Assembly (NCBI GenBank): GCA_964187785.1
Contig: OZ076409.1
Location: 34,722,001 to 34,786,000 of the forward strand
Length of the DNA: 64,000 nt
Direction: 5' to 3'
From: Amphiscolops sp. MND2022
Taxonomy: Eukaryota
Made by a program: the position numbers and the translations under genes. Below, in pieces: positions 1-64,000 of the stretch (within the stretch, counting starts at the first letter, position 1; every line of letters begins with the position of its first letter). The notes under the pieces are model-generated. The model made no database searches. It was not told the DNA's origin and saw nothing but the letters and a program-made list of their open reading frames with translations.

Positions 1-399
1 ACGCTTAATTTGTGACAGCAATCATCTGAAAGGCTTGCTATATAGAGATCGAATTTCCGAGGTCGTACGGAATGAGGTTGACTACTGTGGTCGAATTACA
101 CAGGTCGAACGAGCTGAGATCGAACTTGGTAGAACACGTCGGGTCGAAATTTATCAAATTTCTCGAATCGAAACAGTTTTTGAAATTCGACACAATTCAA
201 TCTCCAGAATTGTCACTGGTCGACCCGAGAAGGTACCCTTGTTTCCGACCTGAGGGATTCGATCCGTATCCGCACACCCAATTCTACAAACTGGACCTAA
301 TTCACATGGGTTGTCCGGGTTCGACAACCTTAGTTTAACCGACTGTCAGGGTTCGATCATAAGATATCGGGAATAAACAGTAAGTTGTCGGGGCTCGAT

Positions 400-3300
400 G
401 GAAATGTGAATAAAACAAAAACGGCGGGACTTGCCAATAATGACACTGATAAAGGGTATAAAAAGAAGCTGAGAGAAGGTTGACATTTGATAGATACTTT
501 GTTCTACCTAAATTGCTAAACGATAAACTCTGATTTATTCTCTAGAAAGATTTCCAAATTATTCTTCCCTCAACATCCTTCTAATCCTATCTTCCAAGCC
601 AAAACCTATCTCTCTGTGCTAGGCAGAGATACTATACTGATGATAGAATTAAGGGTTCAGTCCTGCAAGCTATCACTTATTTTGAATACGGTACAAGTTT
701 ATATCAAGAATATGAGGATATATATAATTTCTGTATGAAAAACCCTATTTGCGGGAGGATGTTAATAATAGCAGTTCATGAGTCTATATATTCAGTTTAT
801 TTGAATTCAAAATGTAGTTTCTGAGTTGTTCACAATCAGCCAATACACACTTTCCTGCCTCAGTCACTTGCTCATACACAAACAATTAACTTCCTATGAA
901 ATGAAAATACCACCCAGAGAAGGCTTTGACTGCTGTATTGCAGCAGTCTCTATTGAAAAGAGGAAAATTTTGCTGGGATCAATATACGTACATTTAGGAA
1001 ACACTGAAAACATCGAAAGCGCCACAGATGTTCTGACTGAAGTGTATACGTTATGCAAAAATGAAAATATTACCGGACCAATAATCTTCGGGGATTAGAA
1101 TTCGAGGCATCCACTATGGGGCGATAATTTAGAAAAGAAATATGGTAAATTACTCGCCGACTACTGAGCCGACAATGGTCTTTCTATAATAAGCCCTCAC
1201 CAGCCCATTTTTGTCTCAGCAAGCAAGAACGGTAGCAGCATAATCGATTTTTGCATCACTGAACAAAAATGCTCTGATCTGGTATGCATTGCACGAGTGA
1301 TCGAAGATATCGAATCCTTCTCTGGTGCTCCAGAGCAAGGTCATTGGCATGTTCTATTTGATATAGATATTCCTGTGAATTATGATAATCCTAAACGGGG
1401 TGTGCTAAACTACAAAATGGCAAATTGGGAAGAAATAAGTATACAGCTGGAAAATATTATGGTGGAAAACATGGATAGCATGATAACGGAAGCACCTACG
1501 AAAGCTCTCCTAATATTTATAGGCCTAGTCAGAGGAGTTTGTGAAAATTCGATTCCACGCAAAACACTTTGCAAATATTCCAAACCATACTGGGGCAATA
1601 AATTGACTCACTTATCGCAAAAATTGAAAGATGCACGCAAAAAATATAGACTCCAATGTAACCCAAAAACAAGAACATTGTTGAAATGGCTAAAATCGAA
1701 TTCAAAAAGGAAATGCAAAAGAATAATACCCGTTGGACGCAAAATGGCATCATGGAAATTAATGAGAAAACTCTAAAACATTTTTCGATAATATCCGCAA
1801 ATTCAATGGTTCAATGGACTTAAATAACATAGGAGTACTTCGTCACAAGGGTAGGACACTGAAAAAGGATTGCCATAAAGCTGCGCTCTTTTAGCGTGTT
1901 TTCTTCGATGGTGCACACCTAACTGGTAAACTATTTGACGCCGCTTTTTATGAAAAAACAAAAGTAGAAGTGAAAGAGACGTTGGCTCACACCGTTGGGG
2001 ATTATCACAATGAGGAGGTCAAGAATGATCTAAACATGCGTATTACAATGGATGGGATGAACTTAAACAAGCTATAAAGAAAATGAAGACAAACAACGAG
2101 GGCGTTGATCCTTATGGCCTTCATCCTAAACTATTACAGAAATTCAAATTTAACACCATTAGCATATGTTTGCACTTGCTAAACAGTGCAATCTTCATGG
2201 GGATTGGGCCATTTGATAAAACAATAGTCAAATTCTTGAAAAAAACTGGCAAAACTGATTTTTCTAATCCACCTTCATGGAGACCTATTTCACTTACATC
2301 CCATTTAGGAAAAGTAGTTAAACGAGTGATAGATAGAAGACTAAGATCATCAGATATCCTCGACATGGATGAGCAACAATTTGGTTTTCAACCAGGCAAG
2401 TCAACTTTGCACTACTTATACAAATTATATCATGATATCTTAGCAATGAACAATTTACCAATAGCAACAGTATATGATCTAGAGAAAGCTTTTGATTCCG
2501 TAGATCAAACTTTATTGCTAAGCAACCTAATAAACAGTGGTGTAAATGGTCCAATGTTAGCTACTATAAAATCTTTTTTACCGAATCGGAAAGTCACTAT
2601 CCAAGTCAATGATTATATCGACATGTCATTTGTCCCTCTTGATGGTTTACCTCAGGGGATGTACTGTCACCACTTTTGTTTATATTTTATATGAAGGGCT
2701 TCCTCCATGATGCGGACTTAACATATAAGTATGCAGATGACAGTACTTGTCTTTCAAGCAAGGAAAACTTGAGCGCATCTTTAGAAAGGCAGAAAACTAT
2801 ACATACAAATGGAGGCAGGTGCTGAATAGACAAAACTGAACATGTAAATTTCTCCAAAGAAATATTTCAGTCCGACAATAAATTTGTTGAGAGAAGTAAA
2901 ATACTGGGCCTATGGTTTGAGCGAGATTTGAGTTTCAAAACACATGCTGCCCTTATCTTTGCCTCAGTGGTTAATTTCTGGAAAGAAACTAGTATACTTA
3001 TAATGCAAGGATTATATCCATTTCACGCTGTTTGTATCTTTGATTCATATGTGAAACGGAGTGTACGCTTTGATCTAATTGCTTGGGTCTAATGGAATTA
3101 GATCTAACTGTTAGGTCTAACTTTCAGATCTAATTTTATTTAAAATACTTAGGTCTAACCCCTTTATGATCTAATATGTGTTCTGAAAGCGAAAATATAT
3201 TGTGGGGCATATGCGATGTATGCACGCTCGCCCTCACCGTCGCAAAGGCCAGCTCCCACTACGATCGCTTCGCGATCTCCGTTCCGGCTACGTCTTTGCT

Positions 3301-4238
3301 CCTGTTCGACCTCGCTTAGCAAGATGGGAATTAAAGCGGCCCCAAGGGGCCGCGGGGCACTAGAGGAAATGTGGACATATCCGAGGCACGTTTTTTACTT
3401 TATATCACTTTTTAGTTTTAGATCCTCATTGACTTATTTTTTTCTCAAATTAGATCAAGTTAGAAGAGATTTTTAGACCTGATTATTTAGATCAATTTGT
3501 TTAGATCTCAGTTTTGCCCCCTTTCTTAGATCTATTTCATTAGACCTGATTCCACGTAGCCATGTGAAACCACGTGTAGCGTACTGTATGACTATATGGT
3601 TTCATCAAAATATGACATCTCTGGACAAGATGTGGTGGAGTGTTCATAAATCTATCTTTGGGATAAGAAACCACCGAGTATCGAAACACGTACTTAGTGT
3701 TTTAAGTAATATTTGGCCTCCTTCTCTACTCTACACTTATAAAGTCTTTATGTTTCTAATTCAACTGCTAAAAGTGCAGATATTCTAAACCCCGGTAATT
3801 TAGCAATTATACCCCAACATATTAATATGGTGAGATTCTTTTTGATACACAAACTTTTAATTGTAAATCGTGATCCCGATGAAATCAAGGAAATTTACAT
3901 ACAATATGCTAAACAATCCTCAGTCAATACTTTTAAGAAGGAGGTTGATGAGTATTGCAGGCACTTATGGCAACGAGAAATAAAGCAAGGTCTTATGTAC
4001 TCAAATTACTCAGGGCTTAAATTAAGAAACAGCATCATGAAAATGCTTGCACCATATCCTAGGAAAGTTTCTGTCAAAAACGCTACGTGTTCTAATGAAT
4101 GATTTTGAAGTACGCGAAGTATTATTCAGAAGTAAAAAGAGCAAAACCGATATTTGTCCCTATTGTAGAGTTGTCGATGATACTGCACATTTCTTATTTT
4201 CCTGTGTCTCATACCAAGAAAACCGAAAGAGATTCATT
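400..4238 (+). mobile_element. Decayed non-LTR (LINE) retrotransposon ORF2 (APE endonuclease, RT, CCHC finger), copy 1; 5' boundary approximate
   Basis: Fragmented ORFs carry APE motifs (LLGSIY, PIIFGD*NSRHPLWG, SIIDFCIT), SKPYW, and RT motifs WRPISLTSHLGK, QFGFQPGKST, DLEKAFDSV, GLPQG and YADD (~2729). A C-terminal CPYC..HFLFSC finger follows. There are many stops and frameshifts. Confidence 0.93.
3058..3561. mobile_element. Non-autonomous DNA transposon (MITE, 9-bp TSD, Mutator-like) inserted in LINE copy 1
   Basis: ATGTGAAAC is duplicated at 3049-3057 and 3562-3570. Ends are GG...CC, with inverted subterminal arrays of GATCTAA/GGTCTAA. Removing it restores the LINE frame DSYVKPRVAYC. Confidence 0.88.
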
Positions 4239-4400
4239 GGGTGGCTGTAAATAGGTCGAATTTTTCTGGTCGAAAGGACAGAGGTCGAACCTTTTGGTTC
4301 GAATTGCAGGGATCGAATGGAATGCGGTCGAATTTTATCGTATTTGATGTATGGCTCGGGGTATTATTGCCGCGGGCGTATAATTGATATACTCTAATGT

Positions 4401-4600
4401 NNNNNNNNNNNNNNNNNNNNNNNNNNNNNNNNNNNNNNNNNNNNNNNNNNNNNNNNNNNNNNNNNNNNNNNNNNNNNNNNNNNNNNNNNNNNNNNNNNNN
4501 NNNNNNNNNNNNNNNNNNNNNNNNNNNNNNNNNNNNNNNNNNNNNNNNNNNNNNNNNNNNNNNNNNNNNNNNNNNNNNNNNNNNNNNNNNNNNNNNNNNN
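4401..4600. other. Assembly gap (200 N)
   Basis: Run of N. Confidence 1.
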
Positions 4601-4874
4601 TAGCGGAAGCCGACTTCTTGGCTGCTTGACTAAACAGGCGTTCGACAATATCTATTCCAACCTGTTATAAATGCTGCGAGCTTTTTCACTTCTTCGATTT
4701 GAATGCTGCGATTCGATTAGTTTCATAGGATTTGGATAACGAGAATTCGCCTATTGATTTCCATCTTTACCGCATTTGCACTTCCAAATACCTTGTTCAG
4801 TGCTTCTTGTGTAATAAAAACCAACAAATGCCCTGTTGATTGTATATATTGTGTGTATAATGGGTGGTTAACAA

Positions 4875-5672
4875 CTCATGTTGAGCTTTCCTTGAGAATC
4901 TGTACAGATCTGTGAGCCTTTTTTCCTTGAGGATCTGTAAAGATCGTGCCACTGATACGTTAGGACAACTGCAGATCTGCCAGGATCTTTACAGATGTTC
5001 AAATTTTTTCTGTACAGATTTTCCAGGAAATTTTTCCGGAGTTCCTGGAAAACAATGTATTGCATTTTTGGGCTTCTTCAAAAAGTATTTTAGCTTACCA
5101 AGGCTCAGTCAGTTAAAACTCTCCATCACTCAAATTTCTTGAGCAGGAAAGTTTGTCCCCATCACGGTAATTTTGGTGTCTGGGGAATATTCGGTATTGC
5201 TTTTCCACGGTAATTAATTCCTTTCACTTGAACTTTCCCGAAGTGGTTGTTCAGCTTTAAGAGGCTCGTTTGCCATATTGACTTTGATTTCGCGGATGTA
5301 ATTAGACATGTGACCACCGTCTGGGTTGGTAGAGGTGTTGATAAAATTATGTGGTTGTAATATTTCGGGTACATGGTTTGCTGGATTAGTTTTTGTAATG
5401 GCTGGAAACTTGGAATACGGTATATCAGTTTTTTGGTCATGGTTCATTTTCGGAATTCATCCTGGAATATCTGTCAGGATCCGTACAGATTCACACAGAA
5501 ACTTTTTAAAATTTTCCATCGAGAGACGTGTTTATCTCGTAGAGCACTTTTTAATCAACAAATATTTAAATTTCAAACTGTATTTACGACTGGTTAAATT
5601 TCTACAAATCCTGGAATATCTGTCAGGATCTGTCAGGATCTGTACAGATTCGCCGGGAGTGCTCAACATGGG
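4875..5672. mobile_element. Non-autonomous TIR element with subterminal GGATCTGT/ACAGATC repeats
   Basis: The left end C(T)CATGTTGAGC..GAATCTGTACAGATC is inverted relative to the right end GATCTGTACAGATTC..GCTCAACATGGG. AA flanks both sides (possible 2-bp TSD). Confidence 0.7.
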
Positions 5673-6188
5673 AACTCAATACTCATCTGAAACAAGAAAA
5701 CTTCAGCTAATCAGAGTCGAGTGACGTCACAGTTTTATTTCTGAGAAACGAGTATATTATTGAATTCATATAAAATGAATAATCCTAATTCCGATCATGT
5801 GGAATAAAATATTGATATTTTTTGAAAGCCAAAATAAGTTTATTGATTTTCTTCATTTTCAGTAATTTTTCAACATCCCTGGTTGGTTATGTAACGAAAG
5901 ATCAGTGAACGATCGATCTTTATAAATTGGCGTTTTTGTTAAAACGCAGACTATAACTTTGGCTTTTCTTCTTTCAAAGACTACCCGAACAGCGAGCGTT
6001 GTTCTATATTTACTTCTTCACCTCCATTGAATTTATTTTGTTTCCACGTCGTTTGGCCTAGTGGATAGGGTGCGTGACCGAGGAGCAAGTTTTCGACTCC
6101 CGGGCTGAACTGATTTGTCTTGATTTCGCAAAGACCGAAAAAGACCGAAAGATATACCCTGTTTATTTTCTTGGCACTATGCTGATTT

Positions 6189-6807
6189 TTAGTCGGCGCT
6201 TTCCGTAGAAAACGCAGACTATAGTAGCAGTGGCTTTTCCTAAGCCCAACGACGTGACAGATTTTATAAGCTTCATATGCTGTTGCTTCCACTAACTGCC
6301 ACACTAGACTTGTAACTTCTACTGCCACTTAGCTAGGGGTTAATCAGGATTTTTTGAGGTCTGCAAAACCGAAGGGCGTGGGTTCGAGACTCGCCCTTGA
6401 CCAAAAAATTTTGTGCGTCTTATTTCGGCTTTGTGAGACTTTTTTGGCAAATTTTTTAATGTCTCCAAAGGGTCTCCCTTCAATTTTTTGATATTTTGCA
6501 ACAAAATGGATGTTCAAAAAATCCCAAAGGGTCCTTTTTTACATTTTGCGGCACTATGCGACTTACCGGATACTTGAAAAAAATCGAAAAAAAATCGGAA
6601 AACTTTTATCCTCAATTTTGTTTTTTGAGATGTTTAGTTGTCTCCAGTTGTGAAAAAAGGTTTTCGAGTCTTATGCGTATCCCTTGAGATATAATTTCGC
6701 ACTGTGAAATTGATGAAATTTTAACAAAAGTGTACTTTTGCATATGTAGAAACCGTTACTCTTGTGAATCTAGAGCGGGCGCCAACTGGGGCCGTTCCTG
6801 GCTTGTT
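6189..6807 (+). mobile_element. DINE-1/HINE-like non-autonomous Helentron-type repeat
   Basis: Begins TTAGTCGGCGCTTT..AAAACGCAGACT and ends GGCGCCAACTGGGGCCGTTCCTGGCTTGTT. Contains internal AAAGGGTCCC-type subrepeats. Confidence 0.7.
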
Positions 6808-7293
6808 TTCATTTTGACAGCGGTGGTTTTCGGTTAAAAAACTGTCTTCATTTGGGATTTTTGGCACTTTGTGTGTTTGAAAAAATTCAGAAATTAATTT
6901 TACCTTTCAAATCAAATTTCATTTTTCAATCAATTTACCTCGTAGCTCAAATATATGCTGAAACAACTACATTCTAAAATAAATCTTTTGCGTAATTAAC
7001 CATTTTGTATATTTCTCTGTTAATCAGGCTCTTTGGATGCCTCGGGAGCTGGACATGCCGTGTTCGGGCGGGTGAAGGAAACTGTAAAAATTTCTTCTTG
7101 AAAAAATTTCCAGCTTTCCATTTTGCAAACGTAAAGGTCTCCTTTTGTGATTTTCGGCACTATGAAACTTTTTCTGAAATGAGAAAACTTTTCAAAACTT
7201 TGTCTTCGAAAATATATTTTTTTCATCTTTCGAGTTAAGGAAAATGCGGTTTTCGAGTCAATCATTCGATATTCGAGGATACGCCAACCAGTA

Positions 7294-7632
7294 CTAAATG
7301 GACCAAAAAAAGTAATTCAAAATCGTATTATTTGTAAACAATGTCCTGAAATTCTTTCATTTTTTCTTTCAATCTTTCAGACAGAAACTTAATTGTTACG
7401 TAATCTCATCTTCAACGAAGGATGGCTGGAACCATCAGAAAGAGTCTAGACGTCTTGGCTAGTTTTTTCGTTCTCACATTCAATGTGTGAAAATGCTCTC
7501 GCATCTAACAAAAGATGCTAATTAGAATGACTCACAACCACATTCAAAGTTGTTCTGAAACGTTTCTTGACAAACATTTGCAATTTTGAAAACTCGAAAA
7601 TTTTTATGCCTTCTGTTTTTTGGTTCACCTAG
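7294..7632. mobile_element. Tc1/mariner-like MITE (TA-flanked), copy a
   Basis: TA|CTAAATGGACCAAAAAAAG ... TTTTTGGTTCACCTAG|TA. The interior is inverted-homologous to 7676-8006. Confidence 0.6.
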
Positions 7633-7675
7633 TATTGCCAATTGTTTTGTGTAAAATATGTTCAGGATGCCCATA

Positions 7676-8006
7676 CTAGGTGAACCATAAAAAAAGCGGA
7701 AAATTTATGTCAACAAATGTTGCAAAACAACTCTGAACATCGCAATTCAGCTTATCAGTCATTCAATTTGACATCTTTTCTTCGAAGCAACGGAACTTTC
7801 ACTCACCAGAAGTGTGGACGAAATGACTGGTAAGGTCCAAGGTCTAGACTTTTTCTGATGGTTCGAATTATTCTTTGTTGAAGATTTGATTACGTAATGA
7901 GAGGAGGATTGACAAAGAAAGTGAAAGATTTTCAGAGTCGCGTTTACTAATTTTACGATTTTGAGGAGTGAATATTTTGTGCATTCCGCTTTTTTGGTTC
8001 ACCTAG
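7676..8006. mobile_element. Tc1/mariner-like MITE (TA-flanked), copy b
   Basis: TA|CTAGGTGAACCATAAAAAAAGCGG ... CCGCTTTTTTGGTTCACCTAG|TA terminal inverted repeats. Confidence 0.75.
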
Positions 8007-8214
8007 TATTTCAACTGAGTTAAAAGTACCTGAGCAGACCTTTCTTATTTTTGATAGTAGAGTTGATTCAATTTGAGCAAACCTTGTTACTGTGAATGAT
8101 TGACAAGATGCCAAGTGCGTTTTTGAACTATATAAGATATGCTGGTGATGAATGTTTCACAATTTGACACTTCGAGCAATTGAACGCATTCACTTTTAAT
8201 GGAGGCACCAAGTA

Positions 8215-8578
8215 CTAGATAATCTACAAAAAATGTAGAACTAAAAATTTCGCAATTTTGACAACGTAAGCATTTGTTAATAGGATGTAAAAAGTTTTTC
8301 CAGGTTTCTATTATTCGCCCAATAATCATTCAGAGCAACATCAGCGTCTAGGAGAACATCAGACAGATCTGGCAAGTATTCACAACATAAATCAGAAAGC
8401 CATCCCCCAAAACTTACTGTTTCATCATAGTTAATTTGAGAACGTGTTTCGCTTTTCGATTGACAGCTCCCATCAGACTCACAATACGTTTCGAGACATA
8501 TTTTGATGCTTTGCATACTCAGTTTTTTTTTCATTCGAGTGACAAAAGTGAATTTGCCGTTTTTGGCGGGTCACCTGG
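8215..8578. mobile_element. Diverged member of the same TA-flanked MITE family
   Basis: TA|CTAGATAATCTACAAAAAATG ... CCGTTTTTGGCGGGTCACCTGG|TA, weak similarity. Confidence 0.4.
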
Positions 8579-9016
8579 TACTAGTTGATCCGCAAAAAAA
8601 GTACCGATAAGAATTGCTGCAAATTTGGGAACGTAATAGTTTGTCAACAAGTAGTTACATCAGCACATCGGTTTTGAAAAAAGTTTTGTATCAAGTTCCG
8701 ACATCATATGGATTGAACCCCTTTGGGTCAGAAACGTTGTTGAAACTGGAGCAAGCCCTGGGCTGAATTTTAGGCCCAGAGAACGCTTTCCCTGCAAGTT
8801 GCATGCACGAATTAGCCTTTCAACAAACTTAGCCGCCTTTCCTGAACAATTTGCTCGCTCCTGAAATTTAAATCTCCAGAGAGCTCAAAAACACAAAGAG
8901 ATTCATTGGAGGGGAAGAGTATGAGACGTTGATAAAAGTTTAAATGCATTTCACGTTTTTACTTGTCAGAAAATGCTTCAATTAGAATCTTTTATATCAT
9001 CATTACAGTCGTACGC

Positions 9017-9228
9017 TGTTATAGACTCGTAAAAAGAATGATAGTAAGAAACGTTCAAATTAGGAGCTGTTCAGTATCACAATCACAACTAAGAGTATCA
9101 AGCTGTATCAACATAAAGTTTAACATCAATTGAATTGTATGTGGTATGGTTTTAATGTTCATTGGCAGGTACTATTCAGGCTTTATACTAATGGTATATG
9201 TCTAGACTGTCTAATCGCCACCTCTACA
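9017..9228 (-). repeat. Gypsy 3' LTR
   Basis: TG...CA ends; direct repeat of 14708-14912. Confidence 0.93.
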
Positions 9229-9422
9229 TTCCCCCTCTTCGGAATAATGGGAACCAGCTTTGATCTCCATTGGTTTCTTTCGGATTGTTGTTTCCTTTCT
9301 TTGTCGCATTCTCTGGGCTGCGGGGTGAAATGGATTACCGTTTTCTGGGTCTTCGGCTTTTGTTCTAAATGGTTCAATGATTATTTAAAAAAGTATTCTA
9401 TTCCACCCAGTTTTTGGCAGTC

Positions 9423-12400
9423 TTAAGTCTGCTTGATCTTCGTACCCCCTTTTCTCCCCCTAAGGTTTCTGTAACTTCCCCTCCCTCGATACTTAAATCT
9501 ACTATACCTTTGTCTACCGATGTAGATGCTTTTGTGGAGATCCGGTTGGGGTTGTGTCGCTACTTTGGCGTTACGTTGGTGCGTCCGTTCCGTGCGGCAG
9601 CCGACCGGCGATGAGACCATAGGCGTTTGGCTGTCGGGCGGTGGTTCCCTAAGTTTTGTCTCTTCACCTTTGGGATATGTTGTTACATCCGTGACGGTAA
9701 GTTCTGAGTCGGCATTCACCGTCGTCGGTGCTTCCCCGGCCGTGGTGGACTGGCTGTCCGAGATTATGGTAATGTCGGGAATTTCTTCCGCTTCTCTTGC
9801 TGGCATGGTTGGGAAGGTTTTACTCGAACTTGCTTGAATATTTTGCTCATCATGCTTCTTGTTTTCAGGCATTATCCGTTTGTGGGTTCTATATAGTTCG
9901 TCATTGCTAAAACGGCCGCATCTAGTACATCTCTTTCTTGGCTTCTTTTTTTTCTCTATTTTCTTTGACGGCTGAAATTTTAAAGGGTTAGACTCCAGTT
10001 TCTTATGAATTGTTTTTCCATCGGCCATAGTTACAGTGTGTTTAGTTCTTTTAACCGCGATTAAATTTTTATCAGTTTTAAATATGCAATTCATTGCGTT
10101 CGGCTTGGTTTATTCGTCGAAAAACTGGCATTCTTTAAACTTATCGCCTACCGATCTTCATCTCCTCCTTGATTCGTTGAACACCAAATTGTCTGCAAAT
10201 TCTCCGTCCAAATTATGAATGGTCAGTCATGAATTCCAGTCAGACAATAGGCAAGTAGGTTGGCCTATCATGTTGGTGATAGGCGTACGTGATTTTTGTC
10301 CAAAAATGCATTTGAAAAAGTGTCATTTTCAATGTATTAAGTGGCGTTTGTCTAATAGTTTTAATTGCCACTTGGACGCTTTCTACAAAAACAATCCGTC
10401 TTCTAAACTGGCTCCAGTTAGTGATTTGATCGTGCGTATTGTTCTCTCGACCATTCCGGTTCCCGTATGCAAGTTAGGGGTACACCGTATTCAGTTTATT
10501 ATTTCGCCGTTACAGTAGTCTTTAAACTCTTGGCATTTAAAGCAGCCGCCGTTATCGGTGCGAATAGTCCGTGGTGTTCCGTTATCTACACAGTATTTAG
10601 TTAAAAATTTCATTACGGTCCGTGAGTCCGTATTCTTGCAAATTTAGGTTGTTGGCCATTTACTATAACGATCAATAGCTACTAAAATGTAAATGTCTCC
10701 GCGAGTTTTTAATTTGATTGGACCAGCAAAGTCCAATTGGATTTCTTGGTTAGGTTCAGCTAAAATTTCGAGTCTATTTATCTCCGTATGTGGTAATTGT
10801 GTTTTTATATTCTTACCTGCTGCTCTGCAGTCAGGACAGTTTTCTGATTTTCTCGAATCTCGCGGTGTCAGCCGGGCCACCAAAATGTTTCCACTGACTG
10901 GTCCAGTTTGTTTGTGGATACATGTACCTGATGTAAAAACCCTATTATCGTCGACCTCATTGCCTCGGGGATAACAATTTTATCATTGTAAAATAACACT
11001 CCGAAACGGGTTGTCAGATGTTCCCGTTGTGGACGATACGGATACAATATATTTTCCGGTCGTCCTGCTTCAAGGGCAATTATTGCATCCAGCATTTTGG
11101 CATCTTGTGCCGTTTCTTCGACTAATAGCGGTAGAACCATTGAGAAATCTTTCTCTGCTTTCTCTATCGTTTCTGCCGTCGTCTCATTACGGTGTTCTTG
11201 CAAAGTCTTTTGCTTAGCCGTCTGTTTCAGGCGGATGCGGTTTACGCTGTCGTGTTTCCGCAATTTTTTCAGTACATTGGTCGGGCATTTTTCCTGCTAG
11301 ATTTGACTTGTCTGGCTTTCACTGTCTGGTGATGCATTGATCCACGACTTGTGTATGTTTTCATTGTACTCTCGGAGAGGTCTTGTCCTCAAGGTTTCGC
11401 AGTATTGAAAAAAGCGATTGTATATCATGATGTTTATCTTATCGATTTCTTTTCTCCCTTGTTCGGAGGGGCGATACTCCTGTCCCAAGATTGGGGTCTA
11501 GTTCGGTTTGAGAATTTTGTTTCCTTCCTGGCGTCTTTTGTTTGTCTCGGGAGAGTGTCCTCTCTTTTAAAAGATGAACTCGATATCGATGTCGTTTACC
11601 TCGTCCATCTTCGATTTTGACGGTTAATTGTTTGCAAAATTTGCACTTTTAGCTGGTTTGATGTTGTTTTGCGGTAAGAGTGTTTGAATTGAGTGTCTTA
11701 AAGAAAACACATACCACGACTTTCCGAACGACTCACAGTCATCTTCAAAGTACTGAAGGAAACCAATATATTCTTTTCAATATACATTTCAAAAGGTCAC
11801 ACCACCACTTTTGAGCACCATTGTTTCTTAATTTGTTCACAAGCTCGTGCGCTGCGTCATGATTTGTCGGAATTTTGTGTCGGCGACGGTCCGCCGATGT
11901 ATTGCATAGTGCTTTTCTTCGTACGATTATTTTCGAACAAACCGTATATTTGATTGAACATGAATTCTTCTTCTGCCTCTTATTCGTCGTGTACGCACCT
12001 TGTTTCTGTCTCATTGTCGTGTGTAAAAGGATGGCCGCTCAGATAATCCGTTAGTGTAATGTTCTTACCGGCGGTCTATTGTACGTTGACGTCAAAGTGG
12101 CGTAATCGGTCCAACCAGCGTGTGAGTCTTGCGCTGTACTGCTTGTGGGCCCAATTACGTTTTAGTAACATTTGTTATGCTTGATGGTCGGTTAGGAGGT
12201 TCACTTTCTTCCCGTAGACGTAATATCTAAAATATTCAAGTCCCGATGAAGCGCCCAACAGTTCTAAATCGTTTATGGCTTTTTTTTCAAAATCGGTAAG
12301 GAATCTACTAGAAAAAGCTACCGGTTTGAAAGTCTCACCCTCCATTTGCAATAAAGTTGCCCCTACGCCTGTGTTACGTGCATCGGTTGTTATGTAGTTA

Positions 12401-14642
12401 TCTTTTTTTTGCGGATCGAAATGCGCCAGGCTTTGTGCTTCAGTATTTTTTTTGATTGTACAAAATCATCATTTACTTCTTTTGTCCACTCCAATTTTAC
12501 AACTTTCTTTAACAATCTTCCTATCCTATCGGTCTTTTTGCAGAGGTTATTCAGAAGTTTTGACAAATGTAGGATTTATCCCAAGAAGGATTTTTATTCT
12601 TTGGTGTTTATGGGTGCTTTCAGCTTCGTTATGGCTTCAGTTTTATCTTTGATTGGCTTAACCTCATTCTTGGTAATTTGATACACCAGCCAGGTTAGTT
12701 CTTTTTTGAGTATTTCCGCCTTTTTCTCTGTTCCTCGATAGCCAGCTTCTTGTAGCTTGGATAGGACATCGTACAGTTCTTGTTCATGTTCTTCTATTGT
12801 CCCGTTTGTGACGCAAATGATGTCGTCTAGCCAGACTGGTGTTTTCATTTCTGGGACCATGTTTATATGCTCTTGAAACTTGTCAGGGATATCCGTTTGG
12901 CCGTAAACGCCTTTCTTGAATCGATAATTTCTCGTAAAGTCACCGCCAATATTTAAAAACACAGTGTCTTGACGCCTCTATGGATAGTTTTGCCTATCCG
13001 TAGGCGTAGTCTAAGTCAATTTTGGACATGCATTTTTCGCCGTTGCTTTTTGTAATCTTTTCAGGTTTTTTACTGGTTAATTGTTCCATATTTGTGATTG
13101 TCGTTTTTCTCTTTATGCATGATGTGTTCAATTTTCGGGAATCCAATGCATATTTTACCGACTTGTCTTCTTTGATTGTTATCACTGCCGGTGATACGAA
13201 ACAGTTTCTGTTGTTTTGTCGGCTTTTTCTTCATGTTCTTTTTCAATCAATTTTTCCAGTTCGTAATTCACTATTTTTTGAAAATGGATAGGTACCGGCC
13301 TCCCTTTATGTTGTATCGACTTGGCGTGTTTGTTCAATTGAATGTCTATAGTTAGGTCTTTTATTGTGTGGTTCTTTCTATAAAAGTTTTCAAATTCTTC
13401 GAAAAGTTTCTCACCTCTTCCGTTGGCGGTTATGATCCGCATGGCATTCGTCTCGCGGTTACCTTGTAGATCAATCATCAGTTTGTCTTGCAAGTCCTGT
13501 CTTGCAAGCAGAGGTCGTGTGTTTTCCTTTTCGGTGATTAATATTGGCAGTGTCACTTTGTTTCTTTCCGTTTTGACTTCCACCAAGGCTTCACCTATGA
13601 ATTATTTTGGACTTTTGTTTACGTCAACAAAGCACATTGAAGTCGTCTTGATGTCTTTTGGATTAATAATGGGCGGGATTATCGTTACTGGAGAACCAGT
13701 GTCAATAATGAATTCTATTGGTTGTCCCCCCATCAATAGTATTGCTTTGTAGAAGTCTACGCAATGAATGCCGTTGACGGACTGGATATGGTCTATCTCC
13801 GGCCAAGACTCCGCGTTGCCGCCGGTATGTTCTTCCTGTATCCGACTTACTGTTTTCGAATCGGCATACGTTTGCAAAATGTCCAGATTTTTGCAGTTGT
13901 TGCATTTAGGCTCCCGTTCCGAGCAGATGTGTTCGGGTGTCCAATTTGACTTCCTGCAGAAATGACAATTTCGTTCCAAGTTTTTCTGTTTGTTGGTAAA
14001 TGTAGCTTTTTTCTTCGGTGCTGGTTTAGTGTATCCGACTTGTTCGTCTTCGGATGTGCTTTCGAAGTAATTTTTCCGCTGTCTATTGGATTTGGTTTGT
14101 TCGTCTCCGTATTTGTGGTTCTAGTTATCTAGCTCTATGGTTTCAAGTTTTAGCTGTAGTTTCCATGGACCTTTTATGAATTTATTGCGGGCCTTCTTGT
14201 CATTTATTGATGCCGCAACTTTGTAGGTGATGATATCTTCCGGTGTGATGGTGTTGAGTTCGCACTTCCTTTGGATGTCTACTAGTCTCTTCCAGTATTC
14301 ATCTAGGGTCTCATTGTCTTCTTGTTTGATGTTGAAGAATTGGGTTCTACTATGGAATACATTTCTTGTGGCTAAAAAAGGTCTTTTAGAACAGTTTCAA
14401 CAGTTCTTGTATACTGATGTCCTTGAGCTCTTTTCCCCATTGGCCTCTCATGATCTCGTGTTTTGGCTTTGGGGCCAATTCCCATATAACATCGCCTTTG
14501 ATGTGATATGCTGTAGGGGGTCCATGGAGTCAAATCCCTGTTCTATCAGTTTTTCTATTTTCTTCTGATATGTCAGGTCGATATATTCCGATATCTGCTC
14601 CCACCACATTTTGGGGTTGATTTTTGATACGTTGTTTTCCAC
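9423..14642 (-). pseudogene. Disrupted Gypsy gag-pol
   Basis: ORF fragments 14448-14642 (gag), 13602-13979 (CCHC knuckles and protease), 12594-13185 (RT), 10644-11263 (integrase zinc finger and core) and 9423-10094 (integrase C-terminus), in shifting frames. Confidence 0.9.
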
Positions 14643-14707
14643 ATTTTCTGTTGTTGATGTTCGTATTGTCCATTATTTTTCTGGTTCTTTCGTTAATGAT
14701 TGCGCCA

Positions 14708-14912
14708 TTTTATAGATTCGTAAAAAGAATGATAGTAAGAAACTTTCAAATTAAGAGCTTTTCAGTATCACAATCACAACTAAGAGCTGCATCAACATAA
14801 AGTTTAACATCATTTGAATTGTATGTGGTATGGTTTTATTGTTTATTGGCAGGTACTATTCAGGATTCAGAATAATGGTAATTGTCTAGACTGTCTAGTC
14901 GTCACCTCTACA
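14708..14912 (-). repeat. Gypsy 5' LTR
   Basis: Direct repeat of 9017-9228 with about 17 substitutions and a 7-bp indel (hand count). Confidence 0.93.
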
Positions 14913-16312
14913 TGCGCTTTCGAAAAAAGAACATCTGAACCAAAGGAAACTGGGTGTCCAACCTGTGTAACATGATTTTTGAGTAATCGGTTGGCATAGC
15001 CGGCTTTAATGAGTGTCATGGGTTTTCATCCAAGTCATTGTTACCTCAATCTCTTCAATTAAACTCTTCAAACTGTTTGGTATACAAAGGCTTTCAAGAA
15101 GTGGCTACGTGTGACTAATAAAAAACAAAATTCACATGAAGGAACTGAGGAAAAACTTCAATTAGTTTAGGTCAAAAACGCCCAGAAGTTGAATTCCAGA
15201 GTAGATATGTTGTTTGTTACCGTCTGTTTTGAATCAAACTGCTGAATTTTTTTCACTCCATGCTAATCTGAAAACTATATAAACAAACGTAATTTCCCAT
15301 TTTGTAATCACTGCTTGAGTCTGTGGTTGACTCTCGCCTCTGTTTATAAATTGAAGCTAACAAATACCTAAAGTTGAATCCAAAGGCAGGTGTTTTTCTA
15401 AATGTAGGCTCGCTGGTTCGACCTATATAGCTTTTTGAGTACTAATTCATTTCCCACAGTCATTAGTGCTAGTACAGAAGGAGGAGACATAAAATCAAAG
15501 ATATCTATGAGCCATAGGATGCAATTCTGTTCTTAATGAAGCAATATCATCTTTCAGCGCGAACTGGGTAGTCACTGCTGCCAGCAGACTTCTTTTCAAG
15601 CAAGGTTGAGCAAACATAAGACCTAGGAAATGTTTTTTAACCATGGGGGCGAAAGTGCATGATGAAATTAAGCCAATCTTTTTCGCCTAAGGCGACTTTA
15701 TTTCCAAACGCCATTTGTTTTGCGTTGATTTTTTATATCTTTCTGAGGCTTGGATACATCTGAGAGTTATCTATACGTTATACGTTAGAGTGCAAATTGT
15801 TAGCTCCCAGGTCATCAAATATTACACTTTTCAGACATTAAGTCATTATTGTCAATCGCAGATGGCATATTATATTAGTGTCAAACGCTCAGATGGTGTT
15901 ACAATGCTTTTTTTGGAAATGAGAGAAAATCTGATGTAGGATTTCTTGGTTGTCGATGCTTTTGAACTCAGTCTCTAAAACGAGACAGTTATTCGAACAG
16001 AAACTAAACTTTTGTTTAAAAAGACTGAACCAAAATGCCTATTGAATTGTTCAACATTAGCGGCATCGATGCCATCTTGAGCTATCTTGTACTCTTTCTT
16101 TGGGATTGAGTTATACTCATCCAAATATTTAAGCCTGTTTAACAATCTTCAATCTTTGCGTTGTTTCGGGAGTTGTCTTTGTTCACAAGCTGTGTTGAAA
16201 AAAATGAAGTAATAAAAATAGAGCAAACCAGAATAATTGTGTGAGATGTGTAGCTTGGGGGAAAACCGCTTCCCTTGGATTGGTATAGTAAAAATTCCAC
16301 ATTGTGAGGCCG

Positions 16313-16860
16313 AACAAGACGCTAAATGTCTGAAGTCCGCGCTATATCAAAGACTCAAACAGCGCAGTTTTTAAAATATGCCCAGGAAGTTTTCATGAAA
16401 AACTCAGAACAAAGTTTCAAAACACATGCTCAGAAAACGGATCAGAAGTTCGGATATAGCGTGCTGAGACAAATGCGAGTGCTTTTTTTCTATCCTACCC
16501 CTGAGAATTTTGAAACAGTCTCATTGTGCCGAAAAATGTAAAAGAGGAGACCCTTTGGGCTTTTTGAAACTCTAGTTTGTTGCAAAATATCAAACAATTG
16601 AAGGTGACCCTTTGGAGACATATAAAATTTCCAAAAAAGTCTCACAGTGCCAAAAAAATTGAAAGGGGACCCTTTAGTCTCGTCCGGGTTTACAAATGCA
16701 CGAAAAAGTTTCTTGCTGAAGCAGGGACTCGAACCCCTAATCCGATTAAAGCCTGTACTAAAAAGTGGTACATACATACAGGGTGAGCTCTGTAGTCAGA
16801 CGAAAAAAACTAGCCATTGTAATAGTCGGGCTTTTTCTCTTAGGAAAAGCGCCGACTGAA
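16313..16860 (-). mobile_element. DINE-1/HINE-like repeat
   Basis: AACAAG..AAGTCCGCGCTATATC at the left end and AGTCGGGCTTTTT..AAAAGCGCCGACT at the right end. Confidence 0.7.
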
Positions 16861-17262
16861 AAGAACAGAGAGTTTTAAAATCCAAGTGTTTATTCTCACA
16901 ATTTTCAGCAGTGATATTTTGTAGATTGGTTGTTTTTGCTGCATTTTGGCTTTTCTTGGACTTCTATGGGCATCAATGCGCTGAAAGGATACCAAAATTT
17001 TGATCTGAAAATCCACATTGTTTTCTTAGAAATTGAAGTTTGCGAAAATTAGACGGGGTGTTTTCTGATTTGTGAGTTGAACAACAATAAATTCTTGATA
17101 TCCATTGTCTAGAAAAAATCATGAAACAAAGGACGTTCTTGCAAACCTTCGGAAGAACATAGCTTCCCATCACAATCATTTATGCTGAGATACAAGCTGA
17201 TAGAAATGTCGAAAAAAATTTAAATGCTTTCTTTTCAGTTTAAATTCTTTTTGAAAGTTTAA

Positions 17263-17693
17263 CCTTAAGTTGGCCAGGAAAAATCTTGTTCCATCCAAAA
17301 ATCGGGTGCTTCAACTTTAAACCGCAACTTTAAACCGCACTGGCTCCGAACTTTGCGCCAAAACTTTGCACGCGTCGTGTCTATGCTTGCTTTTCAGCAT
17401 GTTTCATAACATGCTGGGGCCGCTTTGACCCAAAGTTGATACCAGTGGGATAAAAGGGGCACAAACGAAAACTGGGAAAATGGAAAATCTGCACTTATTT
17501 TTCTTTTGATTTTGTCGCCTCATTTTCTGGATTTTGGAGACATCACGTCAATTTTCCGTGAAAAGGTGCCGAATGTTATGCAATATTGTCTGAAACTCTT
17601 ATCAAAGGGTTTGCTTTACCATACAATCAGCTGGTGCGTTAAGAATTTGCAGAAACTAAATGTGCCAAATTTGGCACATTTGCCAAGTTAAGG
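17263..17693. mobile_element. piggyBac-like MITE
   Basis: TTAA|CCTTAAGTTGGC ... GCCAAGTTAAGG|TTAA, with a subterminal palindrome TGTGCCAAATTTGGCACA. Confidence 0.75.
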
Positions 17694-17799
17694 TTAAAAA
17701 CGTTGAAATGAGGAGAAATGCTTTATCGATATATGAGCAGCCAAATATGACAAATTGTTTTCTAAGAGTAAAACTTGGATGTTTTCTGATAAAATTGGC

Positions 17800-18000
17800 T
17801 ATTAATTCGTATTCACCAATATTGTCGCAGTAACACAAAAGGCTTCAGGCAACGTGTATTCTGAAATGACTCAAAACTCAGAACAGCCAAGGTTCTCAGC
17901 ATTTGTTAGGGTTGCAACTATGAAGAGATGTACTCTTTGTTCTATCTTGCGGAGGTTTTGACAATTTAGGCGTGTAATTTTTAACAAAAGTGACCCTATT
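17800..18000 (-). pseudogene. Possible very old APE endonuclease N-terminal relic
   Basis: Minus-strand reading LLKITRLNCQNLRK...LGCSE resembles the APE N-terminal LN(C/V)xxL..LxE(T/S)W pattern; highly decayed. Confidence 0.3.
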
Positions 18001-19246
18001 GTCAAAATTTCATTTCAACACTTCGTAAGTTTTTCGCTTTTTCGGAATCTTCGTCTGATAGAATCGCTGAAACTAAAAAACTGCTCGGTTTCTTCAAGAT
18101 TTTATGAAGCTTTCGCCACACATTGCCTTGCTTCCCAGATAAAGTTAAAGCAAGACAGTTGTTTTGTCTGATTGTTTGGTGGCTTTTTACCCACTCTCTC
18201 ACAATCGTTTTGAGGTTCGAGCGTAGCGACATGCTCAAATGCAATAATTCCTCGATTTGATTTGAAATTTTTTTTGTATATATTTCACAAAGTTCGAAGT
18301 TTTTTCGAAATTTTTGATTAAAAACGAGAAGAAAATAACTTGGGTTTGGTGCCAAAAGCATTTAATTGTCCTAAGTTATTTTTTAAACGTTTGGTACGTA
18401 GCAGCTGCTGTTACTCATCACTGGGATATTAGGAGGTATCAAAACAACATCGGCATGCTTTACAAGTTTTTTTAACATATAAGTTATTCAAATGTGCCAA
18501 GAACTGAACGTAAAATGACACCGATTCTTAATCTGGGCAGAAGCTATGACATCAGCTCCACAAACAGTAATGCAAAAGTAAAACCCGAGGGTTGTAACTC
18601 TATTGATTTCAACAAGTCTTTCGAATAAATAGTCTTTCTTCAGCGCCGCAGGAATCCCAGACACGTACAAAAACACAGCAGTTTTGGCAAACCTTATAAT
18701 CATGAGCGATGGGTTTGAACTTGAGATTACACTTGACTCCAATTTTTGTCGGTGAACCAAGTTTGAGATCAACTGAAGCGCTGATAGTTTGGAAGACTTA
18801 AATCGCTTAAGAAACAACTTAGTATTGTCGAATGCTGTCCTATTTATCGACAGAAACTACAATTAGTTCACCGAGAGAGCTGCTTTTGAAAGTTTCCTTG
18901 GTTGCGAGGTGGTCGTTTCTTCAGGACACCTGTCCAGCTACTCGTACGGTTTTTTCCTGCAACGAATTTGCTCTAAAACTTTCTACAGTAACTTCTGATT
19001 GCGCAACGCGAGTTATAGGAAGAATTTCCTCATAAACTAATTTTGATGAAAAAGACAACTCTTTTTTGTTCTTGACGACTTTAGGTGGCTCCGCAATTTT
19101 CAAATAACCAAGGACGTTTTACTATAATGTTCACCTGATAAAAGCGCCCATGACGGTGTACAGATAATGTTGAAGATAAATCTAAGTACTTGTCTTATAT
19201 ATGTTCTTTGTAATTTACTACAACGTTAAACAAGTTCTGAAATGGA

Positions 19247-19680
19247 TTGATAAAAGAAACATGGAAATTCTGGGTTGAATTTAAAAACCTCCGAATATTC
19301 GACTACCTATTATATCGTGTCAAGACACTTGACAACACAGGAAACTACAGACATCAACTCGATGTTGGTGAGGACCAAGTCCCAAAAATCCTAGCGTTGC
19401 TCCATGCGTCACGGGGCCTTTCGGTATTGAAAACAAAATATATCAAAGAGCTCAAAAACAATTTTTCAGGCCTGGAATGAAGCGAGATGTCAAAGAATGG
19501 GTCGGGTCGACAGCTGTGATAAATGTCTTAGAAGAAAAAGAACACCTCAGAAACATAGACATAGTTTAAAAACTTGGAAACCTACTCACCCTTTCTGGCA
19601 AGTGTCACTGGATGTCATGGGCTCGCTGCCGGAGTCCAACGGAAAGAAATACATCCTACTCATTGGAGTTTCAACACCTA
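19247..19680 (+). pseudogene. Gypsy integrase fragment
   Basis: ILALLH..., CDKCLRRK..HRHSL..WKPTHPFWQVSLDVMGSLPESNGKKYILLIG (HHCC finger and start of the catalytic core). Confidence 0.85.
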
Positions 19681-20723
19681 TACTTTCGGGTCGCTATTCA
19701 GCAACTCAGCCGTTTTAATGAGTGCAAACCATTTCTGATGGATGTGAAACTATTTCGAAAAAGTGGAAAAAGACTGCGTAGCTGAAGAATCGAGAAGAAC
19801 AGCTCGATTAGGAATATCTCCGAAATATTATCCAACACGAAATCGAAGAAAATGTATTTAGAAAAAGAAGACTGTGAACGAGTATGTTTACTACTTGCCT
19901 GAAATATACCGAATTATATCAGAAGTGGCACCAGGACTAAATAGAATACAAGGCTGCACATCAGAAGGTCGAAACGTTGCTACAGAAGACACGGTGAGTT
20001 CGGTGGAACTGATATAATAGTTGCTCAATTTGTCGAGCTTCGACTAGAGATTGCACTCATCAGAGCAGAAAACAGCGCCCTTGAAGAACAGTTATACACA
20101 GAAGGAAGCACAGCCAATCGAAGAGAAGATGCATCCCGACGAATAGTTCAACGAACTGAACTGAACGTGAAAACGCAACGGGACAAATTTAGACAATAAA
20201 ATGATGAATCGGAAAAACAACGCACCCTGGTTAGAAGTGAAAGAGCTAAAGCAAAAGTGACAGAGAAACTGATCAGAGATTTGAAACAAAAGAACATGCG
20301 CCAACGACCGTTCTCGCTCTACGAACTTCTTTTGGTAAGCGGACGAAGAAACCATAATAAGAAAGTACACGAAACTGGCTACAATGACACATCCTGACGT
20401 CGGGGGATATGAAGAACACTTCAAAACATTTTTCAGGGCATTTTCTGTTTTGTAGGGTAACGCAGGCAGATATCTACATGACGTCTTCGGAGTTGAAGGA
20501 GCAGAAGAAGAACTATCGCGAAGAAACAATTGGAGCGAGTCAAAGCAGGCCGCAACGAATAACAAAAAGTCTCTCATATAATACTAAAGAAGGAAGGATC
20601 CACGTGTGTTCACTTGCAAGTGAAAAAAATCACGAACAGGTTTCGTTCAAAAAATGTGTCATCACGTCAAGAAGTATCTCTTACGAACGGGTGTTGTTCT
20701 GGGAAATCATGGGTTTCACAAAA

Positions 20724-21168
20724 AACAAGTCAGGAACGTCTAAAGTCGGCGCTATATCTAAGGCTCAAAAAACGCAAAATACTTTTTTTAAAAAAACATT
20801 TTTTTCTTTCGAAAACGTCGCATAGTGCCAAAAAATGTAGACGGGGGGACCCTTTGGGCTTCATTAACATATATTCTGTTGCAAAATATAAAAAAGCTCG
20901 AAAGGGGGACTCTTTTGAGACATTTCAAAATTTTCGAAAAGTCGCACAGTGCCGAAAAAAATTGAAAGGGGGACCCTTTAGTTTCTTCTGGTTCTGTAGG
21001 TTACGTAAAAAAGGTTAAAAATTAAAGAAGGGACCCTTTGCACTAAGTTTGCATTGGCCGGACTCGGCCTGAGTGGTTTTATCAGTTTCTGTAAAAAGTG
21101 GTACATACGCGATGAGGTCTGAGTTCTGACGAAAAAAGAAGAAAAAAAACTAGAAAAGCGCCGACTAA
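20724..21168 (-). mobile_element. DINE-1/HINE-like repeat
   Basis: AACAAGTCAGGAACGTCTAAAGTCGGCGCTATATCTAAGGCTC ... AAAAGCGCCGACTAA. Confidence 0.72.
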
Positions 21169-22501
21169 AAACAAAGAGGGGCACAAAAAATTGGTTTAGG
21201 GTCAGCAGCGTCGAAATGGTAAATTGTTGCACCAGATCAACTGCTTACAAGATGACTATGCGCGTGCCATTGAGGAGCTTGAAGAGGAAAGCCAGCAGTA
21301 CCAGCGACTTACAGCCAAAGGTGCCAGCTTCGATGCAGTGGCACACCACCTACCCTCTATCAAATTTTGTTGGTTCCCCCTGAAGAATCAGGGGAGCTGA
21401 TAACTGCCCATTTCCTGAAAATGAGTGTGCTAATTAAAGGCAGAGACGGGGAGATGGTTAAGCGTCTCCAACAAGCACACAGATTACTCCGAAGTCCAGA
21501 AGCTGGCGCAACTTACGATGGTGAAGGAAAAGAGGCACCAGACTGTTTTCAATGCCAACTAAAGAACTGACTTAAGCTTCAGTTCATTGGTCTGTTCAGC
21601 CAACTTCTCTCAGGGAAGGAGAAAATATAGGAAACTTATATAAGGAGTGTTGTGAAAATTTAAAACTACTAAACGTTAAACGTGCAGACTGATTTACGTC
21701 GAGAAATAGAATATTGTTATCAGATGTATCAAGGCGGTGGACGTTTGATCAAATGAATTTGCGCGAATATGCAATCTGTCACTGAGATCGAAGCAAAATG
21801 GTCAAAGAAACCGAGATCGAATCAATGTTTTTCAAAACCTAGCGTTTCCAAATAACAATGTTATTGGCCGTCGGATGTGCCCCCATTTCCTCTGGGGCCC
21901 CGCGGCCCCTTGAGGCCTCTTATGTTCCCATCTTGCTAAGCGAGGTCGAACAGGAGCAAAGACCTAGAGGGAACGGAGATCGCGAAGCGATCGTAGTGGG
22001 AGCTGGTTTTGCGACGGTGAGGGTGAACGTGAATACATCGTATATGACCACATATTAGGTGCGGAAAAGTAAATTAATCATTTTAAACGCTTTTAAACGC
22101 CTTGAAATAGCAAAAATCTAGCAAAAAGGAACCAATTCGATCTCAAAATTTTCAATCCATTTTCGATCTCGCTTTTCGCTCACACAAAAGCTCGATCCAA
22201 AATTACCCCACCATATATCAAAACATGGGTGGTATGGAGCCGTCGTTGAAAAACAATTTGTAGTATCCAGTTTGTAGAAAAGTGAAGTCCAGTTTGTAGA
22301 AGTTTTTAAAACAAACTGGACCTTGGTATTATTTTTACGACCAGTTTGTAAAAAAAACCAGTCAGTTTGTTGAAAAACAGTTTGTAAAATCGAGTTTATA
22401 AATCATCAGTTCAAGAAGAATAACGATAAGACCATTATTGTAGGAATGATGCAAACCCTAAAACGTGCCTCGGATTTGGCCCCATTTCCTCTAGTTCCCC
22501 G

Positions 22502-22635
22502 CGGGAATAACGTATTCAAGGATGACGTCTGAAATTTAATGTATGAAATTAATGAAAGGAGCATAATTTGATTTCAGATCAGGATCGCATATTTGATTTA
22601 TAACACGCTTAATTTGTGACAGCAATCATCTGAAA
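22502..22635 (+). repeat. ~134-bp repeat inverted relative to 29482-29615 (TIR-like); its tail also forms bases 1-31 of the window
   Basis: CGGGAATAACGTATTCAAGGAT...GTGACAGCAATCATCTGAAA matches the reverse complement of 29482-29615. Confidence 0.85.
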
Positions 22636-25600
22636 GGCTTGCTATATAGAGATCGAATTTCCGAGGTCGTACGGAATGAGGTTGACTACTGTGGTCGAAT
22701 TACACAGGTCGAACGAGCTGAGATCGAACTTGGTAGAACACGTCGGGTCGAAATTTATCAAATTTCTCGAATCGAAACAGTTTTTGAAATTCGACACAAT
22801 TCAATCTCCAGAATTGTCACTGGTCGACCCGAGAAGGTACCCTTGTTTCCGACCTGAGGGATTCGATCCGTATCCGCACACCCAATTCTACAAACTGGAC
22901 CTAATTCACATGGGTTGTCCGGGTTCGACAACCTTAGTTTAACCGACTGTCAGGGTTCGATCGTAAGATATCGGGAATAAACAGTAAGTTGTCGGGGCTC
23001 GATGGAAATGTGAATAAAACAAAAACGGCGGGACTTGCCAATAATGACACTGATAAAGGGTATAAAAAGAAGCTGAGAGAAGGTTGACATTTGATAGATA
23101 CTTTGTTCTACCTAAATTGCTAAACGATAAACTCTGATTTATTCTCTAGAAAGATTTCCAAATTATTCTTCCCTCAACATCCTTCTAATCCTATCTTCAA
23201 AGCCAAAACCTATCTCTCTGTGCTAGGCAGAGATACTATACTGATGATAGAATTAAGGGTTCAGTCCAGCAAGCTATCACCTATTTTGAATACGGTACAA
23301 GTTTATATCAAGAATATGAGGATATATATAATTTCTGTATGAAAAACCCTATTTGCGGGAGGATGTTAATAATAGCAGTTCATGAGTCTATATATTCAGT
23401 TTATTTGAATTCAAAATGTAGTTTCTGAGTTGTTCACAATCAGTCAATACACACTTTCCTGCCTCAGTCACTTGCTCATACACAAACAATTAACTTCCTA
23501 TGAAATGAAAATACCACCCAGAGAAGGCTTTGACTGCTGTATTGCAGCAGTCTCTATTGAAAAGAGGAAAATTTTGCTGGGATCAATATACGTACATTTA
23601 GGAAACACTGAAAACATCGAAAGCGCCACAGATGTTCTGACTGAAGTGTATACGTTATGCAAAAATGAAAATATTACCGGACCAATAATCTTCGGGGATT
23701 AGAATTCGAGGCATCCACTATGGGGCGATAATTTAGAAAAGAAATATGGTAAATTACTCGCCGACTACTGAGCCGACAATGGTCTTTCTATAATAAGCCC
23801 TCACCAGGCCATTTTTGTCTCAGCAAGCAAGAACGGTAGCAGCATAATCGATTTTTGCATCACTGAACAAAAATGCTCTGATCTGGTATGCATTGCACGA
23901 GTGATCGAAGATATCGAATTCTTCTCTGGTGCTCCAGAGCAAGGTCATTGGCATGTTCTATTTGATATAGATATTCCTGTGAATTATGATAATCCTAAAC
24001 GGGGTGTGCTAAACTACAAAATGGCAAATTGGGAAGAAATAAGTATACAACTGGAAAATATTATGGTGGAAAACATGGATAGCATGATAACGGAAGCACC
24101 TACGAAAGCTCTCCTAATATTTATAGGCCTAGTGAGAGGAGTTTGTGAAAATTCGATTCCACGCAAAACACTTTGCAAATATTCCAAACCATACTGGAGC
24201 AATAAATTGACTCACTTATCGCAAAAATTGAAAGATGCACGCAAAAAATATAGACTCCAATGTAACCCAAAAACAAGAACATTGTTGAAATGGCTAAAAT
24301 CGAATTCAAAAAGGAAATGCAAAAGAATAATACCCGTTGGACGCAAAATGGCATCATGGAAATTAATGAGAAAACTCTAAAACATTTTTCGATAATATCC
24401 GCAAATTCAATGGTTCAATGGACTTAAATAACATAGGAGTACTTCGTCACAAGGGTAGGACACTGAAAAAGGATTGCCATAAAGCTGCGCTCTTTTAACG
24501 TATTTTCTTCGATGGTGCACACCTAACTGGTAAACTATTTGACGCCGCTTTTTATGAAAAAACAAAAGTAGAAGTGAAAGAGACGTTGGCTCACACCGTT
24601 GGGGATTATCACAATGAGGAGGTCAAGAATGATCTAAACATGCGTATTACAATGGATGGGATGAACTTAAACAAGCTATAAAGAAAATGAAGACAAACAA
24701 CGAGGGCGTTGATCCTTATGGCCTTCATCCTAAACTATTACAGAAATTCAAATTTAACACCATTAGCATATGTTTGCACTTGCTAAACAGTGCAATCTTC
24801 ATGGGGATTTGGCCATTTGATAAAACAATAGTCAAATTCTTGAAAAAAACTGGCAAAACTGATTTTTCTAATCCACCTTCATGGAGACCTATTTCACTTA
24901 CATCCCATTTAGGAAAAGTAGTTAAACGAGTGATAGATAGAAGACTAAGATCATCAGATATCCTCGACATGGATGAGCAACAATTTGGTTTTCAACCAGG
25001 CAAGTCAACTTTGCAATACTTATACAAAATATATCATGATATCTTAGCAATGAAAAATTTACCAATAGCAACAGTATATGATCTAGAGAAAGCTTTTGAT
25101 TCCGTAGATCAAACTTTATTGCTAAGCAACCTAATAAACAGTGGTGCAAATGGTCCAATGTTAGCTACTATAAAATCTTTTTTACCGAATCGGAAAGTCA
25201 CTATCCAAGTCAATGATTATATCGACATGTCATTTGTCCCTCTTGATGGTTTACCTCAGGGGATGTACTGTCACCACTTTTGTTTATATTTTATATGAAG
25301 GGCTTCCTCCATGATGCGGACTTAACATATAAGTATGCAGATGACAGTACTTGTCTTTCAAGCAAGGAAAACTTGAGCGCATCTTTAGAAAGGCAGAAAA
25401 CTATACATACAAATGGAGGCAGGTGCTGAATAGACAAAACTGAACATGTAAATTTCTCAAAAGAAATATCTCAGTCCGACAATAAATTTGTTGAGAGAAG
25501 TAAAATACTGGGCCTATGGTTTGAGCGAGATTTGAGTTTCAAAACACATGCTGCCCTTACCTTTGCCTCAGTGGTTAATTTCTGGAAAGAAACTAGTATA

Positions 25601-27005
25601 CTTATAATGCAAGGATTATATCCATTTCACGCTGTTTGTATCTTTGATTCATATGTGAAACGGAGTGTACGCTTTGATCTAATTGCTTGGGTCTAATGGA
25701 ATTAGATCTAACTGTTAGGTCTAACTTTCAGATCTAATTTTATTTAAAATACTTAGGTCTAACCCCTTTATAATCTAATATGTGTTCTGAAAGCGAAAAT
25801 ATATTGTGGGGCATATGCGATGTATGCACGCTCGCCCTCACCGTCGCAAAGGCCAGCTCCCACTACGATCGCTTCGCGATCTCCGTTCCGGCTACGTCTT
25901 TGCTCCTGTTCGACCTCGCTTAGCAAGATGGGAATTAAAGCGGCCCCAAGGGGCCGCGGGGCACTAGAGGAAATGTGGACATATCCGAGGCACGTTTTTT
26001 ACTTTATATCACTTTTTAGTTTTAGATCCTCATTGACTTATTTTTTTCTCAAATTAGATCAAGTTAGAAGAGATTTTTAGACCTGATTATTTAGATCAAT
26101 TTGTTTAGATCTCAGTTTTGCCCCCTTTCTTAGATCTATTTCATTAGACCTGATTCCACGTAGCCATGTGAAACCACGTGTAGCGTACTGTATGACTATA
26201 TGGTTTCATCAAAATATGACATCTCTGGACAAGATGTGGTGGAGTGTTCATAAATCTATCTTTGGGATAAGAAACCACCGAGTATCGAAACACGTACTTA
26301 GTGTTTTAAGTAATATTTGGCCTCCTTCTCTACTCTACACTTATCAAGTCTTTATGTTTCTACTTTCAACTGCTAAAAGTGCAGATATTCTAAACCCCGG
26401 TAATTTAGCAATTATACCCCAACATATTAATATGGTGAGATTCTTTTTGATACACAAACTTTCAATTGTAAATCGTGATCCCGATGAAATCAAGGAAATT
26501 TACATACAATATGCTAAACAATCCTCAGTCAATACTTTTAAGAAGGAGGTGGATGAGTATTGCAGGCACTTATGGCAACGAGAAATAAAGCAAGGTCTTA
26601 TGTACTCAAATTACTCAGGGCTTAAATTAAGAAACAGCATCATGAAAATGCTTGCATCATATCCTAGGAAAGTTTCTGTCAAAAACGCTACGTGTTCTAA
26701 TGAATGATTTTGAAGTACGCGAAGTATTATTCAGAAGTAAAAAGAGCAAAACCGATATTTGTCCCTATTGTAGAGTTGTCGATGATACTGCACATTTCTT
26801 ATTTTCCTGTGTCTCATACCAAGAAAATCGAAAGAGATTCATTGGGTGGCTGTAAATAGGTCGAATTTTTCTGGTCGAAAGGACAGAGGTCGAACCTTTT
26901 GGTTCGAATTGCAGGGATCGAATGGAATGCGGTCGAATTTTATCGTATTTGATGTATGGCTAGGGGTATTATTGCCGCGGGCGTATAATTGATATACTCT
27001 AATGT
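22605..27005 (+). repeat. Near-identical duplicate of window 1-4400
   Basis: Same ORF track at offset 22604-22605, with scattered SNPs and a 1-bp indel near 3760/26363. Confidence 0.97.
25662..26165. mobile_element. MITE with 9-bp TSD (duplicate of 3058-3561)
   Basis: ATGTGAAAC on both sides. Confidence 0.88.
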
Positions 27006-28075
27006 ATTTAGAAACCACGATGTGTAATAAAAACAAAATTTAACAGAAGAAGATTAATTGAAACGACATGATAACAAACTTGGGGCAAACGGGTCGAATT
27101 ATCTGTCACCAGGTTGGGTTTCTTTGCAATCATATGTTAGAATCCATCTCTGCCGCAAAAACTAGTTCACTTGTTCAATGTAATGCTACCTGTCCTGCCG
27201 CACGAAAAACTAGGACTTTTCCCAGAAATGAATAATAGCCCGCGAATTATAGCCCGCGAATTATAGCCAGCGAATTATAGCCCGCGAATTATAGCCCGAG
27301 AATTATACGCCCGGTTTTAGCTAGTGAAAGAGCTAAATTTTGCAACCCAGCAATGAATTGGATTTGAACAAATTCAACTGACTTCTAGAATGAATGGAAA
27401 GTTTGCAAAAAGAAAGAAGTGAATGTTGAAAAACGTTTTGACTAAAATCATTCACATCGCCCTGACTCATTATAGCACTAAAAAATCTGACCACGTGGTT
27501 TCTAATATATATTAGAGTATATCTATAATACGCCCGAGGCAATTATATCCCGACCGAGGGCGGTTGCGCCCGAGGTGGGGTAATATTGCCGCGGGCGTAT
27601 AATTGATATACTCTAATGTATTTAGAAACCACGATGTTTAATTAAAACAAAATTCAACAGAAGAAGATTAATTGAAACGATTTGATAACAAACTTGGGGC
27701 AAACGGGTCGAATTCTCTGTCCCCAGGTTGGGTTTTTTTGGAATCATAGCTGTTAGAATCCATCTCTGCCGCAAAAACTGGCTCACTTGTTCAATGTAAT
27801 GCTACCTGTCCTGCCGCACGAAAAATTAGGACTTTTCCCGGGAATGAATCATAGCCCGCGAATTATAGCCCAAGAATAATACGCCCGGTTTTAGCTAGTG
27901 AAAGCTAAATTTTGCTACCCAGCAATGAATTGGTTTTGAACAAATTCAACTGACTTCTAGAATGAATGGAAAGTTTGCAAAAAGAAAGAAGTGAATGTTG
28001 AAAAACGTTTTGACTAAATTTATTCACATCGCCCTGACTCATTATAGCACTAAAAAATCTGACCACGTGGTTTCT
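26963..28075. repeat. Tandem pair of a ~590-bp element with ~57-bp inverted ends and an internal TTATAGCCCGCGAA minisatellite
   Basis: Unit 1 is 26963-27551 and unit 2 is 27577-28075 (truncated). They are separated by the GC-rich spacer GACCGAGGGCGGTTGCGCCCGAGGT. Confidence 0.85.
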
Positions 28076-28427
28076 GGGTGGGCGGAAATAGGTCGAAGGA
28101 ACGGGATCGAGAATCAGAGTTAGTCCTCAGGTCGACATACCAAAATTTTTGAATGGTATCGAAACAACTCGGATCGAAATTTTTATAACGTAGTCAGACG
28201 TATGTTCACATACCCCTAGTGCCCTGAATGCAGGAGCGAAGCGAAGCGGAGCGACGTGCCATATAGCCATGCCTCAATGTTGCTACTTGACGAGGGGAGC
28301 GAAGCGACCGAGCCATACAACAAATACGATAAAATTCGACCGCTTTCCATTCGATCCCTGCAATTCGATCAAAAGGTTCGACCTCTGTCCTTTCGACCAG
28401 AAAAATTCGACCTATTTACAGCCACCC
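28076..28427 (+). mobile_element. GGGTGG-ended MITE (intact inner copy), 9-bp TSD
   Basis: GTGGTTTCT at 28067-28075 and 28428-28436; imperfect TIRs; G(G/A)TCGAA subterminal arrays. Confidence 0.9.
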
Positions 28428-29481
28428 GTGGTTTCTAACTCTGATTTTCGATCCCGTTCCTTCGACCTATTTCCGCCCACCCAGTTTCATTAAGGAGCTT
28501 CAAAATCAAAACATTGACGAAACGCTAGTTGGTTTGCTAAATTGCGAAAACAAGCAAGTTATAAACGCGTTGGCTGGCTTTATTGCAAGCATCGATTAAT
28601 TCTTATAACCCTGCAATCCCCACTTGCCTTCCTGTGTCAATTCTGTTTATACTATTTACTTCGTTCTGAAATCAATGATAGCAAGTGATTTGTACTGCCA
28701 CATCCCGGAGGTTAATTGATCTCTTCTTCTTCTTATGAGGATAGACAGTATTGAAAAACAGAGGAATGGAATGGACTGATGTGAGTTAATAGAATTGTCG
28801 AGACAGTCCAATAGAACTGCCCAGATACCCGAGAGATGATAGTCCACTGCCAGTTGTTAGTGATTTTGTGTTCCAGGAGTCTTGATTTCCAGATGAATGG
28901 GACATTCAAATCAACCGGTACTTTTCTGAAACTCACAATTTTATCACATTACTTAGGATGCTACTAAAACAACAGTATATGTGAAGCTTAGTAAAAGTAA
29001 GTTTCTATAATGAAATTTTCAAAAGTTTCCACAAGCTTCCTCCACTTCAGTGGGTTTGTAAAATTCTTATGGAAGCCTACTCTAATTCTTGTCAGCAAAA
29101 CATCCCTCATCGAATTGTATCAACAAAATGACGTCTAAAGGCCAACCATCGGTCAAAGTTGTCTTAAGATCTCTTCTTTTTTACTGATGCCCCCTGCCTC
29201 TTGCGGACGTTTTGATCAGCAATGTCTAGCAGGAGTAAAGATATAGAGGGAGCAAAACTCGCGACTCGAATGAGTGGGTGATCTTTGTGAGGGCGAGCGT
29301 GCCTACAAGTTTGCTGCTTTGAAACTTTTGATGAGAACGTGTCAATTTCATAACTGTTGTTCGTCTGAAATCTCTTGTTTGCACTATTTACGTAATTTGT
29401 CTGTTTCATTCAGTTTTGTCTTTGATTTTTGTTTTCAGAATTAGAATTTTGTAGGAAAATGTGAGTAAGTGAAGTTTGAGT

Positions 29482-29615
29482 TTTCAGATGATTGCTGTCA
29501 CAAATTAAGCGTGTTAAAATTCAAATACGCGATCCTGATCTGAAATCAAAGTATGCTCCTTTCCTATTTTCATACATTAAATTTTTAGACGTTATCCTTG
29601 AATACGTTATTCCCG
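29482..29615 (-). repeat. Inverted partner of 22502-22635
   Basis: Reverse-complement match with a few mismatches and indels. Confidence 0.85.
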
Positions 29616-31990
29616 AAACATTTTTAGACATTATTCGGGCCTCTAAATCTGACTGTCCATGCTCTGGTGCCCTAAATGCAGGTTTTCTCGTGCACCGGAG
29701 GCACTGCATCTTCCGCTCATATGTATGAACTATATCCACAAAAGCCTCAACTTTGCTCTCCCTCGACGTAACGCGGTAAACATTTTTTTGACATTCGGTA
29801 AACCTGTGCGATGCAGTAAGTAATTGCTATCCTCGTGTTTTTAATGATCAGGGGACCGTTCAGTGGCACGACAGGAACGGTGCAGCTTCAGGGATGTGCA
29901 ATTTTTAATTGCAAGGATTTGAATATCGCCAATAAATATTGCGAAAAAACGTTCCCACCAATAAACAATTGCAATATTTGAAAGAAAAACAACGAAGAAA
30001 AATCAATTAATTTCAAACAACAAATCACTCGACAAAAGCATTCACGACACAGTCTCGATTGTCCACAGTTTATTATTGGCTTTGAGGAAAAGCCGCTGCT
30101 CAAGATGTTCGAGTGTCAGTCTGTGTCGCAGATTGGACTATGCCAAACCAGCTGTGCTGGAAAATCTTGGCTGTCGGCAACAAAAATTCTAAATCATGGT
30201 ACTCTGATGCAATCGTGATCCTTGCTTTCTTAAGAATAACTGAGGCAAAGTCATCATTCTCTGTTTTTGATGACCTTCAATCTTTTTAAGTCTCGCAGAG
30301 GCAATTTTTTGGTGCCAAGTCATTTTCGCAGCGCTACAGTATTCTCACTACCCGAGTATCGAAATGCTTACTTCTGACTATACGAGCATTCGAGCTATTG
30401 TTTTCTTAGTCAATACTTGAAGTTCCTTCGACCAATATCTGTCTTTTCAATATGGTGGGTGCACCTAGGTGGTCCAAATTTTAATTTTTTCCTACTAACT
30501 GGATCATTAAATTCTACAAACTGGACATCCTTCACACCTGATCCTTAGAGGTCCACCGCCGAAGATCTGAAGGGAAAAGATCTGAAAACTGAAATATGGG
30601 GCATATCCGGTGTATGCACGCTCGCCCCATTAACAGCGCCGTTGTCCTTTTCCGTCCGCGTCCTTTTGAAAAAATTTCAGACAAACTTCAATAATGCGTT
30701 TGATCATCTAAAAAATTGGTAATAATTGGAAAATTAGAAATCGATAATTTGGGGAAGGAGTTAATTAGCAATCAATAATTGTTAGCCTATTATAGCAATG
30801 ATTGTTTTTCCAATTATTGATTGAACAACCGTGTGCAGCTCGCATCACATCCTAGACCGAACCCCTCCATAAGATACTTCTTAGTTCTTTCTTGGCCCAA
30901 TGCCACTTTCTTGAGGCTGAGTACTGAGTATATCGGTGTTCACAATCCCGATCAGATTGAATTGAAAAGAGTAAAAAACATAAAGGATGGACATCGAAGA
31001 ACACTTTACTCACGAGTTTTTAGAGCGAGATTCTCATAGCGCCAAATTCATCAATTATAAATTTTAAAGCAGAAATCTATTTATTATTTCTGCGATAGCA
31101 GGAATATTATTGAAATCTCAAGATGCTACTTTTTTTCAGTACAAGTTTTCGCACGATACTGAATAATTCAGATATTTGTTCGGCAGTGACTGTAAGCGTG
31201 AGAATTAAATTTCTCAAGCTGCCGACGACCTTTCAATACTCGTGCGATGGAACGAGCGAGTGGTAATTATGCATTCGTACGCTGACGTTATTGAGATGAA
31301 GCGAATGAGTGATAATCATTCGTTCGTTGAGAGCTTCGCCTGCATTCAAATGCGAATGCGAAACTTCGTCTACGCTTAGTAGTTATACATATTTTCTTTA
31401 GTCCGAGAAGAATTAAAGCCCGTGTAAACTTGTACAGTGATTAATTGTGCGCTAAATAATGATTAAACAGGAGTGTATTGGTATTCCAGATATGATTCTA
31501 TTATAAATGAAAGATTAAAGCAGAAATAGTACTGAGCCCCGGAGGGGCTTATTTTCACAAATTTTCTTAATGCTTCTGCGTTTCAAACTGGTTGTGGTTT
31601 TATACGCTCCTTGGCGATTTGATAACTTTTCCTACAACCACCATGAAGTTTCTCTCTGTGAATGAATAATTACTAGCTTCTTTAGATGCATTAACCAACT
31701 GCTTGACTGAAAAGTATACAATTTTTTCACAATTATCAAAGTTTCTAGTTTAACTCGTGTTCAATTGGATTTTGAAAAGTATGAATAATTTAAAACTTTT
31801 CCTGAGTTGATAGTTATTGAAGACACTGAATAAGATTTCATTAGAGGCACTTTGGAGATATGCGATCATTTGTCAAGATATTTGTCCGTTCGGATTCCGT
31901 CAAAAGTCCGGCCGGATACCGGTGCACCCCTACGAATAATAATAAATACGAATTAATCAGATATTGAGAAACAAATTGATTAAAAATGTG

Positions 31991-32030
31991 TTAAGAAGCT
32001 TTTCGATCATTTGATCATCATCAGTTATCT
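31991..32030 (-). ncRNA. Minimal hammerhead ribozyme motif in the 3' pseudo-LTR
   Basis: Minus strand reads TAA-CTGATGA-T-GATCA-AA-TGATC-GAAA-AGCTT-C-TTA: catalytic boxes, stem II and a palindromic stem III (AAGCTT). Confidence 0.75.
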
Positions 32031-32150
32031 AAAAAATGTACGAATGTTTACAAAGGCTAAAATAGCAACGAATTCATAAAATAGCGAAAGAGATAGATAC
32101 TATCATACATAAATAAACACCATAGTGTGGATGGGGGGCGTCTGCGGATC

Positions 32151-34586
32151 TTAGAATGCATACTGCAGTGTGTGAGACTTGAACTCATCCTTGGTATTCA
32201 GTATCGGCTTTTTTTTAATGTAAACTGCCTCTAATGATAACAGCGTTGTGGGGTCCTGGTGGGAATCGAGAATAACGGCATCGTCTTCCGTAAGAGTCTG
32301 TTTGCAAGATTGGAAATGGAGATTCACTGGTGCATTCGTCATACCATGCTCCTTTAGTCGCGTGGAAAGATGTCGGACAGTCTGCCCGATGTAGGTACCA
32401 GCACACGCTGGACACTGAATTTGATAAATGACACGACTCTTGAAGGAAGGTGATATCTGTGTCTTAAGATGACAGATCTTGCTTCTCATCTTTATTGACA
32501 CGAAGTAGAATAGTGAACCTGGCAAAAGCTTATCTAGCTTTTGTTTAAAATCTTCACTCACTTTACCTCTATATTCAATTGGCATCATCGTGCACAAGGC
32601 TGGCTTACTAGTTTTGGTGGGTGACGTTTTTATGTTGTTTCTCCTTACTGCGTTGTTGGCTGTGATAATCTCAAGCGTTAAATTTGTTATGCGTTCAATG
32701 AAATGTTGCGGATATTGGTTATTTCTCAAAATTTGGTGGGCTTCACTAAGTGACTCACTGAAACGCGTCCATGTGCTAGTGGTCATCATAATACGGTGCA
32801 CCATACCGGCAACAAGCGATCGTTTGTAAAGGTTGGGGCTTAGGGAGTGGAAATTAAGTAACACCGCCGTATCTGTTTCTTTCCTGTACCACTGAGCTGC
32901 CAAACGACCATCGTCGTCCCGACGTATTTGCATGTCTAAAAACACAATTCCATTATTGTTATCAGGTCTTTCTAGTGTGAATTTCAGGTTTTCGTGCATT
33001 GTGTTAGCCAAATCCAATAAGTACTTTTCTCCGCCCCTCCTCAAAGTTCGGATCACATCGTCGACATACCGAAAATAGAATTTGCTAAAGGAAGCAAGTT
33101 CAGAGTCGTACCTGGATACAAATATATTGGCTAAGAGGGGTCCCACCGAGCTACCCATTGCAACTCCATCTACCTGTCGGTAGTAACCTCGGTGTGTCAG
33201 CATGATGACATCTTTTGAGACCATTTCAAGAAGTTCTTTGAAAGTTTCCCTGTTTATCCCAGGTGGTGAATGAGGTGTTGAATAGAGAAGGTCCACGGTG
33301 TAGTCAATGCTCTCTTGTAGAGGCACATTTGTGAATAGGCTAACAATATCAAGGCTTACAACTACTCCATCATCGTCAAGGATCGTAGATTGAACTGTTT
33401 GCAGTACATCATTCTTGTCGGTTCTAATGCCTGCCTCAGGTAGTTTCTTGATAATGTCGGCTAGTACTTTTGACAGCTTCTCGTATTGAGAACCGGGCAT
33501 TGAAAGTATTGGCCGTACAGGCACATCCTTCTTATGTACTTTCGCAAGGCCATATAATCTCGCCGGTTGTGAACCCACAGGGCGAACTTGTTGATAAAAA
33601 TCTTCAGAGATGAAACCGGATTTCTTCAAATCCAGTAGGCGTTTACAGAATTTCGCCTCCTCTTTTATAGGAAGCTTAGGAGACGACTCCATGGGCTTGA
33701 ACTGAGGTCCGTCCAATATCTTGTCTAACTTTCTGTTGTAACTTTCGTTCTTCATCAGACAAAAACCAGTTCCCTTATCATATGGTACAGCTAGAATACC
33801 ATTGGTTTTCAACCATTTAGCGGTTTTTTCCACGGCCCGAGGTGGCTTTTGACCGTTACAATGGTTTGAATAGCTTAGCGCAAGGGCATTAAGTCTGTTT
33901 GTTACATCGACAGGGACGTCGTGTTTTTGGCAATCAGTCAAGAGGTTGTCTAAGCGTGCCAAAAAATGCTCGTCCCTAAACTGTGTCAAGATTGGGTGTC
34001 TGGGGCCATATCGTAAACACGCTTTCACCGTCTCAGGAACCTCGATATCATCCAAAACGGTGAGAAATCCTTTGGTGTTCAATAATGGCGTGTCCTGTAA
34101 GGCACTCAAATTTTCCAATTTGCGTTTGTGTTTGACTTTAGTGGCATGAACTTTCTCCTTTGTGGATGAGGAGACATGAAACCAAACAGAGGGAATAAGT
34201 TTTTCAGCTATAGCATTCTTCAACTTTGCCCGGGCTTCATCGAGAGATTTGTCCAGAGACTGGAGATCATCCTTGCATTTCCGTATCTCTTTTTTCAACA
34301 AGTTTCTCTGAAAACCTTTAACACTTGCATCGTTAAAGCACCCATTTTTAGGCACACGAAAGTTGAGAAATTTTGGCACAATCCTGTTATCAAGGCAGCT
34401 GTTCAAAAATTCCAATCGTTGAATGTTTGTCTGCTTCTTTTCATATTTTCTTTGAAAGACATAAAATATTTTCTTCGCATCTTGTCTTTCAAGTTCCCAT
34501 AACAGGAGACGATAGGGTAAGACACATCCAGTTGTAAAATTGAGAAACAAATTGATTAAAAATGTGTTAAGAAGCTTTTCGATCAT
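32151..34586 (-). CDS. Penelope-like reverse transcriptase plus GIY-YIG endonuclease, 811 aa, uninterrupted
   Basis: Motifs PYDKGTG, LYGLAKVHK..VPVRPI, VSLDIVSLFTNVP, GVAMGSSVGP, YFRYVDD, IVFLDM, WYRKET, and VIYQIQCPAC..YIGQT.RHLSTRLKEH. Confidence 0.96.
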   Translation of the reverse strand: MIEKLLNTFLINLFLNFTTGCVLPYRLLLWELERQDAKKIFYVFQRKYEKKQTNIQRLEFLNSCLDNRIVPKFLNFRVPKNGCFNDASVKGFQRNLLKKEIRKCKDDLQSLDKSLDEARAKLKNAIAEKLIPSVWFHVSSSTKEKVHATKVKHKRKLENLSALQDTPLLNTKGFLTVLDDIEVPETVKACLRYGPRHPILTQFRDEHFLARLDNLLTDCQKHDVPVDVTNRLNALALSYSNHCNGQKPPRAVEKTAKWLKTNGILAVPYDKGTGFCLMKNESYNRKLDKILDGPQFKPMESSPKLPIKEEAKFCKRLLDLKKSGFISEDFYQQVRPVGSQPARLYGLAKVHKKDVPVRPILSMPGSQYEKLSKVLADIIKKLPEAGIRTDKNDVLQTVQSTILDDDGVVVSLDIVSLFTNVPLQESIDYTVDLLYSTPHSPPGINRETFKELLEMVSKDVIMLTHRGYYRQVDGVAMGSSVGPLLANIFVSRYDSELASFSKFYFRYVDDVIRTLRRGGEKYLLDLANTMHENLKFTLERPDNNNGIVFLDMQIRRDDDGRLAAQWYRKETDTAVLLNFHSLSPNLYKRSLVAGMVHRIMMTTSTWTRFSESLSEAHQILRNNQYPQHFIERITNLTLEIITANNAVRRNNIKTSPTKTSKPALCTMMPIEYRGKVSEDFKQKLDKLLPGSLFYFVSIKMRSKICHLKTQISPSFKSRVIYQIQCPACAGTYIGQTVRHLSTRLKEHGMTNAPVNLHFQSCKQTLTEDDAVILDSHQDPTTLLSLEAVYIKKKPILNTKDEFKSHTLQYAF

Positions 34587-34606
34587 TTGATCATCATCAG
34601 TTATCT
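34567..34606 (-). ncRNA. Minimal hammerhead ribozyme motif in the 5' pseudo-LTR
   Basis: Identical copy of 31991-32030. Confidence 0.75.
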
Positions 34607-34770
34607 AAAAAATGTACGAATGTTTACAAAGGCTAAAATAGCAACGAATTCATAAAATGGCGAAAGAGATAGATACTATCATACATAAATAAACACCATA
34701 ATTAATCAGATATTACTTCACGAATTAAACGAAGATCCGAATACGACTCAACTTGAGCTGACTGTTTTAG

Positions 34771-34927
34771 TCTCATAGTCGAGAATGGACTCCTGGGTGA
34801 TGAGCTCATCGACATGGTAGGCGGCAAAGATCGGAACAGAACTTGAGAGCTACTTTAGCAGTTTTTCTTTTCTGATAAAGTTCCCAATGATATAGCCTCG
34901 ACGCTTACTTTTGGGGCTTAGTGTTTC

Positions 34928-34966
<39 letters not shown>

Positions 34967-37900
34967 GGACGATTAGAGACTCTATGTTCAAGCCTTCGAA
35001 AAATTAGAGACGCTATGTCAAACTTTTTGCTTGAGTCCCAAATTTGACCAAGAAAAGCTTTCTTCTTGCAGAACTATCTCTTCTATTAATTTGGGGCAGC
35101 TATTGGCACCACTTGGGGGTCCCTTATGCTAAGCTAGAACTTTCAAATACCAAAATTTTAGTTTCTGGCACCCTCTGAATTTTCAGTTGAATTTTTCGAT
35201 TTGATGGAGACTCTATGTATTTTTTTTTCAAATCATGGAGCCTCCATGCTTGTTTTCTAAACTTTGTTCTTTCAAGGGTCCCTTTGGCATGGCCAAACAT
35301 TAGGAAAAGATAGGGCAGGTCGTGCGAAATGAATGCCGTAAGTTCTCTAGTTACTGAGATATTGTGAATTTTTGATCTAATTATCAGAAAAATTAGAGAT
35401 CTTATGTACACTATCAGAGACTCTCTGTACACATTGAAAAATGGGGAAAACGGGGAAAACTCAAATTTTGCTTTCAAACGAACGAGCCTGAGGCAATAAA
35501 TACAAGCCAAGTACAAGCCAAAATATCAAATCAATGATAACAAACGTGTTTGAGAGGAGTTTAAAAGTTTGTTTTACAAGTTCAGCTTCATACACAACTT
35601 GTGGTATTTCTTGTAGAGTTTTTCAAGGACTGCTTCCTGCTCTCTGCAAGTAATTCTGAGTGGCTTCATCAACTCCCTCATTTCGTTTTTCGTAAGTCTG
35701 TGCCGCTCCTTTGAGATGATTGCAATGACGCGCTTCATAGTGGGCCTAAGGGGGTCTTCAGCACCGCGAAAGTTCTGAAGCTGTTTTATCATCTCTGCCC
35801 AACGTTCACATTCGCTGAGGTTTCTCCCAATCTGTAACTTGTTTCTTCGACTTCTCGGGGTCCCAAGGCTCGCTACTGACATGGTAGTCCCCATTGAGGA
35901 AGCAATGGACTCAGTATCTGACATAGGGTCCTCTCTTTCAGCCGATGTTGTGTGAGTGCCCAACGTAACTGAATCGGCAGTGGTGTCATCACCTGCTGTT
36001 TCTTCTTCTTGTTCTGATTGGGAAGCTTCATCGACTTGGTTTGTGCTACTGGAAGTTGTTTTGGGGGCACTGGTACTGGGCTCATCCGTGCATCTGCTTG
36101 GGTCGACTTCTGCTTCGACAGAATCTGCTGAAAATGAAGTGTACATCGCGTCTCTGATGATCTCCCTTTGTCTCTTCAAAACAGCTCTTATTGCTGAATC
36201 CTCCAAAGGCGCAACGTAATGACGGTCCGCAGTTGCTTCGCTGTGACCCGTGTTGGACCTAAAGGCCCGCTGCAACTCTTCTGGAATCTTGCTGGCATTG
36301 TCCCGAATGTGGGTCTCCCAAACTTTTCGAATTATGTTTGGTCCAACTTTGAATTTCGGCGTTTCAAAGTGCTTGCTGAGTGCTGAATTGAAATTAGCAC
36401 TGGCGGTCGTCATTTCCCTTCCCTGTTTTGTTGGGGAACAGCAGCTTGGGTTTCCTCAACCCAGTCTCCTTTGTAAACAATTCGTGACATTTCGAGATTA
36501 ATGCATTGGTCTCCTCTGTCTTCTCAAAGAAATTCTCGTAGACGTGCCCTGTTTTGTGCTCATGGGACCGTATGATTGCTCCAACCTCCACTTTGTCATA
36601 GTCCTCGGTTGTTGTCTTTAGGACGGTGCCCAATCTGCAATTGTTGTCAATTAATACCAGAAAAATTGACAGGGACGCGAGGTCCAGGTATGTGAAATCA
36701 TTGGAGACGCCATGTACAAGTCGTTTTCTGATCGTTTCTGCCAGTTTCGCAAGTTCCTCCATGCTGGGCAGTCCTTCGAACCTGCTCTTCTGACGGGCTT
36801 TGGACTCTTTCCGGCCGGCAACCTTGTTACGCTCCTCATATGCTGAAATTTCTTCGAAAATTGTGCTGTAGCTGACCTTGTGTGACCGGGTTTTATGTCG
36901 ACGCATCCACTTTACGAACATTTTCAGTGTAGGCAGCAGCTTTTGCATCGAACTATGGGTATAATTGTTTGATTCGCGGTAAGTACGAATGATTCCTCCC
37001 GGGTCCTTGAGGTTTTTCAGTTGGTTGGTATCTTGGAACACTTTTTTTACGAACCGTCTATGAAATTGCCTGATTTCTGTTCCCCGAGTACTTACATAAT
37101 ACTCATCAAATTCTTCCAAAATTTGGGAACTTTTGAACCCTAGGGAGGTAGTTTCTGAGAGCATGGTCAGTTCTGGTGGGAATTCCGCAGGCGATTGCTT
37201 GTTTTTGACCGTTAGAATGATATGTCCAGGAAATTTTTGTAGGTGCCTCCTTTTGTTAGTAAGTCGGAGAGGACAATTAACACATTGAAACACCGTGATT
37301 CGAGCGTTCTGGGTTCGGTAAAAGGACATGAGGAATTTTCTGTGGACATCTTCTAACTCCGGATGCATTTTATCTAGGTGTTGACCGATTTTTTTGACCT
37401 TTGTTTGGCAAATCGTGCAAACTCGGAAATCGAATTTGCTGCCCTGGGTAACCTTCTTGTTAGGTTTTCTCCCCTTTTTCGGAGTCGTTCGAGGTCCATT
37501 GCTTGGTCCTGGGGTAGGCTCAGTTTGCGTTGTGTCCATTGGGGACTCATTTGACAGGAGAGACAGGTCCAAATTAAGTTCTGGCGGGAAACTTGTTTCA
37601 TTTTGTTGCATATTTTGGATTTCTTGGTCTAACATTTGCTGAGTCTGTTCTCCAAGTTGATCCATTGCATCGATTGTTGAAGCGTCCAAACCTGTTGGTA
37701 TTTGATTGGAGGAACTCATTTTGACTTTTGGAGTCCTTTGTTTCGCTTTAGTAGTGGTTAAGTCGAATTTTGAATGAGGATGACTAACAACCGACTGATT
37801 CGTACACAGCGACTCCGAAAGTGATTGTGACCAATGATTTAATAAGGTTAAAAAATGTTTCTTGAATGAAAGGACTCAGAAATGTGAATGGACAACAAAT

Positions 37901-38221
37901 AAGAGTCAAAGACGCATTTTAAGTGTGAAAATTCGCTCTCTGCTAATTACCAGAGTGGTAAAAACGCAATTATGTATGCGTGTACATAGCGTCTCCAATG
38001 TTTCGAAAATTGCGAAGTGTTTGAATTGGGGCCGAAAAATTCTGAGCGAGGTTTATGCTCGAATGGGCCTCAAATAAAGGCTCAAAAAGTGTCGAGTTCG
38101 AAAGTTTACTCTGTGAGCTAAAATATCAGAAAGACTATGGGTACTCCGTTGTTTTTGACACACAGAGACGCTATGTACGATTTTGGAAAAGTACTGGAGT
38201 ACACAGGGTCTTTAATCGTCC

Positions 38222-38286
<65 letters not shown>

Positions 38287-41200
38287 TGAGCTAGAAACAA
38301 TTAAAGACTAATTTTCCAAATTAAACCGTTGCCTCGTTCCTTTGCGTGATGAAAACGTTCGGTTTCTGTTCCTTTTCGAGGCTTTATGATGCTCGTATGT
38401 GGCCGAAGATGTCGCGTTTCTTGAACACCATTAAATGGTGTATAATCTTATATACACATTAAAACAACGCCACGAGATTCATCTCATATGATCTATGCCA
38501 TCTGTAAGATGAACAAGTCGGGACCGGCCCAAGTCGGCGCCATATCGAAGGCTCAAAAATAGCTAAAGGGCTTCAAAGTGTCAAAAGTATTTTCTTCTAC
38601 AGCACCCGATTTTTTTTAAAAAAGTCTCACAATGCCGAAAAAAATTGAAAGGGGGGACCCTTTGGGATTTTTCAACATCCGGTCTGTCGCAAAACTCCAA
38701 AAAAATTGTAGGGGGACCTTTTGGGGAAATTTTTTACGATAAAAAAGTCTCGCAATGCCGAAAAAACTTAAAGGGAGGACCCTTTGGTCTCTTCCGGTGT
38801 TGTATGTTACGCGAGAAATCTTTTTGGTTCAGTTCCCTGGGCCAACAGGGGCAATTTAAATTTTTGTAGAACTTCTGGGGCAGACTGACGAAAAGCCATG
38901 ACTATAGTCGACTCTTTTCTCTAGCAAAACGCCGACTATAAATGGCTGATTTCGCTAATTACCTCATTTTCCTAATTAGACTGGATGTTATCTTTATCTT
39001 CAGGTTCAAGACATGCCTGCTTACAATGGTACGTCTGTGGACACTAAAGGATGCTCTTCTATGAACACTTTGAGTTTGCGGATCAAAATTCCACAAACTG
39101 CTGCTGAGAAGTTGGAAGCTTTAGCTAGAGACAGCAGCAACCCTCTCGCCAAATTAGGAATCGCACGAATTTGCGTTGATGGTAAGTTTCGAGGCTTTAA
39201 TTAAAAACTTAACATGGGATTCCAAGGATCCAATTGGAAGTTCAAATCACAAACCAAGCGTCTATCATTCTACAATATTGATTTAAAAATTCTGACCTAT
39301 AATGCATTTTCACCTTCAATTCGACGTATTTCAGGCGAGAACACAATTGAAATCCCACCATATAGTCCTGCTTCCCCTAATAAAATAGGTATGTTTCAGT
39401 TTTCATTGTTTTCTTTTCTTATCTAACTCTTGTGTTTCACTTTATTCATTGTTTGGTTGATCTTAAAGTGCCTGCTCTTGCTGACGTTAACAACCAGTCT
39501 AACAACACAGGGAGTTTTACTCAAACTTTGAGAATCGATACTAATGCCACGAACCCAATCTCGCTCCCATTCGTTGTTAACGTAGAATCAAACGGTAACC
39601 TTTTATGATTTTTTTTGTGTCAATTGCATTGCTTGCCTGTGTGTCATTCATTATCATGCTTTATTTACCCTTCAAATTTGATGTATTTACCGATATAAAT
39701 TCGAAAATTTCCTATTTCCGTTGTTTTTGAGGTGCTTTGGGGTTTCTTTGTCTCCGTTCGCATACATCTTGAAGTTTTTAGTAATTATGCGTAAGCTGAA
39801 ATACTTTGAAACGCGGCCTTTTTGAAAGTGGAGTTTTTTGTTAGTTACATTTGTTATCTTAGCATCTAGTTTAACTCTCTTAGCATAAAGGGAACCGTTT
39901 TTATTGACATGAAGCGAAAAAAGCAGAGAGCTTCGCCTATGTTCAAATAAGAATGCTAAAGGTAATAGTAATAATTCTTTTTATTCAGTAACAAAGCTAA
40001 TGGACGCGGATTTGGATGCTTTCAGTCAAAAATATCAACTTTGCATTTTCGCAGAATTCAATTTTTTTTCCAGAAAAATTCAAATATTTTAGAGAAGTCT
40101 GTTTGCAATGGATTTTGTCCCGAATCTTGTGTGTAAATGATAGATGAACTTTTTGAAACTTATTTTTAGCAGCTGAAGAAATATTGAATTCCGAAGGGGC
40201 CGATTTTCGTGATTGATCCTTTGAATTTGCATAGTATCTTGGATCAATTTGTCAGAATAAGTGTCAATTGTTTTATTTTTCAATTCATAGCCATCATTTG
40301 CACAGCCTGCTCAGTATCAGTGTCAATGTTGCATGAACCGTTGTTTGTGGTATCTTTTTTCGAGTAAAGAAGTTGTCCTTCCAGCTCACTGCTAAGAAAA
40401 TAGCTGGATGGAATCAAGTGAGAAAAAAACAGTGAAGTGTTCTGCGAAATTTCTGTTGATCATATCAAGTTTTTGCGTGGTGGGAAATGGAACTAAAACC
40501 TTAGTGAAAGGATCTATTGTTGAATCCTTATTGTGCCCACCATCAACCATGATTGATACGCTAGGCTACCAAAAAACTAAAGACACTTGATTTGGCCAAC
40601 GACAATTTTCAAAGCGCAATATCTTGTAATATATTCGTTCTACAAAAAGTTCTCAAGAGCAAAAGTCACTCAAGTTTTGATCAGAATTGCAACTGTAATT
40701 TTTGTTTGGAAATCGAATCAAAATTTAAAAATTGTATTTTGAAGAATTTTGGAAATTTCGGAATTCTTGGATCTTTATTACGCAATATCTCAAAAACTAC
40801 TGGTCAGAACAAAAACATCCCTTGATCAGTTTTATAGTCTTGACACCGTACTTAAATTTTCATATTCAACACGTTTTAAAAACGCAATCTAAAATGAACA
40901 GCCAAAAAGTTGTAATTCTGTCGAAAAAATATTTTTGCAGAGTGAGAATTGAAGAATTCGCATTTCGTGTGATCATTCTGCGGCTTGAATTCACGACGAT
41001 AGTGTTTTCAGAAAAAGTTAGAATCGGCAATAGATATCTGAATCAAAGTTACCAAGTTTGTATGTGGCATTTTCAGTCGGCGTTTTCGAAGAAAATCCCG
41101 ACTCTCCAGTGGCTAGTTTTTTTTTCGTCAGTTCAACGCGATCGGTCCACTTTTTTGTTCATTTGTTCAACATCTTACTTAGCCGATGTTAACCCGGATG

Positions 41201-44200
41201 TTACTTCGAATATAATGTTTCAAAGTTCCCATGTTTCAAAGTTCGGATATAACGTTTTCGGATGTTCGGATATAACGTTTTCAAAGTTCCGACATAAACT
41301 TTTCAATGTTGTTTCAAATTTCCGTACTATGAGAGTGTTCAAAGTTCTCATTTTTCGTTTTTTTTTCTGAAACTTTTTTCTCCGAAGGGTCCCTCTTTTT
41401 TGCAACAGAATGAATTTTAAAAAATCGGAAAAGTCCCTTTTCAGCGCGCCAGTTCGGTCCAACTTTTGGGTTTTTTGGGTACTGCAGCAGAGAATACTTG
41501 ACGCTTTGAAGTCCCTGTGCTAATTTTGAGCCTTAGATATGGCGCCGACTTGGGCCGTTCGCGCCTTGTTGTTACGAACAGCGGTTTTCAAGAGATTGCA
41601 TGATAAATTTCGGAAATTGCCAGAAGTCAAAAATAAGCTAAGTGCTAACAAACTTATGGAATTTTTGTTGGATTTCAAAACCAAAAATAGCCCTGTAATT
41701 CTGATCAAAGTTTGAAAAAGTTTTGCTCCTGGGACTTTTGTGTCAATTGATTGCGTAAAAATTTGTTCTTATTTGATATTTTTTTGTCAGCGAAATCTAG
41801 TGTCTTTAGTCAGCGCTTTTATTAATAAAAGAGCCCGACTATTACAGTCACTCGTTTTTTTTAAAGACAGACTCGAAGCGACGAACGTTAAAATTGACGT
41901 TCAACTACTAATTACAATACTAAACTACTGGACCGGCAAACGGGGAGCGCATTTAGGATAGTGCAAAGGGTCCCCTTTCAGTTACTCCATTTTTATCGTA
42001 AGATACAAAACCGGACGAGACTATAGGGTCCCCCCTTTGAGTTTTTCGGCACTGTGCGACTTTTCGAATTTTTTTTTGTCTCCAAAGGGTCCCCCTTCAA
42101 GTTTTTTGATATTTTACAGCAAATTGAAGTTTCATAAAGCCCAAAGGGTTTCCCCTTTCAAGTTTTTCGGCACTATGAGACTGGCTCAAAATTCTTTCTT
42201 TTTCGATTTTTCGTTTTTTTCTCGAATATTTTTTTAAATGTCTCGAAAGGGTCCCCCCTTCAATTTTTAAAATATTTTGTAATATAATAGATATTAAACA
42301 ATCCCAAACACTCCCCTATTTTAGATTTTTTCGGCACTATGAGACTGTTCAAAATTGTCATTTTTCGTCTGAAATTAGGTTTTCTCAGTATATATTTACC
42401 AATAATTTTTCCAAAACTATCCGAAACTTGGACGTAATATCCTGAGTAAAGCGCTATATCCGAATTTTTGACGTTATATCCGATTTATATTCCGTTTTAC
42501 CAAGGAGTAGGCGGAGGTTCAAAAAGCGCTCCCATTTGGGCCAGCACGCTATATCCGAAGTTTGGGACGTTACATCCCGCAACAAATTGGATTTTCAAAA
42601 AAACCCAAAGGGTCCCCTCTTTTACAATTTCAAAAAGTTTGAGCTTTTTGAGCCTTAGATATGGCGCCGACTTTAGACGTTCCCGTCTTGTTAACTTTTT
42701 GGTACCCTAGTGTACAGCTTGAGTTAGTCGATGTTGTATTTTATAGCATCTCTGTTTTAATTTTTTAAATCATCATTTTAATCATTTGTACTTTTTCAAG
42801 GAAAATCTGGAGGAAAGGCGGACTCGGATCAAGTTCGTATTTTAATTTAATTTCTCCTTAAAAGGAGAACAAAAATGTCATTTGCTTATTTGTTTTCAGT
42901 CCTCTAGCAGTGGTAGATCCAGTTCAGTGAAAGCCTCTTATCCCAGATCGAAAGATGTTCTCAAATTGGGCCCTAGCTATATTAGAAGAGGAGCTATTTC
43001 TCCAAAACCACCTAAACGAAAACGAGGTGAGTTTTGAAAATACTTTTACCAATGATTTCACTCAACAATTGGAGCTATCCGACTGCCATTCTTCGCTGTG
43101 TATATTCCATTAGGTTTAGATCTCTTCAAGAATTCGGTGTCGTTCATACTTTATCAGAAATTTTCTTGTACCTGGAAGTGTGTTGACAAATTTTTGCGTG
43201 ATTACATTTTTGATTGAAGTGTAATGTTAAAGTGTATGTGAGGTGTAATGAATGTTCATTAGATCCATCAAGTCATCCTCCATTCGAATGTGATTTGCCC
43301 CCCGACAATCCTCCTCCGCCACCCACCGTTGCTCAGCCACAGACAGTTGTGGGCAACCAGTCACTAATGGTGCAGCTGACGAACCCTGCCTCGGCCACTG
43401 TGACCGCCAGAAACATAGTACTACCAGATCAGGCTGCTGCTGCCCAAAACGTGATATCTGCCATTATCATGTCCAATCTCGCACAATACGAACGCGCGAT
43501 TGATGCAGTATTGCACAAAGCCGCCACTGGCCAAGATCTCACTTGCTATCTAGCCGAAGTGGACCCCACTGCTGATCTAGACAGCATCCCTCCAGTCACT
43601 CCCAAGAGCGTTGATCTGAACACTTCTGACTCCACAAACGCCACTGTGGCCGAGCAACCAGAATCAACCACTTCTGAGCACTCTAACGCAGATTTACAAT
43701 CCAGTCAGATGGCCTTGCAGGCGCAGCAAATGGGTGCGACACAACAAACGCTTGCAAACCCTGGACTTGTTGTGAGGACTGGTCCTCAGGTTGGACCACC
43801 GCCTCAGACGCCAACGGCAGCTGTAATGGGCCCTCACACCCCTACGATGGGAATGCACGGCAGACCCACGATGTGGGGATACGATTCAAGTGCCCCTTCA
43901 CCGCATGGTGCCTACATCATGGCTTCCCCGGGAGACCCTTCAATGGGGTTTGCTCCTCACGACCCGGTAATAAAAATTAATTTGAAGATGTTGATGATTC
44001 TATTTCAACCGATTCCGTTAGTATCATCAGCACATGATGTGAGCTTGCTTTTCATTTTTAAACTGACTTAGTGAATGTTTTTTTTTTGGTTTTTAATCCG
44101 TGTGTGCTTACTGGTTCTTCATTTTTCAGCTCTGGTTTGCGAGCCCACACATAGTGGTATGTAGTAATACTATCGGCCGGTCAAAACATGCTCTAAGTCA

Positions 44201-47200
44201 TTTCTCATCTGCACTCTTTCTGTATCACTTCCAACTATAGCAGCCCCGACCCCAGCCCCACTGGTCTTCATAAACTTTTCTTTCCAAGGGCTTCCAAACG
44301 TGAATTCACGTTTGTCATTAAATTCTGCAAGATTGATTCAAGTGAAAATTCCACCGAAATTTCATAAATTCACATTTTCATTGACCGATTGGACTTTTTG
44401 AACTAGTCGAAGATTTTGAATTTTCTGGTGTTGATCACTTTACTTTGTTTTCCCTTGGTATTTTCTCCAGTCTTTTCATAAAAAGATCCGTTAAGTAGCA
44501 TCCGCTGAAATCGTGATCAAATTTGTGAAATGAATTCAGAACCCGCCGCTACAAAAACTGTTTTTGGAGTCATTTTTAGAATTGGATTTCATTTTGTTGC
44601 CTGGTCGCTGCGACCGTCCGGCGGTTGCTGCTTCTGGACTGCTTTGTAGATCACTTGTTACACAAACAACCGGACACCATCACAAAATGAACATCTGACT
44701 TTGTAACTGTAGTTGCTATAAATATCTTTTGTTGTTTTTCACTACACCTGCTCAACAAAGTGCCGCCCGCCGCAACTTGCAGTTTGATACATCAGAAAAC
44801 TGTCACTTTCTCTGAAAAATGAGCCTGTCATTTTTGGTCTTCAATTAGTTGCTCCTAACTTCTTTGGTCAAGTCACTTCGAAACATTTTAATCTTTGCTG
44901 TTCAATTATACCTTTTTGAAACGTTTGAATGTGAGAAGCTTACGGGGATAGAAATTACTACACGGCCTTTATTGTTTTTTACTTTTTCAATGAAATCACC
45001 GGTCTTTTCAATTGGTATATTGCAGTGCAATTTGAATCACACTTGTTGTTTGAGGCAATTAATCAACGATCAATTTTTCTCAGACAGCCTTCTAGGCTTT
45101 TTGTTTCGTAAGTTGACTCGTTCATTGAGCAATGCGTAATTAGAAATTAGTATTGTACATTCAATTTGGGTTAGTTGCGGTTGAAGCTCGGTGGGGTTTT
45201 CTTTATCACAAAAGGTAAGATATAAATCAGACGCCACCACGGGTGGAGCATCGTTTAGTGTATTATCTATCGTAGAACATGAACCCGACCACTACAGCCA
45301 GTTAGGTTATGCAAGACCGATTGACTAATAGTGTTGTTTTAGATGAGTGGTCGTCCACACCCCAGTCCAGTCAAGATCCAGTCTCCGATGATGCCTCACA
45401 AAATGGCACCTGCTCAAAGCCCCTCTTATGCGCCTAGTAAGTTACTAACCAACCCGTTCTCTCGTCTTCTTATTACGTCGGCGTGAGTCCGAAAATTATC
45501 CAAACAGGCTTTTCATCCAAATGCTTTTTTTCAATGCTTTGAATGCTTCAGAGTGGAAAACAGTCAAAGTTATCACTAACTTACTCACTTTGATTGTCTT
45601 TCACTTTGAAAGTGAATTCCAGTCAAAATGTGTACCATGTTAAAGTGTAAAACAATCAATTTCCGTCTTCGTGTGTAAAGTGGAAACCAGTCAAAGTACG
45701 TAATTGCAGAGAGTGTAAAGTAGTCATTTACTGTATTTTGATCACTACGCGTAACGCCAAATCACACAGTGTAACGAGCAAAACACGTAACGCGTATTTA
45801 GAATAATAACGCGTTTTCATTGGCTGTTAATCGAACTAGCAAGATCTTGCTAGTTCGTTGCGGCATATGTATCGTAATGTTCCGACAAAGTACGCGATCT
45901 TAACAATGTTATCTTAGCTAGGCGAGATGGTTTATGTTGGCAATCGATTGTGTGTTGGCTTATGTAGTTAATTTTTCGCTTAGAGCTTTCGAAACAGTGA
46001 AATCAAAAGTTGATTTTTGCCTTTGTAGCATTGTCTTCTAATCAAGTCTAGAGGATTATTGAAGCAATCTAAATTGCAGTATAATTTCGAAACATATTTC
46101 TAGCTTTTTTTTCAATCATCAGAAAGCTGAAAATCCTGCAGTGTGCCAAATGAGTGATGAGCACATTGATCGATTCTGTAGTTATTGTAAGTTGTTAATG
46201 TTGAAGCATATTTCAGTACTTAAAAGTACATTTTGGTTCGAATAATGCCGCACAGTGCTGAAATTACCCAAAGGTGTGATCCTTTAGGCTCGATATACGC
46301 GTTTGATGAACTGGAAAAAGAAGAACCGAAGCAGGGAAGATCTAGTGAACGGAAAAAAATTGTCGCTTGAAAAGTCGTTCAAAGCCAGAAAAGATCCTTT
46401 CTCAGGATTTGAGTTAGAGAAGTTAGAGACTTGAATTAAAGGTACAAAGTTTGTATCAAACACTTTTTGTTGAAAACGGTGGTTCTCGAGATATTGCATT
46501 TTAAATTTCGAAAAAAAATCAAAGTCAATTATTTTGTTGGCTAATTACACTTGCGATAAGCAAGTGTTATGGGAACGTGCGAATTTTTTTTTCCGGGTGA
46601 CAACTCTCTCATTTCAGACCGCAAGTCGCATAATTCAGACTTTTTTGGTCTAGTGGTAAGATGCTTGCTTTTCAACCCAGAGGGCCTGGGTTCGAACCCG
46701 TGCCTATGCACTATTTTTTTTACAAGCTGTGCTGCTTCCAATACTTGCAATTGTTTTGAAACACTTGCTTTTCAACCCAGAGGGTCTGGGTTCGAACCCG
46801 TGCCTATGCACTAATTTTTTTACAAGCTGTGCTTCTTCCAATACTTGCAATTGTTTTGAAACACATTTTTTAAATGATCAAGTTGAGTTCATGCATTCAT
46901 GTAACATGTAATGATGTACCTAGCAAGGTTTTATTTTTGAGTGTATGAGGTTTACCTGAAAAACGTTCCGGCAAATCTTGGTACAAATCAGCCATAATAA
47001 AAAGGTTTGTTAGGCTGAAGATTGCAGCAGTTGATGTCGACGACGAAATACAAAATTTCAAGAGTTGAGACATGGCGTACCAAGACTGTCGAGTCCGAGA
47101 TTTTAGCAAGTTGCATGTAGAAGGGGTGCGAAACTAGCGAGTCCTTCCCGGGCAGGTCGTTCCGGGCCACCCAAGGTTAAACACATGTAACAAAATATGA

Positions 47201-50200
47201 AACTGAGTTCACCGAATTAAAAATTTTTTTAGTATAATTATGGTTCATTTTGTTTTTCGTATTTTCACAATGTGTTTTGGCGGACGTTTTATGTTACATC
47301 AGTTTATGGATGTTTTCCTATTGCGGAATCATTTGATCCCTAAGATGTCATTTTTTTTGGTCCTCAACTGAGCAGAGGTTGCTGGACTTTTTTTTCGGTA
47401 ATTTAGCTTTTCATATAAAGACTGAGGAAACTTTTCAGGTTGTTTCAACATTTTTTTCGAACTCAGTTGATCCATTTTTTAATGAAACATTATTCTACCC
47501 AAAAATGCCAAATTTAAGTTGCATGTAGAAGGGGTGCGAAACTAGCGAGTCTTTCCCGGGCACGTCGTTCCGGGCCACCCAAGGTTAAACACATGTAACA
47601 AAATATGAAACTGAGTTCATCGAATTAAATTTTTTTTTAGTATAAATATGGTTCACTTGTTTTTCGTATTTTCACAATGTGTTTTGGCGGACATTTTATG
47701 TTACATCAGTTTATGGATGTTTTCCTATTGGGAAATGATTTGATCCCTAAGATGTCATTTTTTGGTCCTCAACTGAGCACATGTTGCTCGCCTTTTTTCG
47801 GTAATTCAGCTTTTCATATTAAGACTGAGGAAACTTTTCAGGTTGTTTCAACATTTTTTTCGAACTCAGTTGATCCATTTTTTAATGAAACATTATTCTA
47901 CCCAAAAATGCCAAATTTAAGTTGCATGTAGAAGGGGTGCGAAACTAGCGAGTCTTTCCCGGGCACGTCGTTCCGGGCCACCCAAGGTTAAACACATGTA
48001 ACAAAATATGAAACTGAGTTCATCGAATTAAAAATTTTTTTAGTATAAATATGGTTCACTTGTTTTTCGTATTTTCACAATGTGTTTTGGCGGACATTTT
48101 ATGTTACATCAGTTTATGGATGTTTTCCTATTGGGAAATGATTTGATCCCTAAGATGTCATTTTTTGGTCCTCAACTGGGCACATGTTGCTCGCCTTTTT
48201 TCGGTAATTCAGCTTTTCATATTAAGACTGAGGAAACTTTTCAGGTTGTTTCAACATTTTTTTCGAACTCAGTTAATCCATTTTTTAATGAAACATCATT
48301 CTATCCAAAAATGCCAAATTTGAAGCGATCGTCCCAATTTTTAACGGACGCCATTCTTGCTTGAATTCACTCAATACGATCTCGAACAGTATCTCTCGAT
48401 GTTGCTCAGAAGAAAACTTTGTTAAACCTAAAATCTGAGACCGCAAACCGGGTTCGACCTTGCCCTGATCCAGTTTTTCTGGATTGTCGAACCTGTGTAT
48501 GGGAAAACCCTGTCCTAGTGGTTAACCTAGTGGTTTTTGAACTGCTCTACAGCCAATTGTTACTTTCCCTGAGTTGTTTGGTTATACTGAATCCTCTTGC
48601 TCAATATACACTTTTTTCGTTACAGGTTACGCTGGAGATGGACCGACTTAGACAAGAGGCTGTTTTTCCAACTTTACAATCTCTGTCCAAGTGTTGCAAA
48701 ATCCGCCTATTGTTCCAAAATGTACAGAGTCTTCGAAAAATTTTTTGCATTGCTACCAAGCAACCATTTTTCGACACTGCAACTTTCAACATTTTCTGTG
48801 AAACTTGGTTGATGTCATCAGACACACTTCCATCCACATTCAATGATATGTTCATCACACGACTTGATTTTCCTACGTGTGATTCGAATCAGAGACACAG
48901 AGGAGGATTTGTAATTTTCTCGAAAGTTCGTCTCGACATAACATCCGAAGTCACGAACAATGTGCAAATAGCATGTTTCGAATTCATGAATCTTCTTTTC
49001 ATTTTTGTTCATCGACGACCGTCAGAAACACCAATATCATTGTTCAAAGAATGTCTTTCTCAGAAGTTTCGCCAACAGAAGAAACCAACCATTGTTATGG
49101 GTGATTTCAATGTAAACTTGAAATGCGACAACAGCTCCTTTTTACGCTTTATGGGGTCAGAAGGTTTCCACTGTCTAATTGATGATACCACCACGAAAGA
49201 GCACACACTTCTTGATCACGTATACTGCAATGAATCGAATCTTCTTCATAAGTTGAACTGTTTTGTGGCCTACAATGTTTATAGTTTCCATGAGCCCATT
49301 GTTTTAGAAGTTTGTGATTGATTTTGTTTCAGTAGTTTAGCTTGTTTATCTTATCTTGAATTATATCCAGCTGAGATGAGAAATTTCGAAACAAGAAAAA
49401 TGATAGCGTATAATGTTTTTTCTCGCTTTTCGATTTTCGGAAATCCAGGCACCATATGTGCAAAGATTTTCGCGCTTAGTCAAAAGCCTACTTCACGTTG
49501 CGAGCCATGATTGCTAACATTTGAGAGAAAGCTTTAGGCCATCTTATCGGGCCGAATGAGTTGCCGGAGTTGTTTTTAAAGAGATTCCACAGTTTGAAGT
49601 TGAAGGCCGGAGGCTCGAGAAGTGAACTCAAGGTTAAAACTCAATAATTTCTATTTTCAATTCCAAATTACAACCCAATGATTTTCTCTTTAGAATTAGT
49701 ACCCACTTTTGTAGTATGATTTATTAGTGCTAATGAATATGATTTATTTTCAGAGGTGTAAAATGCATTTTCGTTGGTAAAATCTCAAATGTTGCCTGGC
49801 AAATAGCGATGTGACGTGTTGTGCTTTAATAAAAGCGATGTGTTTTGCGCTGTGCTGTTGCCTTCGTCAAGAATGCAGGCTTTTTTTCAGAGGAAATCGG
49901 CCACTCAAGACATTTTTTGGCTGGTTCCCCCAACAAGCATTTTCATTTCAGGACCTAATTTGTGTCTTTTTGTGCTGTTTTTAAATTGATCAGTAAGTAA
50001 AAAATTGTCTTGCCTTTTAAGCCATGGTCCTTCGTGTGATATTGCTTATGCGGTTTTTTCAAAATTTGCAACTTCGCAAGTGTTTGCGAAGCACGGCTTC
50101 GCCTCTGTGTAACTTTTGTGAGAACTCAAAACAAAAATGCCCCTGTATTTCTGATTGGAATTTGAAATGGATTTGCGCCAATGACTTTTGTGTCTATCGA

Positions 50201-53200
50201 TTATGTAGAAATTGCGGTTTGAGGTTTGAAATCCAGTGTCTTTAGCATTTTGATACCCTACTGTATTTAGCTGTTTCAGTATTTTCTCCCCGTTTGGGTA
50301 AACTTGATTAGTGACGCTGTGTATTCAATGAACAAAACGAAGACTTGATCATTTTAAAGTATGTTCTATAATACCCTGAGAACAAAGTGTATTTCAGAAG
50401 CGCCTTTGTGTAGCTTGGCACAATCGTTGATATGAAAATTCGATTGTTGGATTCAATCATATGAATATTTAGTGATGTATGGGGGACATTCTCCCTACGG
50501 ACGCATGGCTCCCTCGCAACCACCCGCCCACTCTCCATACGGGGCACCTCCCCCACACGCCACCACTATGGGTCAGTTTTCGCCGAACTTTGGAATGACG
50601 TCACCCATTGGAGGTAGCACCGTCATCCAAGCCGGAATGAATCCTTACATGGTGGTAAGTATCAATGCTGTAAAATAACACATTCACTGTCAAATTGTTG
50701 TTACTTTTAGTCCTTGTTATAAGAGCGATGGCCCTTAGCAACATAATTCATTATAGTGTCTGATAAAAATCACGACATGGTCGTAAGTGACGCCATTATA
50801 TACATTTGAATGATTGAACGTTTAAATTTCCAATACTCTGAATTCAACAGTAATAACCAGCGGTATTTGTTAACTCGATGGGTTTCACTTATTTTCACTT
50901 TCACAATATTGACTTTGTTGCGTCGGACTTGGTTTTTGAAATTTTTCTCAAACATGTCCTCTGTTGCAGCCTCCTCAAATGAACAAGCCTCCTCCCCCTC
51001 CACAGGCGCAGATGATGCAGCAACACTCGCCCATTGCCATTGCCGCCCCTCAGCACCCCCAGACAACGGCTGTGGTCAACTCAGGACTCACCACCAAGGA
51101 CTTTCTACCCTCTCTTCAACATAGTCAAGTGAGTACCTATTCAAGCTATGAATCCCCCACCCCCACCCACCCTTCTCTTGAATACTGTAAATCTTTTGAT
51201 GTAATGCGCACCTTTCTCATTCATCACAGTTTCACTCTTTGTGACGCGATCGGTGATGGTCTTATTGTTGGGTGTAGAATTGGAATCGCTTTGAATTTTA
51301 ATTTTTCCTTTTGTAGGCATGGAAATGTCTTGAAGCATTTTTGTTTATGCTCTTTTGATCACACTCGGCGATGCTTTTCAATTTCCGTTCATATTTCAAC
51401 TCTAAAGAATTCGATTCTGTTGAAATATTCTCTCGAGACGCACAAAGAACTTCAGTCTTTATTTCAAACCAACTTGAGATATGCGTGGCATGAGGAGCAG
51501 AGTGAATGAATCGGGCCCCTCAAGACTTTTGATACTGATTTTATTGAAGAACCGTTTGCGCTGAATTATAATGCAGAAATCTGCGTAGCAACTGGAAAAT
51601 AAATTGAATTTACCCAATTTGAAATCGATTGCCTTAAGCTGTGAATAATTGCCATGTCAAAATGCCTATTTTTGTATTCATATGAGTGATCGAAATACTT
51701 GGTGTTGATTTTGCTGAAGTGATGTTTTGCGCTATTTTAGCGAAAGCGTAAAAAGTCAAAACGTCATGGACAGGTAGTTAACTGAAGCTAAAAACTCATT
51801 CTATCTAGAAATTCTGTTGGCATTCACTGGAAGGTGCTCTTATTTCGCTATCGCTTTTCGAAAACTTGAAAAATATTTTAGCCCCAAATGGTAGTGAACG
51901 CAGATGTGTCTGGAGGCGCTGTAGGCCTGGCAGCAACACATAATGCAGCCGGGCCTCCCAAGGAGACAATCATCGGTGTCACCCAGAGACCAGGTGCGGG
52001 TGGTAACAGTGTGGTAGTGGTTGCGGAAAGAGCTCCTCCTCCCCATATGGCCACTTCTGCTAACCCCAATCAGCAGCAGTTTCAACAAACAGGGTCAAAA
52101 ATGGTTGCTACCACTCAATCTAGCCAAGCTGCTAAAGGTTGGTGCTATGGTTACAAGATTGTTTTCGATTTCTAACAATGCAGGATTTTAATGGTCTGTT
52201 TCTTTCCTTTCTGTGCAATATTGTACTATATAAGTCACGGTGTAACAATGCAATAATTGATGAGTGAAATATGTTTAATTTGAACTGCAGCAACATTCGG
52301 AGAAATAGACTCATCGTCAATGCATTCAAATCTCGCCCATGCCAGAAAACACCAAGAGCAAATGCTTAACTCAGGTGGTAGCTCCTCTCAGGTAACTGCT
52401 CTTGGTGTTAAAAAATACATCCATACTTCTGGAGCTGTTGCCACCGCCACTAACTCCATGAGCCCCACCGCTGCCGCTACTACTACCAAAGAAAGTAACG
52501 CAAGGCTTGGTTCCTCCCTTGTGACGAAAAAGCCAGAACCAATTGTTATTACCACCACTAAGGATAACTCAAAAGTAGTAACGCCAACTCAACCTAAAAC
52601 AAGTGTGCAAAGCAGCTCCAACCCAAACTCGTTCGCCCAAAATCACAACACTGACACTATCACCAGTCCAAGCTTCAGTTACATGCAGGAGTTTTTTCCT
52701 GAGGTCACGAAAAGCATGCTGAAAATCCCATCTTCCAGACCTCAAAGTTCGACTCCAAACGCTAGTACAGTGTCAGACGCATCATCCGCAGTAAAAAGTG
52801 CCGCTGCTCCCGCTACTTGTGTGACTAATACATGCATAAATGAGAACCAAATTTTTCTCAGTCGAGAGCGTGTCGAACCCCCCGATAGGCGCTTTTCTGC
52901 TGGAGCAAGTTCATCGTCAGCGTCTGCTTCATACACTGTAGCTTCAGTTTCGTCCAACAAAGGTTTAAACAGCAATCATTCAGTTGAAGTACATGTATAG
53001 CTGAGCCACTCCAATGCTAGATTAAATCACATTTGCTCGTCTGAGCAGAACCAACTCTGGGCATGAACAGTGAAGCAAGCATGGCTCTGCATGATTAGCT
53101 TTAATACGTTTCACTTTACGGTAGCAAGTGCAAATTTTCAATGGAGTTCAATCAATTGGAACAATGATTATAATCGCACGTACTTTTAGTTCAAAGTTCA

Positions 53201-56200
53201 CATGCTCACTAATTGATCAGCTGCAAATTGTTCATTTTTGACATTTCCTCAGCTTAGGGTTCTCCCCATTCATTTATCGAATTTGAGCGTGGGGGCAAAA
53301 TGATAATGAATTTCAGTGGTGCCAAAGTTTGAGGAAAAATTTTTAGCAGAACGGAAAACCATCATTTTTTTGGTAAGGGGGTTTAGTCTTTCCAGTTTCC
53401 TCTCTACACGTGAATTAAAGAGAGTAGGTTGTGTCCCCGTAATTTGCTAAAGGCAATTTTTAGTAAGATGACGTCAGCTGGTTTGGATTTTTAACCAAAA
53501 GTTTTCATGTCAAAAACGTGTGGGTAGTAACCGGAAAAACTTTTGCAGAGACTATTTTGCCTGGCGTTGACCATTAGCAATTGTCAAAATAAAATAGATG
53601 GAAACTATTTTGGGGGTAGTAAGTTTCTCAGTGTCTTTCGGGCAGTGTCTTTCGATATTTTAGTAGTAGTGTATGGCTTTTATTACTACAAAAATGTTCG
53701 CTAGAAATGATTTTGCTTTTGAAAAAATAGGAAGCCTCAGAAATAAAGTTCAGAAATGTCGAATTTTTCAGACCAGCGCAATGGCAGAGGTTGAGAATTT
53801 CGAAGTTCTTTGTTTTTCCCTGTTTTTGGATGTGAGCGTACATGGTAGTAAGTGAATATTAACGTGGGAAGGTAAGCTGAAATCAGTCCACTTGGCTTTC
53901 AAAATATTCCAAAATGTTGCGTTTAAACAAAGGGGATACCAAGATACTGAATGCAGTACATCCTATCTGGAAATTATTATGCCAATCTGATGCATTGACG
54001 CTTACTGCTTGGGGATTCGATGTTTTCAGAATATTGAATGCATGGTGGAAAATCTTTTAGTTTACGTTGTGATTCAGTTCTACTTCTGCGTGGAAGCTTT
54101 TTCGAGCCACCTTTTTAAGTATTTGAATAAATGCAAAGTATGTCAACTCAAACAAAGCTTTTGAAATCATCATTTCATTTCTTTGCGGAGAATGGTCATA
54201 ATTGAAAAATGGGTTCAGCCATGTAAAGGGTGATGAATTTGAAAAACTTCTTACAATTAATGTCGGATTAAGAGCTAATTTTCTGTGACTCTTTAATGAG
54301 CTTACCGAAAGTAAGATTTTAGGAGCAGCAAATTATTCAATTGATAGAACAAGCGCTTTAGTTGTACCTGGAATGCCAATTTGTCTTTGTTATAGAATGC
54401 ATCAGCAAGTTTTTTTCAAGTAATTGACTTCCAGTCGAAGGTCTTTATTATTTTTCAGGTGGAGGAATCTCCTTGAATCATTCGTCTACCGAAATTTTGA
54501 TCTCAAACGCCGTGTTGGGACCAGGCAACATAAAAAGCCACCAGACCCAAAAACCATTTGCGCCCACAACAGTCACTGGGGGCTTACCTAAAACTGTTGG
54601 ATCTACTAGTAAGTCGTCAGCTATCGGCAGTGCCACACAACAACACGTTGAGTCAAATGGCAACAATAGCGGTCTGCAGTTCCATCCCAATGGTATGAAC
54701 CCTGTTACAAGCGCAGGGTTCGTGTCTGTTAACATCAGTCCGAACTCTGCGATGAACATTTCAGCGACTGTTGATGGCCGGTCTAAGCTACAGCACATAT
54801 CTCGTAGCGTGAGTGTAACTAATGCTGTGGCCTCCATGTCATTTGCCTCAATTGAAGACGACCTGATCACAGAATCTTCATCCATGCCTCCTGCTTCACC
54901 GGCTCCTTCAGCGGGCTCTGTCAAGCAGAATCAAACCAACCTTAGTTCAGAGTTGCTTCCAGAAGAAAATGTGACTAGATACGATGACTTAAATTTAGGA
55001 GACTTTGACTCAGCCACCAGACGGCTACTTACTGACGTAGTTCAAGAATTTGAGAAAAGCAGAGGAAAGGGAGAATTGAATGACGTAAGCGCTGAAACTA
55101 GTCGAATGAGTGCTTGCTCAACTCCAGTGAACCCTGGATCGTCCACTTCTCAGGATGCGGGTGGAATGAGTTCAAGTTTAATGGCCGATCGCATTGTCAC
55201 AGAAGTACGTATCCCTGGTAACAAAAGTAGTAGCGAACAAGTTGTACCTGAAACTGTTCTCGTGTCTAAAACAGTTCCAGTTATAAATACAAATACTGCT
55301 TCAACACAGGAAAAGAAAGAGAAAAAACGTAAAGATGGTTCGTCTGAAAAAAGCGGCAGATCTCGTGCTAATGCCGAGGATAAAAAGAAATCTGTGACTA
55401 CCAGTTCTGTTCCAAATGAAAGTATGTTGGCAATGAATAAAGTAGCCACCAATGGACCTTCATCGCTGGAAATGCTGCAAGACAACTCTTCCTGTAACTT
55501 CGGCTCCTCGTTCGGATCACAGTCGTCATCTAGTTTCTCTTCAGAACTTTTCGGAGCATCTCACTCGGAAAACGAACTCTTCAATCAGTTCGGAAATGGA
55601 CCGCTTCTATTCACTGGTCCTCATGATTTCGATACCATGCCCAACTGTTCTCGACCAGATCAGAATGCCTTCGGTGGAAACAATACAGCCAGTGGTCTCA
55701 TGAAGATAGACCCAAAAAGTGTTGAAACTGATGAACAGTGCAAAAAACTGTTGGATCAAATTCTGGAAAGCGACGTTACAGCAGCCTCGGCGGATTTCAA
55801 CTTGATTCCCAGTTGTAATGTAACTAGCATCAACCGGACCATGTCTCAGCCTGCCGTGTTTGTAACTTCTGACAACCACCAGTTGAATTCTATTCATGGC
55901 ATCACTGAATCATTGGGCATCTCTGAGATGGACATGAATCTTCTTCAACAGTCCATGGACATGGCACAAGCTTCCACTTCAAATAGCAATAGTATTAATA
56001 TGAACAATATAAGCAGCAACAATGCTGTTAGTAATAGTATAGTAATATCTGCCGCCGCTGCTGCCCCCAAGCCCCGAAAGAGGTCTAAGAGCAACACCAG
56101 TGCTGCCCTGAATTCTGGTTCCAAGATGTTGGGTGAGCCTCCTGCCAAACATAGCATGCAGGCCCAGAAAACAACCTTTTCTGTAAATTCTTATAAAAAC

Positions 56201-58523
56201 AGCACCACTCCGCCTGTGGCTAATGCCGACACTGCTAATGCTACACTCTCTAACGACGAAACTTTACTGAGGAACAACAACAACAATAATAATAAGCCTA
56301 ATTCTGAATCTACTTTTTGCAGCACCAAATTCGAAAGTGTTATTGACAAAGTTCTTTCCGATAAAAAGGGATACAAATCAATTTACTTGGTCGAGGACCA
56401 AGACAATTCTAGCTTGAGTTCAACTCTACCTTTGGATTTCTTGGACGACAGAACTTTATCTGGAAGCATGGATGTGAATTCTAATACAGCAGTTGTTAGT
56501 CGAAAAAATTCTGGGGCCTTGCCTAACGAAGCATCTCTATCTTTGCCGCCGCCACCTAACACCACTGGATTCACCTCGGATGACATGAACTTGGTCAGTG
56601 GAAGGTCAGATTACATGACCTATGGGGTTGGCAACTCAATGCCTCCAAATGGCGCCACTGGCACGTCTTCGAACAATCAATCCATAGTCGTGGATCATCA
56701 GTACATCAAACAGGCAGAGCAACAAAGACATCTCTCGTCTGAGCAGCAACTGCAAGGTGGCAACAAAGTGGTTGTTACTGCCGCCGGGCCCAGCACGGGA
56801 ACAGCCAGTGCCAACATGATGCAACAACAAAGTGTCTTCAGTAGTTCTCCAGCTCATGGTCTGGAAGTACAGTCCAAATATCAGCGTGCTTCGCCTGTCG
56901 CCAAAAATGACTTCATCGTATATCCTGCATCGCCTATCACTTCTAATTATGGTCAGTTACATGTTTACGTGTTTTGATAGTTCTCAATTTTTGGTCATGG
57001 ATCTGGAAAAACTCAACGATTCATTAAAATTAGTCCGTGAAATCCATTTCGTTTTCATTTGTTTAAGTCTGCTTTGTTGTAGGTATGAATGCTTCCCCTG
57101 GTGGGCGGATTGAAACTCATTCGGATATGGTCATGAAACGAGCCAGTGAGTATTTTGATTGTTGAGCCCCCAAATATATCCCTATTTTATCATCGGAACT
57201 GATCATGTATGGTATTTTCAAGAGTGCGGGTTTCTTCAAATTCTAAGTTCCGTTTATCCCTGAGAGTGATGACTATTAAACCAACCTTTGAAGATTTACA
57301 AGCTTGCCCATAGAGTGCTTTTCCTCCACGTCATTATGCCGTGTTGGGTTGGGTGTTCTAAAAATTTGTCGTCTTGGAGCAGTGTTGGCAAGTTCTAGGC
57401 ACGTAATGTCGAGTAACGTGTTGGCAAGTATTTTTTGAAAGTCTTCATGTGATGTACGACTTCCTAATATCGCTATTGCACGCTTGAGTAAATTTAATTT
57501 CTTATTGGTGTAAACTAGCCTAACATTTTCAATTGGTGCCGCGCTCTTTTCACGTATTGATATGATCTGTTCTTTTGGAGCCACGTAGCGTTTCTACCTA
57601 AAATCGGCGTGAAATTGACAAAACTGGTATTAACGTTTTTCGTTGCTAAACTTGTATTTGCCAACCCTGGTTTGAAGTATTAATGAAAATCAGTTTGAAT
57701 CAGTGTCTGTGTGGTCATGGTTTCTATGTGGTTCTGGTTTTGGATGGGTACTGTTTGTGCATTTATTGGTGAGAAGTTTCAATTGTTGCTCAAAAACACG
57801 GTAGACTGTAGGAATCGTTAGCATCTGTTCTACGTAGAAGTAACGTTCATTAGATGTTGCCGCCTATCATCATTCTCATTTAAGCTCATTAGTGTAATCA
57901 ACTTATTTTGTAATAGCCCAGAGCTCCCAAAAATGTATTCGTCATTATTTCTGACTTTCTCTAGATTTTTTCCAATGTTTTGAGTAATGGAATTTTACTC
58001 AAAGTAGACATCTACGCTATCTAGTAAAGTATTCATTCAAAGGACTAAAGTGTGAATATTAAGCCCATTTCAGCTGACTTTCATAATTTGACATGGCAAA
58101 GAGTAGCGCCGATGTTGCTTTTCTTAGTGTTAGACTGTTCTCTAGTGTTGTAAAAGGTGATGATATTTTTGCTGCTCAGTCTATGTACCTCATTTGACTA
58201 ATACAACCACTATTCCTGCCACTGTAGGCCCCCTATCTACTGCAGGCGGTGTTTTGCCAGGCGGTGGCCAGGGGGGTCACGTGACACATACGCATGTTGT
58301 CAACCACCCCTCGCCCATCGCCGCAGCACCCCGCATAGGCACCATGCCTCATCGCTTTTATGCCACAGCAGCCGCCGCCGCCGCTGTGCCTGTGGGTGCC
58401 ACTATTACCACAGGGTCTAGTGCAGTCGCGCCTGTGCCAGGACCTCCGCACAACCCCCTCCGTATTTCAGCCGCCGCCCCCTCCACCGCCATGTTCACAG
58501 CCTCCAACTTACACGATCCGTAA
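34771..58523 (+). CDS. Multi-exon host gene, NCOA6-like (N-terminal TRADD-N-like domain followed by long P/Q/S/N-rich disordered regions); 5' and 3' ends not resolved
   Basis: Phase-consistent AG/GT exon chain: (34771-34816, tentative), 39004-39181, 39335-39388, 39469-39594, 42801-42832, 42900-43026, 43263-43966, (44130-44156), 45343-45436, 50473-50654, 50970-51128, 51882-52137, 52291-52962, 54459-56951, 57083-57145, 58228-58519/58523. Confidence 0.8.
34928..34966 (+). repeat. (TGA)13 microsatellite, left flank of the tyrosine-recombinase element
   Basis: Direct reading. Confidence 0.98.
34967..38221 (-). mobile_element. Tyrosine-recombinase DNA element with short TIRs, inserted in (TGA)n (CryptonV-like)
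   Basis: Left end GGACGATTAGAGACTCTATGT versus right-end reverse complement GGACGATTAAAGACCCTGTGT (18/21). Both ends abut in-phase TGA repeats, and the element contains a YR gene. Confidence 0.85.
35574..37719 (-). CDS. Tyrosine recombinase with N-terminal zinc-finger-like motifs; ~714 aa if a single frameshift at ~36414-36422 is corrected
   Basis: ORF 36394-37719 has CTIC..HLDKMH, CVNC..H, IDNNCRLG (catalytic R), HEHKTG (K) and LLFPNKTG. ORF 35574-36413 has PNIIRKVWET (R) and GHSEATADRHY (H, Y). Confidence 0.85.
38222..38286 (+). repeat. (TGA)21 microsatellite, right flank of the tyrosine-recombinase element
   Basis: Direct reading. Confidence 0.98.
38512..38940 (-). mobile_element. DINE-1/HINE-like repeat
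   Basis: AACAAGTCGGGACCGGCCCAAGTCGGCGCC ... AGTCGACTCTTT..AAAACGCCGACTA. Confidence 0.75.
39004..39388 (+). CDS. Two exons encoding an NCOA6-type N-terminal domain
   Basis: Spliced peptide NTLSLRIKIPQTAAEKLEALARDSSNPLAKLGIARICVDGENTIEI resembles my recollection of NCOA6 [46 protein letters not shown]. Confidence 0.7.
41071..41569 (+). mobile_element. DINE-1/HINE-like repeat (intronic)
   Basis: TTTCAGTCGGCGTTTTC..AAAATCCCGACT ... ATGGCGCCGACTTGGGCCGTTCGCGCCTTGTT. Confidence 0.75.
41805..42692 (+). mobile_element. DINE-1/HINE-like repeat (intronic, long form)
   Basis: TTTAGTCAGCGCTTTT..AAAAGAGCCCGACT ... ATGGCGCCGACTTTAGACGTTCCCGTCTTGTT. Confidence 0.75.
46645..46862 (+). repeat. tRNA-like segment (Pol III A and B boxes) with a ~100-bp partial tandem duplication; not a functional tRNA
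   Basis: TGGTCTAGTGGTAAG...GGTTCGAACCC; no acceptor stem; the B-box half is repeated at 46763-46862. Confidence 0.6.
47108..48321 (+). repeat. Three-unit tandem array (408, 403 and 403 bp)
   Basis: Units begin AAGTTGCATGTAGAAGGGGTGCG at 47108, 47516 and 47919. Confidence 0.97.
48626..49321 (+). CDS. Apurinic-type (EEP) endonuclease exon of Helentron type, probably inactive
   Basis: Acceptor TTTTTTCGTTACAG|, then VTLEMDRLR, FQNVQSL, IFCETWL, GGFVIF, VHRRP, IVMGDFNVNL, TLLDHVY, SFHEPI, stop. No RT follows. Confidence 0.8.
   Translation, partial: VTLEMDRLRQEAVFPTLQSLSKCCKIRLLFQNVQSLRKIFCIATKQPFFDTATFNIFCETWLMSSDTLPSTFNDMFITRLDFPTCDSNQRHRGGFVIFSKVRLDITSEVTNNVQIACFEFMNLLFIFVHRRPSETPISLFKECLSQKFRQQKKPTIVMGDFNVNLKCDNSSFLRFMGSEGFHCLIDDTTTKEHTLLDHVYCNESNLLHKLNCFVAYNVYSFHEPIVLEVCD
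54459..56951 (+). CDS. 2.5-kb internal exon of the host gene (S/N/T-rich, basic NLS-like patches)
   Basis: 834-aa ORF bounded by TTTTTCAG| and |GTCAGT, phase 1 at both ends; contains KKEKKRK and KPRKRSK. Confidence 0.88.
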
Positions 58524-60417
58524 GTATCGACAAGGCACCAGCAGCTCTCACTGTACAGTATAAAAGAAGTTTTCCTGTCTTTTCCCCAAAACAGTTGTCA
58601 TTCGAAAGGTCGTCATTATCAAAATTTGACTTGGTATCAGTGGAGTACATCGCCGAAATTGGGTTTGTGCTTCTTTTACTCCTAATGTCGAAAACTTCCG
58701 TCATACTGTATATTTGACCAGCTCTCCACGATATCTCGGCATAACAGCAAACACGGTATTAAGTTCTTTTGAAATATCTTTCAGTACAGCCAGGATTGTG
58801 TATACTACGTCTCTATATAGGTATAATTCGAATACAGTTATCTATAATAATTACTGATCGGAAATACATACCTGAATCAAACGTCATATTGTGAGTACAA
58901 GAAAACCGGATAACTTTGACAAGCTTCACTATAGTCCGTCTTGACTGTAGTACGAAACTTGATTGCGTTTTTGTAATTCACGGTACTGAATGCATTCTGA
59001 AGTAACAAGAAATACTTGATGCCAGCCTTAGCTATAGCCGAGATACCCAGGAATGCTGATGTCTCCTCGTCTCCCGGGGTGCGGGAGAACGTTGCGAACC
59101 TGTATTGAATGAAGCCTCGATTGAAGCACTTTCAAATTTTGACCCCTTGCAATTGCTTGGCTATGCGATTTTAACTGTACCCGCTGTCCGTGTCAAACAA
59201 TCTTCTGAAGATCCCACCAATTATGCATGGCGGTTGTTCACCTTTCGATGTTTTAATGGAACTTGTAATTCGTCTGCATTAATGAGAATTTTATTCAACT
59301 GTGTCAAACGTGAAATCTGTATATATAATTCCTGCCAATTTTTCTACGCCATGAAAGCTATTTAGGAGAAATTCATCGAGTTCGTCAAATTTAGCGAGAC
59401 AATTTTTTTGAAAAGGAAAAAACAGATTATTGGGCGATCAATTATTTTTTTGTCTAAAAATTCAGGAAACAGAGGGCTCACACCTACCCATTATTTAGAA
59501 AAATCTGATGTGTATGTTGAATTTGTAATCAATACTGAAAAGAGTAAAGTACTTCAACGTTCAATGGTGACATTTTCTATTGGTACGAATTCTTTTCGTC
59601 AGAATTGATGCCATTTGGTCGATTTTCAATCAAAATATAGTGATTGAGAAAGTTGATTGAAATTTCATTGTATAACAATGTTTTTAATGATTTATTCTTT
59701 GAATCCCCATGAAAGCCTTTATTGCTGCTGCCGTATTCTCAATTACCCTGCATCCACATTTTTTTAGTCGAGGCTTTTTTCACAAAATGAAAATAATGCT
59801 CAGCAAGTTGTTAACGTGCTCTGTAATTTGACTTGTAATTGACGATCGATTTTCATCTTTCAAAATGGGAAATTATTTTGACAATCAACTCCATTGCTCT
59901 TGGCCAAATTGATGCCAATTTACAGAAAGTGCTTGAATTGCTTGGTTTTTAATTTTGTTTCTGCTATTGTAACGTTTTTGCCGTTAGTGTGTGTGCATGT
60001 CAACCTTTTTGTATCCACATTTCTCCGTATCTCAATGCTCAAGCTTGAGTTTGAAGCTCTAATTAACCGATTTTGTATGAAGAACCGCCACGGAAAAGTA
60101 TTCGCATAATTTTGTTTCTGGTAGAATTAACTACTATCATACAGGTCACGCATGATGGCAGAGTTCCAATTGATTACGGAAAACGAACAGCCCAAGTCGG
60201 CGCCCCGATTGATGCACAAAAAGCAATAAGTAGTTCAAGTCGCCTTTCGGCACAAGAAAGGCTATTTCCTTACAAAATATCCAACAATTGAGTTGGGCTT
60301 CATGTGTTGCATGCCCTGAAAAACCAGAAACGGCATAATTCAGCGCCCTGTTTAATGCTCAAAATTACTGCGAAGATTTAAGGAACTTTCCGAATAATTC
60401 TCGATATCACAGAGTAA

Positions 60418-60892
60418 AACAAGCCGGGACCTGCCCAAGTCGGCGTCATATCTAAGGCTCAAAATAGCAGAAGGACTTCAAAGTGTCAAAGTATTCTCTT
60501 CTACAGCACCCGAAAAAGTTTTTTGAAGAAGTTTCACAATGCCGAAAAACTGAAGGGGACCATTTGGGATTTTTCAACATTCATTCTGTCGCAAAACTCT
60601 AAAAAAAGAAGGGACCCTTTGGGGATAATTTTTTTTCAAAAAAATGTTCCACAACGCCGAAAAAACTCAAAGGTGGGACGCTTTTGTCTCGCCCGGTATT
60701 GTATGTTACGCGGAAAAAAAGAAAAAACCCTTTTGGTTTAGTTCCCTGGGCCAACAGGTACATTTTGGGGGCACCTTAAATTTTTGTAGAACTTTTGGTA
60801 GAACTATTTTGGTCACTTCAGGTGTATCGAAAAAAACACTGACGAAAAGCCATGACTATAGTCGACACTTTTCTCAAGAAAGCGCCGTCTAA
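60418..60892 (-). mobile_element. DINE-1/HINE-like repeat (duplicated at 63368-63845)
   Basis: AACAAGCCGGGACCTGCCCAAGTCGGCGTC ... AGTCGACACTTT..AAAGCGCCGTCTAA. Confidence 0.75.
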
Positions 60893-61670
60893 AAAAACCA
60901 AGGAGAGACTCTTGGGGCTGAAGACTTTTTTAACGTCGACAGTACATCAAGAAATCGAAAATTGACACAATTTTTTCAAAGCTTCATTTCCCTACGAATA
61001 GTAGCTGCAGCTCAAATCGGTTTTCTGTTCATGAAAGCCTTCTACTTAAGCTTTCAAATGCACACTAATTACGCTGAGAATTGGCGCCACTTGTTTGTGT
61101 GAGAGCCACCCTGGCGGCGAGTGAACGCTTTGCAGGGCCTTTCAAATGTCGATCGAACTCATAACTGAAGCTTCAATGATGAAACTTCCATATGCATTTC
61201 CAATGGTGGCCTACTGTCTCCTAATGACAAGGACAGTAGCTTAGTAAACAGTTGCCCAGTAGTTGAGAAATGGCCAATTTTGTGGAATGTTTTTTTGCAA
61301 ATTTTTTCCAGTTATTTTGCCGGCGGCTGGGAAAGAAAATATATGACACAAATAACAACTCACATCAGTTAGTCCAGTAGGTTGTCGATAAGAAAAACAA
61401 ATTATCTTTTTCCTACGTTTTTGTGTTTCGTAATTTTTTATTGATTGCGAAAAGACGCTGTCCTCATGTGAGGACGAAATCACTGTCGAGGTTAAACTGA
61501 GAACGTCAGAAAACTAAAAAGGGGAATCTTGTGAAATCTAAAATTTTTCAACTACCAAAACTGAACCTACAGCTAAAACTGCTAAAATGGGAGAGGGACC
61601 CAAGTTTAACGAGAGGACCTTTTGAGTTTTTTTGGCATGCGGCATGTTAATGGTCACTTCGAACGGGGCG

Positions 61671-61977
61671 TTTTTAGTCGGCTCTTTATCCTTTTAAGGA
61701 AAAATGCCCGACTATAGGAGTGACCTTTTTAGTCGGCGCTTTTCTGGGGAAAAGTGCCCGACTCTTACAGTGGCTAGTTTTTTTTCGTCAGACTACCATC
61801 TCACTCTGATTGGGCCACTTTTCTTACAATCGAAACTACTAAAACTACTAGCATAAGAGGCCAAGTCCGGTCAGCTGAAATTAGTGCAAAAGCGTCCCCC
61901 CTTTAATTTTTTACTTTTTTACCGTAACCTACAAAACCGGACGAGACTAAAGAGTCCCCCTTTTGATTTTTTTTCGA
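61671..61977 (+). mobile_element. Truncated HINE-like repeat with a doubled 5' end
   Basis: Two consecutive TTTTTAGTCGG..GCCCGACT hairpin ends; cut off at the duplication junction. Confidence 0.65.
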
Positions 61978-64000
61978 AGCCTTAGCTATAGCCGAGATAC
62001 GCAGGAATGCTGATGTCTCCTCGTCTCCTGGAGTGCGGGAGAATGTGGCGAACCTGTATTGAATGAAGCCTCGATTGAAGCACTTTCAAATTTTGACCCC
62101 TTGCAATAGCTTGGCTATGCGATTTTAACTGTACCCGCTGTCCGTGTCAAACAATCTTCTGAAGATCCCACCAATTATGCATGGCGGTTGTTCACCTTTC
62201 GATGTTTTAATGGAACTTGTAATTCGTCTGCATTAATGAGAATTTTATTCAACTGTGTCAAACGTGAAATCTGTATATATAATTCCTGCCAATTTTTCTA
62301 CGCCATGAAAGCTATTTAGGAGAAATTCATCGAGTTCGTCAAATTTAGCGAGACAATTTTTTCGAATAGAAAAAAAACATTATTGGGCGATCAATTATTT
62401 TTTGGTCTAAAAATTCAGGAAACAGAGGGCTCACACCTACTCATTATTCAGAAAAATCTGATGTGTATGTTGAATTTGTAATCAATACTGAAAAGAGTAA
62501 AGTACTTCAACGTTCAATGGTGCCATTTTCTATTGGTCCTAATTCTTTTCGTCAAAATTGATGCCATTTGGTCAATTTTCAATCAAAATATAGTGATTGA
62601 GAAAGTTGATTGAATTTTCATTGTATAACAATGTTTTTGATGATTTATTCTTTGAATCCCCATGAAAGCCTTTATTGCTGCTGTCGTATTCTCAATTACC
62701 CTGCATCCACATTTTTTTAGTCGAGGCTTTTTTCACAAAATGAAAATAATGCTCAGCAAGTTGTTAACGTGCTCTGTAATTTGACTTGTAATTGACGATC
62801 GATTTTCATCTTCAAAATGGGAAATAATTTTGACAATCAACTCCATTGCTCTTGGCCAAATTGATGCCAATTTACAGAGAGTGCTTGAATTGCTTGGTTT
62901 TTAATTTTGTTTCTGCTATTGTAACGTTTTTGCCGTTAGTGTGTGTGCATGTCAACCTTTTTGTATCCACATTTCTCCGTATCTCAATGCTCAAGCTTGA
63001 GTTTGAAGCTCTAATTAACCGATTTTGTATGAAGAACCGCCACGGAAAAGTATTCGCATAATTTTGTTTCTGGTAGAATTAACTATCATGCAAGGTCACG
63101 CATGATGGCAGAGTTCCAACTGATTACGGAAAACGAACAGCCCAAGTCGGCGCCCCGATTGATGCACAAAAAGCAATAAGTAGTTCAAGTCGCCTTTCGG
63201 CACAAGAAAGGCTATTTCCTTACAAAATATCCAACAATTGAGTTGGGCTTCATGTGTTGCATGCCCTGAAAAACCAGAAACGGCATAATTCAGCGCCCTG
63301 TTTAATGCTCAAAATTACTGCGAAGATTTAAGGAACTTTCCGAATAATTCTCGATATCACAGAGTAAAACAAGCCGGGACCTGCCCAAGTCGGCGTCATA
63401 TCTAAGGCTCAAAATAGCAGAAGGACTTCAAAGTGTCAAAGTATTCTCTTCTACAGCACCCGAAAAAGTTTTTTGAAGAAGTTTCACAATGCCGAAAAAC
63501 TGAAGGGGACCATTTGGGATTTTTCAACATTCATTCTGTCGCAAAACTCTAAAAAAAGAAGGGACCCTTTGGGGATAATTTTTTTTCAAAAAAATGTTCC
63601 ACAACGCCGAAAAAACTCAAAGGTGGGACGCTTTTGTCTCGCCCGGTATTGTATGTTACGCGGAAAAAAAAAAGAAAAAACCCTTTTGGTTTAGTTCCCT
63701 GGGCCAACAGGTACATTTTGGGGGCACCTTAAATTTTTGTAGAACTTTTGGTAGAACTATTTTGGTCACTTCAGGTGTATCGAAAAAAACACTGACGAAA
63801 AGCCATGACTATAGTCGACACTTTTCTCAAGAAAGCGCCGTCTAAAAAAAACCAAGGAGAGACTCTTGGGGCTGAAGACTTTTTTACCGTCGACAGTACA
63901 CCAAGAAATCGAAAATTGACACAATTTTTTCAAAGCTTCATTTCCCTACGAATAGTAGCTGCAGCTCAAATCGGTTTTCTGTTCATGAAAGCCTTCTACT

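Follow-up and report, generated by a model that had tools for sequence, protein, structure and literature searches.

A segment of 3,255 bp in the 1.07-Gb assembly of Amphiscolops sp. MND2022 is framed by a TGA microsatellite and encodes a tyrosine recombinase, which raises the question of whether it is a mobile element and whether its own recombinase directs it into the repeat. The window analyzed is a 64,000-nucleotide stretch of contig OZ076409.1 (GCA_964187785.1, positions 34,722,001 to 34,786,000), and the features of the segment are given in window coordinates (table 1).

An Element in a TGA Microsatellite and Its Copies

A sequence-only reading had described the segment as bounded by 21-bp inverted ends that abut (TGA)13 and (TGA)21 in the same orientation and phase, and had reported the absence of reverse transcriptase (RT), DDE transposase and viral genes. 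Recomputation returned the same boundaries and the same match between the first 21 bases and the reverse complement of the last 21, both TGA runs were found where described and in shared phase, and excision of the element in silico leaves 34 units plus TG. A search within the element (ORFs, Pfam) for RT, DDE and viral genes likewise found none. The sequences flanking the repeats are single-copy in the assembly, and no empty allele was found there. A Penelope-like element to the left was considered as a reporter of the empty site and rejected (it stops at about 34700 and yields no empty site).

Table 1. Features of the family A element and its flanking repeats in window coordinates
Feature	Position	Strand	Basis or remark
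Left target microsatellite, (TGA)13	34928..34966	+	Read off the sequence
Whole element, family A, 3,255 bp	34967..38221	.	At least 32 full-length genome matches; same ends in 30 fetched
Left terminal site, 21 bp: positions 1-8 repeat-like, followed by the GAGACNCTATGT motif	34967..34987	+	In register with sister-family ends
Subterminal motif copy, candidate arm-type binding site	35007..35018	+	Family B has one at a like place
Subterminal motif copy	35207..35218	+	Motif scan
Subterminal motif copy; a second, weaker one ~21 bases upstream	35417..35428	+	Motif scan
3' part of recombinase gene (R464, H492, Y501, acidic linker)	35574..36425	-	Out of frame here
C-terminal helical domain	about 35819-35577	-	In 3' gene part
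Motif copy within ORF, codons for IRDAMY	36143..36154	-	Motif scan
Private one-base insertion in T run, frame-breaking	near 36426	.	1/30 copies
5' part of recombinase gene (R362, K389)	36427..37719	-	ATG at 37719
Motif copy within ORF	36704..36715	+	6/6 shared codons identical in family B versus 44% background
Core-binding domain	starts about 37140	-	In 5' gene part
Second Cys/His motif	37284-37222	-	In 5' gene part
C2H2-like motif	37419-37363	-	In 5' gene part
Subterminal motif copy upstream of ORF	37984..37995	-	Motif scan
Subterminal motif copy	38165..38176	+	Motif scan
Right 21-bp terminal site, inverted relative to left (18/21)	38201..38221	-	End comparison
Right target microsatellite, (TGA)21 plus TG, i.e. 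(TGA)21.7	38222..38286	+	Read off the sequence

A DNA search of the genome, with 40 of 96 candidates scored, returned 67 matches of which at least 32 run end to end, and the best 30 were fetched. These 30 copies are 93-100% identical, all start with GGACGATTA and finish in or near TAATCGTCC, and all have TGA repeats on both sides in a single orientation (2-81 units on the left and 4-97 on the right; one right flank begins TGG), as had been predicted for other copies. The segment is therefore a genuine element and not a chance assembly of features, given its full-length matches across the genome and the repeats at both ends of every fetched copy; it belongs to a family designated here family A. 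Two older copies have degenerate flanks with the repeat missing on one side, and the shortest spacer between a right end and the following left end is 6 bases (two junctions). Searching with the termini only, flanks omitted, matched the left end 32 times and the right end 33 times, almost always on a full-length copy. Among the left-end matches, 29 are preceded by at least three TGA and two by two TGA; the last (C4:16058657) is a chance 17-mer with no repeat and no element behind it, and was discarded. Since the terminus counts agree with the full-length counts, no abundant short form of family A was found, and no short non-autonomous derivative turned up among these matches.

The Recombinase and Its Candidate Binding Sites

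The copy in the window is a broken one, with the gene divided into frames of 493 and 293 codons by a one-base insertion. An intron or a programmed frameshift at the break is excluded as the extra base is absent from 29 of the 30 copies; an intact 714-aa ATG frame is kept in seven of the 30, and no copy requires an intron. The sequence-only reading had placed one recombinase gene with five catalytic residues here, and the coordinates of the residues are correct (R362 at 36636-36634, K389 at 36555-36553, R464 at 36329-36327, H492 at 36245-36243 and Y501 at 36218-36216) but the gene of this copy is frameshifted and not a single intact one. Across 36 sequences that share 16-46% identity, R362 never varies, K389, R464 and H492 are each kept in at least 90% and Y501 in at least 70%. 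The first His of the usual H-x-x-R is replaced by Asn in the family A protein.

An AlphaFold model of the intact protein (mean pLDDT 80) was compared with known structures. The best structural matches of residues 194-525 are XerA, XerD, XerH, Cre and the Tn1549 and lambda integrases (Foldseek E 2.4e-4), and phage integrases also match the predicted structure; a VIA comparison gave Z 11.3 with an rmsd of 10.4 over 258 residues for 4a8e and Z 10.3 with an rmsd of 4.7 over 273 residues for XerH (5jjv). The predicted structure thus bears out the proposed recombinase fold and places the protein in the tyrosine recombinase superfamily, with a core-binding plus catalytic fold. Together with the ends and flanks of the other copies, the fold agrees with the original reading of a site-specific recombinase element that targets TGA repeats.

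Pfam assigned no recombinase family to the family A protein. Among 36 relatives, Phage_integrase was matched in two, and ROS/MUCR C2H2 (five) and Phage_int_SAM_1 (three) were matched weakly throughout; none of the 36 matched the DUF3504, GCR1_C, NDC10 or DUF3435 models (DUF3504 and GCR1_C at E 0.05). Upstream of the core-binding domain, residues 101-119 form a C2H2-like motif with weak Ros/MucR matches, followed by a second Cys/His motif, and the sole match in a PDB sequence search was to a C2H2-type structure (Ros 2jsp, E 0.0014). Residues 634-714 form a separate helical domain (pLDDT 60 when folded alone).

The 12-base motif GAGACNCTATGT of the left terminus occurs eight times in the 64-kb window at one mismatch or fewer, every time within the element (expected 0.56). 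The internal copies lie at like positions in families A and B, and in the second intra-ORF copy three of the four codons within the motif are identical between the two families. These comparisons offer modest evidence that the intra-ORF copies may be under constraint at the DNA level.

Sister Families and Arrays

Sister elements came to light through the flanks. At least seven sister families with 24-43% protein identity where intact occupy (TGA)n or (TAA)n. Families B (3.32 kb, 43% protein identity to A) and C (3.32 kb, 26%) lie in (TGA)n and have intact ORFs, D and H/I lie in (TGA)n as mostly broken copies, and E (748 aa), F (639 aa) and G (750 aa), with 24-27% identity, lie in (TAA)n. All 18 family E copies examined have TAA on both sides. 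The eight full E copies, spread over four contigs, have a median identity of 100%, indicating that this family moved very recently. Overall, 176 distinct ends were collected across all families and fetched loci: 170 abut the expected repeat strand, six are degenerate and none abuts the opposite strand. Flank bias does not affect families A, C and E, which sequence searches recovered, whereas B, D, H and I came from the neighborhood of A or C, so that their TGA flanks are partly ascertained. One C copy has the repeat on the left only (TGATGA on the left, TAACGG on the right).

A common register fits fifteen ends from seven families: the last repeat unit is followed by G at position 2 (13/15), A-T at positions 6-7 (12 and 14/15), A at position 11 (14/15) and then the motif, which reaches position 21. 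One of the ends is shorter by a base, and the first triplet of B and E is repeat-like and is given to the element by the register. The short non-autonomous copies that had been predicted, not seen for family A in the terminus searches, do occur in family B, where a 2.4-kb form makes up 16 of the 26 units sampled across five regions. In every one of the 16 the missing stretch is the same and spans the core-binding and catalytic domains, and the spread of these copies despite the missing domains implies mobilization in trans through the ends.

A quick protein tree splits the TGA families into two groups (A+B and C+H/I+J). Because it places A+B with the TAA families, though on weak support (82), more than one switch of target may have occurred. 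A profile search of 1.84 billion representatives returned 180 relatives. The 20 that were looked up carry no informative name, two being labeled hypothetical protein. Relative P0013 has no match above 30% in the Amphiscolops genome, and the group therefore extends to other organisms. Pattern searches for relatives matched 140 stretches of viral contigs and, based on P0021, 597 metagenome contigs, with none confirmed in either set. Several relatives lie on contigs of 2.5-4 kb, about the length of one element, which is only suggestive. Feature look-alikes in the Atlas, taken as leads only, are unnamed eukaryotic clusters (0.96-0.97) and Phage_integrase clusters (0.95), with DUF3435 clusters at lower ranks only.

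Elements of different families stand together in arrays. The largest (C8:53,053,549-53,123,019, 69.5 kb) holds 23 elements (six A, seven long B, nine short B and one C), all head to tail, with 24 TGA runs of 607 units in total between and around them; smaller arrays lie on C1, C2, C3, C4, C5, C9, C13 and C1289. Divergence among the 25 youngest A copies is 0.0163 for pairs at the same locus versus 0.0178 for other pairs (permutation p=0.25), and for three of the 30 copies the closest relative lies at the same locus; on C1289 one adjacent pair are each other's closest relatives. As array neighbors are no more alike than distant copies, most array growth is attributable to recurrent, independent insertion.

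The array at C1:21.83 Mb begins at the 3' end of a repeat that, from our reading of its C-terminal motif, we take to be LINE-like, and five elements lie in the (GAT)n tail of this repeat. Sister copies of the repeat (20 fetched of 40 end matches) all finish in (GAT)3-29 with a median of 5.5 units, and no element was present in these 20 tails within the 180 bases read, showing that the target repeat pre-exists without the element. The six runs of the C1 array total 115 units, and runs adjoining elements have a median of 23.5 units versus the 5.5 of the empty tails. Such long runs reflect either later slippage or units added at insertion. One E copy lies in a short repeat of 2+3 units, and the neighboring repeat units suggest that two were present beforehand in the reconstructed empty state; with one triplet counted to the element, the gain would be 6 bases. 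In two closely related A copies from different contigs, a TAA stands at unit 16 of a 21-unit right flank, and within each of two C pairs a TAA occurs at the same place in the flank. These variants in three pairs hint that repeat is carried along with the element.

Proposed Integration and Its Relation to Known Systems

The best reading is a CryptonV-like tyrosine-recombinase transposon that integrates a putative circle into (ATN)n repeats. Targeting can be ascribed with considerable confidence to the self-encoded recombinase, and family A is probably an autonomous-type DNA transposon whose sole protein, the recombinase, integrates the element site-specifically into (TGA)n; a circle with a short fixed overlap is favored with less assurance. 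The recombinase would bind both 21-bp ends as well as the dispersed copies of the motif, which could act as arm-like sites for the zinc-finger or C-terminal domain. In the excised circle, the junction of right end, (TGA)k and left end would form a Cre/Xer-like core site, in the simplest case (k=2) with a 6-bp overlap; the resulting right end-TGATGA-left end would have 9-bp perfect arms in family A. The site of a tyrosine recombinase consists of inverted repeats of 11-13 bp around 6-8 bp, according to the accessible text of PMC3212892. The repeat itself would be the partner site: both strands of (TGA)n and (TAA)n read AT-N-AT-N-AT, to which element positions 1-7 are similar, and a recombinase dimer might read it as a pseudo-palindromic site, the asymmetric third base setting orientation through overlap homology. 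Insertion would leave repeat on either side and so preserve the target, in which subsequent elements could stack head to tail whichever family they belong to, provided that family has this target. Copy number would rise when donor sites are repaired or replicated. For CryptonF, clean excision accompanied by copy gain is reported, and for Starships circles are reported (PMC9977147 and bioRxiv 10.64898/2026.09.21.753150, both in the portions available). The Asn in place of the first His and the missing Pfam assignment count against this reading. The copies with repeat missing on one side (two old A, one C) do not fit a strict 6-bp duplication, and the long runs beside elements mean that a plain 6-bp overlap is insufficient unless slippage followed.

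These run lengths also bear on a variant with the same transposon, in which strand exchange takes place farther out in the repeat or integration lengthens the repeat; every element would then bring along or add some 10-25 units, thereby renewing its target. The variant would accommodate the approximately 26 units per element of the 23-element array, the 115 units around five elements as against 3-29 in the 20 empty sister tails, and the TAA variants common to the A pair and to the two C pairs. However, spacers of just two units exist, the shared variants are few and were spotted post hoc (by a rough birthday estimate each could be chance), long targets get sampled more often, and long microsatellites expand by slippage anyway. 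In solved tyrosine recombinases, moreover, the cuts fall next to the binding sites with 6-8 bases between them (PMC3212892, accessible text), and the variant is considered possible but doubtful. A passive spread of copies by ectopic recombination, gene conversion or tandem duplication between TGA runs, with the recombinase incidental, is already disfavored and very improbable: each copy does lie between homologous repeats and the adjacent C1289 pair are mutually closest, but family order is mixed in the arrays, copies do not cluster by locus, some have almost no repeat, and separate families each have their own ends and conserved catalytic residues.

The short terminal inverted repeats and subterminal motif copies resemble the ends of DDE transposons, and a DDE transposase acting in trans might read them while the recombinase merely resolves intermediates. 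A resolver role has been proposed for the recombinase of Tec elements, and MarCry is moved by its Mariner transposase (PMC3212892, accessible text). Such a division of labor is highly unlikely here, with 0 of 176 ends in the opposite orientation, no DDE gene in any family examined, a target type that follows the recombinase family, and end sequences that differ between families yet keep their register with the repeat. DIRS elements too combine a tyrosine recombinase with inverted ends, and the element contains no intron that would exclude an RNA step. That a DIRS-like retroelement borrows RT in trans and uses its recombinase only to integrate circular cDNA is nevertheless scarcely to be expected, as the outer 12 bases have no internal copy at two mismatches or fewer and hence no internal complementary region, split direct repeats are absent, and no RT was found in any family examined. 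Family A is not a DIRS/Ngaro/VIPER retroelement.

Among described systems, the CryptonV-like reading has its closest counterpart in CryptonV itself, a group of tyrosine-recombinase DNA transposons reported from cnidarians, some of which are inserted specifically in microsatellites (PMC8869645, citing Kapitonov and Jurka 2012, Repbase Reports 12:2034; available in part); the microsatellite targeting that the sequence-only reading had named for this group is thus in print. Three further sources, as far as accessible, give its name in classification tables and no fuller description (PMC3537659, PMC4455052, PMC5753468). Family A likewise has no mobility gene but its recombinase (a single ORF, with neither RT nor DDE) and is inserted specifically in microsatellites (30/30 copies, and 18/18 in sister family E), and membership in CryptonV is moderately likely on a comparison with the one-sentence description of that group. 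Like the classic Cryptons A, F, I and S, family A has the recombinase as sole mobility gene and a proposed circle, and non-autonomous derivatives, known in those groups, occur in sister family B (PMC3212892, PMC13465315 and PMC13565253, accessible parts). It differs from them in its 21-bp inverted ends and microsatellite target, whereas Cryptons A/F/I/S are described in the accessible text of PMC3212892 and PMC13465315 as having no terminal inverted repeats and 4-6-bp direct repeats or none. Endogenous nimavirus recombinases have C2H2 and SAM-like domains and are tied to insertion in (TAACC)n telomeres, and nimavirus concatemers spanning the telomere repeat were seen in long reads (PMC10871703, accessible text). 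The family A protein likewise has C2H2-like and core-binding (SAM-like) domains before the catalytic domain, a likeness of weak matches compared by description, but nimaviral genomes are about 280-400 kb (two genera) and family A is a 3.3-kb one-gene element (PMC10871703, same portion).

The fold of the core-binding and catalytic domains is that of the Xer, Cre, lambda and Tn1549 integrases, from which the protein differs by its low identity (10-18%), microsatellite target, extra Cys/His motifs and C-terminal helical domain. Bacterial integrative elements have inverted core sites and extra arm-like sites and stack at the regenerated target. Starships are likewise eukaryotic recombinase transposons, for which a circle and its integration were shown experimentally (bioRxiv 10.64898/2026.09.21.753150, available in part), but they are giant fungal cargo elements with DUF3435; family A is 3.3 kb with no cargo and 0/36 DUF3435 matches, and is not a Starship. 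A full-text literature search, which covered neither subscription journals nor Repbase, returned no description of 21-bp ends in register, of arrays that mix families, or of paired families for TGA and TAA. The concept is already known, and it is the anatomy and the array building that appear to be undescribed in the searchable literature. The families could instead form a separate eukaryotic integrase lineage, distinct from the Crypton groups described so far and common to larger SET-domain elements as well, with an AT-N-AT-N-AT att site, a third base retuned between families and units added per integration. This is rather unlikely; if true, it would entail self-renewal of the target, heterogeneous 70-kb arrays and an enzyme-driven source of microsatellite growth.

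The recently active radiation of microsatellite-homing recombinase transposons in Amphiscolops is real. According to the accessible text of a 2026 review (PMC13565253), the mechanism of Crypton transposition lacks an experimental demonstration. The Amphiscolops families suit such tests, as 3.3-kb one-gene elements with exact ends, a defined target and intact ORFs, and further material is provided by the near-identical family E, the non-autonomous B form that marks cis requirements, and the natural TGA versus TAA specificities. The arrays are a eukaryotic instance of stacking at a regenerated site, as in bacterial integrative elements. If functional in a foreign cell, the recombinase would provide a compact integrase whose target repeats are abundant and for the most part inert, and the radiation is a simple system for studying the movement of a little-studied class of eukaryotic transposons.

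SET-fused and clustered relatives of the family A recombinase

A larger relative of the family A element, the tyrosine-recombinase element between (TGA)n runs in the window, carries a recombinase of the same type fused to a SET domain (table). The fused protein shares 23% identity with the family A recombinase and is encoded within an element of at least 6.3 kb (its ends lie beyond the fetched sequence), which is 99% identical between the two contigs (L192 on C4 and L193 on C1). Further frames of 823-1,333 aa were also found. Four protein relatives (P0021, P0093, P0104, and P0112) also look SET-fused. Two further clusters of relatives, P0007 and P0008, were found in other assemblies with five members on a single 21-kb contig and two on a single 11.9-kb contig. 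The presence of several cluster members per contig suggests that arrays of related families also exist in the assemblies carrying these clusters.

Other repeats and frames in the window

The Penelope-like retroelement to the left of the family A copy is young; its 817-aa frame is open (32151-34604, minus strand) and its terminal direct repeats of about 161 bp belong to a repeat present in many copies. The broken retroelement pair is, in our own reading, endonuclease/RT-like, and the 318-aa frame resembles an exonuclease-endonuclease-phosphatase. The low-complexity frames are probably exons of a host gene.

Features in the window and at related loci of the Amphiscolops assembly (G000)
Feature	Position	Description
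Broken retroelement	window 1168-2694 and 23772-25298	two near-identical copies, 22.6 kb apart
Penelope-like retroelement	window 31963-34700	open RT plus GIY-YIG frame, terminal direct repeats
Long low-complexity frames	window 43214-56977	several, plus strand
403-bp unit	window 47108-48321	three in tandem (96%)
318-aa frame	window 48365-49321	follows the 403-bp repeats
SET-recombinase fusion	L192:1574-4738 (G000:C4:35.996 Mb); also L193 (C1:21.199 Mb)	1,055 aa
Unit of about 2.3 kb	L083:6118-8391; also L175	between TAA runs, shared motif at start

Irregular junctions and spacers

The LINE-like copy bearing the array reads CAAC-TGATGA (L043:2598-2600) where 20 out of 20 empty sister copies read CAAC-AGATGA, a difference that could reflect mutation, slippage, or conversion during integration. 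One copy of family D, a sister family in (TGA)n, has a doubled right end with a few repeat units between its two terminal sites (L047:6032-6075), and an (ATT)10 run lies within a TGA spacer separating two elements (L095:7587-7694).

Elements in (TAA)n

The 2.3-kb unit (approximate length) flanked by TAA runs, in which no frame of at least 250 aa was seen, is probably another non-autonomous member. The family E element (3,329 bp) targets (TAA)n and retains an intact 748-aa ORF, its copies are near-identical to one another (loci L080-L085, L088, L099, and L172-L191), and it is the best candidate for experiments.
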